Assembly (NCBI GenBank): GCA_020833005.1
Contig: JAJHRD010000001.1
Location: 4,260 to 68,259 of the forward strand
Direction of reading: 5' to 3'
DNA: 64,000 nucleotides
Source of the DNA: Thermoproteota archaeon
GTDB lineage: Archaea; Thermoproteota; Methanomethylicia; Culexarchaeales; Culexarchaeaceae
The translations under genes were made by a program, and so were the position numbers. Below are positions 1 through 64,000 of this stretch, in pieces. The notes under the pieces are model-generated. The model did not search any database and was not told where the DNA came from. It saw nothing but the letters and a program-made list of their open reading frames with translations. Position 1 is the first letter of the stretch. The number at the start of each line of letters is the position of its first letter.

Positions 1-67
1 TCCTCGATAAAGTCAAAACCCCTTGACCGCCAACACCACAAGCAACAACATTGAATTCATCAATCAT
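1..67 (-). CDS. iorB: Indolepyruvate:ferredoxin oxidoreductase beta subunit, N-terminal fragment running off the window
   Basis: Minus-strand ATG at 65-67 gives MIDEFNVVACGVGGQGVLTLS, a typical IorB N-terminus with the GGQG motif. It starts 2 nt after the iorA stop (69-71). Confidence 0.6.
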   Translation of the reverse strand, partial: MIDEFNVVACGVGGQGVLTLSR

Positions 68-68
68 T

Positions 69-1937
69 TCAATACACCTCAATGGCTTTAAATGGACATA
101 CATATGCGCATGAGCCACAACCATTACATGAAGATTGAATTATTGGTCCCTTAACAGGATCCCATGACATAGCTGAGCAACCATATGTCAATATACAAAC
201 CTTACACTTTCTACAAACATCATAGTTAACCTTCACCACATGAAACTTTTCACCCATCCTCCTAGAGAGGATTGCACAAGCCCTCCTACAAATCACAACG
301 TAAACCCCATCCCTATTCAATAAAGCCCTCTTCAAAACATCCACAGTTTTAGGAATATCATATGGATCCACAACCTCAACCTTATCAACCCCAACCCCCC
401 TAACCACATTAACTATATCCACAGATCTAGCTGGGGATCCATCAGCTCTAAAACTGGATCCAGGGTGGGGTTGATGCCCAGTCATAGCTGTGGTGGCATT
501 ATCCAAAACCATAACAACTATGTTGGCATTGAAGTGAACCGCATCCACAAGAGCCGGTAGACCAGCATGAAATAGTGTTGAATCACCTATCGTGGCTACC
601 ACAGGCTTATCATAACCTGAAAGTTTAAGCCCTAAAGCCATTGATATACTGGCACCCATACAGTGCTCAGTCCATATGGCTTCAAGAGGCTTCTGCAAGC
701 TTAACGCATAACAACCAATATCCCCAAATACTGGAACCTCATCAACCCTAAACCCTAAATCCCTAATAGCCTTCAAGAGGGCATAATAAGAGCTTCTATG
801 TGGGCATCCTGCACACATAACTGGACTTCTAGGTGGAGGCTCAATTGGTAAAGCTTTAATTGAGGGGGTGGAAACCTTAAATCCAAAAACGTTGGCTATG
901 GCATTCTCAACAATCTCAATGTTGAATTCCCCCTCCCTAGGCAAAACCCCATCAAACTTACCATGGAATTCCACATCCAAATTCATGGTTGTGGATAATG
1001 CTCTAACCCTCTCCTCAAGGATGGGTTCAAGCTCCTCAACAAATAAAACCCTCCTACAATGGGATAGGAATTTGGATAAATTCTCCATGGATATGGGGTT
1101 CACCAATCCAACTCTAAATATTGAACATGATTCAAATCCAAGCCTCCTCAAAGATTCCAAGACATACGTATAGCTAACCCCACTAGTTATGATCCCAAAA
1201 TCCCCCCTCAAAATCATGATGTCAAATGGATATTTGGAAGCCAGATTGGGGATTTGAGACATACGCTTATTCAGCCATAAATGCCTATCAAGATTCCACC
1301 TCATGGAAGCCCTAACATACCTAGGCGGATCCTTCTTGAATAATGGTTTACGCTTGAGGAGCTTTAAATCTCCAAGCAAAACATCGGAAGACGTATGATT
1401 AACCCTAGTGGTGGTTCTAAGTATTACTGGGAGGTTAACCTCCTCAGACAATTCAAAACCCCAAACCACCATATCCTTAGCTTCCTGAGGTGTGGAAGGT
1501 TCAATTAGGGGTAGGTTTGATAGGAAAGCGTAGAACCTACTATCCTGCTCAGTCTGTGTTGTATGTGGACCTGGATCATCAGCCACTAAAATTATCATCC
1601 CACCATTAACCCCAGCATAGGCAGCTGATAAAAGGGCATCTGAAGCAACATTAATCCCAGGAGCCTTCATGGTCACCATAGACCTCAAACCAGCCGATGA
1701 TGCTGAGAAGGCAGCTTCAAAAGCAACCTTCTCATTGGCAAACCATTCCACCAAGATTCCAAGCTTACTGGAAACTCTGGATAGGGACATTATAACCTCC
1801 GAAGATGGCGTTCCAGGATAACCGGATACAAATTGCACTCCACCCTCAATTGCTCCTCTAGCAATAGCCTCATTACCCATCATCAAAACTCTTGATCCAG
1901 ATTCACCTAATAGGGGATCCAAAAAATCCACCTCCAA
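69..1937 (-). CDS. iorA: Indolepyruvate:ferredoxin oxidoreductase alpha subunit
   Basis: 622 aa. N-terminal GNEAIARGAIEGG, TPP-binding GDSTLFHAG, and two C-terminal 4Fe-4S motifs (CRKCKVC..C and CNGCGSCAYVCP). Confidence 0.85.
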   Translation of the reverse strand: MEVDFLDPLLGESGSRVLMMGNEAIARGAIEGGVQFVSGYPGTPSSEVIMSLSRVSSKLGILVEWFANEKVAFEAAFSASSAGLRSMVTMKAPGINVASDALLSAAYAGVNGGMIILVADDPGPHTTQTEQDSRFYAFLSNLPLIEPSTPQEAKDMVVWGFELSEEVNLPVILRTTTRVNHTSSDVLLGDLKLLKRKPLFKKDPPRYVRASMRWNLDRHLWLNKRMSQIPNLASKYPFDIMILRGDFGIITSGVSYTYVLESLRRLGFESCSIFRVGLVNPISMENLSKFLSHCRRVLFVEELEPILEERVRALSTTMNLDVEFHGKFDGVLPREGEFNIEIVENAIANVFGFKVSTPSIKALPIEPPPRSPVMCAGCPHRSSYYALLKAIRDLGFRVDEVPVFGDIGCYALSLQKPLEAIWTEHCMGASISMALGLKLSGYDKPVVATIGDSTLFHAGLPALVDAVHFNANIVVMVLDNATTAMTGHQPHPGSSFRADGSPARSVDIVNVVRGVGVDKVEVVDPYDIPKTVDVLKRALLNRDGVYVVICRRACAILSRRMGEKFHVVKVNYDVCRKCKVCILTYGCSAMSWDPVKGPIIQSSCNGCGSCAYVCPFKAIEVY

Positions 1938-3270
1938 AACGTGTTATCGAGTAAGCTGCATAAGCAGCATCCTCCAATGTGAATGTACATGGAATACCTC
2001 TCCCCTCCAAATATTTAACACATTCCCTAACAATATCTCCATACATGAAGCATGGAATTATGGGCATACCCATATTCAAGTTATGGAAGTCACTTATAGC
2101 TTTAGCAACCTCCATGGGGTTAGTAAAGCTTGGCGGGACACATATGACTAAAGCTAAATCATACTCCCCTGAAATTGCAACTTCCCTCAAAACACCATAA
2201 TACCAATCATAACCACCAGTGGCAGTTAAGTCTATTGGATTCCTCAATGAGCATATTTGTGGTAGGAAGCCTCTAAGCCTGGATTTCAAATTCTCAGAGG
2301 GTTCAGATACTATTAAGCCAAAAGATTCACATAGATCCGTGGCTACAACCCCAGGTCCACCTGAATTGGTAACTATTATGGTTCTAGGTCCCCGAGCCCT
2401 AAAACCTAAACCTAGAAATTTTGATGATGAAAATAAGCCACTGAGACTTGGAGCTTCAAGAATCCCAAACTGCCTGAATAGGGATGAGTAGATATGGTAT
2501 GGTGAAGCTAAAGCCCCCGTATGGGATGCAGCAGCCCTACCACCACTAATAGATTTACCAGCCTTAAATGCCACTATAGGTTTAACCCCCCTAAACCTCC
2601 TACAAACATCAATGAATCTACGTCCATTACGTATAGCCTCAAGATATAAGGCTATAGATCCAGTTTCATCATCCCCAAGAAGATACTCCAAAACATCCAC
2701 TTCACTCACATCACAAGAATTCCCACAACTAACAAATTTGCTGAAACCAACACCCCCCTCCCTAGCCAATGCAAATAGGATGCCCCCCACAGCCCCACTT
2801 TGAGATATTAGGGATACAGGTCCCCTTGGAACTCTGAACTCCATACATGCATGGAAATTTATTGATGTATTTATTATTCCAGCACTATTAGGCCCAATAA
2901 CCCTAACACCATACTTACGTGCATGTGAAACCAACTCCTCCTCCAACCCCCTATTCCCAACCTCACTAAACCCTCCAGAGATAACCACAACACCCTTAAC
3001 GCCAATAGAACCACACTCCCCAACAATTCCGGGGACAGTTTCAGCTGGAGTTACAATTACAGCTAAATCCGGAGTTGATGGTATACTCTTAACTGATGAA
3101 TAAACCTTCAATCCAAGTATGCTCCCACCCTTAGGGTTAACTGGAAATATATCCCCGCCAAAACCTGCTTCAACAATACTCTTGACAAGCTCATACCCAA
3201 CCTTACCTGGAACTGTCGATGCACCCACAATAGCCACAGAATTAGGATAGAAGAAGAAGTCCAAATTCAA
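1903..3270 (-). CDS. acdA: ADP-forming acyl/acetyl-CoA synthetase alpha subunit (CoA-binding plus succinyl-CoA-synthetase-like domains)
   Basis: 455 aa. N-terminus FFYPNSVAIVGAS..GKVGY..NPKG is typical of NDP-forming acyl-CoA synthetase alpha. Its stop overlaps the iorA start, consistent with an aryl-acyl-CoA branch of amino acid fermentation. Confidence 0.75.
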   Translation of the reverse strand: MNLDFFFYPNSVAIVGASTVPGKVGYELVKSIVEAGFGGDIFPVNPKGGSILGLKVYSSVKSIPSTPDLAVIVTPAETVPGIVGECGSIGVKGVVVISGGFSEVGNRGLEEELVSHARKYGVRVIGPNSAGIINTSINFHACMEFRVPRGPVSLISQSGAVGGILFALAREGGVGFSKFVSCGNSCDVSEVDVLEYLLGDDETGSIALYLEAIRNGRRFIDVCRRFRGVKPIVAFKAGKSISGGRAAASHTGALASPYHIYSSLFRQFGILEAPSLSGLFSSSKFLGLGFRARGPRTIIVTNSGGPGVVATDLCESFGLIVSEPSENLKSRLRGFLPQICSLRNPIDLTATGGYDWYYGVLREVAISGEYDLALVICVPPSFTNPMEVAKAISDFHNLNMGMPIIPCFMYGDIVRECVKYLEGRGIPCTFTLEDAAYAAYSITRFGGGFFGSPIR

Positions 3271-3280
3271 ATAGAATCAC

Positions 3281-3556
3281 CTATCCACCATGAACTGATG
3301 GTATGAATATGAGCTCATCATCCTCACTTACAATGTAATCTAATCCGAGGATATCATATGAAACTTCATTGACCAGTAGGATTATGCTTGAACGAATCCT
3401 ATCGGGTGAACCATTAAATATCTCATTGGAAGCTTTTCCCAATAGATCATAAATCATTGAGAGAACATCCCTAAGCCTCCTCCCCCCAACTCCACTCAGA
3501 GACATCAACCCATCATCAAAAATATTCTTCAAATGACCTAGAAATCTAACCTTCAA
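3281..3556 (-). CDS. MoaD/ThiS-family ubiquitin-like small protein ending in Gly-Gly
   Basis: 91 aa with a beta-grasp-like pattern. C-terminus DDELIFIPSVHGG followed by stop. 6 nt downstream of the ParB-like gene. Confidence 0.7.
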   Translation of the reverse strand: MKVRFLGHLKNIFDDGLMSLSGVGGRRLRDVLSMIYDLLGKASNEIFNGSPDRIRSSIILLVNEVSYDILGLDYIVSEDDELIFIPSVHGG

Positions 3557-3562
3557 CCCCCA

Positions 3563-4414
3563 TCACCCCTCAAACACATACAAATATTCATCATACTTCC
3601 TATCAAGAATGCTACCAGGAGGATATATCCTTACAGCCCTACTTTTAATGTGATTCAAAAACATTAAGGATGCTTCCTCAAAGCTATCCATAAACAACAC
3701 ATTTAATGGCAAATTTATGCCCATAGGTCTAAATGGGAAAACATGTCTAGTGGATTTATGTGGGAAAACCTTACCTGAAACAGCCAATGAAATCACATCC
3801 CCCTTCGAAACGCCTGGAAGGGTTAAAACTGCAGAGCACTCCCCAGAATCAAGTTTAGAGATGGCGTCGGATTCAAGATCATAGTTTACAATGAACCCCC
3901 TTGATGAGAAATTAGCCTCCAAATCCTTAACCAACCATAGAGATTCAAAAACCCCACTTGTATGGAAAAGATAGAAGCCATCTCTGAAGATCAGCAATGG
4001 GTACTTTGAAACATAAATATCAATATAATCCCTGCCAAGGAATTCAGCATTGAAAGATTTCTCAACAAACTCCCTAAAACCACTACCTGAAATAACCCTC
4101 CACCACCTATAAACCCTAACACTATCACTCATGTAATCCACATAACAGACAGGAATCCACTTAAACCCAATAATCTTAGATGCTGCAAGCCTATGCATAC
4201 CATCCAAAACAACATTGGAATTGGAATCCACAAGTATTGGATCCTTAAAAACGCCACTCCTCCTAATCTCCCCCACAAGCTTATCCAAAATCGATGGAAT
4301 GATCTCTTCATGTGGATGAAGCTTATCCACGGGGGCTAAAGCCAACTCTTCACTGAAACCCATAAGGGATATCTGCAAAGACAATGCCATGAGCGATGTC
4401 ACCAAATAATTCAA
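3563..4414 (-). CDS. ParB/sulfiredoxin-fold domain protein (possibly related to archaeal free-serine kinases; function uncertain)
   Basis: 283 aa. LHPHEEI..DPILVD..VVLDGMHRLAA matches the ParB/Srx DGxHR core. The true start may be an internal Met (MGFSEE at about 4363). Confidence 0.55.
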   Translation of the reverse strand: MNYLVTSLMALSLQISLMGFSEELALAPVDKLHPHEEIIPSILDKLVGEIRRSGVFKDPILVDSNSNVVLDGMHRLAASKIIGFKWIPVCYVDYMSDSVRVYRWWRVISGSGFREFVEKSFNAEFLGRDYIDIYVSKYPLLIFRDGFYLFHTSGVFESLWLVKDLEANFSSRGFIVNYDLESDAISKLDSGECSAVLTLPGVSKGDVISLAVSGKVFPHKSTRHVFPFRPMGINLPLNVLFMDSFEEASLMFLNHIKSRAVRIYPPGSILDRKYDEYLYVFEG

Positions 4415-4462
4415 TAAATAATATATTTGTTAGTTTATAAACCAATTTTACGGTTACAACAA

Positions 4463-5557
4463 ATGGATTTAACCAGCATACCACTAAGAAAGATGATTCT
4501 GAAGGAGAAGTATGGGGAGAAGCTCCCAGAGAAATCCATCATGAAGGCATCATCAGATCATCATGCCAAGAGGAGACCTAGACCATGCGGATTAACTATA
4601 CATCCAGCCATAGGATGTGTAAACCAATGCATATACTGCTATATACAGGACATGGGATACAACTTCAACAACATAACACCATACGGTCTAAGTGGAGCTG
4701 AAATGGTATACGCACTACTATCAAACCCATACTTCATGCCAACAATAAATGGTACATACATTGCCATAGGAAGTGTGACAGAGCCATTCCATGAAAAAGT
4801 AAGGAGTAAGACAATGGAATACATAAAAGCCTTCGAAGAACTTGGAAACCCAGTTCAATTCTCCACAAAGGAATATATAGATGAGGAATTAGCTAAGAAA
4901 ATAGCGCAAATAAAGATACCCATAAGCCCCCTAATAACAATAGTTACATTGAAAAGTAAAAATGTGCTGGAGCCAAAAGCACCAGACATAGAGCTGAGAA
5001 TTAAAACCATAAGGAATCTTAGAGCTGAAGGGTTAAAGCCAATGGTCTTCATTAGACCAATAATTCCAGGGATAACGGATAATGAAGCTGAAGAAATAAT
5101 TGATGAAGCTAAAAGGGCTGGAGCCGTAGGCATAGTTGCAGGATCACTAAGACTGACTAGGAGCATAATGGAGAGGATGAGTAAATTGGGATTAAATGTA
5201 AAATTCATAAGGGAAGCCGTTGAGGGGGAGGGGGCTTGGAAAGCTAAAAGGAGGATAATGGAGATAGCTGAAGAGAGAGGGCTTAAAGCATTCCCATCAT
5301 CATGTTGTGCAAACGCCTACGTATCTGGAACAACATGCATAAACCTCTGCAAAAACGCCATAAGAGAAGTGCCTAAAGCCAACGTTGAAGACGTTAGAAA
5401 CCTAGTAAAGAATATAGTGGGGAAAAGGGTGAGGGATGTAATTTTCAACGACAATTCAATCAGAATACTCATGGAAGAGAAGCTCACAAGAAGGGAGAAG
5501 GATATACTAAAATACGATCTTAGAGTAATATTGCGGAGAATTGTAAGTATAGTTTAA
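4463..5557 (+). CDS. Radical SAM protein (SplB/COG1533-like)
   Basis: CVNQCIYCY is a CxxxCxxC cluster motif. The long ORF starts at TTG 4427, but ATG 4463 (MDLTSIPL) is more likely. Confidence 0.6.
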   Translation: MDLTSIPLRKMILKEKYGEKLPEKSIMKASSDHHAKRRPRPCGLTIHPAIGCVNQCIYCYIQDMGYNFNNITPYGLSGAEMVYALLSNPYFMPTINGTYIAIGSVTEPFHEKVRSKTMEYIKAFEELGNPVQFSTKEYIDEELAKKIAQIKIPISPLITIVTLKSKNVLEPKAPDIELRIKTIRNLRAEGLKPMVFIRPIIPGITDNEAEEIIDEAKRAGAVGIVAGSLRLTRSIMERMSKLGLNVKFIREAVEGEGAWKAKRRIMEIAEERGLKAFPSSCCANAYVSGTTCINLCKNAIREVPKANVEDVRNLVKNIVGKRVRDVIFNDNSIRILMEEKLTRREKDILKYDLRVILRRIVSIV

Positions 5558-5814
5558 CCTCCACTAGACTCCGCTTCAGCTTCACCCTCCACTTCAGCAA
5601 CTTCAGCCTCCTCAGCCTCTGAAGCACGCATATTAATCTTAACCAGATGGGTAATGTAGCCAGCAACCCTATTCCGTAAATGCTTAAATCTAAGGTCAGT
5701 CAACTCATCAACCAAACGCTTATTCTTCTCAAAATCTGTGGTGAAAAGATCTGGATACTTCTCCAACAATTTCGCAGCCAAATTCTTCACAACCTTCGTT
5801 CGCACCTTCCCCAA
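5554..5814 (-). CDS. rps17e: 30S ribosomal protein eS17 with an acidic Glu/Ala-rich C-terminal tail
   Basis: MGKVRTKVVKNLAAKLLEKYPDLFTTDFEKNKRLV is a canonical S17e N-terminus. The tail is SEAEEAEVAEVEGEAEAESSGG. Confidence 0.85.
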   Translation of the reverse strand: MGKVRTKVVKNLAAKLLEKYPDLFTTDFEKNKRLVDELTDLRFKHLRNRVAGYITHLVKINMRASEAEEAEVAEVEGEAEAESSGG

Positions 5815-5955
5815 ATAGACCCCTCTAAAGAGTAAAGAATAACGGAATATTATTTAAACATATCGAAGCCATTAAAAAGGTAAATCGTACTATAATGATG
5901 AAATTAAGAGAAAACAATTAATATTAGGAGAGCAAAAGTTTTTAATGGTGTTAAA

Positions 5956-6186
5956 ATGCCTGAACTCCCACTAGCACCCATAGAAAGATTGGTTCGAAAA
6001 GCTGGAGCTTACAGAGTAAGTGTAGAGGCAGCTGAAGCCCTAAGAGAAATACTGGAGGACATGGCTATAGAGATATCGAAGGAAGCAATAGAGCTAGCTC
6101 AACATGCAAATAGGAAGACAGTGACTGGAGAAGACATAAAACTGGCAACCAAAAGATTACAGAAAAGCTTGAAGTACCCAGTATAA
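5956..6186 (+). CDS. Archaeal histone (HMf-type histone fold)
   Basis: 76 aa. [21 protein letters not shown]...LE......I...A...A.HA.RKTV...DIKLA is the HMfB-like pattern. Confidence 0.85.
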
Positions 6187-6278
6187 AACACAATAAACCC
6201 GAGATAAGCAAGTAATATAGAATTTAAGAACAGAAACCCATAAAACAACCCATTAGTTTTTATTTAACAAATTTTCAA

Positions 6279-6391
6279 GCCGGGGTAGCCTAGCGGTAAG
6301 GCGCAGGCCTCGAGATAAATACATTTAAAGAGGGCTGGAAAGCCTGTGTCCCTTCGGGGACTCGCGGGTTCAAATCCCGCCCCCGGCGCCA
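6279..6391 (+). tRNA. tRNA-Ser(CGA) with a 26-nt intron at the canonical 37/38 position; CCA encoded
   Basis: Acceptor GCCGGGG/CCCCGGC, G73, and a long variable arm GUCCC-UUCG-GGGAC. Exons are identical to tRNA-Ser(GGA) at 24775-24861 except for the anticodon first base. Anticodon CGA at 6311-6313. Confidence 0.8.
6315..6340 (+). other. tRNA intron (26 nt; boundaries ambiguous by 1 nt)
   Basis: This is the extra 26 nt relative to the intron-less twin gene. The bulge-helix-bulge is relaxed: central helix CUCG/CUGG has one mismatch, and the 3' bulge is AAA. Confidence 0.7.
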
Positions 6392-6528
6392 AACACAATA
6401 AATCCACAACAATGAAAATTATGATTACAATGTCATACCTGAAATCAGATACATAATAAATATCATATCAAGGTTAATTGTTTATAATTGTAGTAACATT
6501 ATTGCCAAAATTGATGGAGGTGGATTCA

Positions 6529-7221
6529 ATGGATATAGTTAGATTGGAGAATGTTTCGAAGGTTTATGTTGCCGGGAAGGTTAAATATCCAGCGCTGAGA
6601 AATGTGAGCATATCATTTCCAATGGGGAAATTCATAGCGGTGATGGGACCATCAGGGTCAGGTAAATCCACACTACTAAACTTAATAGGAGGCTTAGATA
6701 AACCAACCGAGGGTAAGATAATATCTTGTGGTAGAAATTTGGAGGAATTAACAAGTGATGAACTTGCAGAGTATAGGAATGAGAAGATAGGATTTGTCTT
6801 TCAATTCTTCAATTTAATTGGGTATCTAAACGTGCTGGAGAACGTTATGCTACCAATGGCCATAAAGGGGGTTGATGAAGATGAGGGGAGGGAGAAGGCC
6901 ATGAACCTATTGAAAATCCTAGGACTTGAAGATAAAGTGAAGAAGAAGCCCAATGAACTTAGCGGTGGCGAGAGGCAAAAAGTTGCAATAGCAAGAGCAC
7001 TTATAAACGATCCAGAACTAATACTTGCCGATGAACCCACTGGAAACATTGACAGCGTAAGTGCAAAGGTAATTATGGAAATATTCAGAAGGCTTGTTGA
7101 TGAAAAGGGGATAACTATAATAATGGTAACACATAACATAGAATTATCAAGATTCTGCGATATGGTGGTAAAGTTGAGGGATGGAATGATAGAAGATGTT
7201 AAGGAGGTTTCAAAGCCATGA
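6529..7221 (+). CDS. ABC transporter ATP-binding protein (MacB/LolD-like)
   Basis: Walker A GPSGSGKST, signature LSGGERQ, Walker B ILADEPT. A GGAGGTG Shine-Dalgarno-like site lies 7 nt before ATG 6529. Confidence 0.9.
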   Translation: MDIVRLENVSKVYVAGKVKYPALRNVSISFPMGKFIAVMGPSGSGKSTLLNLIGGLDKPTEGKIISCGRNLEELTSDELAEYRNEKIGFVFQFFNLIGYLNVLENVMLPMAIKGVDEDEGREKAMNLLKILGLEDKVKKKPNELSGGERQKVAIARALINDPELILADEPTGNIDSVSAKVIMEIFRRLVDEKGITIIMVTHNIELSRFCDMVVKLRDGMIEDVKEVSKP

Positions 7222-8810
7222 GGGAAAATAAACTCATAATGATGATTTTAATCATAATAATAATGGCTTCGATCTCATCTTCAGTAATAATGTGCAAGGG
7301 GGAGGGTAATGAATTCAAACTTTTATCAACATATTGGGGGGATACAAGTCAGATAGAAGTTACTGGAGGGGATTATACAACACTAACAATAATACTGAGA
7401 TATGAGGGGAAGTGGAGCTTCAACAATCTAGTGGCAAAATTAAGCCTCCCAGAACCATTCAAAACATCAGACAAAAGCAATACGGCAACAATATACTATA
7501 AATCAACAGTAACCCCAGGCTCTATAATACAATTAGCATACCAAATTTACATATCACCACAAGCACTTAAAGGGACATACCTATCAAACCTAAACTTAGA
7601 ATACTTCATATCAAACTATGGATTAATAAGTCAAACAATACAAATCCCACTGGAAATCACTGGAAGACCAAATATACAATTAAGCTTATACAATGAAACT
7701 CTAATTGAAGGAAGGCAGACCGCATTACTAATAATTAAAAACTTGGGGGATGCAGATGCCTACGATTTACAGATATCAAGGGCATACTCCAGCAGTATAA
7801 CAATAAACAATGTAGGAGACACGTATATTGAGCATATAAAGCCAGGTGAAAACGTTACATCAAAAATTGAAATTTACGTTCCAAGCGGATTGAAGGGGAA
7901 GACAGTTCAAATAAACTTTGATATAAGGTACATTGGACCTAGAAACTCAATTTACACTGAAACAAAGAGCATACAAGCACTAATAAACCCGCAAGACCCA
8001 CAACCAAAATTGGATGTAAAATTAAGCACTGGGGAACTCTATATAGGGAAGATAAACAGATTCAACATAACCATATCAAATAATGGCTACAGCGCAATTA
8101 GGAATGTAAAGATGAGCATATCCACAGACGCCACAATAAAGGTTTTTGGATCCTCAACCATGTATATTGATGATTTAGAGCCATGGCAAAGCAGCAGTAT
8201 ACCAATAGATGTATATGTCCCATTAACCACAGCAGCTACTGGAACCATAACCATATCCACAACCTACTATGATACAGCTAGGGATGTATCAGTTAGCGAT
8301 ACACGTCAAATTACAATGCTATTGAGGGGATTCATAGAATTAACATTAACAGACGTGGCAATAATACCCGCATCTCCAAGGCCAAACACACCCTTCTCAA
8401 TAACCATAACAATAACAAATGTTGGAACATCAACAGCATACGCAACCTACGCAACCCCAATACTAGAGAACCTCCCAATACAACCCTTCGGATCCAGATC
8501 AGTATACATAGGAAACATAGATGTTAACACACCAACAACATTCACAATAAACCTACAACTACTCAACACAACACTAACACAAGTGAAACTACCAGTTGTA
8601 TTAAGGTATATGGACAATCTCAGGAACATAAGCGAAAAATCATTTGAAATAACGATAAACATATCCCCAACAACATCGACAACCACAACCACCACACAAA
8701 GCAGAGGCACATTTATATCAATCCTCACAAGCCCAATAACCATAATATCCATAATAGCCATAATCGTAATAGTCTCGGGAGTACTGATAATGAGGCGGAG
8801 GAGGAAATGA
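7218..8810 (+). CDS. Secreted/anchored repeat-domain protein (CARDB/COG1361-like) associated with the ABC transporter
   Basis: N-terminal signal/TM segment, beta-rich repeat body, Thr-rich linker TTSTTTTTTQ, C-terminal TM followed by RRRRK. Start and stop overlap both neighbouring genes. Confidence 0.6.
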   Translation: MRENKLIMMILIIIIMASISSSVIMCKGEGNEFKLLSTYWGDTSQIEVTGGDYTTLTIILRYEGKWSFNNLVAKLSLPEPFKTSDKSNTATIYYKSTVTPGSIIQLAYQIYISPQALKGTYLSNLNLEYFISNYGLISQTIQIPLEITGRPNIQLSLYNETLIEGRQTALLIIKNLGDADAYDLQISRAYSSSITINNVGDTYIEHIKPGENVTSKIEIYVPSGLKGKTVQINFDIRYIGPRNSIYTETKSIQALINPQDPQPKLDVKLSTGELYIGKINRFNITISNNGYSAIRNVKMSISTDATIKVFGSSTMYIDDLEPWQSSSIPIDVYVPLTTAATGTITISTTYYDTARDVSVSDTRQITMLLRGFIELTLTDVAIIPASPRPNTPFSITITITNVGTSTAYATYATPILENLPIQPFGSRSVYIGNIDVNTPTTFTINLQLLNTTLTQVKLPVVLRYMDNLRNISEKSFEITINISPTTSTTTTTTQSRGTFISILTSPITIISIIAIIVIVSGVLIMRRRRK

Positions 8811-9997
8811 AGTTAAAGGGATTATTGAAGTTAGCATTGAAACAGTTAATGGAGAGAAGAACTAGAACCATACTAACGATTTTGGCAATAGCCGTAGGTG
8901 TTACAAGTATAATTGCACTCTCAGCACAAGTGGAAGGGGTTAGCAATGAAATATTCAAAACCTTGGAGAAACTTGGACCAAACACAATAATAGTCACTGT
9001 TAGGAGTGGAGGACTATTCACAGATGTAGACGTATCAAATGTTAAAGGGTTAAGTGGAGTGGCAAAAGTGGCTCCAATATTCATAACCACTGCAAGAGTC
9101 ACAGGAATAAATGATAGGATAACGATACTTGGAGCCTCCACCACAGATATGCAAACAGTATTGGGAAGCATAAACCTAATTAAGGGGGAATCATATTACG
9201 ATGTACCATCACCCCAAGCAGTAATAGGCTACAACATAGCAGTGGATGATACAGGAGCATACAGGTATGATGTTGGACAACCAATACTGGTTCAGATAGG
9301 ATCCAGAAACATAATGATGATCACGGTGGGAATCCTCGACTCCTACGGAACATCAACAATAATAAACCCGGACACAACAATATTCATCCCAATAGACTAC
9401 CTAAGACTACTACTAAGAACCAGTGGATACACGGCAATTATAGTGAAGACAAACAGCATTGATGACGTGGACAGCGTCATGGAGCTAATAAGATACATGT
9501 TTGGAAGTAGAGCAAGCATAACATCAATAAAGCAGATTACAAGCACAGTTCAAGCAGTAACATCACAAATAAGCCTATTACTAGTGGGAATTGCTGGAAC
9601 ATCCTTCGTGGCAGCAGGGCTTGGAACATTCAACATAATGACAATATCAGTATTGGAAAGGGTTAGGGAGATAGGGATACTTAAGGCTATTGGAATGAAG
9701 GATAGAGGGGTCCTCGCATTATACCTCTCACAAGGATTAATACTTGGAATCCTTGGAAGCGGCATAGGAGTAATACTGGGTGCAGCCATCGCATACATAA
9801 TACCAATACTGCTAAGTGGCGGCGCTAGAATCAATGTTTCAGGCCAAAATGTTCTATCCACATACACGCCAAAAGTAACTCCAACATACATATTCATGTC
9901 AGTGATGATTGCAGTATTGGTGGCAGTAGTATCATCAGCATACCCATCATGGAAAGCTGCAAAAATGAATCCAGTGGAAGCATTAAGATACGAGTAA
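8807..9997 (+). CDS. ABC transporter permease, FtsX/MacB family
   Basis: 396 aa. N-terminal TM, a large extracytoplasmic domain, then three C-terminal TMs with RVREIGILKAIG (FtsX-like motif). Confidence 0.85.
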   Translation: MKLKGLLKLALKQLMERRTRTILTILAIAVGVTSIIALSAQVEGVSNEIFKTLEKLGPNTIIVTVRSGGLFTDVDVSNVKGLSGVAKVAPIFITTARVTGINDRITILGASTTDMQTVLGSINLIKGESYYDVPSPQAVIGYNIAVDDTGAYRYDVGQPILVQIGSRNIMMITVGILDSYGTSTIINPDTTIFIPIDYLRLLLRTSGYTAIIVKTNSIDDVDSVMELIRYMFGSRASITSIKQITSTVQAVTSQISLLLVGIAGTSFVAAGLGTFNIMTISVLERVREIGILKAIGMKDRGVLALYLSQGLILGILGSGIGVILGAAIAYIIPILLSGGARINVSGQNVLSTYTPKVTPTYIFMSVMIAVLVAVVSSAYPSWKAAKMNPVEALRYE

Positions 9998-10066
9998 TGG
10001 GGGCATGAATCATCCGATGGAAAAACGATATATAAACGTTTCAACAATGTATGTGTGGTGACATAA

Positions 10067-10489
10067 ATGGTTTCAAAAGAGTTACTTGAACTATTAAATG
10101 AAGCCATAGCCTCCGAAATGCAAGTGTCCATACAATACATGTGGCAACATGTACAATGGAGTGGAGTGAAAGGATTAGCTGTTAAGGATACTTTAAGGAG
10201 TATTGCAATTCAAGAAATGAAGCATGCAGAAAAGATAGCTGAAAGACTATACTACCTAGGGGGTAAACCCACAACAAAACCCAAAGAAATATTCGTGGGA
10301 GAGAATCTAAAGGAGATGATTGAAAGAGACGTTAAAGATGAAGAAACTGCCATCACGCTTTACAAGAAGATAATAAAGAAGGCTTTAGATGAAGGTGACG
10401 AAGTAACAGCACACATATTTAGAGAGATATTAGAGGATGAAGAAGACCATCATGACACATTCACAACAATACTTGAAGATTTAACGTGA
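10067..10489 (+). CDS. Ferritin-like protein (bacterioferritin/DpsL family)
   Basis: 140 aa four-helix pattern: EMQVSIQYMWQH...EMKHAEKIAERL...EEDHHD (di-iron ligand-like E/ExxH motifs). Confidence 0.7.
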   Translation: MVSKELLELLNEAIASEMQVSIQYMWQHVQWSGVKGLAVKDTLRSIAIQEMKHAEKIAERLYYLGGKPTTKPKEIFVGENLKEMIERDVKDEETAITLYKKIIKKALDEGDEVTAHIFREILEDEEDHHDTFTTILEDLT

Positions 10490-10510
10490 AAACAATAATT
10501 AACCCACATA

Positions 10511-10516
10511 TTTTTT
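10511..10516 (+). terminator. Oligo-T tract downstream of the ferritin-like gene
   Basis: TTTTTT lies 22 nt after the stop. Archaeal termination commonly uses oligo-T. Confidence 0.3.
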
Positions 10517-10521
10517 AAACC

Positions 10522-11718
10522 CTACATTTTTGCAGTTAAATGTTTATCATGACTCCTACGCATAATTAACCCCACAATCTGCACTATTAATAATGCTGAA
10601 AAGGTCAATATTGGTAGAAGCCATAGTATTGATAGATAGCTACCTGAAGACTCTATAATAAATCCGAATATTATGGGTCCAATCATAAATCCAGCGTCGA
10701 AGGCCATGGAGTATATTCCAGACCCAAATCCCCTAATTTCAGGAGGCAAATCACCTAGAGCAAGTAACTGTATTGCTGGAACCCATAAACCAGTTCCAAC
10801 ACCAACTAAGATTGCTACTACATAAACAAGTGGTGGATTTGGAAATATGCTGAGAATGATGTAACCTAAAGTTATTATTATGGCGCCAATAGATGCCACT
10901 GGAATGGAGCCATGTTTATCAGCAATCCTTCCACTAGTCGCCCTCGTCACGATGCTTGCTCCACCATTAATGCTTGAAAAGAGTCCGTAAGTCGCTGTAC
11001 CTAAACCAACACTAACATAATATGCGGGTAAGAATGCCCATACTCCACTCATGGCCATAGAATAAAATATTACAGCCAACATTGCACCAATGAAATTCAA
11101 TTTCAAAAGTCTTTTAATATCCTTAAATCCATTTGAATCGCCTCCATGCTTAACAATATCCTTTGGAACCATTCTGCTGGTGAAGTATATTATGATGAGG
11201 GCGGTAAAGACGAATAGAAAGTTTATTATGAAAGTATTCCTGTAACCCATTAGGTCAGCCAAATATCCGCCGATGCCAGGCCCCAACAATTGACTTATTC
11301 CAAACATCGTGCTTCTCCAACCCAGAGTTTCCCCAACTCTATCCACTGGGGAGAGATCTATGGCTGTGGATATGGATGCAGGCATGAAGAATGCTGAGGC
11401 TAAGCCGCTCAAAATTCTCCCAAAGGCAAAGGACCATAAGTTATTGGAGAAAAAGTAAATTATTGCTGCAGCACAGTTGAGGGCAGTTCCAAGCATTAGC
11501 GTTTCAAATCTCTTACCACGATCAACAATTAACCCTGCAAAGGGTCTAATAATTATGGTTACCATTGATGTTATAGATGATAGTAAGCCAATTATAATTG
11601 CATCAGCCCCTAGAGAAAGCGCGAATGGAGAAATTATTGGAGAAACTATCATTCCACCAGTGAAGAAGATTAGTGTTGAAATGTGGAGGAGCCATGCTAA
11701 CTTCACTAACTTATCCAC
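10522..11718 (-). CDS. MFS transporter
   Basis: 398 aa, about 12 predicted TM segments, DRGKRF-type loop between TM2 and TM3. Confidence 0.8.
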   Translation of the reverse strand: MDKLVKLAWLLHISTLIFFTGGMIVSPIISPFALSLGADAIIIGLLSSITSMVTIIIRPFAGLIVDRGKRFETLMLGTALNCAAAIIYFFSNNLWSFAFGRILSGLASAFFMPASISTAIDLSPVDRVGETLGWRSTMFGISQLLGPGIGGYLADLMGYRNTFIINFLFVFTALIIIYFTSRMVPKDIVKHGGDSNGFKDIKRLLKLNFIGAMLAVIFYSMAMSGVWAFLPAYYVSVGLGTATYGLFSSINGGASIVTRATSGRIADKHGSIPVASIGAIIITLGYIILSIFPNPPLVYVVAILVGVGTGLWVPAIQLLALGDLPPEIRGFGSGIYSMAFDAGFMIGPIIFGFIIESSGSYLSILWLLPILTFSALLIVQIVGLIMRRSHDKHLTAKM

Positions 11719-11794
11719 TATTTTTCACCATTAAATGTATTATTAGAAATGTAAGGCAATTGTGGTTTAAGTTTTTCTGTGGGTGGAGTGAATT

Positions 11795-12199
11795 TTACTT
11801 TAATGGTACGTACATGCTTGATCTAGTAGCCCTTAAACCTGGAGCTCCATGAACCACCTTCTTGTTCGTTATTGCAAACTCACCTAGGTAATGCCCAATC
11901 ATCTCAGTGGTTATCTCAACTGGAACGAAATCCTTGCCATTATGTACATGTATTGTTAAACCAACCATTTCTGGTAGTATTATCATATCTCTACAATGCG
12001 TTCTTATCTTCACATTCTTACCTTCACTCATAAGTTTCTTGGCCTCCCTAATCTTCTCCAATAATATACGTTGCTGGGGAGTTAACCCCCTCTTCAAGCT
12101 CCTCCTCTGCCTAGAGGGGAGTAGTGTGACAAATTTGTCCATGGGCATTTCAAGCAATTGCTGGAGCGTATACCCCCTATAAGTGAATTCCCTTGGCAT
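11795..12199 (-). CDS. rps19: 30S ribosomal protein uS19
   Basis: Sequence runs [10 protein letters not shown]...[23 protein letters not shown]. It sits on the opposite strand to the adjacent rpl22 cluster. Confidence 0.9.
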
Positions 12200-12351
12200 A
12201 ACGGTACACCAACAACCTCATACACTTAATGCTTAAATATCTAATAAACTTTACTTCAAAGTATCATTCTAAGGGGGAAAGCAAAATTTTTATAGTATTT
12301 AATGGAAAAATGCTTAGTCTAAATATTTGATATGTGTAGGAGATTAGGATT

Positions 12352-12819
12352 ATGCCCAGTTGGGGTTATTCAATAAGGGGGCTGAACCCCGAGACAACTG
12401 CGAAAGCTTGTGGTAGAGATATGAATATTTCATATAAGGCAGCATATGAGATATGTAAATTCATTAGGGGGATGAAGCTCGAAGAAGCAATAGAGTATTT
12501 GGAGAAGGTATGTAGGAAGGAAAAGCCCATCCCATTCACAAGGTTTACTGGTAAAGTTGCACATCATAGGGGGATGGAGGGAAGGGCTTCATTAAGATAC
12601 CCTGTCAAGGCATCAAGGGAGATAATATCATTATTAAATCAAGTTAAAGCTAACGCTGAATACAAGGGTTTAAACCCGGATAAATTGAGGATAATTCACA
12701 TTGCAGCCATGAAGGGGCCTACGATAAAGAAGTATATTGAAAGGGCGTTTGGAAGGGCATCACCATACAATAGGCAACTTGTACATATAGAAGTGGCAGT
12801 TGCGGAGGAGGAAACATGA
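12352..12819 (+). CDS. rpl22: 50S ribosomal protein uL22
   Basis: Sequence similarity by eye and its position as the first gene of the r-protein cluster. Confidence 0.9.
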   Translation: MPSWGYSIRGLNPETTAKACGRDMNISYKAAYEICKFIRGMKLEEAIEYLEKVCRKEKPIPFTRFTGKVAHHRGMEGRASLRYPVKASREIISLLNQVKANAEYKGLNPDKLRIIHIAAMKGPTIKKYIERAFGRASPYNRQLVHIEVAVAEEET

Positions 12820-13454
12820 GTATAAAAAGATACTTCGTCCATGAAGGATACAAGAAAATGCAAATCGATGAATATTTAATGAAGGAATTTGAGAAAGCAG
12901 GATATGCTGGAATGGAAATGTATAAAACTCCACTGGGAACAAGAATAACAATATACGCTGAAAGACCTGGAATCATAATAGGTAGAGGAGGAACAACAAT
13001 TAAAAAGCTTGCTGAAACCCTTGAGAAGAGATTTGGCGTGGAGAGACCTCAAATAGCAATAGCACAAGTACAAAATCCGGAACTAAATGCAAAGGTCATG
13101 GCATTAAGAATAGCTAGGGCAATGGAGAAGGGGGTAAACTTTAGGAGAGCTGCCTTCGTCGCATTAAGACAAATAATGGATGCTGGAGCTAGAGGAGCTG
13201 AAATAATAATAAGCGGAAAACTGAGATCAGAAAGGGCAAACTACGAGAAGGTTAAAGCTGGAGAACTATTAAAAGTAGGGGAGAAGAAAGAATTACTCGT
13301 AGATGAAGCAAAAGCAGAAGTTCTATTGAAGCCAGGAAAGTATGGCATAAAAGTGAGGATAATGCCACCAGTAAAAACCCCGGACGAAATCACAATAAAG
13401 GAGAAGGCTGAGTCGGAGGAGGGGGAGGAAAGTGGCGATAATAAGAGTGAATGA
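12816..13454 (+). CDS. rps3: 30S ribosomal protein uS3
   Basis: KH-domain motif IIGRGGTTIKKL; conserved order after uL22. Confidence 0.9.
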   Translation: MSIKRYFVHEGYKKMQIDEYLMKEFEKAGYAGMEMYKTPLGTRITIYAERPGIIIGRGGTTIKKLAETLEKRFGVERPQIAIAQVQNPELNAKVMALRIARAMEKGVNFRRAAFVALRQIMDAGARGAEIIISGKLRSERANYEKVKAGELLKVGEKKELLVDEAKAEVLLKPGKYGIKVRIMPPVKTPDEITIKEKAESEEGEESGDNKSE

Positions 13455-13644
13455 AATAAGGAAAATGACCCCTGAACAGAGGAGGGAAAAGCTTTCAGAA
13501 CTTAAGGCAGAATTGGCGAAAACCATGGCTCTAGCAGCTTCAGGAGCCCCTCTAGACAACCCCAAAAAGATAAGGGAACTGAAGAAGGCAATAGCCAGAA
13601 TACTCACAATAGAAAACGAAGAGAAGAGGAGGGGGAAGAAGTGA
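13432..13644 (+). CDS. rpl29: 50S ribosomal protein uL29
   Basis: IRVNEIRKMTPEQRREKLSELKAEL; GTG start. Confidence 0.85.
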   Translation: MAIIRVNEIRKMTPEQRREKLSELKAELAKTMALAASGAPLDNPKKIRELKKAIARILTIENEEKRRGKK

Positions 13645-13937
13645 AGATAACTGCGAAAAATATAATAGCCCACGAACTCATTGGTTTAAAGGTTAAAGTG
13701 AGCGAATGCAGTAACAAAAGCTGCATAGGAATTAGTGGAATGGTAGTTGATGAAACTATGAAGACAATTAAAATAAAAGATGAAAAAGATGGTAGAGTGA
13801 AAGTTATACCAAAAATTAATACAAAATTCATATTCGAAACTGAGATAGGGGAATTAGTGGAAGTTGATGGAAACGTGATAATAGCGAGACCTGAAGATAG
13901 ATTGAAAAAGATAACTGTGAGGAGGAGATGGTGGTAA
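13641..13937 (+). CDS. rnp1: RNase P protein component 1 (Rpp29/Pop4)
   Basis: ELIGLKVKV..S.N....GISGMVVDETMKTIKI....IPK, in the conserved position between uL29 and uS17. Confidence 0.8.
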   Translation: MKITAKNIIAHELIGLKVKVSECSNKSCIGISGMVVDETMKTIKIKDEKDGRVKVIPKINTKFIFETEIGELVEVDGNVIIARPEDRLKKITVRRRWW

Positions 13938-14288
13938 ATGAGCACTTCAGCAAGAAACATAGGAATACCGGGGGTTAAACCTCCAACAACAACATGCAAC
14001 GACCCATTATGCCCATATCATGGGAAACTTAGCGTTAGAGGGAAAGTTATCGAGGGAACCGTTGTAAGTAGCAAAATGAGTAAAGCAGTAGTTGTACAGA
14101 GAGACTACCTATACTATGTTCCAAAATATAAGAGGTATGAGAAGAGGAGGTCAAAAATACATGCATACAAACCCCCATGCATAGAGGTTAAAGAGGGGGA
14201 TATTGTAAAGATAGCTGAATGCAGACCCATAAGCAAAACAATATCCTTCGTAGTCATAGAGAAAGTGGAGGGGAAAGGAAGTGGCTAA
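13938..14288 (+). CDS. rps17: 30S ribosomal protein uS17
   Basis: [30 protein letters not shown]. Confidence 0.9.
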
Positions 14289-14709
14289 GAGGGGAGCTAA
14301 AGGGGCTGTTGGAGTATCATATAGACATGGTGTAAGCGCAGGATTACCAGTTGGGGCTAGAATTAAATGTACAGATAACAGTGGAGCAAAAATAGTTCAA
14401 ATAATTGGAGTAGTAGGCTTAAAGGGTAGGTTGAGAAGGTTAGTATCAGCATCCGTTGGAGATATGGTTATAGTATCTGTGAAGGAAGGAACTCCAGAAA
14501 TGAGGAGGCAAATACTTAGAGCAGTAATAGTTAGACAGAAAAAGCCATACAGGAGACTTGATGGAAGCTGGATACAATTTGAAGACAACGCAGCAGTAAT
14601 AGTAACCCCTGAAGGGGAACCGAGGGGGACAGATATAAGAGGGCCTGTGGCTAAGGAAGCTGCGGAGAGATGGCCTAAAGTTGCAGCCTTAGCAAGTATA
14701 ATAATTTGA
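14281..14709 (+). CDS. rpl14: 50S ribosomal protein uL14
   Basis: Contains CTDNSGAK and IVRQKK.YRR.DG; GTG start. Confidence 0.9.
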
Positions 14710-14723
14710 GGGGGTGGAAATAA

Positions 14724-15104
14724 GTGTACTGGAAAACAAAATCCAAGAAACCTTCAAAACAGAGGAAGGCGATCCTCGAAGCCCCACTACATAAAAGGCA
14801 TGATTTAATGGCAGCCCCCCTATCACCGGAACTAAGGAAGAAGTATAATAGAAGGTCATTCCCCGTTAGAAAGGGGGATACCGTGTTAATAATGAGGGGG
14901 GATTTCGCTGGAATAGAGGGGAAGGTTGTGAAAGTAGATTTAAAGGAGATGAGAATACACGTTGAGGGGGCAACCCGCAAGAAAGCTGATGGAACAATAG
15001 TATATGTCCCCATACATCCATCAAAAGTTATGATAACCAAACTCGACCTATCAGACGAATTGAGGAAGAAGGCATTGGAGAGGAAGGTGATGGGAAGTGG
15101 GTAG
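14724..15104 (+). CDS. rpl24: 50S ribosomal protein uL24
   Basis: SKQRKA near the N-terminus and the KOW motif [16 protein letters not shown]; GTG start. Confidence 0.9.
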
Positions 15105-15849
15105 GAGAGGCCCTCCAAAACATTTAAAGAGATTTGCATCACCAGCATTCTGGCCAATACCAAAGAAGGCATATACATTTACAGTTAGACCATTACCAGG
15201 ACCACATCCAATAGAAGACTCAATACCACTACTAATAATTGTAAGAGACATACTAAAACATGGCGAAACCTATAGGGAAGCTAAGAAGATAATTAAGAGG
15301 GGGGAAATACTCGTAGATGGAAGAATAGTAAGGGAGGAAAAGTTTCCAGTAGGAATAATGGATGTAGTATCAATACCATCCACAGGGGAAAACTATCGCG
15401 TACTCCCAGACCCAATAAAGGGGTTAAGACTACACCCAATAGGGAAGGAAGAAGCAACATTCAAACTATGCAGAATAGAAAATAAAACCATGGTTAAGGG
15501 TGGAAATATACAACTAAACTTGCATGATGGAAGAAACATACTGATAAAGGTGGCAAATCCAGCCAAACCAGAAGAAGACGTATATGACGTATTGGATGTT
15601 GTCAAAATAGGATTACCAAATCAAGATATACAAGCTCACATAAAATTCAAGGAGGGGGTGCAAGCCCTAATAATAAAGGGTAAGAATAGAGGGCTCTATG
15701 GAAAGATAGATAGGATTGAGGGGCCAGTCCAGAAAGAATACAAAACAGCAGTAATAGAAAGCTTCAATGGCAATTTAATAAGAGCAAACATAACATACGT
15801 ATTTGCAATTGGAGAAAATGAGCAATTAATATCCCTGCCAAAATGGTGA
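15097..15849 (+). CDS. rps4e: 30S ribosomal protein eS4
   Basis: [21 protein letters not shown]. Confidence 0.9.
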
Positions 15850-16376
15850 GAAGAATTATGTCAAACTCAAACCCCATGCAGAAAATTATGATCGATAAAG
15901 TCGTTGTAAATATATGTGTTGGTCCAGGAGAAAAACTGGAGAAAGCAGTAAAAGTTTTAGAAGAATTAACTGGACAGAAGCCATGTAAAAGGAGAGCTAA
16001 AAAAACTATAAGGGAATTTGGCATAAGGAGGGGGGAAGAAATCGCATGCATCACCACATTAAGGGGGGATAAAGCTAAAGAATTCCTACAAAGAGCGCTC
16101 GCAGCAAAAGGCAACACCATTAAAAGGGAAAGCTTCGATAAACATGGAAACGTCTCCTTCGGAATAAAGGAACACTTAGACATACCTGGAACGAAATACG
16201 ATCCAAATCTAGGGATATTCGGAATGGATGTAACAATAGTATTTAAGAAGCCTGGATACAGAGTAGCAGTGAGAAGAAGGAGGAGGAGCAAAGTGGGAAG
16301 TGCGCAAAGAGTGAAGGTGGAAGAGGCAATAGAATACCTTAAAAGTAACTTCGGAGTTGAAATTGTGGAGGGATAG
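15843..16376 (+). CDS. rpl5: 50S ribosomal protein uL5
   Basis: [18 protein letters not shown], in conserved order. Confidence 0.9.
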
Positions 16377-16378
16377 AA

Positions 16379-16543
16379 ATGGGGAAGTATAAACCACCAA
16401 AGGAGAGAAAGTTTGGGAAGGGTAGTAGACCATGCGTTAGATGTGGACATCAAGGGCCAATAATAAGGAAGTATGGTCTAAACCTTTGCAGACAATGCTT
16501 CAGAGAAGTAGCTGAAGAAATGGGATTTAAAAAGTACATGTGA
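16379..16543 (+). CDS. rps14: 30S ribosomal protein uS14 (zinc-binding type Z), 54 aa; too short to appear in the ORF track
   Basis: Own translation: [54 protein letters not shown]. Has CxxC...CxxC and lies in the expected slot between uL5 and uS8. Confidence 0.9.
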
Positions 16544-16554
16544 GGTGAATTAAG

Positions 16555-16947
16555 TTGACCATGGTAGACCCACTATCCAACGCCCTATCAAACATATGGA
16601 ACAATGAAATTAGAAACAAAAATGAATGTATAATAACCCCATCATCAAAACTAATAATAAATGTTCTCAAAGTAATGCAGAGAAAGGGGTACATTGGAGA
16701 GATAGAATTAATTGATGATGGAAGATTCGGAAAAATAAAAGTCCAACTACTTGGAAGGATAAACAAATGTGGCGCAATAAGGCCAAGGTATAGTGTTGGA
16801 TATAGGGAGCTACCCCAATGGGAGAAACAATTCCTACCATCAAGGGATATAGGAATACTCATAGTCTCAACATCCAAGGGGGTTATGACAAGCAAAGAAG
16901 CTATGGAAAATAAAGTTGGAGGGGTCTTACTAGCATACGTATATTAG
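16555..16947 (+). CDS. rps8: 30S ribosomal protein uS8
   Basis: [14 protein letters not shown]; start is TTG 16555 or ATG 16561. Confidence 0.9.
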
Positions 16948-16959
16948 AGGGAGGGGGAA

Positions 16960-17499
16960 ATGGTTAAAACATACATAGCAAGAGAAGAAATAGAAATACC
17001 GGAAAACGTGAAAGCTGAAATAAATGGTAATGTAGTCATAGTTAAAGGACCTAAGGGGGAGATAAAGAGGGATTTCACACATGCAAGGAAAATAACAATA
17101 AAATTGGAAGGTAACAAGATAATAGTGGAAAAATATTTCCCATCAAAAGAGGAAAAGGCACTAGTTGGAACAATAGCGGGACATATAAGAAACCTAATTA
17201 AGGGGGTTACGGAAGGATTCAAATATAAAATGAAAATTGTATATTCACACTTCCCAATAAACGTGAAAGTGAAGGGCAATTATGTTTATATTGAAAACTT
17301 CATAGGGGAGAAATACCCAAGAAAAGCGAAAATAATTGGTAAAGTAAACATAAACGTTACCGGGAATGAAATAATAATAGAGGGTATTGATATAGAAGAA
17401 GTAAGCCAAACAGCCGCAAATATTGAACATGCCACAAAAATAGTTGGGAAAGATCCAAGAGTATTCCTAGATGGAATATATGTTTATGAGAGGGAGTGA
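16960..17499 (+). CDS. rpl6: 50S ribosomal protein uL6
   Basis: Order and sequence pattern (V.V.GPKGE..R.F). Confidence 0.9.
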   Translation: MVKTYIAREEIEIPENVKAEINGNVVIVKGPKGEIKRDFTHARKITIKLEGNKIIVEKYFPSKEEKALVGTIAGHIRNLIKGVTEGFKYKMKIVYSHFPINVKVKGNYVYIENFIGEKYPRKAKIIGKVNINVTGNEIIIEGIDIEEVSQTAANIEHATKIVGKDPRVFLDGIYVYERE

Positions 17500-17502
17500 A
17501 AA

Positions 17503-17895
17503 ATGGAGAGGAAGAAGATAAAGGAGATGATAAAGAGAATAAGGGAGAGGAAAATTGAGTTCATAAGACCATGGAGCTTCAGATTAAAGAGGCTTGGGGA
17601 ATCTTGGAGGAAGCCAAAGGGGCTTGATGATAAACATAGATTACAAGTTAAAGGATATAAGCCAATAGTAAAGGTGGGTTATAGAAGCCCGAGAAATATA
17701 CGGAATATACATCCATCAGGATACATTGAGAAGATAGTGTATAGACCTGAAGAACTTGAAGGTCTAGACCCAAAAATATACGCAATAAAAATAGCCCACA
17801 CTGTAGGTAGAAGGAAGAGGATGGAAATAATTGATAAAGCAAAGCAAATGGGACTGAAAATTTTGAATCCAACAATAATTGAGGAGGCAGAGTAG
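17503..17895 (+). CDS. rpl32e: 50S ribosomal protein eL32
   Basis: WRKPKGLDDKHR....G....V.VGYRSP. Confidence 0.9.
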   Translation: MERKKIKEMIKRIRERKIEFIRPWSFRLKRLGESWRKPKGLDDKHRLQVKGYKPIVKVGYRSPRNIRNIHPSGYIEKIVYRPEELEGLDPKIYAIKIAHTVGRRKRMEIIDKAKQMGLKILNPTIIEEAE

Positions 17896-17898
17896 AAT

Positions 17899-18321
17899 AT
17901 GCCAAACACCCTCAGAAGTGTTAGAAGGATGGCTGCTGAAATCTTAAAGGTTGGAGAGAATAGGGTTTGGATAAATCCGGAAGAGATAGAGAGAGTTTCA
18001 GAAGCGATAACTAGGGAGGATGTGAAGTCATTGATAAAGGAGGGAATCATAAAGAAGAGGGCAGAAAAGGGGATAAGTAAGAAGGAGAAACGTAAAAGGA
18101 GGGGGCCTGGAAGTAGGAAGGGGCCAAGCATTAGTAGAAAAGTTAAATGGATCATGAAAGTTAGAGCACAAAGGAAGTTCATAAGGGAACTCAAAGCTAA
18201 AAAGGTTATCAGCGAATCCACATACAGAATGCTTTATAGAATGGTGAAAGGGAATGCCTTCAACAGCATCTCACAAATAAAGACATTCATAAAGGAAAGG
18301 AATCTGGCAAGGAGGAAGTAG
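17899..18321 (+). CDS. rpl19e: 50S ribosomal protein eL19
   Basis: [25 protein letters not shown]. Confidence 0.9.
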
Positions 18322-18322
18322 T

Positions 18323-18916
18323 ATGGCTAGGGGGGCAAGATATAAAGTTCCATTTAGAAGGAGGAGGGAGGGGTTAACTGATTATAGAGCGAGACTGAAA
18401 ATGATAATATCCAGAAAACCAAGACTTGTTGTTAGGAAAACCAACATGTATGTAATTGCACAAATAGCTGAAGCAAAGATAAATGGTGATGAAATAATAG
18501 TTTCAGCACACTCAAAAGAACTCAGAAAATACGGATGGAAATATTCATGCAAGAATACTCCATCATGCTACCTCCTAGGATTATTGGTGGGATATAGAGC
18601 AGTGAAGAGTGGAGTGAAGGAGGCAATACTGGACATTGGATTACACAGACCAACTAAGGGGGCTAGAGTGTTTGCGGTGGCTAAGGGGGCTTTAGACGCT
18701 GGATTAAATATCCCAATATCAGAGGAAAAGATTCCAAGTGAAGAGAGAATTAGAGGAGAACACATAAAAGAGTATGCGGAAAAACTCCTCTCAGAAAATC
18801 AAGAAGAATATAATAGGAGGTTTTCTAATTACATGAAAATGAAAGTCAAACCAGAAGATATTACTGAGGAATTCGAAAAAGTTAAAAAGAAGATAATAAT
18901 GGAATATGGGGGATGA
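18323..18916 (+). CDS. rpl18: 50S ribosomal protein uL18
   Basis: [22 protein letters not shown]. Confidence 0.9.
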
Positions 18917-19551
18917 ATATGGGGGAGGAAACAAGCACGCAGAAAACTGAATGGGAACCAAAAACCACGGTGGGAAAATTGGTTAAGGAGGGGACTATAA
19001 ACTCAATTTATCAACTCTACAGCCTTAACCTGCCAATACTTGAACCGGAAATAGTAGACATATTGGTCCCAAACTTAAAGAATGAAGTGGTATATGTTAG
19101 CATAGTTCAAAAACAAACAGATGCAGGAGAGCAAAGTAGATTTAAAGTTGCAGTCATAGTTGGAAATGAAGATGGATTAGTTGGAATTGGAACTGCAAAA
19201 GCAAAACAACTTAGATTCGCAATAGACAAAGCAATAGAAGATGCAAAACTAAAAATAATACCAGTAAATAGGGGTTGTGGAAGTTGGGAATGCTCATGCA
19301 ATAGACCACACAGCATACCATTCAAAGTGGTTGGGAAGAGTGGAAGTGTTGAAATAACATTAAAACCAGCTCCAAGGGGGGTTGGACTAGTAGCAGGAGA
19401 CCCTGCAAAGGTAGTTCTTAGACTTGCAGGCATACAAGACATATGGTCATTCACAAGGGGGGAAACTAGAACAACACTAAACTTCATAATGGCAACCTAT
19501 AATGCCCTAAAGAATACAAATAGATTCAGATTCGGATGGAGAAGTGCGTAA
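18913..19551 (+). CDS. rps5: 30S ribosomal protein uS5
   Basis: [15 protein letters not shown] and the C-terminal GVGLVAG motif. Confidence 0.9.
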
Positions 19552-19553
19552 AA

Positions 19554-20027
19554 ATGAGCAAACCCATAGCAGTAATAAGAATTAGGGGAACAGTTGGAGT
19601 GCCAAAAGAGGATGAAGATACGCTAAAAATGCTTAGATTAAATAAACCAAATCACATGAGAATATTAAAGCCAAATCCAAGCATAATTGGAATGATAAAG
19701 AAAGTTGAAAAGTATGTAACATGGGGAGAAATAGATTTGGAAACCTTAGAAATGGTCTTGAGGAAGAGGGGGAGACTCACTGGAAATAGGAAATTAACAG
19801 ATGAATACGTGAAGGAAAAGCTTGGATTAAATGGTATAAGGGAACTTGCAGAGAAAATATTTAATGGGGAAATAGATATAAACGATCTAAAGGATTTTAA
19901 ACCAATATTCAGATTAACACCCCCAAGTGGTGGATTTAAGAAATCAGTAAAAGCATTCTATTCATCAAATGGGGAACTTGGATATAGAGGTGGGGAAATA
20001 AACAAACTAATAGTTAGAATGTTGTAG
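19554..20027 (+). CDS. rpl30: 50S ribosomal protein uL30
   Basis: MSKPIAVIRIRGTVGVPKEDEDTLKMLRL. The ORF-track start at 19536 overlaps rps5, so ATG 19554 is preferred. Confidence 0.88.
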   Translation: MSKPIAVIRIRGTVGVPKEDEDTLKMLRLNKPNHMRILKPNPSIIGMIKKVEKYVTWGEIDLETLEMVLRKRGRLTGNRKLTDEYVKEKLGLNGIRELAEKIFNGEIDINDLKDFKPIFRLTPPSGGFKKSVKAFYSSNGELGYRGGEINKLIVRML

Positions 20028-20028
20028 G

Positions 20029-29572: not shown

Positions 29573-29692
29573 CAAAATATATCACTGTAGAGTAATTATG
29601 TGTGTTTATGCTTAAAAGGATTGTGACCAAATTTTAATGAATTATAGTAAATTTGGGTAAATGAGAAATCTAAAATGCATTAAGGAAAGTAT

Positions 29693-30109
29693 TTATTTTG
29701 AATATTTATTGATCCACCTATATACTGTTTTTATTGGTATCTTCAATTCATTTGATATCTGCTTCACAGTTAATCCCTTATCCCTAAGCTCCCTAGCTTT
29801 TTCCATAAGTTTCCTTCTTTCAAATTTATGATATCTTGATTTGTTTTCAATGATTATTCTGTTTTCATGGCCGAAGAGGGATAGGGCAAACTTAAATGCA
29901 GCTAAGTTGCTACTCTCCCTGGAAATATAACCTATAATTTTAATTTGGTAATCGCTTTCAATGTAGCTTTTAAGTTGCATCAATGCTGACTTTATTAATT
30001 TAAATGTCATGTTTGGATTATGGAATATGACTGTTACAACTTTATCCTCTTCATCAATTCTCACATCATAATCGCTTGCACTTAGACTCATAAGGGACAC
30101 CTCAATCAA
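29693..30109 (-). CDS. Hypothetical DNA-binding protein with a C-terminal resolvase-type (HTH_7-like) helix-turn-helix
   Basis: C-terminus LRDKGLTVKQISNELKIPIKTVYRWINK. The N-terminal roughly 90 aa is unassigned. Confidence 0.5.
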   Translation of the reverse strand: MIEVSLMSLSASDYDVRIDEEDKVVTVIFHNPNMTFKLIKSALMQLKSYIESDYQIKIIGYISRESSNLAAFKFALSLFGHENRIIIENKSRYHKFERRKLMEKARELRDKGLTVKQISNELKIPIKTVYRWINKYSK

Positions 30110-30245
30110 TTAAACTACTTAATTTAAAGTATAAGCTGGAATATAAAGTTTTCTCACTTTTCAAATTCTTCAAAAGAGAGAAAGATTTATATACCTTCTC
30201 ATATTATAATAATATTGAAAATGAGAATTATCGGGGGTGAGAACC

Positions 30246-30341
30246 ATGAACTGGAAGATGAGGATCCTTGAGAAGATCAAACCAATAATAACTGATAGAG
30301 GACCTCCAATAATTAAGAAGATTGTCTCAAAAATTAAATAA
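30246..30341 (+). CDS. Candidate 31-aa basic micro-protein
   Basis: [31 protein letters not shown]. Preceded by BRE/TATA-like AAAGATTTATATA (30181-93) and GGGGGTGA (30233-40); followed by a T6 tract. Confidence 0.3.
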
Positions 30342-30345
30342 ATTA

Positions 30346-30351
30346 TTTTTT
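30346..30351 (+). terminator. Oligo-T tract after the 31-aa ORF
   Basis: TTTTTT lies 5 nt after the stop. Confidence 0.25.
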
Positions 30352-30357
30352 ATGTTT

Positions 30358-32406
30358 TTATGGTATTAACAGAATTATGAGTGGTGCAAATACTTCTGCC
30401 ACCAATGACATTACTGTGATCATGGTGTTTAAGGATGGCCCTGCAGTATCCTTAAATGGGTCTCCAACAGTATCCCCTGTAACTGCAGCTTTATGAGCTT
30501 CAGAGCCTTTACCACCATAAGCTCCAGATTCTATGTACTTCTTGGCATTATCCCATAATCCTCCAGAATTAGCCATGAACAATGCAAATATTATTCCAGT
30601 GACTATGCTTCCAGCTAGGAAGCTTGCAAGAGCCTCCTTACCCAAGAATATTAATGTCAATATTGGAACTATTATTGCGAGGGAGCATATTGGTATAAGC
30701 TCCTTTAAAGCCCCCCTAGTCGCTATGTCTACGCATCTAGCATAATCAGGCTTAGCTTTACCTTCAAGGATTCCAGGATTCTCTTTAAACTGTCTCCTTA
30801 TCTCTTCAATCATCCTCTCAGAGTTTCTGCCCACAGCCAGTATTAGGAGAGCTGATAGTAGTGGGGGCATCATTCCACCAAGAATTAATCCAGATATTAC
30901 TTCAGGGGTCATTAGATTCAATACTCCTATGTCCACTGAATGTGCATATGCAGAGAATAATGCGAGCACAGTTAGTGCTGCAGCTCCTATGGCAAACCCC
31001 TTAGTTATAGCTTTAGTGGTGTTTCCTGCAGCATCCAGTTTATCTAGTATATCAATGATTTCCTCTCCAAGCCCAGATTGTTCAGCAATACCCTTTGAGT
31101 TATCTGATACTGGGCCGTAGGCATCTGCAGAGATGGTCATACCCACCGTGGCAAGCATACCAACTGCAGATATTGCTATACCATAGAATGGGTTCACATT
31201 GAAGTATAGCGATAGGTACCAAGCGGCAACAGTTGCAACGCAAATCCCAATTACTGGTGGAACTATACTTATCAAACCATATGAAAAGCCAGTCAATATG
31301 TTTATTGCTGCACCAGTAGTTGAAGCTTCAGCAACCTTCTTTGCTGGAGGCCTATCAATGGATGTGAAGTAGTCTGATGTCAATCCAATAATTACTCCAG
31401 CAATTAATCCAGCGGCTGTTGGTAGGAAGACTCCAAGCCACCTCTGACCAAGCCCGGAGAAATATGTGGTTACTAGTAGTAGGATTGCAAAGCAAATCCA
31501 TGTTGAGAAGGACCCCCTATTAAGTGCTGCCCCAGGATTCCCCTTAATGCTAAATCTAACCACCAATACACCAATTATTGATGAAAGCAAACCAATGGAT
31601 GCCACCATTAATGGAAGCATTAGCAATATGCCTTCACCAAGCTCCGCACCAATTATCATTGCAGCCACTATACTGGCTATGTAGGAATCAATTAGATCAG
31701 CACCCATACCTGCCACATCACCCACATTATCACCAACATTATCAGCTATTACGGCTGGATTCCTAGGATCATCCTCAGGAATTCCAAGTTCAACTTTCCC
31801 AACAAGATCAGCACTAATATCGGCAGTCTTAGTGTATATTCCACCACCAGCCTTTGCAAATAAAGCCAATGAACTTGCACCAAAACTGAAACCTAAAACT
31901 ATGGTTGAAGATTCAACGTCACCCCAACCAAATATGAAACGATATACGTAGAATAATACACTTATACCCACCAGCGATAAACCAACCACAAACAACCCCA
32001 TAACAGCTCCACCATAAAATGCTATTGGGAAAGCCTTAACCATACCACCCCTAGCAGCATTAGCAGTTCTAACATTGGCTTCCACAGCAGCCTTCATACC
32101 AAAATATGCTGCTAAAGTTGTACATATGGATCCCAAAACATACGCTATGGAGATACTTAAACCATAAACTACACTCCTTAAAAGCGTTGAATACACTAAA
32201 CCCAAAATTACAGCCATCACAGCAACGAAAATGAATAAAGTCCTATTCTGCCTCCTCAAATAGGCTTCAGCACCCTCCTTAATGGCATCAGCAATAAACT
32301 GCATCCTCTCAGTACCACGATCCTGCTTAACAATGTAATTGTACAATGAGACAGCAATAGTTATTGAAATTAAACCTATAGCCATGGCAAAGAAGACCCA
32401 CATCAT
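30358..32406 (-). CDS. hppA: Membrane-bound proton/sodium-translocating pyrophosphatase
   Basis: 682 aa, polytopic. Contains [17 protein letters not shown] and [17 protein letters not shown] motifs. Confidence 0.95.
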
Positions 32407-32581
32407 TTAAATCACCAAAATATATTTCTCGGAAAAGATTAGAAGCTTACGTACATATTAGTTTTATGCTCATAAATATAAAGGGAAATCTAAAAAGATA
32501 TGATATTCAAGAATTAATAGTAGTAGGGGTATCGCTTAGATATCATGAAATCACATGTACAATTGCATATAGAGTATTGAA

Positions 32582-32953
32582 CTATTCAACACCATGAAAA
32601 CCGTAAATCAATAGCAACATACCAATCCCGGAGATGACCATGGAAGTGAATAGGGATGAATCACCCACAACATATGAGAATGCAACCATAGCACCATAAA
32701 TCCCTCCAATAAAAGCCAACAACAATTTTCCAACCAGCAACTTATATTTCAGGGCATAATAAGCCATTAAAACGGATATGCATGTTAATAAACCATAGGC
32801 TAAATGTAGGGTGAAGTTACGATATGAAGTTAATGTGAATAAAGCCCACGTGGAAAGAGTAAAGGAACCTAAAACTATTAATAGAGCATCCCAACTACTG
32901 AACTTGCTCCGCATAATTAAACCTTCAAAAGACAAAGATATATTAGTTTCCAA
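32582..32953 (-). CDS. Small 4-TM membrane protein, unknown function
   Basis: 123 aa, hydrophobic. Overlaps the stop of the upstream isomerase-like gene by 11 nt. Confidence 0.45.
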   Translation of the reverse strand: METNISLSFEGLIMRSKFSSWDALLIVLGSFTLSTWALFTLTSYRNFTLHLAYGLLTCISVLMAYYALKYKLLVGKLLLAFIGGIYGAMVAFSYVVGDSSLFTSMVISGIGMLLLIYGFHGVE

Positions 32954-33707
32954 TGGAAGCTAAGAGTCTACCATAACCCTTAATTCCAAAACCATAGTTC
33001 AAACGTTTAAGGACAGCCCACATAGATGCAGAATTACTGGATAAAACTGGTATACCCGCAACCTCCTCCAACTTATCAATCAAATTTAAAGTTGGCATAT
33101 TCGTACAACTTATAAATATGACATCAGACGATGAGTAATCAAGTTTGGAAAATAGGTTCATAATGGCGTCAGAGGACACTCTACCTATATCAACATTCCT
33201 AATCATATTCAAGGACTTCAAATCCATAACCTTAAAACCATTCCCCACAAGAAACCTCTCCTCCAAAACATTCAACTCATCAATATATGGAGTTATAACT
33301 GAAATCTTCTCAGCCTTAAGAAACCTCAATGCACTAACCACAGCCCCAGAAGTGGATATGGCAGGTTTACCAGTAAGCCTTTCAATCCTACTTTCAATAA
33401 GCTTATCATGACCCACCCCCCTAAACAAGCTACCAGTAGTACAACCATACAAAATTACATCGACATCAGCATCAGCAAGCTTCAAAGCTTCATCATCAAT
33501 TTCAGACTCCATAAGCTCCAACCCCTCAACAGTAACATCCCTAAGCTTCAAACGCGCCGTATGAATAGAGAAATCTTTAGGAAGAACCCTCCAAAACTCC
33601 AACTCCATAGTTGTATTTGAAGATGGAACGAGCAAACCAATCCTAAACAATTTCACATCCCACTTAAAATTTAAAAATCGAAGTATAAAATAAGTATATT
33701 GGGGCAA
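32943..33707 (-). CDS. Asp/Glu/hydantoin racemase superfamily protein (maleate isomerase/arylmalonate decarboxylase-like)
   Basis: RIGLLVPSSNTTME...YGCTTGS...ISCTNM matches the two-Cys racemase-like pattern. The real start is probably GTG at 33656 rather than TTG at 33707. Confidence 0.6.
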   Translation of the reverse strand: MPQYTYFILRFLNFKWDVKLFRIGLLVPSSNTTMELEFWRVLPKDFSIHTARLKLRDVTVEGLELMESEIDDEALKLADADVDVILYGCTTGSLFRGVGHDKLIESRIERLTGKPAISTSGAVVSALRFLKAEKISVITPYIDELNVLEERFLVGNGFKVMDLKSLNMIRNVDIGRVSSDAIMNLFSKLDYSSSDVIFISCTNMPTLNLIDKLEEVAGIPVLSSNSASMWAVLKRLNYGFGIKGYGRLLASIGN

Positions 33708-33770
33708 TGACTGATCAGAGTTAAAAGGGATCGATGATCTAAAGGCATTTGGAGGAGCCCCATACAGAAT

Positions 33771-33849
33771 GCGGCGGTCGTCCAGCCTGGTCTAGGACCC
33801 GAGTCTCCCAAGCTCGTGATCCCGGGTTCAAATCCCGGCCGCCGCACCA
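33771..33849 (+). tRNA. tRNA-Gly(CCC), CCA encoded
   Basis: GCGGCGG..GUCC-AGCCUGGUCUA-GGAC..CGAGU-CUCCCAA-GCUCG..CCGGG-UUCAAAU-CCCGG..CCGCCGC-A-CCA. Confidence 0.9.
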
Positions 33850-33923
33850 ACAAAAAAGTAAAGGAGAGAAAACAATATATACATAAAAAGCATTAATCAC
33901 ACAAATAGTACGGTGAAAAATCA

Positions 33924-34331
33924 TTGTATGATGAAATTGACAAAAACAAGTTTATTAAGGAATTAATGAAACTGAAGAATACACTGATAAAAGTTCAATT
34001 AGTAGATGGGAACGTTATTACAGGTAAGATCATAAGCATAGACCCAGAATACCTAAACATAATACTTGAAGTACCCACAAAAGAGGAGGAGGATGTGGGA
34101 GAGGTTGTAATGATCCCAGGATCATCAATAAGCTACATAAAATGGATGAAGAAGAGGGGGAAAAAGACAAACCTAGAAGGGGCAATACTGAGAATACTGG
34201 GAAGTGAACCAAACATATCCAAGGAAGAAATAGCAAAAATGCTAAACATAGATGTGAAAAACGTGGAGAAAGTTATTAAAAACTTGAAGAGGAAAGGACT
34301 TATAGATGAACAAAAGGACAATAAAAGCTGA
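33924..34331 (+). CDS. Sm-like (LSm/SmAP) domain protein with a C-terminal winged-helix domain
   Basis: Sm1/Sm2-like IKVQLVDGNVITGKIISIDPEYLNIILEV...VVMIPGSSISYI, then ILRILGSEPNISKEEIAKMLNIDVKNVEKVIKNLKRKGLI. TTG start. Confidence 0.6.
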   Translation: MYDEIDKNKFIKELMKLKNTLIKVQLVDGNVITGKIISIDPEYLNIILEVPTKEEEDVGEVVMIPGSSISYIKWMKKRGKKTNLEGAILRILGSEPNISKEEIAKMLNIDVKNVEKVIKNLKRKGLIDEQKDNKS

Positions 34332-34402
34332 AAATTAGGGGAATTGTAGAATTAAAACTCAATTATTATAAAAGCTAAAAACATAAATTAATTTGAAATT
34401 AA

Positions 34403-35365
34403 ATGGGCATAAAAGTCACACCAATAGCATTTGAAAGTTTGGGAGTTAGATCAATGTGTACATACATTGAAACAAGAAACATAAGAATACTAATAGATCC
34501 TGGAGCATCCCTAGGATTTAGATATGGTAAAATGCCACATCCATTGGAATATAGAAGCCTAATGGAAACCAGAAGAAGAATGTATGAAGTAGCTGAAAAG
34601 GTGGATACAATTATAATAACACACTACCACACAGACCATTACACACCACTAAAAATGACAGATTACCTATGGACTTGGACCACACCAAATGAAGCTGAAA
34701 AATTGTATGAAGGGAAGAAGGTGATAATAAAGGATTACAAGAACAACATAAATTTAAATCAGAGGAGGAGGGGGTGGATCCTCTGGAAACTATTGAGTAA
34801 AGTTGAGTGCAAAGTTGAAATTGCAGATGATAAGGTTATTATTGAGGGGGATACCAAGATAATCATAAGCAAACCAGTACCACATGGAGAGGAAAATTCA
34901 AAACTTGGATACGTAGTAATGGTGGAAGTAGAAGAAGCAGATGAAAGGGTGCTATTCGCATCAGATGTTCAGGGACCACAAACCAAAAGTCTCACAGACT
35001 GGATAATATCGTTAAACCCAAATCTAGTGATATTGAGTGGACCCCCAACATATATGCCGAATGCATTGAAAAACGTGAACGAGACAATAAACAACATTGC
35101 AAAAATAAAAATGGAAATAAAACACACGATACTGGATCACCACATCTTAAGAGACAAAAAGTGGAGGGAATACTTCAATGAAGTAAGAGAGAAAGCCAAA
35201 AACGATAACATCATTGAAACAGCAGCAGAATATCTTGGAGTAGAAGTGAATGCATTGGAATGCATAAGAGACGAGCTATATGAGAGAGAAGAGCCACCAG
35301 CAGAATTTACAAAGTGGTGTAGATCAATCCGTAGACATCGTGGGAAAGAGCCTCCACCAATATGA
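34403..35365 (+). CDS. Metallo-beta-lactamase-fold protein (UPF0282-like)
   Basis: ITPIAFESLGVRSMCTYIET..IRILIDPG and the histidine motif ITHYHTDHY. Confidence 0.65.
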   Translation: MGIKVTPIAFESLGVRSMCTYIETRNIRILIDPGASLGFRYGKMPHPLEYRSLMETRRRMYEVAEKVDTIIITHYHTDHYTPLKMTDYLWTWTTPNEAEKLYEGKKVIIKDYKNNINLNQRRRGWILWKLLSKVECKVEIADDKVIIEGDTKIIISKPVPHGEENSKLGYVVMVEVEEADERVLFASDVQGPQTKSLTDWIISLNPNLVILSGPPTYMPNALKNVNETINNIAKIKMEIKHTILDHHILRDKKWREYFNEVREKAKNDNIIETAAEYLGVEVNALECIRDELYEREEPPAEFTKWCRSIRRHRGKEPPPI

Positions 35366-35491
35366 TTAACATTTAAATACTGATGAAAACATTACCTAAA
35401 TAACTCTATAAACCTCAAATTTAACCATGCAAATACAATAAATTGCACCAACATGAAATGGGGGGATTTTATGGAAAATCGATTAAACTTA

Positions 35492-36541
35492 TCACCCCAA
35501 CAATAATTTCATCGGCTTCCTCTCCACACGTAAATTTATATTCTTAGCACTCACCACCTTCTCATCTCCAACTTCAGAATAGAAGGCTGTGTCAGCCCCC
35601 TTCTCAAATATAAATCTATAGGCATATCCAATCTTCTCATTATCCCTATCTTCAAGCACTCTCATCACAAGAGCCTCAACAACCCCCTCTTCACTTCGAT
35701 ACAATTTGTCTATGGTATTTCGGAAACCCTGCGGATTTAAAATGTCAAATGAATACGCTTTACCCTTACTTTTATCCTTAGGTTTTTCCATAAGCTTTTT
35801 ACCTACACCCACATGAACCTCAAAATTGTTTAGATTTATACTATCTCCACGGGATAAGTAGGATAATTTAAATGAATCCTTATACTTCATTTCAATTAAT
35901 ATGACAATGGATCTGCCTATAACCTCGCAAATATCATCAACAACTTTTAACGCTGTACCTTCATCCACACCAATACCTATCCTAACATTAGTCTTCCATA
36001 AAGCTTCGAAAAGCCTTGGAAACCTCCCCCTCTGTATAAAGTGTTGATCAACAATTACTTCTCCATCCTTTAAAAATCCGAGACCACGCCCAACCATAAC
36101 ATCCATATCCATACCCCCATATATCATTGGATTACTCATTATCGCAGCACCAGCACTAGACCCTGAAATAACCTTACCACTTAAAAATAGCATTCTTATG
36201 GCTTTTAAAGCAGGGGTTTCATTACCATCAACGATCAATCCTTTAACTATCCTATCCTGTGAGCCGCCCGTGAAAAACACTCCATCCAAACTTAAAATTA
36301 AATTAACAATCTCCGATGAAAAAGCATTAACATTACAGTTTTCCAAGGTAAGATCCACAAGTATTGGTTTTGCACCAGACTTCTCAAATACCATGCTATG
36401 ATTCTTCCAAGATTCATATGGGGATTCACTGGCGAGTGGAATTACACCTATCCTGCACCCAGAACCACCAGCCAATTCGGTAATGGCATTAAAAATTTCA
36501 TCAACATCAAGTATTGCCCCACCACCAACTACAAGTTTCAT
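35492..36541 (-). CDS. Peptidase S51 / cyanophycinase-like (class I glutamine amidotransferase-like fold) with an extra C-terminal domain
   Basis: FFTGGSQDRI and nucleophile-elbow-like ISGSSAGAAIM. About 150 additional C-terminal residues are unassigned. Confidence 0.55.
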   Translation of the reverse strand: MKLVVGGGAILDVDEIFNAITELAGGSGCRIGVIPLASESPYESWKNHSMVFEKSGAKPILVDLTLENCNVNAFSSEIVNLILSLDGVFFTGGSQDRIVKGLIVDGNETPALKAIRMLFLSGKVISGSSAGAAIMSNPMIYGGMDMDVMVGRGLGFLKDGEVIVDQHFIQRGRFPRLFEALWKTNVRIGIGVDEGTALKVVDDICEVIGRSIVILIEMKYKDSFKLSYLSRGDSINLNNFEVHVGVGKKLMEKPKDKSKGKAYSFDILNPQGFRNTIDKLYRSEEGVVEALVMRVLEDRDNEKIGYAYRFIFEKGADTAFYSEVGDEKVVSAKNINLRVERKPMKLLLG

Positions 36542-36704
36542 AAATACATGTTAGGTTTATAGTGAGTATTAAAAATTAACTAAGCCAACCTTCTATGCAC
36601 GGTGATTGACGCCGAATAGGGGGTTTATAATGGAACATCAATGAAGCCCGAACACATAAAGTCTAGTTGAAACATGTGATAATAAAATGTCAACATTCAA
36701 CGAT

Positions 36705-36759
36705 GGCTCAGCACTCAAGATCTAAATCATCAATCATAAGGGCTAGAGTCATCATTGCC
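36705..36759 (-). ncRNA. Candidate box C/D sRNA (55 nt)
   Basis: Minus strand: GGC-A-AUGAUGA(C)-CUCUAGCCCUUA-UGAUUGAUGAUUU(D'/C', degenerate)-AGAUCUUGAGUG-CUGA(D)-GCC. Terminal GGC/GCC stem, 12-nt spacers, and TATA-like ATAAATTTTT about 27-36 nt upstream. Confidence 0.6.
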
Positions 36760-36829
36760 AATAATTCTTTTATGATTGGTGTAAGAAAAATTTATCTCCA
36801 ATTTGGATTAATTTGGGATTGATGCCAAT

Positions 36830-37345
36830 TTGAATTCTGTGAAACCATCTGTATTAGCATTCGTGAAGAAGGCGCATGAAAGGGATGCAGCTATAGAAAT
36901 ATTGGATTGCATATTACCATATGATCCAAATGCAAAGTTTAGAATCTTAAGCATACCTGGCATTATAGTAATTGAATCGATGTTAAATGGTTTAGAAATT
37001 ATTAGGATATTGGAAAAATGCTTTGTAAGTCAAGCTAAGAGAATTATACCAATAGGTGATGTGGTGAAGCCAAATCCCACAGAAATTATAAATGGCATTA
37101 TCAAATTAGCTGAAGGAATTAAGGATAGTGGAGCTAAGTTTAAAATTGAATTGAAGAGTTATGATATTTCAAACACCCATAAATCAATCATAGATGTCAT
37201 TGCAAGAAAACTGATAACGGAGAGAGGATGGATTGTGAAATTAAAAGAGCCTGACATAACAATATTCATACACATATTTAGTGATGAAGCTTTCATATCA
37301 ATAGTTAAACGAAGTGAAATGTGGGAATTGAAGAAGTATTTGTGA
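36830..37345 (+). CDS. THUMP-domain protein (putative RNA-binding)
   Basis: 171 aa. The C-terminal half (KFKIELKSYD...IDVIARKL...IVKLKEPDITIFIHI) resembles a THUMP fold. Low certainty. Confidence 0.45.
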   Translation: MNSVKPSVLAFVKKAHERDAAIEILDCILPYDPNAKFRILSIPGIIVIESMLNGLEIIRILEKCFVSQAKRIIPIGDVVKPNPTEIINGIIKLAEGIKDSGAKFKIELKSYDISNTHKSIIDVIARKLITERGWIVKLKEPDITIFIHIFSDEAFISIVKRSEMWELKKYL

Positions 37346-37431
37346 ATTGAAAATTCACTTTCACATAACACTCTACTACAAATTAGTTTAAATAAACGAA
37401 ATTTATAAATTATTGAGATAAATAGAGAAAT

Positions 37432-38634
37432 TTGAGGGAATTGTCAAAGATAATCGAGGAAGAATTATTTAAAAAGACAATATTTAAGGATGAAAGCAAA
37501 CTCTCAGCAGATTACGTCCCACAAAATCTAGTTCATAGAGAGAATGAAATAAGGCAATTGTTAAACTACCTTAGATGCATGATTGATTCGCCGGGAAATA
37601 TTACACAAAAGGTTCTAATAGTGGGACCTGTGGGGACGGGTAAAACAGCCACATCAAAACTCTTCGGCTTAAGCTTCTCAGATGCAGCGAGGAGGAGGAA
37701 CATTAAACTAAAATATGTTCACGTAAATTGTCATAAAGATAGAACCCCCTTCCTAATACTGATGAAGATTGTTAAGACGTTAATAGATGGATTTCCAGAT
37801 AGAGGGCTTTCAACGCAAGAATTATTGAATATAGTTTGTGATAGACTTGAGGAGGAGGATGAATATCTACTTATAACCCTAGATGAAGTTGATTACTTCA
37901 TTAGGGTGGGAGGGGAAAGCTCACTATACGACCTATTAAGAGCCTCAGAAGAATATCTGAATAAAAAGCAGAGGATGAGCTTCATATTAATAGCTAGGGA
38001 TCAATTCTTCATACCATTACTGGATAGAAGTACACAAAGTGTTTTAATGAGCAATATAATAAGATTTAAACCATACACGGCAGAACAGTTGAGGGACATA
38101 TTGATGGAGAGAGTTAAAGAAGCATTCTATGAGAATACCGTTAGCAGTGAAGTAATATGGAGCATAGCAGAAATAGCTGCAAAAACGGGGGATGCAAGAT
38201 ATGCACTGGAATTACTCTGGCGAGCTGCAAAAACAGCTGACATGGAGGGGAGGAGGGTAGTAACAATAGATGATGTGAGGATGGCTGCATCAATGATTCA
38301 CCCAAGCATAAGAGGGGAAGATATAGATGCCCTTTCAAAACATGAGAAACTAGTATTACTAGCCATAACCAGATGCCTAAGGAAAACTGATCAACAATAT
38401 GTGAATATAGGGGAAGTTGAAAAAATGTACAAAATGATATGTGAGGAATACCATGTGGAAGCGAGGGCCCACACGAAAATTTGGGAATACATACAAAACC
38501 TAAGGAACGCTGGACTAATATACACAAGAGTAATAAATACGGAACCAAAGGGTAGAACCACACAGATATCACTTGTGGAAACACCATTAGAGTTCCTTGA
38601 GAAAGAATTGTTGAAGAGGCTTGAGGGGGGATGA
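37432..38634 (+). CDS. cdc6: Orc1/Cdc6 replication initiator
   Basis: LSADYVPQNLVHRENEIRQL, Walker A GPVGTGKT, Walker B LITLDEVD, C-terminal winged helix. TTG start. Confidence 0.92.
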   Translation: MRELSKIIEEELFKKTIFKDESKLSADYVPQNLVHRENEIRQLLNYLRCMIDSPGNITQKVLIVGPVGTGKTATSKLFGLSFSDAARRRNIKLKYVHVNCHKDRTPFLILMKIVKTLIDGFPDRGLSTQELLNIVCDRLEEEDEYLLITLDEVDYFIRVGGESSLYDLLRASEEYLNKKQRMSFILIARDQFFIPLLDRSTQSVLMSNIIRFKPYTAEQLRDILMERVKEAFYENTVSSEVIWSIAEIAAKTGDARYALELLWRAAKTADMEGRRVVTIDDVRMAASMIHPSIRGEDIDALSKHEKLVLLAITRCLRKTDQQYVNIGEVEKMYKMICEEYHVEARAHTKIWEYIQNLRNAGLIYTRVINTEPKGRTTQISLVETPLEFLEKELLKRLEGG

Positions 38635-38635
38635 A

Positions 38636-38902
38636 ATGAAGGTGAACATGGACATAGAAGAAATATTTGCATCGAGGGGGAGAACCAGAATTCTGAAAAC
38701 ACTAATAATAGAGAGGGAGATGAACATATCCGAACTTGCAAAAAGAACAGGATTAAGCTATACCTCAGTTAACAGACACCTAGAAGAATTGAAGAAGAGT
38801 GGGGTGATAGTGGAGAAGAGATTTGGAAGGATAAGAATATTTAAAATAAACGAACAAAATAAAATTGCAAAAGCAATAGAGGAATTCATGATGAAAACAT
38901 AA
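38636..38902 (+). CDS. Small winged-helix (ArsR/TrmB-like) DNA-binding protein
   Basis: RILKTLIIEREMNISELAKRTGLSYTSVNRHLEELKKSGVIVEKR. The reading frame overlaps the cdc6 stop. Confidence 0.65.
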   Translation: MKVNMDIEEIFASRGRTRILKTLIIEREMNISELAKRTGLSYTSVNRHLEELKKSGVIVEKRFGRIRIFKINEQNKIAKAIEEFMMKT

Positions 38903-38915
38903 GGAGGCTATTGAA

Positions 38916-39374
38916 ATGTGTGGAGAAGTGAAAATGGTGGATATAACTGGTAAAAACATATCCATTAGAATAGCAACCGCTGAGGGGGAAATCAAACTTA
39001 AAAGAGAAACAATAGAGAAGATAGTTAAAGGGGAAGTGGAGAAGGGGGATGTAATTTCAACTGCAAAAATAGCTGCAATAATGGCTGCAAAAAGAACACC
39101 GGAGATAATTCCACTATGCCACCAAATCCCACTAACAAACGTAGATGTAGAAGTAAAGGTGTTGGATGATGAGAGAATAAAGGTGGAAACTACAGTGAAA
39201 ACTGAAGCAAAGACTGGCGTGGAAATGGAAGCTATAACAGCCACAGCCATAGCACTAATAACCATATGGGATATGGTCAAGAAGTATGAAAAGGATGAGA
39301 AAGGGGAATATCCACAAACTGAAATTAATAGGATAAGGGTAACATTAAAAAGTAAGAAGGAGATATCACTTTAA
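38916..39374 (+). CDS. moaC: Cyclic pyranopterin monophosphate synthase MoaC
   Basis: MVDITGK...TAKIAAIMAAKRTPEIIPLCHQIPL...TGVEMEA. Confidence 0.88.
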   Translation: MCGEVKMVDITGKNISIRIATAEGEIKLKRETIEKIVKGEVEKGDVISTAKIAAIMAAKRTPEIIPLCHQIPLTNVDVEVKVLDDERIKVETTVKTEAKTGVEMEAITATAIALITIWDMVKKYEKDEKGEYPQTEINRIRVTLKSKKEISL

Positions 39375-39386
39375 CTGACGATTTAC

Positions 39387-40325
39387 ATGCCATTAATAGA
39401 TAGATATGGAAGGCCAATTGTAAATCTGAGAATAACGTTAACACATAAATGCAATTATAGATGCATATACTGCCACATGGAAGGGGAGGAAAAGGCACTA
39501 GAAGAACTAACTCCAGAGGAAATAGAAAGAATAGCTAGAGTTGCAGTTAAAATTGGAATAAGTAAAGTCAAATTAACAGGTGGAGAACCATTAATTAGAG
39601 AAGACATAGGGGAAATAGTGAGAAGGTTATCACATATAAACGGAATGGAAGAGGTATCAATGACTACAAATGGATCCCTCCTAAAGGAAAAGGTTAAGGA
39701 ACTTGCAAAAGCAAATCTCAAAAGAATTAATGTAAATATCCCATCATTAAGGGAGGAAACATACAAGTATATAACCAATAGTGAATATTCCCCAAAACAA
39801 ATCATAGAAGGGGTTATGGAGGCGAAGAAGCTGGGGATAAACCCAGTAAAGGTGAACATGGTCATCCTAAGGGGGGTTAATGATGATCAAATAGATGAAA
39901 TGATCACATTCACGAGGAAGAATGATTTAATACTTCAATTAATAGAGCTGGAGAATGTTGGAATAGATGAAGAAACATACTCAAAGTATCATGCAGACAT
40001 ATCATCAATTGAAGAGAAGATAAAAAATGAAGCAAAAAAGGTGATTGTGAGAAGAGACATGCAAAATAGGCGTAAATACATTTTAAAAGGTGGAGGAGAA
40101 GTTGAAATAGTAAACCCATATGAAAATGGAAACTTCTGCTCAGCATGCACAAGGATAAGATTAACCGCAGATGGAAAGATAAAACCCTGCCTAATGAGAA
40201 ACGACAACTTAATAGACATAAAAAATCTATTAAGAAACAATTTAGATGAATATGAACTTATGAAACTTTTTGTGAAAGCTATTGAGGGGAGGGAGCCATA
40301 CTGGAAGAGGAGGGTTACGCCTTAA
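39387..40325 (+). CDS. moaA: GTP 3',8-cyclase MoaA (radical SAM)
   Basis: LRITLTHKCNYRCIYCH, and C-terminal second-cluster cysteines FCSACTRIRLTADGKIKPCL. Confidence 0.9.
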   Translation: MPLIDRYGRPIVNLRITLTHKCNYRCIYCHMEGEEKALEELTPEEIERIARVAVKIGISKVKLTGGEPLIREDIGEIVRRLSHINGMEEVSMTTNGSLLKEKVKELAKANLKRINVNIPSLREETYKYITNSEYSPKQIIEGVMEAKKLGINPVKVNMVILRGVNDDQIDEMITFTRKNDLILQLIELENVGIDEETYSKYHADISSIEEKIKNEAKKVIVRRDMQNRRKYILKGGGEVEIVNPYENGNFCSACTRIRLTADGKIKPCLMRNDNLIDIKNLLRNNLDEYELMKLFVKAIEGREPYWKRRVTP

Positions 40326-41143
40326 AAATATTTTACCTAGGACACAAATACTACGGCTTTGCAACCCAAAAGGATAAGCCTACAATTGAAGGAACGCTAA
40401 GAAAAATTTTTAGAAGTAAAATTTGTGGGGAAAGAATACACATAACTTATGCAAGTAGAACAGATAAGGGAGTACATGCCATAGGACAAACCATAACCAT
40501 AAATGTGAAAGATGTGGACATAGATGAGGTAAATGCAAATCTACCTGAAGACATAGCCATATGGGCTTACTGCAAAGCACCAAAACACTTCGATGCCAGA
40601 AGATGCACAATATATAGACATTACAAATACATAGTTTTCAAAAGGGATTTAGATCTGGAAAAGATGAAAAATGCATCAAAGGATTTGCTTGGAATACACA
40701 ATTTCAAAAGATTCTGCTATAAGGTTAAGGGACCCGTAATTAGGAGAATATACTATATAAAGATAGATAGAATTGAGGAGGGATACCTAGCAATAGAATT
40801 CATAGGATCAAAATTTGCTAGGGGACTCATCAGAAACCTAGTAGATTTACTAACAAGAATCGGAAGTGGAGAGATTAGCAGTTTAAGTAGCGTATGGGAG
40901 TATAATGGACCGCTATGCATGGCACCCCCAGAAAACCTATACCTCATAGATGCATACTACCCATTGAAATACACAATTAGCGATACTGGAGTGGAAAAGG
41001 TTATTAAAGCTATAAACGTGATGAGCAATGTAAAAGATTTTGATGAAGGAACAATTTTGAAGAAGCAGATGTTAAAGGATTTTTGGAAAGTTATGAATGA
41101 TGTAAGAGAACTCGGCTTAAAGTTGCATTCAACCCTTCATTAG
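40322..41143 (+). CDS. truA: tRNA pseudouridine synthase A (TruA/Pus1-like); no canonical start codon
   Basis: LKIFYLGHKYYGFATQ...ASRTDKGVHAIGQ (catalytic Asp motif). The frame opens at 40286 with no ATG/GTG/TTG before GTG 40505. GGAGGG lies 7 nt upstream of TTA 40322. Confidence 0.7.
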   Translation, partial: LKIFYLGHKYYGFATQKDKPTIEGTLRKIFRSKICGERIHITYASRTDKGVHAIGQTITINVKDVDIDEVNANLPEDIAIWAYCKAPKHFDARRCTIYRHYKYIVFKRDLDLEKMKNASKDLLGIHNFKRFCYKVKGPVIRRIYYIKIDRIEEGYLAIEFIGSKFARGLIRNLVDLLTRIGSGEISSLSSVWEYNGPLCMAPPENLYLIDAYYPLKYTISDTGVEKVIKAINVMSNVKDFDEGTILKKQMLKDFWKVMNDVRELGLKLHSTLH

Positions 41144-42397
41144 CTTCTTTATCTCCTCACCCATACTTGGATTGCTGACAAGGAAATCCACCATCCTATC
41201 ATCAAATCCAAGCCATAAAGCTATACCAGCAGCCATATTAGCATTATGATTAAATATTACCTTCAAAATTGGCAGGTACTCTGAGAGAGCTGTACGTGAA
41301 GATACATGACAGTTCTTTGCAATTAGAGAAGCTATTCCATTCATAACTTCACGAACGCCCATACTTTTCTGGAGGAGTCTAATACGCTCTGGGAAGGAGT
41401 ATTTAACAAACCTATATTTCTCCCTCTTAGCCATGGAAACCCCTGCAGTCATAAGATCCATAGCATAACTTAATAGAGACCAATCTTGAGAACGTTTTAT
41501 CCTACCCAAATAGACATCAGCCTTTGAGAGAGCATTATATGCATCATAAAGCTCATACACATTACCATACTGTATCGGGATATTTTCATTCAACCATTGT
41601 AAAAGCTCATCATACGATAAATCTGAGGTTATAGTGTATCTCCTAGCGGCATTACATGATGTAGAGGAGAATATACCCCTCAAAACGTCAAAGGCAGGGG
41701 TAACTCTATCCCTATATCCAAGCCACTTAACATCATCTAACTTCAATGTCTTCTTACCAGCAGCACATATTTGAAGATCATTTATAGCTGATCTAACATC
41801 ACCTTCACATCTATCAGCAATAAACTTCAACGCCTCCTTATCATATGAAATGCCCTCAGCACGGCAAATCTTCTCCAAAAAACCTACAATGGATGTACTC
41901 CTAACACCATAAAACTGTATCATCAAACACATCTCCCTCAACTGCCTAAATTGGGGGTCCCATGGATCATTTGCCGTGAAGACCACTGGAAACTTTGATA
42001 CTTCAACAAGCCTTATTAATGCACTCAAGCCACCCCTATCTTCAGAAGTCGATATACCATCAATTTCATCAACAAGAATTATCTTCCTAGAACTCCCAAA
42101 ACCGAAATGCTTAGATGCAGCCATAGCTATTCTCTCAACATCCTCATAACTCCTATTATCACTGGCATTCATTTGAATCAATTCAGCCTTATATACTATG
42201 GATGCAACTTCAACGGTAAGTGTTTTACCAACGCCGGGAGGCCCCCAAAGTAGAGCAGCCTTATACTTAGCAGTTCCATTAAAGAATTCCTCAATCCAAG
42301 ATCTAAATTGTGATATTGCCTCCTTATTTCCAAGAATCTCATCAAAGGATTTAGGCTTATACTTATTAGTCCATAAAAGTTTCTCAGCAGAAATCAT
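41129..42397 (-). CDS. rfcL: Replication factor C large subunit
   Basis: [17 protein letters not shown], Walker A GPPGVGKT, and DEIDG. Confidence 0.9.
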
Positions 42398-43353
42398 TTA
42401 CTACCCCTCAATTCACTACCATAAAGGGAGAAGCATGCCAATAGATAACTTAACTGAATCTCTTCATCAGCCCCCTCCACCATCCTAAAATTGACTTCAC
42501 CTATCTTATCAGCCAAAAGCACTTTAACCTTATCAGGTATATCCAATGCGAAAACTTCCCTATGCATTTGCTTAACAATATCAACACCTGAAAGCCCATA
42601 ATTTATCATGAGCTCCCTAAGCTTACCCCTAGCATTAACGAAATCCCCCTTCAAAGCCAATGCCATCATCTCCCTAACCTCAACGGGATTCGCCTTCCCA
42701 ACAACCCTATAAACAGCAGATTCATCAACAACACCGAGACTTGCAGCTGCTTGAAGAGTATTTATAGCCCTCCTCATATCACCCTCAGCAACATAGAGTA
42801 TTGCCTCCAAACCCCCAGGAGTTAACTTCACATTCTCATTGCTGGCAATATACTTCAATCTCCCAGCAATATCCTCATTGGAAAGAGGCTGAAAACGGAA
42901 GACTGCACACCTAGACTGTATAGGCTCAATAATCTTGCTCGAATAATTCGCAATCAATATGAATCTACAAGTCCTAGTATACAACTCCATTATACGCCTC
43001 AAAGCTTGCTGAGCATCTGCAGTCATGTTGTCAGCTTCATCCAATATGATCAATTTGAATGGAACATCCCCTAGAGGCATCGTCCTAGCATAATCCTTAA
43101 TCCTATCCCTAACAGTTTGAATTCCACGCTCATCTGAAGCATTGAGTTCTAAAATATTCTGCCTCCAATTAGCACCATAAAGATCGTATGCTAAAGCCAA
43201 AGCCACAGTGGTCTTACCGCAACCCGGAGGACCTGCAAAGAGCATGTGAGGAACATTCTTACTTGAAACAAAACTCTTAAGTCTAGGCACAATATCCTTC
43301 TGATTAACAACTTCATCCAAAGTTTTAGGCCTATACTTCTCAGTCCAAAGCAT
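42394..43353 (-). CDS. rfcS: Replication factor C small subunit
   Basis: [34 protein letters not shown], and SRC motif QSRCAVFRF. There is a 4-nt overlap with the rfcL start. Confidence 0.92.
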
Positions 43354-43487
43354 GAATACATCTGAACACATAATCACACCAATTCATATTACTATACAAA
43401 GGAGGATATTAAGATTAACATGTCAAATTTAAGCTAAGGGAAAAAATTAATACTTGCAATATTAAAGGGAAAGTGTTGGTGTAGATA

Positions 43488-44045
43488 ATGCTTGAATTTA
43501 TAAATGAAGCATCAAAAATAATATCAGATACAGAACTCATAAAAGCCACTGTAAAGAGGACTTCAACCCCAATGGAACTAGGGGGGATGAAAATAAATTT
43601 AGATGCTGAAGGCATGGAAATACTAATACCAAAATGGGCATCAGATAAAATGATGAAAGATGGATTAATAGAAGTGAAGTATATTGAAGAACTTGGGATA
43701 AAGGATCTGAGAAAAACCCTTTGGAAAGAATCTAGGGAAACCAATTTAACGAAAATAGATCCTCAATTCTACATGAAAGCAAGAGCCACAATTAAAAGGT
43801 TAATGGATGATATAAAGAGAGATCCAACCCCGGAAAAAATCCAAGAGGAAAGGAAATATAGAGATGCATTCATGGATATAGTGAATTGCAGAATGCAGAA
43901 AGTATTGCAATTGGCAATAACAGAATCAATACCACAAACAATAAGTGAAAATATGACCATAGAAGAGAGAATACTGCTAAAAGAGATAAAAAGAATGCTA
44001 ACAACATGGAAAGATCAAGTAACAAGAATAGGTGATGAAACATGA
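43488..44045 (+). CDS. gins23: GINS subunit, Gins23-type (B-domain first, then A-domain)
   Basis: N-terminal ILIPKWASDKMMKDGLIEV (B-domain-like); C-terminal helical YRDAFMDIVNCRMQKVLQLAI (A-domain-like). A 4-nt overlap with the mcm start matches the crenarchaeal gins23-mcm arrangement. Confidence 0.7.
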   Translation: MLEFINEASKIISDTELIKATVKRTSTPMELGGMKINLDAEGMEILIPKWASDKMMKDGLIEVKYIEELGIKDLRKTLWKESRETNLTKIDPQFYMKARATIKRLMDDIKRDPTPEKIQEERKYRDAFMDIVNCRMQKVLQLAITESIPQTISENMTIEERILLKEIKRMLTTWKDQVTRIGDET

Positions 44046-46096
44046 GCCTAGAATTATTGGAAGCAGACATAAGAGAGAGATTCGTGGATTTCCTAAAATC
44101 ATTCAAGAATAGCGCTGGAGAATACTACTATAAAAACATGCTAAGCCAAATGGTTGTAACTGGACAAAAACATCTAGTCATAAACTTTGAAGACCTATTG
44201 GAATACGACCAGCAACTGGCAGAACAATTAATAGAGAAACCATCAAAAGTCATCGAGGCAGCTTCAGCAGCCATAAGAGATGTAATGATGAGTAGCATAA
44301 ACATAAACTACGCAAGGAAAGTCAAAAGGTTCATAGCAAGATTCAAAAAGTTACCAGAAGTAATCCCAATAAGGAAGATTAGATCAGAACATGTTGGAAA
44401 ACTAATAATGATAGAAGGCATACTTACAAGAGTTTCATCAATAAAACAACAAATAGTGAAAGCAGCGTACAGATGCGAGAAATGCTCAGAAATAACCTAC
44501 GTAGAAGCAGCCAGCCTAGATGAAAGGATAAATCCACCGGAAAAATGCCAACACTGTGGAGGAAGAGTATTCAAACTAATCCCAGAAGAATCCGAATTTA
44601 TAGATTGGCAAAGGCTAACGATACAAGAAAGACCAGAAGAACTACCACCAGCCCAATTGCCAAGATCAATAGAAGCCATTGCAAGAGAAGACCTAGTGGA
44701 TGTAGCTAAACCCGGTGATAGAATAATAGTTGTAGGGATACTGAAATCCGTGAAGGAACATACTGGAATGGGAACAACATTCAGACCTGAAATAGAAGTA
44801 AATTACATAGAATTATCGGAAAAGGGGATGGAAGAGATAGAAATAACTCCAGAAGATGAAGAGAAGATAAAGAATCTAGCAAAGGATCCAATGATACATG
44901 AGAAAATAATCCAATCAATAGCGCCATCAATATATGGTTATAGAGAAGTTAAGGAGGGGATAGCATACCTACTATTTGGAGGGGTGCAAAAAATTCTACC
45001 AGACGGTATGAGGATAAGGGGGGATATAAACATACTATTGGTCGGAGACCCTGGAACTGCAAAAAGCCAAATACTACAATACGTTGCCAGAATAGCTCCA
45101 AGAGGAATATATACATCTGGAAAGGGATCCACTGCTGCTGGATTAACAGCGGCAGTCGTAAAAGATAGAACCACCGGTGACTGGTATCTTGAAGCTGGAG
45201 CACTCGTACTTGCAGATGGAGGAGTAGCATGTGTAGATGAAATAGATAAAATGAGGAATGAAGATAGAGTAGCTATGCATGAAGTAATGGAGCAACAGAC
45301 CGTGAGCATAGCAAAGGCAGGTATAGTTGCAACATTAAATGCAAGAACATCAATACTAGCCTCAGCAAACCCAACACTTGGAAGATTTGTAGAGCAAAAG
45401 TCAATAGTTGAAAACGTCAATCTACCAATAACAATACTTTCAAGATTCGACCTAATATTCCCATTGAAAGATGAGCCAGATGAAGAGAGAGATACGAAAA
45501 TGAGTGAACACATACTAAGATTACACCAAACGAGGGGGTACGTTTCACCCCCACCAATAGAACCAGAACTCCTAAGAAAGTACATAGCATACATGAGGAA
45601 GAACGTTAAACCAAGATTATCAGATGAAGCTATGGAAAGGATAAAGGAGTATTATGTTGAAATGAGGAAACTTGGGAAGAATGGGGGAAGCATACCAATA
45701 ACCCCAAGACAGCTAGAAGCATTAGTAAGGATGACGGAAGCAAGAGCCAAAATGGCTTTAAGAGATGTAGCCACAAAAGATGATGCGGAAGCAGCAATAA
45801 GGCTAATGAACTATGTATTGGAGAAGACAGCATATGATGTTGAAACTGAAAAGATAGATATAGACATGATACTAACTGGAAAGACAAAGTCGCAAAGGGA
45901 CAAAATGAACATCATAATGGATTACATAAGAAGTAAAGTTAAGGAGATAGGTGGACCAGTAAAAAAGGATTTCGCTGCAGAAGAGATAGAGAAGGCACAT
46001 GGAATAGAGAAGAATACTGTTCTCGAAATTATAGAAAAGCTATTGAAGGAAGGAATACTATTTGAAGCTAGACCAGGATATGTAATGCCAACATAG
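44042..46096 (+). CDS. mcm: MCM replicative helicase
   Basis: Zinc finger CEKCS...CQHCGG, Walker A GDPGTAKSQ, Walker B CVDEIDKM, arginine finger SRFDL. No intein. Confidence 0.95.
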   Translation: MSLELLEADIRERFVDFLKSFKNSAGEYYYKNMLSQMVVTGQKHLVINFEDLLEYDQQLAEQLIEKPSKVIEAASAAIRDVMMSSININYARKVKRFIARFKKLPEVIPIRKIRSEHVGKLIMIEGILTRVSSIKQQIVKAAYRCEKCSEITYVEAASLDERINPPEKCQHCGGRVFKLIPEESEFIDWQRLTIQERPEELPPAQLPRSIEAIAREDLVDVAKPGDRIIVVGILKSVKEHTGMGTTFRPEIEVNYIELSEKGMEEIEITPEDEEKIKNLAKDPMIHEKIIQSIAPSIYGYREVKEGIAYLLFGGVQKILPDGMRIRGDINILLVGDPGTAKSQILQYVARIAPRGIYTSGKGSTAAGLTAAVVKDRTTGDWYLEAGALVLADGGVACVDEIDKMRNEDRVAMHEVMEQQTVSIAKAGIVATLNARTSILASANPTLGRFVEQKSIVENVNLPITILSRFDLIFPLKDEPDEERDTKMSEHILRLHQTRGYVSPPPIEPELLRKYIAYMRKNVKPRLSDEAMERIKEYYVEMRKLGKNGGSIPITPRQLEALVRMTEARAKMALRDVATKDDAEAAIRLMNYVLEKTAYDVETEKIDIDMILTGKTKSQRDKMNIIMDYIRSKVKEIGGPVKKDFAAEEIEKAHGIEKNTVLEIIEKLLKEGILFEARPGYVMPT

Positions 46097-46102
46097 TGGG
46101 GG

Positions 46103-48259
46103 ATGAGTAAGATTAAGATAAGAGAGCTACCAATACCTAAAATAATAAGGGACATATTGGAAGCTAATGGGATAATTGAACTATACCCACCACAAGAACA
46201 AGCTGTAAGAAGCGGACTACTTAATGGGGAAAACATAGTGCTAGCCATACCTACAGCTGCAGGAAAAACGCTTGCAGCTGAATTAGCCATAACAAAAAGA
46301 TTACTTGAAGAGGGAGGAAAAGCAATATACCTAACACCATTAAAAGCGCTTGCCTCAGAAAAGTATGAGGAATTCAAAAAGTATGAAAACGCTGGATTAA
46401 AGGTCACCATAAGCACAGGAGATTATGACAACCCAGAACCTCAACTCAAATACTACGACATTATAGTCATGACAAACGAAAAGGCAGATAGCATCCTCAG
46501 AAACAAACCTCCATGGATGAATGAAGTTAAAGTGGTGGTGGCAGATGAAATACACCTAATAAATGATGATGATAGGGGACCAACCTTAGAAGTGGTTTTA
46601 GCAAAACTATTATCAACAAACCCACAATCTCAAGTTATAGGTTTAAGTGCAACAATAATGAATGCAGAGGAAATAGCTGAATGGTTAAATGCTAAACTAG
46701 TGAAAAGCCATTGGAGACCAGTACCATTAAGGAAGGGGGTCTACGTAAATGGGAGAATAATATATGATGATGGAAGTATAATGGAGGTTACAAGGGAAAA
46801 GATGGACTCATACCAAGCATTAACGAAACAAACCCTAGAAGATGGAGGTCAAGTGCTAATTTTTTCAAACACAAGAAACGATTCTAGGGAAACAGCATTC
46901 AAACTAATACCACTAACATCAAAACACTTAAAAGCTGATGAGAAGAGGGAACTCGTAAAAATATCCAACGAAATACTATCATCGGAGGAAAGCACAAGGA
47001 TAAGTGAAGAATTAGCTACATGCATTAAGAGTGGAGTGGCATTCCACCATGCAGGATTATCAGCAACCCATAGGAGCATAATTGAAAGGGCATTCAAAGA
47101 GTTTAAGATAAAAGTTATATGCGCAACCCCCACTCTGGCTGCAGGGGTAAATCTTCCAGCAAGGAGGGTGATAGTAAAGAGTTATTATAGATATGATAGT
47201 TCAACTGGATACCAAATGATACCAGCATTCGAATATCATCAAATGGCTGGAAGAGCTGGAAGGCCGAAATATGATGAATGGGGGGATGCAATACTAATAG
47301 CCAAAAACATGCAAGAACAAGAATTCTTAATGGAAAACTATGTAAGAGCACCTCCAGAAAAGATATGGTCTAGACTGGCATCAGAATCAGCATTAAGATC
47401 GCATACGCTTGCAATAATAGCTACAGAATATGCAAAGAGCGAAGAAGAGGTTATGGAATTCATAAGAAGGACATTCTATTATAAACAGTATGGTGAAGAA
47501 AGACAGATAAGAAATGTACTGAGAAGGGTTGTGGGATTTCTGGTGGAAAACGATATGATTAGAGTTATTAATGAAAATATTTATCCAACAAAACTTGGAA
47601 TGAGAGTATCACAACTATACATCGACCCACTATCAGCCGTACGAATCATAAATGGACTTAGAGGGAGGAATAGTGCAAGTGAACTTGCATACATACACTT
47701 AATATGTATGACCCCAGATATGCAGAGATTACATCTCAATAGGAGGGATAGGAAGACGTTAATGTCGAAATTATTTGAAATTGAGGGTGAGCTACTCATA
47801 AATGTAGAGGACCCTACAGACGAATTTGAACAACTAACAATGCTACAAGCACTCAAAACTGCCATGATGCTAAATGATTGGATAAATGAAGAGAAGGAAG
47901 ATGCAATAATAGAGAAGTATGATGTAGGGCCTGGAGACATATACTCAATAGCACTCACAGCACAATGGCTAATGTACTCAGCCACGGAAATAAGCAAATT
48001 AATGGGATTCGTAAACCACATACAAAAATTGACTGAGCTAACCAGTAGACTGGAATATGGATGTAAACCAGAGCTATTAGAGCTAATAAGTTTAAAGGGG
48101 ATAGGGAGAGTTAGAGCTAGACTACTGTACAGAGCAGGATACAAAACCATTGAAGATCTAAGGAAGGCACGTATAGAAGACTTAAAAAGAATACCACTAT
48201 TCGGAGAGGAAACCATAAGGAAGATAAAGGAACAACTGGAGGAAAGAGGGTTACGCTAA
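46103..48259 (+). CDS. hel308: Hel308/Hjm Ski2-like DNA helicase
   Basis: PTAAGKT, DEIH, SAT, HHAGL, and a C-terminal HhH-like GIGRVRARLLYRAGY. Starts 6 nt after the mcm stop. Confidence 0.9.
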   Translation: MSKIKIRELPIPKIIRDILEANGIIELYPPQEQAVRSGLLNGENIVLAIPTAAGKTLAAELAITKRLLEEGGKAIYLTPLKALASEKYEEFKKYENAGLKVTISTGDYDNPEPQLKYYDIIVMTNEKADSILRNKPPWMNEVKVVVADEIHLINDDDRGPTLEVVLAKLLSTNPQSQVIGLSATIMNAEEIAEWLNAKLVKSHWRPVPLRKGVYVNGRIIYDDGSIMEVTREKMDSYQALTKQTLEDGGQVLIFSNTRNDSRETAFKLIPLTSKHLKADEKRELVKISNEILSSEESTRISEELATCIKSGVAFHHAGLSATHRSIIERAFKEFKIKVICATPTLAAGVNLPARRVIVKSYYRYDSSTGYQMIPAFEYHQMAGRAGRPKYDEWGDAILIAKNMQEQEFLMENYVRAPPEKIWSRLASESALRSHTLAIIATEYAKSEEEVMEFIRRTFYYKQYGEERQIRNVLRRVVGFLVENDMIRVINENIYPTKLGMRVSQLYIDPLSAVRIINGLRGRNSASELAYIHLICMTPDMQRLHLNRRDRKTLMSKLFEIEGELLINVEDPTDEFEQLTMLQALKTAMMLNDWINEEKEDAIIEKYDVGPGDIYSIALTAQWLMYSATEISKLMGFVNHIQKLTELTSRLEYGCKPELLELISLKGIGRVRARLLYRAGYKTIEDLRKARIEDLKRIPLFGEETIRKIKEQLEERGLR

Positions 48260-48269
48260 TAATGAAAAT

Positions 48270-48695
48270 TTAAAATGGTTGTAAGCGAACATTTATTTTC
48301 CCATTAACATTTGAAATGCAAAGGAACATGAATTCACGCGATAAATTAACACTTGAATCCACATAGCATACATCAATCAGGTTCGGGAGATCCAATTTAA
48401 ACTCCCCACGATCACAATAGAATATCAAAGAATTCTTAAATATGGAAACCCTAAACCCAATAAATCTAGTGGGAACAGATAGTTTAATGCAGATACTGGA
48501 ATTTAAACCAAGATTTCTACATGTTTCAACTCCATAAACTATAGATTCCCTAACACCATATATAAAGGAGTAATAGACTCTATCGTTGTTGATAATATTA
48601 AAGTAAAAGCTGCCCATGGACATTAGAAGTAGCAATGTAGAGAATATTAAGCCAAAATTTAATATAGAGTTGGAAATTACATTCCTCATATTCAT
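48270..48695 (-). CDS. Small protein with an N-terminal hydrophobic segment (possible minor pilin-like), last gene of the pilus-like operon
   Basis: MNMRNVISNSILNFGLIFSTLLLLMS. 4-nt overlap with the upstream gene. Confidence 0.45.
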   Translation of the reverse strand: MNMRNVISNSILNFGLIFSTLLLLMSMGSFYFNIINNDRVYYSFIYGVRESIVYGVETCRNLGLNSSICIKLSVPTRFIGFRVSIFKNSLIFYCDRGEFKLDLPNLIDVCYVDSSVNLSREFMFLCISNVNGKINVRLQPF

Positions 48696-49366
48696 CCACC
48701 AACCACATTAACAGATATTATTATGCAATTAAATATCAATGGATTAACTCTACTGGAATTAAAAGACCAATTAAATGAATATGCTGGACTATATAGTTGC
48801 ATATGCAAAATTTTTGGAGTAGTAGGGTTATAGGATCTTTTCATAATGTTAACATGTGATGTGAAGGAATATTCCCCATATGATATTTTCAATGAACCAT
48901 TAATATTGAACAAAACAACTCCCACAAAAACTGAATTTCCACTAAAAATTATCTTTGGACGAACGCTGAGAATCAAAGTCCCCCCACTTGCCATTATTGA
49001 ATAGAAGAAGTATGTCCGATTACCTTCCTCAATTATCACATTCCCATATGGGTACAGGGAATTGTGGGAAATATATTTCAAGCTAATTGAGAAAGAAGAT
49101 AGCAGAGTTTCATTATCAAAATTTATAATTTGAAAACCATCAACATAAAATTCCAATACACCATACTTTAGGGAAAAACGGTGAACCACCATTTTACCAT
49201 ACTCCATACCATCAATAAGCTTATGGAAGAATGATTTCACATCATTGACTTCGGCAAGCATTAACACATAGGTGTTATAAGATGTATAAAACTGTAAACA
49301 AACTGAACCAACCAGCAATATCAATCCAACCAGAATAATTGATGAAGGTATTTCAGCAGAGGTCAT
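48692..49366 (-). CDS. Protein with an N-terminal hydrophobic segment (possible pilin-like), unknown function
   Basis: MTSAEIPSSIILVGLILLVGSV. 4-nt overlaps on both sides. Confidence 0.45.
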   Translation of the reverse strand: MTSAEIPSSIILVGLILLVGSVCLQFYTSYNTYVLMLAEVNDVKSFFHKLIDGMEYGKMVVHRFSLKYGVLEFYVDGFQIINFDNETLLSSFSISLKYISHNSLYPYGNVIIEEGNRTYFFYSIMASGGTLILSVRPKIIFSGNSVFVGVVLFNINGSLKISYGEYSFTSHVNIMKRSYNPTTPKILHMQLYSPAYSFNWSFNSSRVNPLIFNCIIISVNVVGG

Positions 49367-50037
49367 ATGGAAACCACATCCACAAAAACAACCTCAAAAA
49401 CCAATACAACAAGACCACTTAACGAAAGAACTGTCGAATAATAATTGTTACTGGAAATCAGCAATACTTTAAGCTGACCAGTACACTCAAATATATAAGT
49501 GGACTTAAGTACATCGCCAACTCTCAAAACAAAGTTTCCATTAATAGTGCCAGAACCTCTAAAAACCATCAATCTCAAATATATTCTAGAACCAAAATTA
49601 TGCAGTGAAAGTGCTGGTATAAGGTATACGTGATCGCCATACTCATATATTGAGAGACAAGTGCCATTAATCTGAATTAATTGATCATGATATACTTTCG
49701 AAGAGGAAGCATAAACTTGTATGCCTAGAATTGAAGATGTAAAATTCCCTAAACGTACATCATTAACGATGACCATCATATTGCACCGATCATTCAATTC
49801 AATAATATAATGTGAATTGGATATTATGACTGAATCATTGACGAAAGAAAGTTCATCAGCCTCTAACCTCACGTATCTAAAGAAGTCTACCACATTACTA
49901 GATCTTAAATTGCATTCCAAATTTCTCAAATAAACCATTCCATAATGAAGGCACATGAAGGATAATGAGGTAAAAGTCATGAATATAATTAGACTAGTTA
50001 AAATATTTGAAACCCCCTTACAATTTAAATAGCCCAA
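49363..50037 (-). CDS. Pilin-like protein with a class III signal-peptide-like N-terminus
   Basis: MGYLNCKG|VSNILTSLIIFMTF: basic residue, Gly, then a hydrophobic helix. Confidence 0.5.
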   Translation of the reverse strand: MGYLNCKGVSNILTSLIIFMTFTSLSFMCLHYGMVYLRNLECNLRSSNVVDFFRYVRLEADELSFVNDSVIISNSHYIIELNDRCNMMVIVNDVRLGNFTSSILGIQVYASSSKVYHDQLIQINGTCLSIYEYGDHVYLIPALSLHNFGSRIYLRLMVFRGSGTINGNFVLRVGDVLKSTYIFECTGQLKVLLISSNNYYSTVLSLSGLVVLVFEVVFVDVVSI

Positions 50038-50683
50038 TACATTTCACCCCCCTCCAATCAATCACACTAAATGTAAAAGCATGCACATTCAATGGAATAA
50101 CGAAGTGAACCATGTAGCGTCCATCCATTAAACTTTCATAGTCTGGATTGAAAGTGAAGGTGCCCCCATTATAGATGTATGAAACTATGAATACTGGTGG
50201 TTTTAACAGAACTTCAGAATCTCCAAAAACCTCAACAACCATTTTAACATCATTGAATACTGGAACATATGAGTTTGAAAGTGTAATGTTCATTATTTTA
50301 AAGCCGAGAGAGCAATTGTAGCTAAATGTATATTTACATCTATACTTGAAATCATATACTTGTAAGGTGGCTGAAGCCCCTACATACCCATCCTTTAAGA
50401 TGACATTATATGATGACAACTCAATAATTAATGGGTAAAAATCCATAATGTCATGTAAATTTAGGTTTAGACGCTTAATGAATTCTCCACCATCAACATG
50501 AAATACTAATGCATCGCATATTGACCTTTTGAACATCAAATTTAAAGCTTGAATATAATTAGATGAAACATCTACACCTATTCCATAGTATGGGGTAAAA
50601 TAAACCAATTGATAAATTAATGCAACATATAATACTGCAAACAATATTAGAATCTGTCCTCTACATCCAAACTTGCAAGACAA
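50018..50683 (-). CDS. Pilin-like protein with a class III signal-peptide-like N-terminus
   Basis: MSCKFGCRG|QILILFAVLYVALIY. Confidence 0.5.
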   Translation of the reverse strand: MSCKFGCRGQILILFAVLYVALIYQLVYFTPYYGIGVDVSSNYIQALNLMFKRSICDALVFHVDGGEFIKRLNLNLHDIMDFYPLIIELSSYNVILKDGYVGASATLQVYDFKYRCKYTFSYNCSLGFKIMNITLSNSYVPVFNDVKMVVEVFGDSEVLLKPPVFIVSYIYNGGTFTFNPDYESLMDGRYMVHFVIPLNVHAFTFSVIDWRGVKCIGLFKL

Positions 50684-51068
50684 TTATCCTAGTCACCCCC
50701 CTAAACTTCAAAATAAATGGCGTATTGACCATGAAATTGAAACTCTTAGAATTAGAAATGTATGAGAATATCAAATTATGATTATCATCATATACTAGTA
50801 AATTGAAGTTCAATCCCTGTGGGATAAGGGGTTTAATATAACTAACCAATAAACTCCAATCCCCATTATAAACGATTACACTTAAATCCCCACTGGAATC
50901 AAGCGTATATAAAGCGTTAAATGCTATGGATTGAAGATGGAAATAATCCATGGAGTAATTATAATTTATTATTATGGGGATTGTCATACTGAAATATGAG
51001 ATTATCAGCATTGCGAGAAGAACTTCAATTATTCTTGAAAAACCGCGATCAGCCATATTCACCACCAA
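50661..51068 (-). CDS. Pilin-like protein with a class III signal-peptide-like N-terminus
   Basis: MVVNMADRG|FSRIIEVLLAMLIISYF. Confidence 0.55.
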   Translation of the reverse strand: MVVNMADRGFSRIIEVLLAMLIISYFSMTIPIIINYNYSMDYFHLQSIAFNALYTLDSSGDLSVIVYNGDWSLLVSYIKPLIPQGLNFNLLVYDDNHNLIFSYISNSKSFNFMVNTPFILKFRGVTRIIVLQVWM

Positions 51069-51084
51069 GATGCTAAACTATACA

Positions 51085-52389
51085 TCATGATGATTTAGTT
51101 CTATTGAACTCAGACCTCCACATGCCAACACCACCCTCCCCAATCCCAATTTTACATAGCAATAAGTGATGTGCACCGATTCTCAGAAAACTATATGTAA
51201 AACAGTCTTCATCTAGAAATCCTATGGAAACCTTCAATTCTGGAATAAAAGCAACGTGAAATACGCCATTAAAAACGTAAACAACTACGTAGGGGAAACC
51301 AGCATTGGGCAAAGTATTCACATGGATACTCTTATCAAACCATAATAACCAAATGTTATCAGCATTAAACCCTGATAGATATGAACTCCGATAAGATGAA
51401 GATAGAATATTGTTTAATCTTAAGGTAGATGGGTAATTCCATCCACCAAAGTAAACATACACCTTTCCACTTGAACTTAATTTCAAAAATAACCTCACAT
51501 TACTTCCCTGAAATTCTCTTGATAGAGGGACATTGAAAGTGAAATTCTTAACAATAGTGGAATTAACCGTAAAGGAGGAGTTTGCCAAAATGGTTGACCA
51601 ATTGTAATCAGGTCCACATACTCCAAAAATGGTATGGAGATCTCCAAGGCCACTAGCAAATATTGAGAATCCTAAAGAACCATTAGAAATACTAATTGGA
51701 TTGCTAAAGACTCTACTGTAAAATGATATTCCATTCTCATCAAGTAATCTAGTTGATGAAGATCCAAGAACACCATCAACAATGCAATATTCGCCGCCAA
51801 AACTGGATAAATAGAATTGCATTGGCTGTGCGATAATGGAGTTTACTTTGAAATCTCCATATAAACCAATACCAAATAATTGACCATATCTAACAAATAC
51901 AACCATCAATTGAGGCTTAAACTTTAATGGGATACTCCCAAAGCCATTATCCAAAATTATATGATAATTATTTAAAGTTCCATTATAAAACAAGTAGACA
52001 AAAGCTTCACTACCGCAAGGTTTCATGTCGATGACATTGAATGATCGTATAATTATGGATTCATCTTTAAAATCCACCTTAACATCCAGAGGTGGAGAAA
52101 TTTGAATGGAGAATACGTAATCCCCCATGTTAATAGCCCCCCTCAAATACTCGTAATCCAAGTAATAGCCGAAGACTTTAGAGTAATTGGGAGATAGAGC
52201 TTGAAGGATGAATGGATCAATCCTCCCTTCAGGAGCTATTGAGTATAATAAGCGATTGATTACTACATCGTTGGGATATGTTGCCATATGAAGGTATCTA
52301 TCCGCAATGGAGTTCAATATACTTGCACTTGATGAGAATAGTAAGAATATCATGAATCCGGCGAAAACATATTCTACAACGTCTTCCAT
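51085..52389 (-). CDS. 434-aa protein with an N-terminal hydrophobic segment, unknown function (pilus-like operon)
   Basis: MEDVVEYVFAGFMIFLLFSSS. Beta-rich and Asn/Ser/Tyr-rich. Overlaps the upstream gene by 16 nt. Confidence 0.45.
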   Translation of the reverse strand: MEDVVEYVFAGFMIFLLFSSSASILNSIADRYLHMATYPNDVVINRLLYSIAPEGRIDPFILQALSPNYSKVFGYYLDYEYLRGAINMGDYVFSIQISPPLDVKVDFKDESIIIRSFNVIDMKPCGSEAFVYLFYNGTLNNYHIILDNGFGSIPLKFKPQLMVVFVRYGQLFGIGLYGDFKVNSIIAQPMQFYLSSFGGEYCIVDGVLGSSSTRLLDENGISFYSRVFSNPISISNGSLGFSIFASGLGDLHTIFGVCGPDYNWSTILANSSFTVNSTIVKNFTFNVPLSREFQGSNVRLFLKLSSSGKVYVYFGGWNYPSTLRLNNILSSSYRSSYLSGFNADNIWLLWFDKSIHVNTLPNAGFPYVVVYVFNGVFHVAFIPELKVSIGFLDEDCFTYSFLRIGAHHLLLCKIGIGEGGVGMWRSEFNRTKSS

Positions 52390-55300
52390 GAATAATCACC
52401 ATTAACCCATAAACCCTCAAAAATTTCATGTCCAAATGCGTAAATGCTAAACATTATCTTATGAACCCTTCTTGGGAGGGATAGTGGATAGGATTCTATG
52501 ATTCCATGAGTCAATTTCATGGTAACGGATGATGAGTAGAAGAGTTCATCAAACTCATCATAGAATAACATATTCAATGTGCAATTGAAATCCATGAAGC
52601 TCGATTTTGAAGCTAAAGTGAAATTAACAAATCCACCATAAACATTAACATATGACAACACACCAATACTTTCACTCCAACATAAATTGCAGAACTCATC
52701 CACTCTAGAAACCCATGCATTGCCAATATCCCTACAAAGCAACTTAATTACAAAGCTTCGGCAAAATGGTATCTTGAAGGTTATGGAGGCAACCCCCTCA
52801 TCATCAGTTATACAATTAAGTTTGGTGATGACGGTATCATTGCAATGAACAATTAATAGCAACTCTACATGTGCTGGATCACCATTAAAGTAGTGGAACT
52901 TCAATTTGATGTCGAAGGAGAAATCCTTTGCCACAAATTTTAGGATATCACATTGTATACGTTTGAATGGAACAACCACATATGATGAACTTGAATTCGT
53001 AGACCTAATGATGAATGGGGAGTTAACATAATATACGAAGAATTCAAGCGAATCATTGAAGTTAATTGGAGGAACGCTGAATTTTGCATTCCCAAAATCA
53101 TCAATTGGGGAACTCTTAAAATACCCATATGTAGAGTTCAAGATTAGCTCAAGAACCCCTCCCCTAAATCTTAGACTCTCATTGTTGAGATTCCAAGTTA
53201 AATAGAACAGTACATTATTGTAATCATAATCATTATTTACGGTGTAATACACTTTTAACCCATCTACATAGAATCTACTCCTACCAACAATACGTCCAGA
53301 ATCATCTGAAAGGAGGACTTCATAGGAGCCTAAGGGGCAATTTATACCATTTAAATAAACTATAAGTTTACATAATCCATTTTCATCAGTTGATATCGGT
53401 ATTAATGAGATGTTAAATTCACTGAAAACAACTTTCGGGAGTATTAGTGTAAGATTCTTCAGAGGCTGATAATTGATCATGATCCCCATAGCTTCATATG
53501 GTAGGAACCTATACTCCGAATGCCAAGAACCACGCTTCCAGTTGACATAGTACAATTCGATGGATGCAGGCTGCTTAATTTCAATGGAGAACGTACATGA
53601 ATTATCATATGAGTTTGAGAATGCATGTAATGTAAAGTTGAATATCCCAGTTAAATTTAATGATGGAGTTACACGTAGCTCAACAATTTCAACGGGATCA
53701 GAAACAGATATGTAAACTGGGTTCATGGAAAAATTGTATTTGAAGAAGTTTGAGTAACTCGCATCACATGAAACTTCGAGATAAACATAATCGCTGAAAC
53801 CGTTTATGGAAGTTAAGTTAACATGGAATAGTGCATCCTCACCCTTGAGGATGGATATAAATGTTGGGTATATGGAAACATTAAAGTATTGTCCCTGCTT
53901 AACTTCCAATTTAAATGTGTTACTATCAACTATCAATCCATTATCATCAATGCCTCTCACAATCAGGTTGTAAACCCCTTCAATAGCAGAAGGGGGAGCG
54001 TAAACGTCGAGAACAACACTTCTCTCATATGAATTGATGGTTAATGGGTTTGTGGAGAATTGATATGAACAGTTCGGGGGGATACCCTCAACACTTAATT
54101 TGACCACACCACTATAACCATTGATTGGAGTTAAAGTTACATTGTATAATACATGAGACCCCTTTAAGACGCTATTGAAAGTTGGGTTCACCGTAATTGA
54201 ATATGAAGGGGCTACGTAACTTTCAACATTCAACACTATCCTCCTACTCTGACCATCAGAACCTATTGCTGTGAGTTCAATGTAGCAATCACCAACATCA
54301 TAGGGTGTGAAGTCCACGTGGAATTGGAATGGAGGGATCCCAGTGGTATTCCCCACCACATTATAACTAAGCCAATTTGGAACAGGCCCTATTGTAACTT
54401 GCACGGGAAGTCCATAGCCATATAGATCGCCAACATATATGTCAACCCCCCTTACGGAGCCTAATGGTATTCTAATGTAACTGTATGAGGAGCTTATGGA
54501 GAATGATGGTATTGTTAAATTGAAATCTTTTGAAGAAGGTAGGTAGCTACTATCCCCATCAAAAACAACACTTAGAGTTCTCACACCATACTGTATATCA
54601 TTGGGGATAATGTATAGGAATGTAAATGACCCATCAGAGCTAGTATAGTTCGATGATATAAACGTGAAATCCATATACAAATTGATTTTTGCATTTGGAA
54701 TACCACTACCACGACTATTTAGTAAGCGTCCACTCAAGTATATTGGGTCTCCCACATACCCCTTAGATGAACTTATAGAGCCAACAATATATGAACTCTC
54801 AAAATAGCCTATGGACAACGTTATCCTTAAACCATAACTTCCACTATAGAAGTCTGCAAGGGAATATGCATAATCCTCTAAGGCTCCAGTGGCTATGCTT
54901 CTAACAACCATTGTAACTGAAAAGTCAAGTCTATCACCCTTAGAGACACTTAAATCCAAATCTTGATAGACTGAAATGTATTGATCATTAAAAACATATT
55001 GATCTTCACCCGAATAATATAGGGTAAGGGATTTTGAAGCCAATGTAACCCTATAATTCATGAAATCCACATAGACTCCAATGCTGGCTTCAGCTGAATA
55101 TGTGTTGGGGAGACATACGGATTTAACATACAGTTTACCCATAAGCGTATATTTAATCGATAACTTCTTGATAACCCCACTAAACGGTGAAATGAGGTAA
55201 CCTTTAAAAATTAGAGTTAAATCAGCTTCATTCAATAAAGAACCCACATCCTTCGTGGCGGAACACACCGCTTTAAGTAAACCTCGATTCTTATCATAAC

Positions 55301-55460
55301 TATAAGTGAAGCTCCCAGTACCACAAGTATAGTAGAAGGGTTGAAATTCACTAAATGGTGGAGCAAGAGGATAATACAAGATGCAATTGGAAATGGGAAG
55401 TGAAAGCAATAATGTTAGTATGATCATTAACGGTAGAAACAGAAACCCCTTCCTCACCAT
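52374..55460 (-). CDS. Giant (about 1028 aa) secreted or pilin-like adhesin candidate with Ig-like repeats
   Basis: Preferred start MVRKG|FLFLPLMIILTLLLSL at 55460. Has a CarboxypepD_reg-like segment (GDPIYLSGRLLNSRGSGIPNAKINLY...SSDGSFTF) and two tandem roughly 105-aa repeats (xNPTFxSxLKG...LTxINGxS). Confidence 0.55.
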   Translation of the reverse strand: MVRKGFLFLPLMIILTLLLSLPISNCILYYPLAPPFSEFQPFYYTCGTGSFTYSYDKNRGLLKAVCSATKDVGSLLNEADLTLIFKGYLISPFSGVIKKLSIKYTLMGKLYVKSVCLPNTYSAEASIGVYVDFMNYRVTLASKSLTLYYSGEDQYVFNDQYISVYQDLDLSVSKGDRLDFSVTMVVRSIATGALEDYAYSLADFYSGSYGLRITLSIGYFESSYIVGSISSSKGYVGDPIYLSGRLLNSRGSGIPNAKINLYMDFTFISSNYTSSDGSFTFLYIIPNDIQYGVRTLSVVFDGDSSYLPSSKDFNLTIPSFSISSSYSYIRIPLGSVRGVDIYVGDLYGYGLPVQVTIGPVPNWLSYNVVGNTTGIPPFQFHVDFTPYDVGDCYIELTAIGSDGQSRRIVLNVESYVAPSYSITVNPTFNSVLKGSHVLYNVTLTPINGYSGVVKLSVEGIPPNCSYQFSTNPLTINSYERSVVLDVYAPPSAIEGVYNLIVRGIDDNGLIVDSNTFKLEVKQGQYFNVSIYPTFISILKGEDALFHVNLTSINGFSDYVYLEVSCDASYSNFFKYNFSMNPVYISVSDPVEIVELRVTPSLNLTGIFNFTLHAFSNSYDNSCTFSIEIKQPASIELYYVNWKRGSWHSEYRFLPYEAMGIMINYQPLKNLTLILPKVVFSEFNISLIPISTDENGLCKLIVYLNGINCPLGSYEVLLSDDSGRIVGRSRFYVDGLKVYYTVNNDYDYNNVLFYLTWNLNNESLRFRGGVLELILNSTYGYFKSSPIDDFGNAKFSVPPINFNDSLEFFVYYVNSPFIIRSTNSSSSYVVVPFKRIQCDILKFVAKDFSFDIKLKFHYFNGDPAHVELLLIVHCNDTVITKLNCITDDEGVASITFKIPFCRSFVIKLLCRDIGNAWVSRVDEFCNLCWSESIGVLSYVNVYGGFVNFTLASKSSFMDFNCTLNMLFYDEFDELFYSSSVTMKLTHGIIESYPLSLPRRVHKIMFSIYAFGHEIFEGLWVNGDYSWKTL
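53571..54206 (-). repeat. Two tandem roughly 105-aa protein repeats inside the giant ORF (aa about 433-536 and 539-644 of the track ORF)
   Basis: YSITVNPTFNSVLKGSHVLYNVTLTPINGYSGVVKLSVEG... versus FNVSIYPTFISILKGEDALFHVNLTSINGFSDYVYLEVSC.... Both end in a (K/S)(L/I)E(V/I)KQ motif. Confidence 0.6.
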
Positions 55461-57142
55461 AACCTTACACCACCATAAATTCCAAGGATGCAAATGTAGC
55501 AAGATATCAATGCATGCTTAAACCCCCCAAAAATGGTTCCACTGGAAATCTTCCCAACGAGTATGCCAATGAAGAATGAAGTTAAAATTATCATGGAACT
55601 TATTGTGGAATTCAACTCCATGACCACACTTTTATCAATGCTAAGGAGGATACTTTGACCTGGAATGAGATATCCAGCTCCAAAGAAGCCAAGGAACTTA
55701 ATTAACTGGGAGGAAACGAATATTAGCATGAGCGAAGAAAAGTATCCCACCAAAACATAGAGTTTCAATTCATTTCCAATTCTACGCTTAAATTCATAGT
55801 AATCCCAGCAGAACTTCGAGAGATGTGAAAAAATTTCAGGCCTACCACCCCCAGTGGATATAGCCTCCCCAAAAAGCCAAAACACCCTCTTAGCAAACCA
55901 TGAATTAACCCTAGAAATCAGATCATTGAATATATCAACTATAGACTTCATCGATGATGTCAAAGAGGAATGTATGTTATGAATAATATCATCAAGAAGT
56001 TTACCATAAGACCTACTTAAAGTAAGTGTCAAAGCATTCTCAACACTTAAACCAATCTTAACATAATCTGATATATCCCTAATGAACTTAGGAAGACTTG
56101 AATCGATGGATCTGCATTTAATAGCATTATATTCATGAAATATGCTTAAAGGAACCAATAAAACTGTTGAGGAAAGTGTGAAAAGAAGGGGGAAATCCAC
56201 CCTTAAATTTAGAAGGATAAACAATGTCAAGACAAAGGGAGGGATCGAATAAAGCAATATGCGCTTATAATTACCAAACCTAAATGGGTATTTCAATTGG
56301 CTAGAATCAATTATTATGAAAATCAAAAACGCCATTAATGGAGTAAAGATGAAAGTATAAAGTTTTAGGAATAACAATGCATTAAATGGATTCATAATCA
56401 TAAATATACCAATTAATCCGAGCGGTAGGAAGAGGAATAATGTTACTATGAGATCGCCAAATATGCTCACATCACTGGAGAAATGCTTAAGCTTACTTGA
56501 AAGCCGCTCACCCAATTTAAGTGTATAATCCATTAAAGAAGATGATGGATAACCACCACTCTCAACAGACCTAATATATGAATCGAGATAATCCCTAAAA
56601 TCTTTACATGGATGATTATAAGCCAAGAACTTCATTGATTGCATGGGATCTTTACTGAAAAACTTATAATCAGTTAGGAAGATTTCACTCTCAAATTTAA
56701 ACCATGGAAAAACATTTTGTGAAGATAAACTTTCAAACCCTCTAAATATTGGGACGTGAGATAAACTCAGCATACTAAAATAAGTGGATATGAAGGGAAG
56801 CTCGGATTCAACACCACTGGCACGTAAAGACATCCTAACTCTCGGATAGAGATAGAAGACTAAAAATGCAGAAGACATGCAGAGAGGTGGCAGTATTAAA
56901 AATAGAAATGACGAAAATAACGTTAGAAGAAGAATTGATGCAATTGTGGATGCTGGTAAAATTATTAGTAGGAGGTAAAATAGGAAGATTGAACAATACC
57001 CTTGAGGACTTATCTTCAAACCGGAACGAACTATAATTTCATTTAAATTAAGCTTACGAGAAATTACGTTTGCAAGGTTGCCGAAAATCCTATATGATAG
57101 GGAGATGGGAGTTAATTGAATCATTCTACCTCTCCAAAGCAA
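55454..57142 (-). CDS. Polytopic membrane platform protein of type IV pilus/archaellum systems (FlaJ/TadC/PilC-like)
   Basis: 562 aa. Two blocks of TM segments separated by soluble helical domains. Lies immediately downstream of, and overlapping, the secretion ATPase. Confidence 0.7.
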   Translation of the reverse strand: MLWRGRMIQLTPISLSYRIFGNLANVISRKLNLNEIIVRSGLKISPQGYCSIFLFYLLLIILPASTIASILLLTLFSSFLFLILPPLCMSSAFLVFYLYPRVRMSLRASGVESELPFISTYFSMLSLSHVPIFRGFESLSSQNVFPWFKFESEIFLTDYKFFSKDPMQSMKFLAYNHPCKDFRDYLDSYIRSVESGGYPSSSLMDYTLKLGERLSSKLKHFSSDVSIFGDLIVTLFLFLPLGLIGIFMIMNPFNALLFLKLYTFIFTPLMAFLIFIIIDSSQLKYPFRFGNYKRILLYSIPPFVLTLFILLNLRVDFPLLFTLSSTVLLVPLSIFHEYNAIKCRSIDSSLPKFIRDISDYVKIGLSVENALTLTLSRSYGKLLDDIIHNIHSSLTSSMKSIVDIFNDLISRVNSWFAKRVFWLFGEAISTGGGRPEIFSHLSKFCWDYYEFKRRIGNELKLYVLVGYFSSLMLIFVSSQLIKFLGFFGAGYLIPGQSILLSIDKSVVMELNSTISSMIILTSFFIGILVGKISSGTIFGGFKHALISCYICILGIYGGVRLW

Positions 57143-58709
57143 CCTTAATCACCTCAGACTCCCTCGAATAATAGAAGAGTCTAAGACGATCTATGAAATC
57201 ATCATATTCACGTATACCATGAACATGCAAATCCTCAAGAAACCTCAACCTAACATTCAATTCACGTGAAATATCATTCATTGAAACCCCCCTCTCCTCA
57301 GCAATCTGCCTTATAAGGAAGCTTGAGGATAAAAGTGAATCAATAGTTGATGGTACGAAGACATCACGGGCTGGAATCCATTTGAAAACTTCAACATAAT
57401 CTTCAGGGGACTTTATCTCATAAATGCCCACAACCCTCCTTTTAACACTCTTAAAACCCTCAATCTTCTTCAACACGATGGCACAGTTCATTAATGGAAT
57501 ATATATTGGGGAAACATTCATAGGTGGGGAGGATAGGCGTTTGATTGCAGAAGCTATTGAATCAGCATGCATTGTACACATACATCCATGCCCTGTAGCT
57601 GCAGCTTGAAACAATACATAAGCCTCTTCACCACGAATCTCCCCAACCACAATGTAGTCAGGTCTTTTACGCATAGCCACCTTAACAAGATCAAAAAGTG
57701 AAACCTCAAATTGCTTATCATCCATAAAGTATGCATGCCTAGCTATAAGTGGCTCCCAACCCTTAACTGGAATTTTAATTTCAGGAACATCCTCAATGGA
57801 GTCAACAGACCAGTTTGGTTTAAACAATGCACTTAAAGCGGATAATAGGGTTGTCTTACCACTCGCAGTACCCCCAAGTATAAATATGTTCTTCCTATTT
57901 TCAATAAGCAACCATAAATAGCAAGCCATAAGAGGACTCAATGTTGAGAAATCATATATTAAATGCATAACGGTATATGGTTTCTCCCTAAACTTCCTGA
58001 TGCAAATGTTTGTGGATTTAGCGCTAACCTCCCTTCCATAGCATATTGAAACCCTATGCCTATCAGGTAGTATGGCATCAACTATTGGAAAAGCTATGGA
58101 GACATGCTTACCACACATGTGTGTAAGCTTAGAAGCCAGTGAATTCAACTCATATTCATTTAAAACGATATTAGTTGTAAGCCAATCCATATGCCCAAAC
58201 CTCCTATGCCAAACCATAAATGGAGTATCTGGACCAACACATTTAATATCCTCAATCTCCGGATCTTGAATTAACGGCTCAATATAACCATAACCCAAGT
58301 CTCTAGCTATATAATATGCAACACGATTCAAACTTAATTCATAAAGGTCTTTAAATCCATAATTCTCAGCCACCCTAAGTATCTGCTCATGTATATAACT
58401 GAATAAGTCGACATTAGAACCCAAAGTAGGGGGCATCTTAAATTCAAATCGCAATATCTTAGACAATTCCCTGTAAACCTTCAATTCCAAATCCATAAGC
58501 TCAGGTTCAAACACCATGTATAATCCTTCACCATCATTTTCTACAATAACCACATTAACCTGATCATTACAAACCTTATACGATGCAAGTATCGTGGCAT
58601 CTACTGGAACCTTAGATCTAAAAATCTTAAAATCAGCAGGATACTCCATATATGAAGACCCACGCTTAAAGAAACGTTTAAATAACATTATCCGCAAATC
58701 CCCTCTCAT
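57126..58709 (-). CDS. Type II/IV secretion-family ATPase (FlaI/PilB/VirB11-like)
   Basis: Walker A GGTASGKTT, Walker B-like DYIVVGEIRGEEA, His-box-like GHGCMCTMHA. Confidence 0.85.
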   Translation of the reverse strand: MRGDLRIMLFKRFFKRGSSYMEYPADFKIFRSKVPVDATILASYKVCNDQVNVVIVENDGEGLYMVFEPELMDLELKVYRELSKILRFEFKMPPTLGSNVDLFSYIHEQILRVAENYGFKDLYELSLNRVAYYIARDLGYGYIEPLIQDPEIEDIKCVGPDTPFMVWHRRFGHMDWLTTNIVLNEYELNSLASKLTHMCGKHVSIAFPIVDAILPDRHRVSICYGREVSAKSTNICIRKFREKPYTVMHLIYDFSTLSPLMACYLWLLIENRKNIFILGGTASGKTTLLSALSALFKPNWSVDSIEDVPEIKIPVKGWEPLIARHAYFMDDKQFEVSLFDLVKVAMRKRPDYIVVGEIRGEEAYVLFQAAATGHGCMCTMHADSIASAIKRLSSPPMNVSPIYIPLMNCAIVLKKIEGFKSVKRRVVGIYEIKSPEDYVEVFKWIPARDVFVPSTIDSLLSSSFLIRQIAEERGVSMNDISRELNVRLRFLEDLHVHGIREYDDFIDRLRLFYYSRESEVIKVALER

Positions 58710-58822
58710 CCAAAATTAGAAGTGAAAATAACGTATTTAAAACCAAAAACGTCATGCAATATAAACGCCATACATACTACAACAGCATTTTAATACCAAA
58801 ACATATAGCAAAAAGGTGAAGT

Positions 58823-59824
58823 ATGTTTAAACCCAGTACAAAAGAATTATCAGAAAAGATTGATTGGATAATGCAAATACTCAGTGAAATAAATGGGAAG
58901 GTAAATGACAACACCAGTAGAATAATGAAGCTTGAAGCGGAATTAAAAAGCATTCGACTAGATGAAATTGGTGAAGGTATAAAAGCCATAAATGAAGGAA
59001 TATACAAAGTAAAGGAAGCTATTAATGAAGCTGAAAAGATGAGGGAGATAATATCCACACTTAAAAACCTAAATGTAAAGGGGGAATTTATAGGTAATAT
59101 AGATGAATTAAGGAAGAGCATCGATAGTGTAATGCAACAATTGCTAAAAATAGGAGAAAACGTAGATACAAACATGAAAACATTGGCAGACAAAATAAAT
59201 AGTATACAAACAATACATCAGGAAGTCATGAAGAATGTCATAAATATAAAGGATTTAGAAGTAAACGCATTAAAAAATATATCCACAATAACCATGATGC
59301 AAAAGGAAATAGGAGAAATAGAAAGGGATGTAAAAAGACTACTGGAAGAATATAAAGAAATTATAGATAAAACAGCAGCAACAAAAATTGAATTAAACAA
59401 ATTAATGAATGAAATAGAGAGGAGAGAGGGAGAAAGCAAAAGGAAACTGGAGGAAGCAACGATATATGAAGAGAAGATTAAAAGGAGGGAGGAAGAATTA
59501 ATTGAAAGAGAGAAGCTACTCACACAGCTAACAAACACATTAATTGAAAAAATAAAGGGGTACGAGGAAATAATGAAACTAACAAACTCAAGAATAACAT
59601 ACTTAAAAGTTTTAGAAGAGAAGAGTAGGGAAATTGAAAATAGGGTTAAAGAGTTAAAAGAGGAGAGGGAAAAACTGGAAAGGGAAGTCAACATTCTAAT
59701 AAAAAGGAGGAATGACCTCGAAGAAGAAGTATGCAAATTAAATGATATGAAGACAAACATGGAGAGAAATCTAAAGAACATAATGGTGGCAATGAAAATT
59801 GAGCAACCCAGAACTAACATATAA
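58823..59824 (+). CDS. Long coiled-coil protein (Glu/Lys/Ile-rich), unknown function
   Basis: 333 aa, heptad-like throughout (e.g. EKSREIENRVKELKEEREKLEREVNILIKRRNDLEEEV). Divergent from the pilus-like operon. Confidence 0.5.
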   Translation: MFKPSTKELSEKIDWIMQILSEINGKVNDNTSRIMKLEAELKSIRLDEIGEGIKAINEGIYKVKEAINEAEKMREIISTLKNLNVKGEFIGNIDELRKSIDSVMQQLLKIGENVDTNMKTLADKINSIQTIHQEVMKNVINIKDLEVNALKNISTITMMQKEIGEIERDVKRLLEEYKEIIDKTAATKIELNKLMNEIERREGESKRKLEEATIYEEKIKRREEELIEREKLLTQLTNTLIEKIKGYEEIMKLTNSRITYLKVLEEKSREIENRVKELKEEREKLEREVNILIKRRNDLEEEVCKLNDMKTNMERNLKNIMVAMKIEQPRTNI

Positions 59825-60524
59825 AATCCTAGATTACTTAAAGAGGGAAATATCAAGAGAAACCACGAAAGGGAAGTTAACATTCACCTCCAAAAAGATA
59901 GGTGTAGAGATAGGGGAAAGGGGGGAAATAAGGAAGATAAACGCTATTCTAAATATGCTAACAAGAGAGGGGATAATAAAGTTCGATGAAAAAATAAAAC
60001 GCTACTACATAGGCAAAGAAGATGTAAAGAGAGTGGAAGAATACCAAATAAAACTTGAGAAAGCACTACTACTAGAATACCATAAACCTCTAAGCAACAT
60101 AGAGCCACCCATAGACGTATACAAAATAGTTAAGGGAATGAAGCAGAGAATAGCGCAAGCGAAGAGGAAGAGCATAATAAAACCAATATACGATGTAAAC
60201 TGCCCCGAAAAATACACCATAATATTCAGGACATACAAAATGCCAGGATTCATAATAAATAATGGTGGCGAGAAAGTCTTCGAAGCATACAGGCTGGGAT
60301 TCATGAAACCAATAAAAGCAATATATAGAGGGGAAGAAATGCTGATAAGAAGGAGATGGGGTAAGGAAATAATAATCACAAAGAATGGTGGAGAGGAGAT
60401 TGCTAAAATGAAGGGATATGGAATTGAAAAAGCCATATTCACATATGAAGAAGCACTAAGTGAAATTAGCATACCAATAGCAATAGCATTGTTTGCAATA
60501 AAACAATTTGACGTAATAATTTAA
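59799..60524 (+). CDS. Hypothetical protein with an N-terminal winged-helix-like region
   Basis: YKILDYLKRE...INAILNMLTREGIIKFDEK. TTG start overlaps the coiled-coil gene by 26 nt. Confidence 0.4.
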   Translation: MSNPELTYKILDYLKREISRETTKGKLTFTSKKIGVEIGERGEIRKINAILNMLTREGIIKFDEKIKRYYIGKEDVKRVEEYQIKLEKALLLEYHKPLSNIEPPIDVYKIVKGMKQRIAQAKRKSIIKPIYDVNCPEKYTIIFRTYKMPGFIINNGGEKVFEAYRLGFMKPIKAIYRGEEMLIRRRWGKEIIITKNGGEEIAKMKGYGIEKAIFTYEEALSEISIPIAIALFAIKQFDVII

Positions 60525-60604
60525 AATAAAAATACATAAAAATTAACTTAACATACGAGAACACATCAATATATACCCACATAAACCATAAGATGAGGGG
60601 TTAA

Positions 60605-61120
60605 ATGAGTAACAGTAGAGGAATAAGTGCAATAATGGTCTCAATAATACTACTAGCAGTATCCATTGGAATGGCGGTAGCATACGCATCAACCATGATG
60701 GGATGGTTTGGAAGCGCAATGAACATAGTGAAGATAGATGCATCAGACTCAAAAATAATTCTAAACCCATCCACAAATCAAGCAAGAATACAAATAGTAC
60801 TAAGAAACATGGGAACTACAACCATAAAAGTAAGTAGCATCTCAATAGACACCGAGGGGCAAAAAGCTATTGTAAACTTCACCAGCAATAATGCAGTAAT
60901 ATACCTGCAAGGTCAGCTTCCAAGTAATGGAAATGTATACGGATCTTCGAAGGATGTAACTATCTCCAATAACCAGTTGTTAATACCGCAAGGTTGCACA
61001 GCAACCATATACTTTGAAATAACATCATCAACGCAGCTGTGGAAGCTTGGCAATGTATATAGGGCATTGGCATTCTATGATGGAGGCATATTCGACTTTA
61101 AGATAAGTGCAGTGTACTAA
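60605..61120 (+). CDS. Archaeal type IV pilin-like protein (class III signal peptide)
   Basis: MSNSRG|ISAIMVSIILLAVSIGMAVAY is a canonical archaeal pilin/flagellin-type N-terminus, followed by a beta-rich globular domain. Confidence 0.75.
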   Translation: MSNSRGISAIMVSIILLAVSIGMAVAYASTMMGWFGSAMNIVKIDASDSKIILNPSTNQARIQIVLRNMGTTTIKVSSISIDTEGQKAIVNFTSNNAVIYLQGQLPSNGNVYGSSKDVTISNNQLLIPQGCTATIYFEITSSTQLWKLGNVYRALAFYDGGIFDFKISAVY

Positions 61121-61130
61121 AAAATAAAAT

Positions 61131-61421
61131 TTAAATCCTTTTTTTCTCAATTTCAAGTTTTCCGCATACCACATCTAGAATTTCATTTAAAATTATTTTC
61201 AATTCCGTGAGAGATTCGTATATTATCATGTCTCTCTGCAACAATTCATTTCCAATGGAGTTTGATTTCATGAAATCTATAAGCTCAGAAATAGCATTCT
61301 TTATATATGCAACATCCATCTTAACCTCTTCTATTGAACTCTCCATTTTAAACAATTTTGCTAATATCTCCTTATCACCCAAATGGGATCCCAAAATAAA
61401 AATCCCTATGAGATATTTCAA
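61131..61421 (-). CDS. Small helical/coiled-coil hypothetical protein
   Basis: 96-aa ORF. The likely start is the internal MESSIEEVKMDV (about 61346). No recognisable family. Confidence 0.3.
   Translation of the reverse strand: MKYLIGIFILGSHLGDKEILAKLFKMESSIEEVKMDVAYIKNAISELIDFMKSNSIGNELLQRDMIIYESLTELKIILNEILDVVCGKLEIEKKRI
61139..61145 (+). terminator. Oligo-T tract after the pilin gene
   Basis: TTTTTTT lies 19 nt after the pilin stop. Confidence 0.35.
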
Positions 61422-61479
61422 ACCTATACTGGTTATAAGTGTAAAAGATAAATCTTAAAATAGAATTATAGGGGGAGAT

Positions 61480-62538
61480 GTGGAGAGGGTTGCTCTAATA
61501 TATGCTGAGGAGTATTTGAAGCATGAGACTGGTAGGCATATTGAGAGAGCTTCAAGGCTGATTAGGACTCTTGAGGTTCTAAAAAATGCGAAAATATATG
61601 AGGATAGAATTGTTGAGATTTTAAAACCTAGAAGGGCTCTTGAAGAAGAAGTGTTGGAAGTGCATTCTGAGAATTTATTGAGTAGAATAAAGAGTCTAGC
61701 ATCCATGGGAGGAGGGAGGATAGCTCCAGATACTGTAGTTTCAAAATACTCATATGATGTTGCATTGCTAGCGGCTGGAGGTGGGTTAAGAGCCCTCGAA
61801 TTGGTAAATGGGGGATTTTTTAAGAGGGTTTTTGTACTCTGTAGACCTCCGGGACATCATGCCGAGCATGATAGGGCGAAGGGATTCTGCTTAATAAATA
61901 ACGTTGCCGTAACAGCTAAAAAGGCTTTAAAAATGGGGTTTAAGAGGGTCTTAATACTTGATTTTGATTCACATCATGGTGATGGAACACAAAAAATATT
62001 CTATGAAGACCCTAACGTTGTTTATGCATCAATACATCAAGATGGTAGGACATTATATCCAAGAACTGGAGATTTTAGGGAGGTAGGTGTAGGTGAAGGG
62101 GAGGGGTATAAGATAAATATCCCTCTTCCACCAGGATCAACAGGTACTATGGCTTTTAAATGCTTAAAGGAAGTTATACTGCCAATAATGGAAGAGTATA
62201 AGCCTGAAGTGATATTGGTGTCCGCTGGATATGATGGGCATTGGCATGATAAGAATTCAGATTTAATGTACACAACGGAGACATATTATGAATTCATGAG
62301 GGAGATCGTGAAGTGTGCAAGAAAAGTAAATAATGGGAAAATTATAACGTTACTTGAGGGGGGATATGATTTGAAATACATGCCATACTCAATATTAAAA
62401 ACCTTGGAAGCTATGTGTGAAGGCAACTATTGGATGGTTCTGGAGAGAGATCCAAAATTGAATACCGCTGAGAAGAGAACTGTAGAAATATTAATAAAGA
62501 AGGCTAGGAAGGTTTTATCAAAATATTGGAATATTTAG
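61480..62538 (+). CDS. Histone deacetylase-family protein (AcuC/acetylpolyamine amidohydrolase-like)
   Basis: CRPPGHHAE, zinc-ligand motif DFDSHHGDGTQ, and LEGGYD. GTG start. Confidence 0.88.
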   Translation: MERVALIYAEEYLKHETGRHIERASRLIRTLEVLKNAKIYEDRIVEILKPRRALEEEVLEVHSENLLSRIKSLASMGGGRIAPDTVVSKYSYDVALLAAGGGLRALELVNGGFFKRVFVLCRPPGHHAEHDRAKGFCLINNVAVTAKKALKMGFKRVLILDFDSHHGDGTQKIFYEDPNVVYASIHQDGRTLYPRTGDFREVGVGEGEGYKINIPLPPGSTGTMAFKCLKEVILPIMEEYKPEVILVSAGYDGHWHDKNSDLMYTTETYYEFMREIVKCARKVNNGKIITLLEGGYDLKYMPYSILKTLEAMCEGNYWMVLERDPKLNTAEKRTVEILIKKARKVLSKYWNI

Positions 62539-62547
62539 TGATGGATT

Positions 62548-63771
62548 ATGCGAAAATTCCATGTAGCATCCCCAGAAGAGATAAAAAGTGGGGGGACAAC
62601 GGACGTATACTTCCAGAGAACAATGGAAGTATTAAAGACTATAGGAAAGGAGAAGACGAGGGTAGTTATGGAGGTAACCACTGGGGGGTTACCAAAGGGT
62701 TGGGATTGGGGAATAATATGTGGGATGGAGGAAGAGATGTATCTACTTGAAGGTATACCAGTAAACGTTTATGCAATGCCGGAAGGAAGTATATTCTATC
62801 CATTAACATATAATGGTATAAGGGAGCCAGTAATGGTGATCGAAGGTGAATATGGAAGTTTTGGACACCTTGAAACGGCAATACTTGGATTGTTATGTCA
62901 AGCTTCAGGAATAGCTACAGCAGCAGCACATATCAAAGTAGCTGCAGATTTCAAACCAATATACTCATTTGGTATAAGGAGGATGCACCCGGCTTTAGCG
63001 CCAATGATAGATAGAGCTGCATACATTGGAGGAGCAGATGGAGTTTCTGGAGTTAGTGGGGCGAAACTTATCGGCAAGGAACCTGTTGGAACAATGCCAC
63101 ACGCACTGATCATAATAATTGGAGACCAGAGAGAGGCTTGGAAGAAATTTGATGAAATTATTGATGAAAAAGTTCCGAGAATAGCATTGATAGACACATT
63201 CTATGATGAAAAGATTGAAGCCATAATGGCAATTGAAACTCTGGGGGGAAAGCTTTATGGTGTAAGGTTGGATACGCCAAGTTCAAGGAGGGGAGATATG
63301 GCCGCCATAGTTAGAGAAGTTAGATGGGAGTTGGATGTAAGAGGGTACAAAAACGTGAAGATAATGGTTTCAGGAGGGTTAGATGAGGAAAGTGTAATAG
63401 AGTTAAGTAAGGCGGGAGTGGATGTATTTGGCGTTGGAACAAGCATATCAAATGCAAGAACAATAGATTTTGCATTAGATATAGTTGAAGTTGAGGGGAA
63501 GCCTATTGCGAAGAGAGGTAAAGCTAGTGGTAAGAAACAAGTTTGGAGATGCCAAAACTGTTTAACAGATGTAGCTACACTGATGAGTGAAAGGGTGGAA
63601 AAATGCCCAGTATGTGGAAACACAGAAATGAAGCCGATGCTTCAACAAATTATAAGAAATGGCGAGATAATAGCTGAAATGAAAAGGCCATCGGAGATAA
63701 GGGAAATGGTGTTGAATAATTTAAGGAAACTTATTACTGTAAGAAAACAATTTAATAAGTGTCAAAAATAA
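62548..63771 (+). CDS. Nicotinate phosphoribosyltransferase (archaeal type) with a C-terminal zinc-ribbon
   Basis: GGTTDVYFQRT...GTMPHALII...GVRLDTPSSRRG...VSGGLD, then CQNC...CPVCG. Confidence 0.8.
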   Translation: MRKFHVASPEEIKSGGTTDVYFQRTMEVLKTIGKEKTRVVMEVTTGGLPKGWDWGIICGMEEEMYLLEGIPVNVYAMPEGSIFYPLTYNGIREPVMVIEGEYGSFGHLETAILGLLCQASGIATAAAHIKVAADFKPIYSFGIRRMHPALAPMIDRAAYIGGADGVSGVSGAKLIGKEPVGTMPHALIIIIGDQREAWKKFDEIIDEKVPRIALIDTFYDEKIEAIMAIETLGGKLYGVRLDTPSSRRGDMAAIVREVRWELDVRGYKNVKIMVSGGLDEESVIELSKAGVDVFGVGTSISNARTIDFALDIVEVEGKPIAKRGKASGKKQVWRCQNCLTDVATLMSERVEKCPVCGNTEMKPMLQQIIRNGEIIAEMKRPSEIREMVLNNLRKLITVRKQFNKCQK

Positions 63772-63791
63772 AGTATAGCATGTATATTGGT

Positions 63792-63870
63792 GGGGCCGTC
63801 GTCTAGCTTGGATTAGGATGCCAGCCTGGGGCGCTGGTGGTCCTGGGTTCAAATCCCAGCGGCCCCACCA
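63792..63870 (+). tRNA. tRNA-Pro(GGG), CCA encoded
   Basis: GGGGCCG..CCAGC-CUGGGGC-GCUGG..CUGGG-UUCAAAU-CCCAG..CGGCCCC-A-CCA. Confidence 0.88.
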
Positions 63871-64000
63871 AGTCAATTTAAACTTTAGTTAGCCAGGGAT
63901 ATGCCCCCTTAAGATATTTTGTTAAGAAAATTGCGAATTCCCTATTGTTGGAGTAGAAGTCAAGTATCTCTTCATTCCTCAAAATTGTCTGGTTTGTTGT

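Follow-up and report, generated by a model that had tools for sequence, protein, structure and literature searches.

The minus-strand locus at positions 48270-58709 of the window (the whole 64,000-nucleotide stretch of DNA analysed here) holds a gene cluster of Culexarchaeia for a type IV pilus-like system (type IV filament). Nine co-directional genes encode an assembly ATPase, a platform protein, a giant of 1028 aa and six smaller proteins (ORF4 to ORF9). The motor is standard, and the motor matches together with conserved prepilin sites uphold the preliminary description of a type IV pilus-like operon. Judging from sequence comparison, we consider it reasonably probable that the products would form an adhesive type IV pilus with a priming or tip set of minor pilins and a Sec-exported multi-Ig adhesin.

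Operon organization and expression signals

The source of the window is an archaeon resembling Culexarchaeum (Methanomethylicia/Culexarchaeales); Culexarchaeia are uncultured archaea of hot springs. All nine previously described open reading frames are present, in the following order:

57126-58709, minus strand: assembly ATPase, FlaI/GspE2-type, 527 aa (Walker A GGTASGKTT; Pfam T2SSE, 2e-28)
55454-57142, minus strand: polytopic membrane platform protein, TadC/FlaJ/UpsF-like, 562 aa (Pfam T2SSF, 3e-11, two stretches)
52374-55460, minus strand: giant (ORF3), exported all-beta protein and candidate adhesin, 1028 aa (AF2, Foldseek, N-terminus comparison)
51085-52389, minus strand: ORF4, candidate large pilin-like protein without leader peptide, 434 aa (N-terminus kept in 8 orthologues)
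50661-51056, minus strand: ORF5, prepilin-like minor pilin candidate, 131 aa (orthologue alignments)
50018-50683, minus strand: ORF6, prepilin-like, 221 aa (conserved [RK]G|Q class III site in alignment)
49363-50037, minus strand: ORF7, prepilin-like, 224 aa (conserved [KRN]G|[VIL]S site in alignment)
48692-49366, minus strand: ORF8, without leader peptide, 224 aa (MTSAE..., N-terminal hydrophobic helix, ORF7 paralogue)
48270-48695, minus strand: ORF9, last gene of the operon, 141 aa (N-terminal hydrophobic helix, no Gly site)

Seven related genomes have the nine genes in the same order, with length and frame preserved, which indicates that these are real genes and not chance reading frames. 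Recomputed junctions gave overlaps of 17, 16, 23, 20, 4 and 4 nt, and the seven overlaps and single gap described earlier could be reproduced, two of them for particular start codons: the platform and giant genes overlap by 7 nt if the giant begins at ATG 55460 and by 49 nt from its longest TTG start, and the gap before ORF5 is 16 nt from a TTG start and 28 nt from ATG 51056, the start preceded by the better of the Shine-Dalgarno (SD) motifs. SD motifs precede all internal starts of the operon, including GAGGTGAT before the platform TTG, GGTGAT before the ORF4 ATG, GGTGGTGA before ATG 51056 of ORF5 and GGTGG immediately before the ORF9 ATG. The ATPase gene, first in the operon, has no SD motif, carries TTTAAATA (a TATA-like box) approximately 30 nt upstream of its ATG and is probably leaderless.

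The AT-richness noted previously is borne out (35.5% GC versus 38.3% elsewhere in the window). GC3 equals that of the neighbouring genes and the deficit sits in GC1, which points to the amino-acid composition of the proteins and not to foreign DNA. In the window the 3' end of the operon lies 10 nt from Hel308, which MCM adjoins.

The assembly motor

The Walker A motif and the T2SSE and T2SSF matches agree with the earlier assignments of a FlaI/PilB-type ATPase and a FlaJ/TadC-like platform. Among PDB entries the ATPase matched Archaeoglobus fulgidus GspE2 (2OAP, 1.3e-74) and Sulfolobus acidocaldarius FlaI (6.8e-66); 11 segments of the platform were flagged by a hydrophobicity scan. The NCBIfam equivalog cutoffs were missed by the ATPase (FlaI, 323 bits, cutoff 550; BasE, 302 bits, cutoff 1000) and by the platform (UpsF, 151 bits, cutoff 400), as were those of the FlaJ (33 versus 550), BasF (90 versus 1300) and UpsA (36 versus 130) models. 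These scores sustain the view that the locus is distinct from Bas and Ups.

The giant protein

The giant appears to have a Sec-type signal or anchor at its N-terminus and a beta-sandwich region at its C-terminus; its other parts are a family-specific N-domain and approximately five domains of Ig-like type. Its AF2 model (pLDDT 69.5) has a helix at residues 2-19 and confident beta domains at 220-730 and 830-1025. Foldseek, a check proposed in the preliminary description, retrieved only generic beta-sandwich arrays with this model; a PilY1-like C-terminal beta-propeller was absent by AF2 and Foldseek, and a hydrophobicity scan gave no C-terminal TM segment. The RKG|F motif, previously counted among four class III sites, is not kept in orthologues (N-termini MVKKFSFF, MVKRLFLL and MIKKKSHIK); the N-terminus looks like a Sec-type rather than a class III signal, and the classification of the giant as a pilin-like class III protein has to be abandoned. 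The conserved C-terminal tail is missing in Culexmicrobium-type orthologues. A library-wide search among 1.84e9 representatives found full-length relatives in only 5 clusters, and its generic Ig repeats also occur in over 3,500 large surface proteins that are not related to it. The giant carries 19 N-glycosylation sequons, and sequon density in ORF3, ORF4, ORF7, ORF8 and ORF9 (1.3-2.2 per 100 aa, versus 0-0.9 for neighbouring cytoplasmic proteins) speaks for a position outside the cell.

The six smaller proteins

A scan confirmed a strongly hydrophobic N-terminal segment in every protein after the platform (ORF3 to ORF9); the only further segments flagged in this set, at residue 364 of ORF4 and residue 199 of ORF7, are read as buried beta-strands. 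Within the operon a conserved Gly(-1) class III site is confined to ORF5, ORF6 and ORF7. Three of the four proposed class III sites are thus retained, and the proposal of six smaller pilin-like proteins holds for these three as prepilins, whereas ORF4, ORF8 and ORF9 lack such a site. The class III pattern check suggested earlier gave a divided result: under a strict FlaFind-type pattern ORF6 and pilin171 (a prepilin described below) pass, and ORF5 and ORF7 fail at +3.

ORF5 combines a four-residue leader with G|FSRIxE, which is invariant and places Glu at +6; FRGxxRI is its C-terminal motif. The basic residue at -2 is missing in five of eight aligned orthologues; a motif scan of metagenomes recovered 5 loci only, all within the same clade. 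The ORF7 N-terminus resembles that of pilin171 (41.7%). By profile alignment ORF7 and ORF8 are paralogues (hhalign probability 88.7%, E 2.6e-6, 208 columns); ORF8 has Glu5 in most orthologues and 2.2 sequons per 100 aa. ORF4 starts directly with a conserved MExV[VI]E[YH][VL]F followed by the hydrophobic helix, an in-frame upstream start being impossible, and its acidic N-terminus could favour the opposite membrane orientation; in Culexmicrobium-type loci it reaches 741-772 aa, with additional Ig-like repeats. ORF4, ORF8 and ORF9 gave no family matches in Pfam and NCBIfam and no profile similarity to pilin171; their N-termini, which are conserved among orthologues and carry the helix, suggest pilin-like proteins without a leader peptide.

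A divergent unit with a likely major pilin

Just upstream of the operon lie a likely major pilin gene and two more conserved genes, all overlooked in the preliminary description:

58710-58822, no strand: divergent intergenic region, 113 bp, with AT-rich TATA-like boxes, one per direction (sequence read)
58823-59824, plus strand: soluble coiled-coil protein, 333 aa (only generic coiled-coil Pfam matches)
59799-60524, plus strand: conserved 241-aa protein (26-nt overlap with the coiled-coil gene)
60605-61120, plus strand: pilin171, 171-aa prepilin (canonical class III signal SRG|ISAIMVSIILLAVSIGMAV)

The three genes form a conserved divergent unit, and the AT-rich boxes may be promoters. The earlier statement that archaellins and a prepilin peptidase are lacking is correct inside the operon interval, but it missed the canonical prepilin pilin171, encoded 1.9 kb upstream on the other strand; no prepilin peptidase candidate was found within the 64,000-nt window. 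The coiled-coil gene occupies the same position in all complete loci, and its product is a candidate cytoplasmic scaffold or regulator. Pfam and PDB searches with the 241-aa protein gave no match; its hydrophobic tail at the C-terminus, PxxxALFAIKQxDV, is conserved, and a hydrophobic segment was flagged at residue 223. Pilin171 matches NCBIfam UpsA (8.7e-9, under cutoff) and, weakly, AapB (8Q30). With 46-48% identity across genera it is the best conserved of the exported proteins and likely the major pilin of the system; as a separate transcription unit, it could serve a different machine.

Conservation and relation to known systems

A synteny search of the kind proposed earlier showed that the nine genes and the divergent trio are syntenic in seven relatives, which represent two genera or more, and that this holds for each complete related locus that was recovered, with ATPase identity as low as 62%; all nine genes strictly co-occur in every genome having any. 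Between the window and locus L004, identity is 46% for pilin171 and 22-33% for ORF3 to ORF9, a pattern consistent with a major subunit under structural constraint alongside minor or tip components that evolve fast. The whole cluster was found only in related Culexarchaeia loci, and neither a library-wide search with the giant nor a motif scan of metagenomes with ORF5 gave relatives outside the clade. We found no published description of the locus, and the Culexarchaeia paper does not mention pili, in keeping with the suggestion of an uncharacterised machine.

The claim of an unusual gene complement does not survive comparison with complex TACK pilus loci (clades 4E/4G/4B/4A), which encode an ATPase, TadC, a large signal-peptide protein and several small minor pilins, and whose major pilin, of PilA type, is often encoded elsewhere (Makarova et al. 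2016); the large protein is there considered an adhesin or minor pilin (Makarova, Koonin & Albers 2016). Such loci of Thermoproteales and Desulfurococcales share with ours the succession of ATPase, TadC-like platform and large signal-peptide protein, the small fast-evolving pilin-like proteins, the separate PilA-type pilin and extra cytoplasmic, coiled-coil or membrane components. Culexarchaeia are, however, absent from the 2016 census, and their locus lacks a FleN/MinD ATPase and any S-layer-like protein with a C-terminal anchor; three of its pilin-like proteins have no leader peptide. The Sulfolobales Aap, Ups and Bas systems likewise combine a FlaI-like ATPase and platform with an AapB/UpsA-like (PilA family) class III pilin, and have no retraction ATPase, secretin or PilMNOP, but they encode two or three pilins and lack a giant; all their equivalog models were missed widely, and no AapX/UpsX equivalent was seen. 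As previously concluded, this is not an archaellum: FlaI-type models come nearest to the ATPase and the platform is related to FlaJ, yet both score far under cutoff, and archaellin, FlaH, FlaF/G, FlaX and FlaCDE are absent.

In bacteria, large Sec-exported adhesins encoded next to minor pilins dock on a tip complex. Like PilC/PilY1 or MshQ (approximately 1,000-1,200 aa), the giant is a large, apparently Sec-exported protein encoded directly beside a minor-pilin block; its immediate, translationally coupled neighbour is ORF4, the largest pilin-like protein, and fast evolution marks both the bacterial minor pilins and the putative ones here. There is no sequence homology, the giant lacks the beta-propeller, its gene comes first, the reverse of the bacterial order, and three members have no leader peptide.

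Proposed assembly and alternative explanations

In the adhesive-pilus model, an unlinked PibD/FlaK-type peptidase would trim the prepilins, and the ATPase, docked on the platform, would lift pilins from the membrane. ORF4 to ORF9, the six pilin-like proteins of low conservation, would form a low-copy priming or tip complex on which pilin171 would polymerise into a fibre. The giant would be carried at or near the tip as adhesin, analogous to PilY1/MshQ with their minor pilins, its ratio to ORF4 fixed by translational coupling. The coiled-coil and 241-aa proteins may be cytoplasmic or membrane accessory or regulatory parts.

An alternative that we rate as unlikely is that the locus makes a short pseudopilus, or a machine for surface assembly, of type II secretion-like or bindosome-like kind. 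The pilin-like proteins would then build a stub close to the membrane, serving to export, position or anchor the Ig-rich giant (and ORF4) in the envelope, with pilin171 a minor part or from another system. The closeness of the BasE and FlaI scores, the many pilin-like genes with no major pilin within the operon and the giant gene coupled in mid-operon would suit such a machine, and for loci of this kind Makarova et al. (2016) mention proteins of S-layer-like or adhesin type as well as a bindosome with additional secreted components. However, the BasE and BasF scores lie far under their cutoffs, no conserved class III-signal solute-binding protein or ABC transporter adjoins the locus (an Opp system only in L004/L005), a canonical, well-conserved prepilin is always adjacent, and the giant, having a Sec-type signal, could cross the membrane independently of the machine.

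Still less probable is that the genes after the platform encode ordinary envelope proteins (S-layer or Sec-dependent membrane-anchored), co-transcribed with a filament machine but outside it. The Sec-like N-terminus and widespread Ig repeats of the giant, the missing prepilin sites of ORF4, ORF8 and ORF9, and a pilin fold without family or structure match all permit this, but it sits poorly with the Gly(-1) sites of ORF5 to ORF7, the paralogy of ORF8 with prepilin-like ORF7, and the tight overlaps and strict co-occurrence of the nine genes; moreover, the Culexarchaeales candidate S-layer protein is another one, with a C-terminal TM helix and basic tail that the giant lacks. An Ups-like pilus for cell aggregation and DNA exchange, a rival on function and not on assembly mechanism, seems very improbable: UpsF and UpsA are the best NCBIfam matches of platform and pilin171, and Hel308 and MCM follow the operon in the window, yet both scores fall far short of the equivalog cutoffs, the proximity to Hel308 and MCM is not a conserved feature (an HSP20 gene stands at the end of Culexmicrobium-type loci), there is no UpsX-like gene, and Ups loci have no giant or multi-pilin set (Makarova et al. 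2016).

The adhesive pilus that we favour would likely serve to attach the cells to surfaces or to one another or other cells in hot sediments, and the locus may offer a view of the priming of archaeal pili and of the placing of an adhesin at their tip.

Conservation of the operon and its divergent neighbours

The locus comprises nine minus-strand ORFs and, across a 113-bp divergent intergenic region, three plus-strand genes to which we refer as the divergent trio. These and other features of the window are:

48270-58709, minus strand: the operon, ORF1 (ATPase), ORF2 (platform protein), ORF3 (the giant protein) and ORF4 to ORF9
58823-59824, plus strand: 333-aa coiled-coil protein, first gene of the divergent trio
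59799-60524, plus strand: 241-aa protein, overlapping the preceding gene
60605-61120, plus strand: 171-aa prepilin (pilin171), starting 80 nt past the 241-aa gene
61131-61421, minus strand: small helical ORF (83-96 aa), convergent with the pilin gene
44042-48259, plus strand: MCM and Hel308-type helicase, convergent with the operon, whose ORF9 stop is 10 nt away
6279-6388, plus strand: 110-nt match to a tRNA model of 71 positions, hence a probable tRNA gene with an intron

Read from the sequence, the nine ORFs encode products of 527, 562, 1042 (1028 from ATG), 434, 135 (131), 221, 224, 224 and 141 aa, and the tight coupling reported in the preliminary description was reproduced. The ATPase and platform genes overlap by 17 nt; the other overlaps are 16, 23, 20, 4 and 4 nt, with a further one of 7 nt when the giant starts at ATG 55460, and a 16-nt gap precedes ORF5 when that gene is read from TTG. 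GGTGA/GGTGG-type Shine-Dalgarno (SD) motifs lie 3-12 nt 5' of every internal operon start. They make ATG 55460 the likelier start of the giant and ATG 51056 that of ORF5, so that the gap before ORF5 becomes 28 nt. No SD motif precedes the ATPase gene, which carries a TATA-like TTTAAATA ~30 nt upstream, a combination that is usual for the leaderless first gene of an archaeal operon. We infer from this promoter reading that the ATPase gene is transcribed as such a leaderless first gene, with the SD-led genes behind it. In the public calls for the related loci L001 and L002/L003, the platform protein is 459/472 aa rather than 562, and ORF6, ORF7 and ORF9 are also truncated or split; the frames are intact, and the differences arise only because of TTG starts. 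Where the giant has a public name at all, it is ‘hypothetical' or ‘carboxypeptidase regulatory-like domain protein'. The present analysis corrects the public annotation of the giant and of these four genes.

Close relatives of the ATPase number about a dozen (63-95% identity), beyond which identity is at most 46%; an exact-sequence look-up of the window ATPase returned no record. A giant-protein profile run against the genomes of 185,579 species representatives hit Culexarchaeia only, and the contigs bearing close ATPase relatives are likewise confined to this class (Methanomethylicia/Culexarchaeales in GTDB). Carriers are Ca. Culexarchaeum nevadense, Ca. Culexmicrobium cathedralense and four further MAGs. 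Scanning 241 million metagenome records with an ORF5 motif built from a 6-sequence alignment yielded five loci, all from the same clade. The synteny comparison that had been suggested as a check was clear: every complete locus holds all nine genes in the same order and keeps the divergent trio upstream of the ATPase. Among complete loci the lowest identity to the window is 62% for the ATPase, 39% for the platform protein, 33% for the giant and 22-33% for ORF4 to ORF9. Preserved order, length and reading frame mark these as conserved genes rather than chance ORFs.

The small helical ORF beyond the pilin gene has no family match; BLAST finds it in L001, L002, L009, L010 and L011 (Culexarchaeum-type and intermediate loci) and gives no match in the Culexmicrobium-type loci, although in L004/L005 an 89-aa gene is called at the corresponding position. 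Outside the clade, the nearest two ATPases (46% and 44% identical) belong to loci that are organised differently. These smaller pilus-type loci hold two to four small genes plus a protein of 419-554 aa upstream of the ATPase-platform pair, and together they may represent a second family of uncharacterised pilus loci.

The AT-richness noticed by eye is real, the operon being the most AT-rich 10-kb stretch of the window (35.5% versus 38.3% GC), but it is explained by protein composition. GC3 equals that of the neighbours (0.29-0.37 versus 0.31-0.38) and the deficit lies at first codon positions; the low GC is due to hydrophobic, Asn/Ser/Tyr-rich proteins. Given the matching GC3 and the class-wide synteny, we reject horizontal transfer and do not regard the operon as foreign DNA. 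A functional link to the convergent helicase genes (MCM named by eye from the sequence, Hel308-type from domain matches on the L001 orthologue) was also rejected, because the neighbourhood is not conserved: Culexmicrobium-type loci end at an HSP20 gene instead.

A type IV pilus-like machine distinct from the archaellum, Bas and Ups systems

ORF1 matches Pfam T2SSE at 99.6 bits (cutoff 24.9, 2e-28), and its PDB matches are GspE2 (2OAP, 1.3e-74) and FlaI (4II7, 6.8e-66). With the Walker A motif GGTASGKTT in place as first reported, ORF1 is a FlaI/GspE2-type ATPase, the PilB/FlaI/GspE-family motor of type IV filaments. ORF2 matches T2SSF in two stretches (43.8 bits, cutoff 25.2) and has ~11 hydrophobic segments by scan, which identifies it as the polytopic T2SSF/TadC/FlaJ platform that adjoins the ATPase in such systems.

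We then asked whether the locus falls within a characterised system, using the NCBIfam equivalog models.

Scores against NCBIfam models (bits/cutoff)
ORF1: FlaI 323/550; BasE 302/1000
ORF2: UpsF 151/400; BasF 90.5/1300; FlaJ 33/550
pilin171: UpsA 35.6/130 (8.7e-9)

Membership of the archaellum is excluded by the FlaI and FlaJ scores and by missing genes: there is no archaellin, FlaH, FlaF/G or FlaX, and Pfam/NCBIfam scans of the 13 locus proteins gave neither archaellin nor KaiC-like matches. Bas membership fails on BasE and BasF, and Ups membership on UpsF and UpsA, with no UpsE or UpsX model match. Since no equivalog cutoff is reached and the archaellum genes are missing, the locus is type IV pilus-like but neither an archaellum nor a Bas/Ups orthologue, as the preliminary description had supposed.

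That description had also found no archaellin and no prepilin peptidase. This holds within the operon, and a search of the 64-kb window for polytopic ORFs with GxGD yielded no candidate A24-family prepilin peptidase (PibD/FlaK/EppA); the sole such ORF is a 16-TM protein that we take to be a pyrophosphatase. Archaeal prepilin peptidase genes are commonly unlinked to pilus loci. What had been overlooked is a prepilin gene just upstream. Pilin171 has a canonical class III (prepilin-type) signal, SRG/ISAIMVSIILLAVSIGMAV (the slash follows position -1). Its profile resembles AapB (8Q30), the major pilin of the Aap system, only faintly and not significantly (E 0.17, restricted to the N-terminal half). 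Among the exported proteins of the locus it is the best conserved, with 46-48% identity across genera; a major pilin would be expected to stand out in this way from minor or tip components that evolve fast. Of its partners in the divergent trio, the 333-aa protein gives only coiled-coil noise against Pfam/NCBIfam, and the 241-aa protein has an invariant C-terminal PxxxALFAIKQxDV tail and, by eye only, a winged-helix-like N-terminus; for the latter protein Pfam/NCBIfam gave no match and a PDB profile search was empty.

Pilin-like proteins with and without a leader

A hydrophobic segment opens each of ORF3 to ORF9, as previously noted. Two additional segments came up in the scan, one in ORF4 (residue 364) and one in ORF7 (residue 199); we read both as buried beta-strands. 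Comparison over up to eight orthologues divides these N-termini into distinct types.

N-termini of the operon proteins
ORF5: four-residue leader, invariant G/FSRIxE (Glu at +6); class III-like
ORF6: [RK]G/Q; class III
ORF7: [KRN]G/[VIL]S; class III-like
Giant (ORF3): ‘RKG/F' becomes MVKKFSFF, MVKRLFLL or MIKKKSHIK in orthologues; Sec-type signal or signal anchor
ORF4: starts MExV[VI]E[YH][VL]F, good SD before ATG; leaderless, mature-pilin-like (Glu6)
ORF8: MTSAE...; leaderless
ORF9: MNMRNVIS...; leaderless

Three of the four class III-like sites proposed earlier, those of ORF5, ORF6 and ORF7, thus retain a conserved Gly(-1), but the giant's is not kept. Under the strict FlaFind-type pattern, run as had been recommended, only ORF6 and pilin171 pass; ORF5 and ORF7 deviate at +3, and there is no class III site in the giant, ORF4, ORF8 or ORF9. 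No in-frame start lies upstream of the ORF4 ATG. The locus is accordingly predicted to encode class III substrates of the kind that define type IV filaments.

ORF4 to ORF9 match no Pfam or NCBIfam family, and a single-sequence AF2 model of ORF4 was uninformative (pLDDT 34). By profile-profile comparison ORF8 and ORF7 are paralogues (88.7%, E 2.6e-6, 208 columns), and the ORF7 N-terminus resembles pilin171 (41.7%); no other pair was detectably related. N-glycosylation sequons number 1.3-2.2 per 100 aa in ORF3, ORF4, ORF7, ORF8 and ORF9 versus 0-0.9 in cytoplasmic neighbours, a density that fits an extracellular location for these five.

The giant is a multi-Ig protein with a single N-terminal helix

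Full-length relatives of the giant were confined to five clusters, with some fragments besides, when 1.84 billion representatives were searched exhaustively with HMMER; the other matches, more than 3,500 of them, cover only the central repeats (positions ~220-630). The AF2 model (nine-sequence alignment, pLDDT 69.5) shows an N-terminal helix (2-19) and an all-beta chain, with confident Ig-like domains at ~220-730 and 830-1025; the family-specific segments 20-215 and 734-831 are poorly modelled. Foldseek of this model against the PDB returned just generic beta-sandwich arrays (TM ~0.1) of the hydin type and the alpha-2-macroglobulin/complement MG domains, and no propeller, enzyme or functional domain. 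With no propeller, the giant differs from the PilY1/PilC tip adhesins; these have a C-terminal beta-propeller and, in addition, a terminal beta-strand completing a PilK-type minor pilin.

We considered whether the giant might be the S-layer protein. PySLP-like S-layer proteins of Thermoproteota also have Ig-like domains in tandem, and beyond them a C-terminal TM helix and a basic tail whose last residue is Lys. In the giant, a hydrophobicity scan places the sole hydrophobic helix at the N-terminus, and the chain ends ...DYSWKTL. Because this anchor is absent and a separate PySLP-like candidate with a C-terminal anchor has already been published for Culexarchaeales, we rejected this assignment.

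In Culexmicrobium-type genomes, ORF4 (L004:16345-18639, L006:16392-18617, L014:2394-4670) is 741-772 aa long, with three extra Ig-like repeats that resemble the giant's central repeats, and the giant there is without the conserved ...EGLWVNGDYSWKTL C-terminal tail. ORF4 and the giant may have co-varied.

Discussion

Archaeal type IV pili that combine a large signal-peptide protein with lineage-specific minor pilins are a kind already known, so the gene complement is less unusual than the preliminary description held. The same applies to the suggestion of an uncharacterised filament or adhesion machine: the kind is familiar, but this Culexarchaeia locus has not been described before, and pili, archaella and adhesion go unmentioned in the Culexarchaeia genome paper. 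What had gone undescribed is the lineage, together with its seven accessory families, the pilin-like members that lack a leader, and a conserved divergent unit.

The motor, the platform, the conserved prepilin sites, the exported multi-Ig protein, operon coupling and strict co-inheritance are directly supported. Building on these, the reading that we prefer, somewhat more likely than not, is as follows. An unlinked A24 peptidase would trim pilin171 and ORF5 to ORF7, and the fibre would be built of pilin171. ORF4 to ORF9 would assemble through their N-terminal helices into a low-copy priming or tip complex, and the giant, co-translated with ORF4, would be an adhesin borne by it. The scheme mirrors models drawn for complex TACK loci (Makarova et al. 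2016) and the bacterial minor-pilin/PilY1 or MshQ arrangement, without sequence homology to the latter and without a propeller. We offer besides, as a tentative proposal that is possible but on the unlikely side, that the locus encodes an archaeal counterpart of the bacterial minor-pilin/PilY1 tip-initiation complex. Processed ORF5 to ORF7 and leaderless ORF4, ORF8 and ORF9 would then form a bundle of N-terminal helices, to which conserved Glu5/Glu6 in ORF4, ORF5 and ORF8 would contribute. This bundle would start pilin171 polymerisation and hold the Sec-exported multi-Ig giant, an adhesin docked on the large leaderless ORF4.

Three less likely rivals have to be weighed against the preferred reading. 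One is a short pseudopilus or surface-assembly machine, against which the canonical and well-conserved pilin171, always adjacent to the operon, speaks. That the operon simply co-transcribes ordinary envelope proteins would accord with the giant's Sec-type signal and the leaderless ORF4, ORF8 and ORF9, and less readily with the Gly(-1) sites kept in ORF5 to ORF7. An Ups-like role in DNA exchange, to which the adjoining helicases might have pointed, is weakened by the lack of conservation of that Hel308/MCM neighbourhood.

Most of what is known of archaeal type IV pili comes from a few Sulfolobales, haloarchaea and methanogens, and to our knowledge there is essentially no characterisation of their minor pilins or of their tip or cap structures. 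In the Aap cryo-EM paper, a role of AapA as cap or machinery component is speculation only. The locus supplies a compact set of 12 strictly conserved genes from a class that has no member in culture. In it, a single conserved pilin, the presumed fibre subunit, contrasts clearly with a block of pilin-like proteins that evolve fast, a large adhesin-like protein is dedicated to the system, and some pilin-like proteins dispense with a leader. These features suit it to multimer prediction and heterologous reconstitution. It is chiefly valuable as a compact, well-defined case in which to ask if priming and tipping of archaeal pili proceed as in bacteria, via a tip-initiation complex. A LUCA-age origin of the bacterial-type mechanism has been proposed in the literature; should the tip-initiation proposal be true, the locus would be a defined archaeal gene set for testing that origin, and tip licensing by a large adhesin would be common to Bacteria and Archaea. 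For the Culexarchaeia themselves, the locus suggests that surface attachment is part of their ecology.
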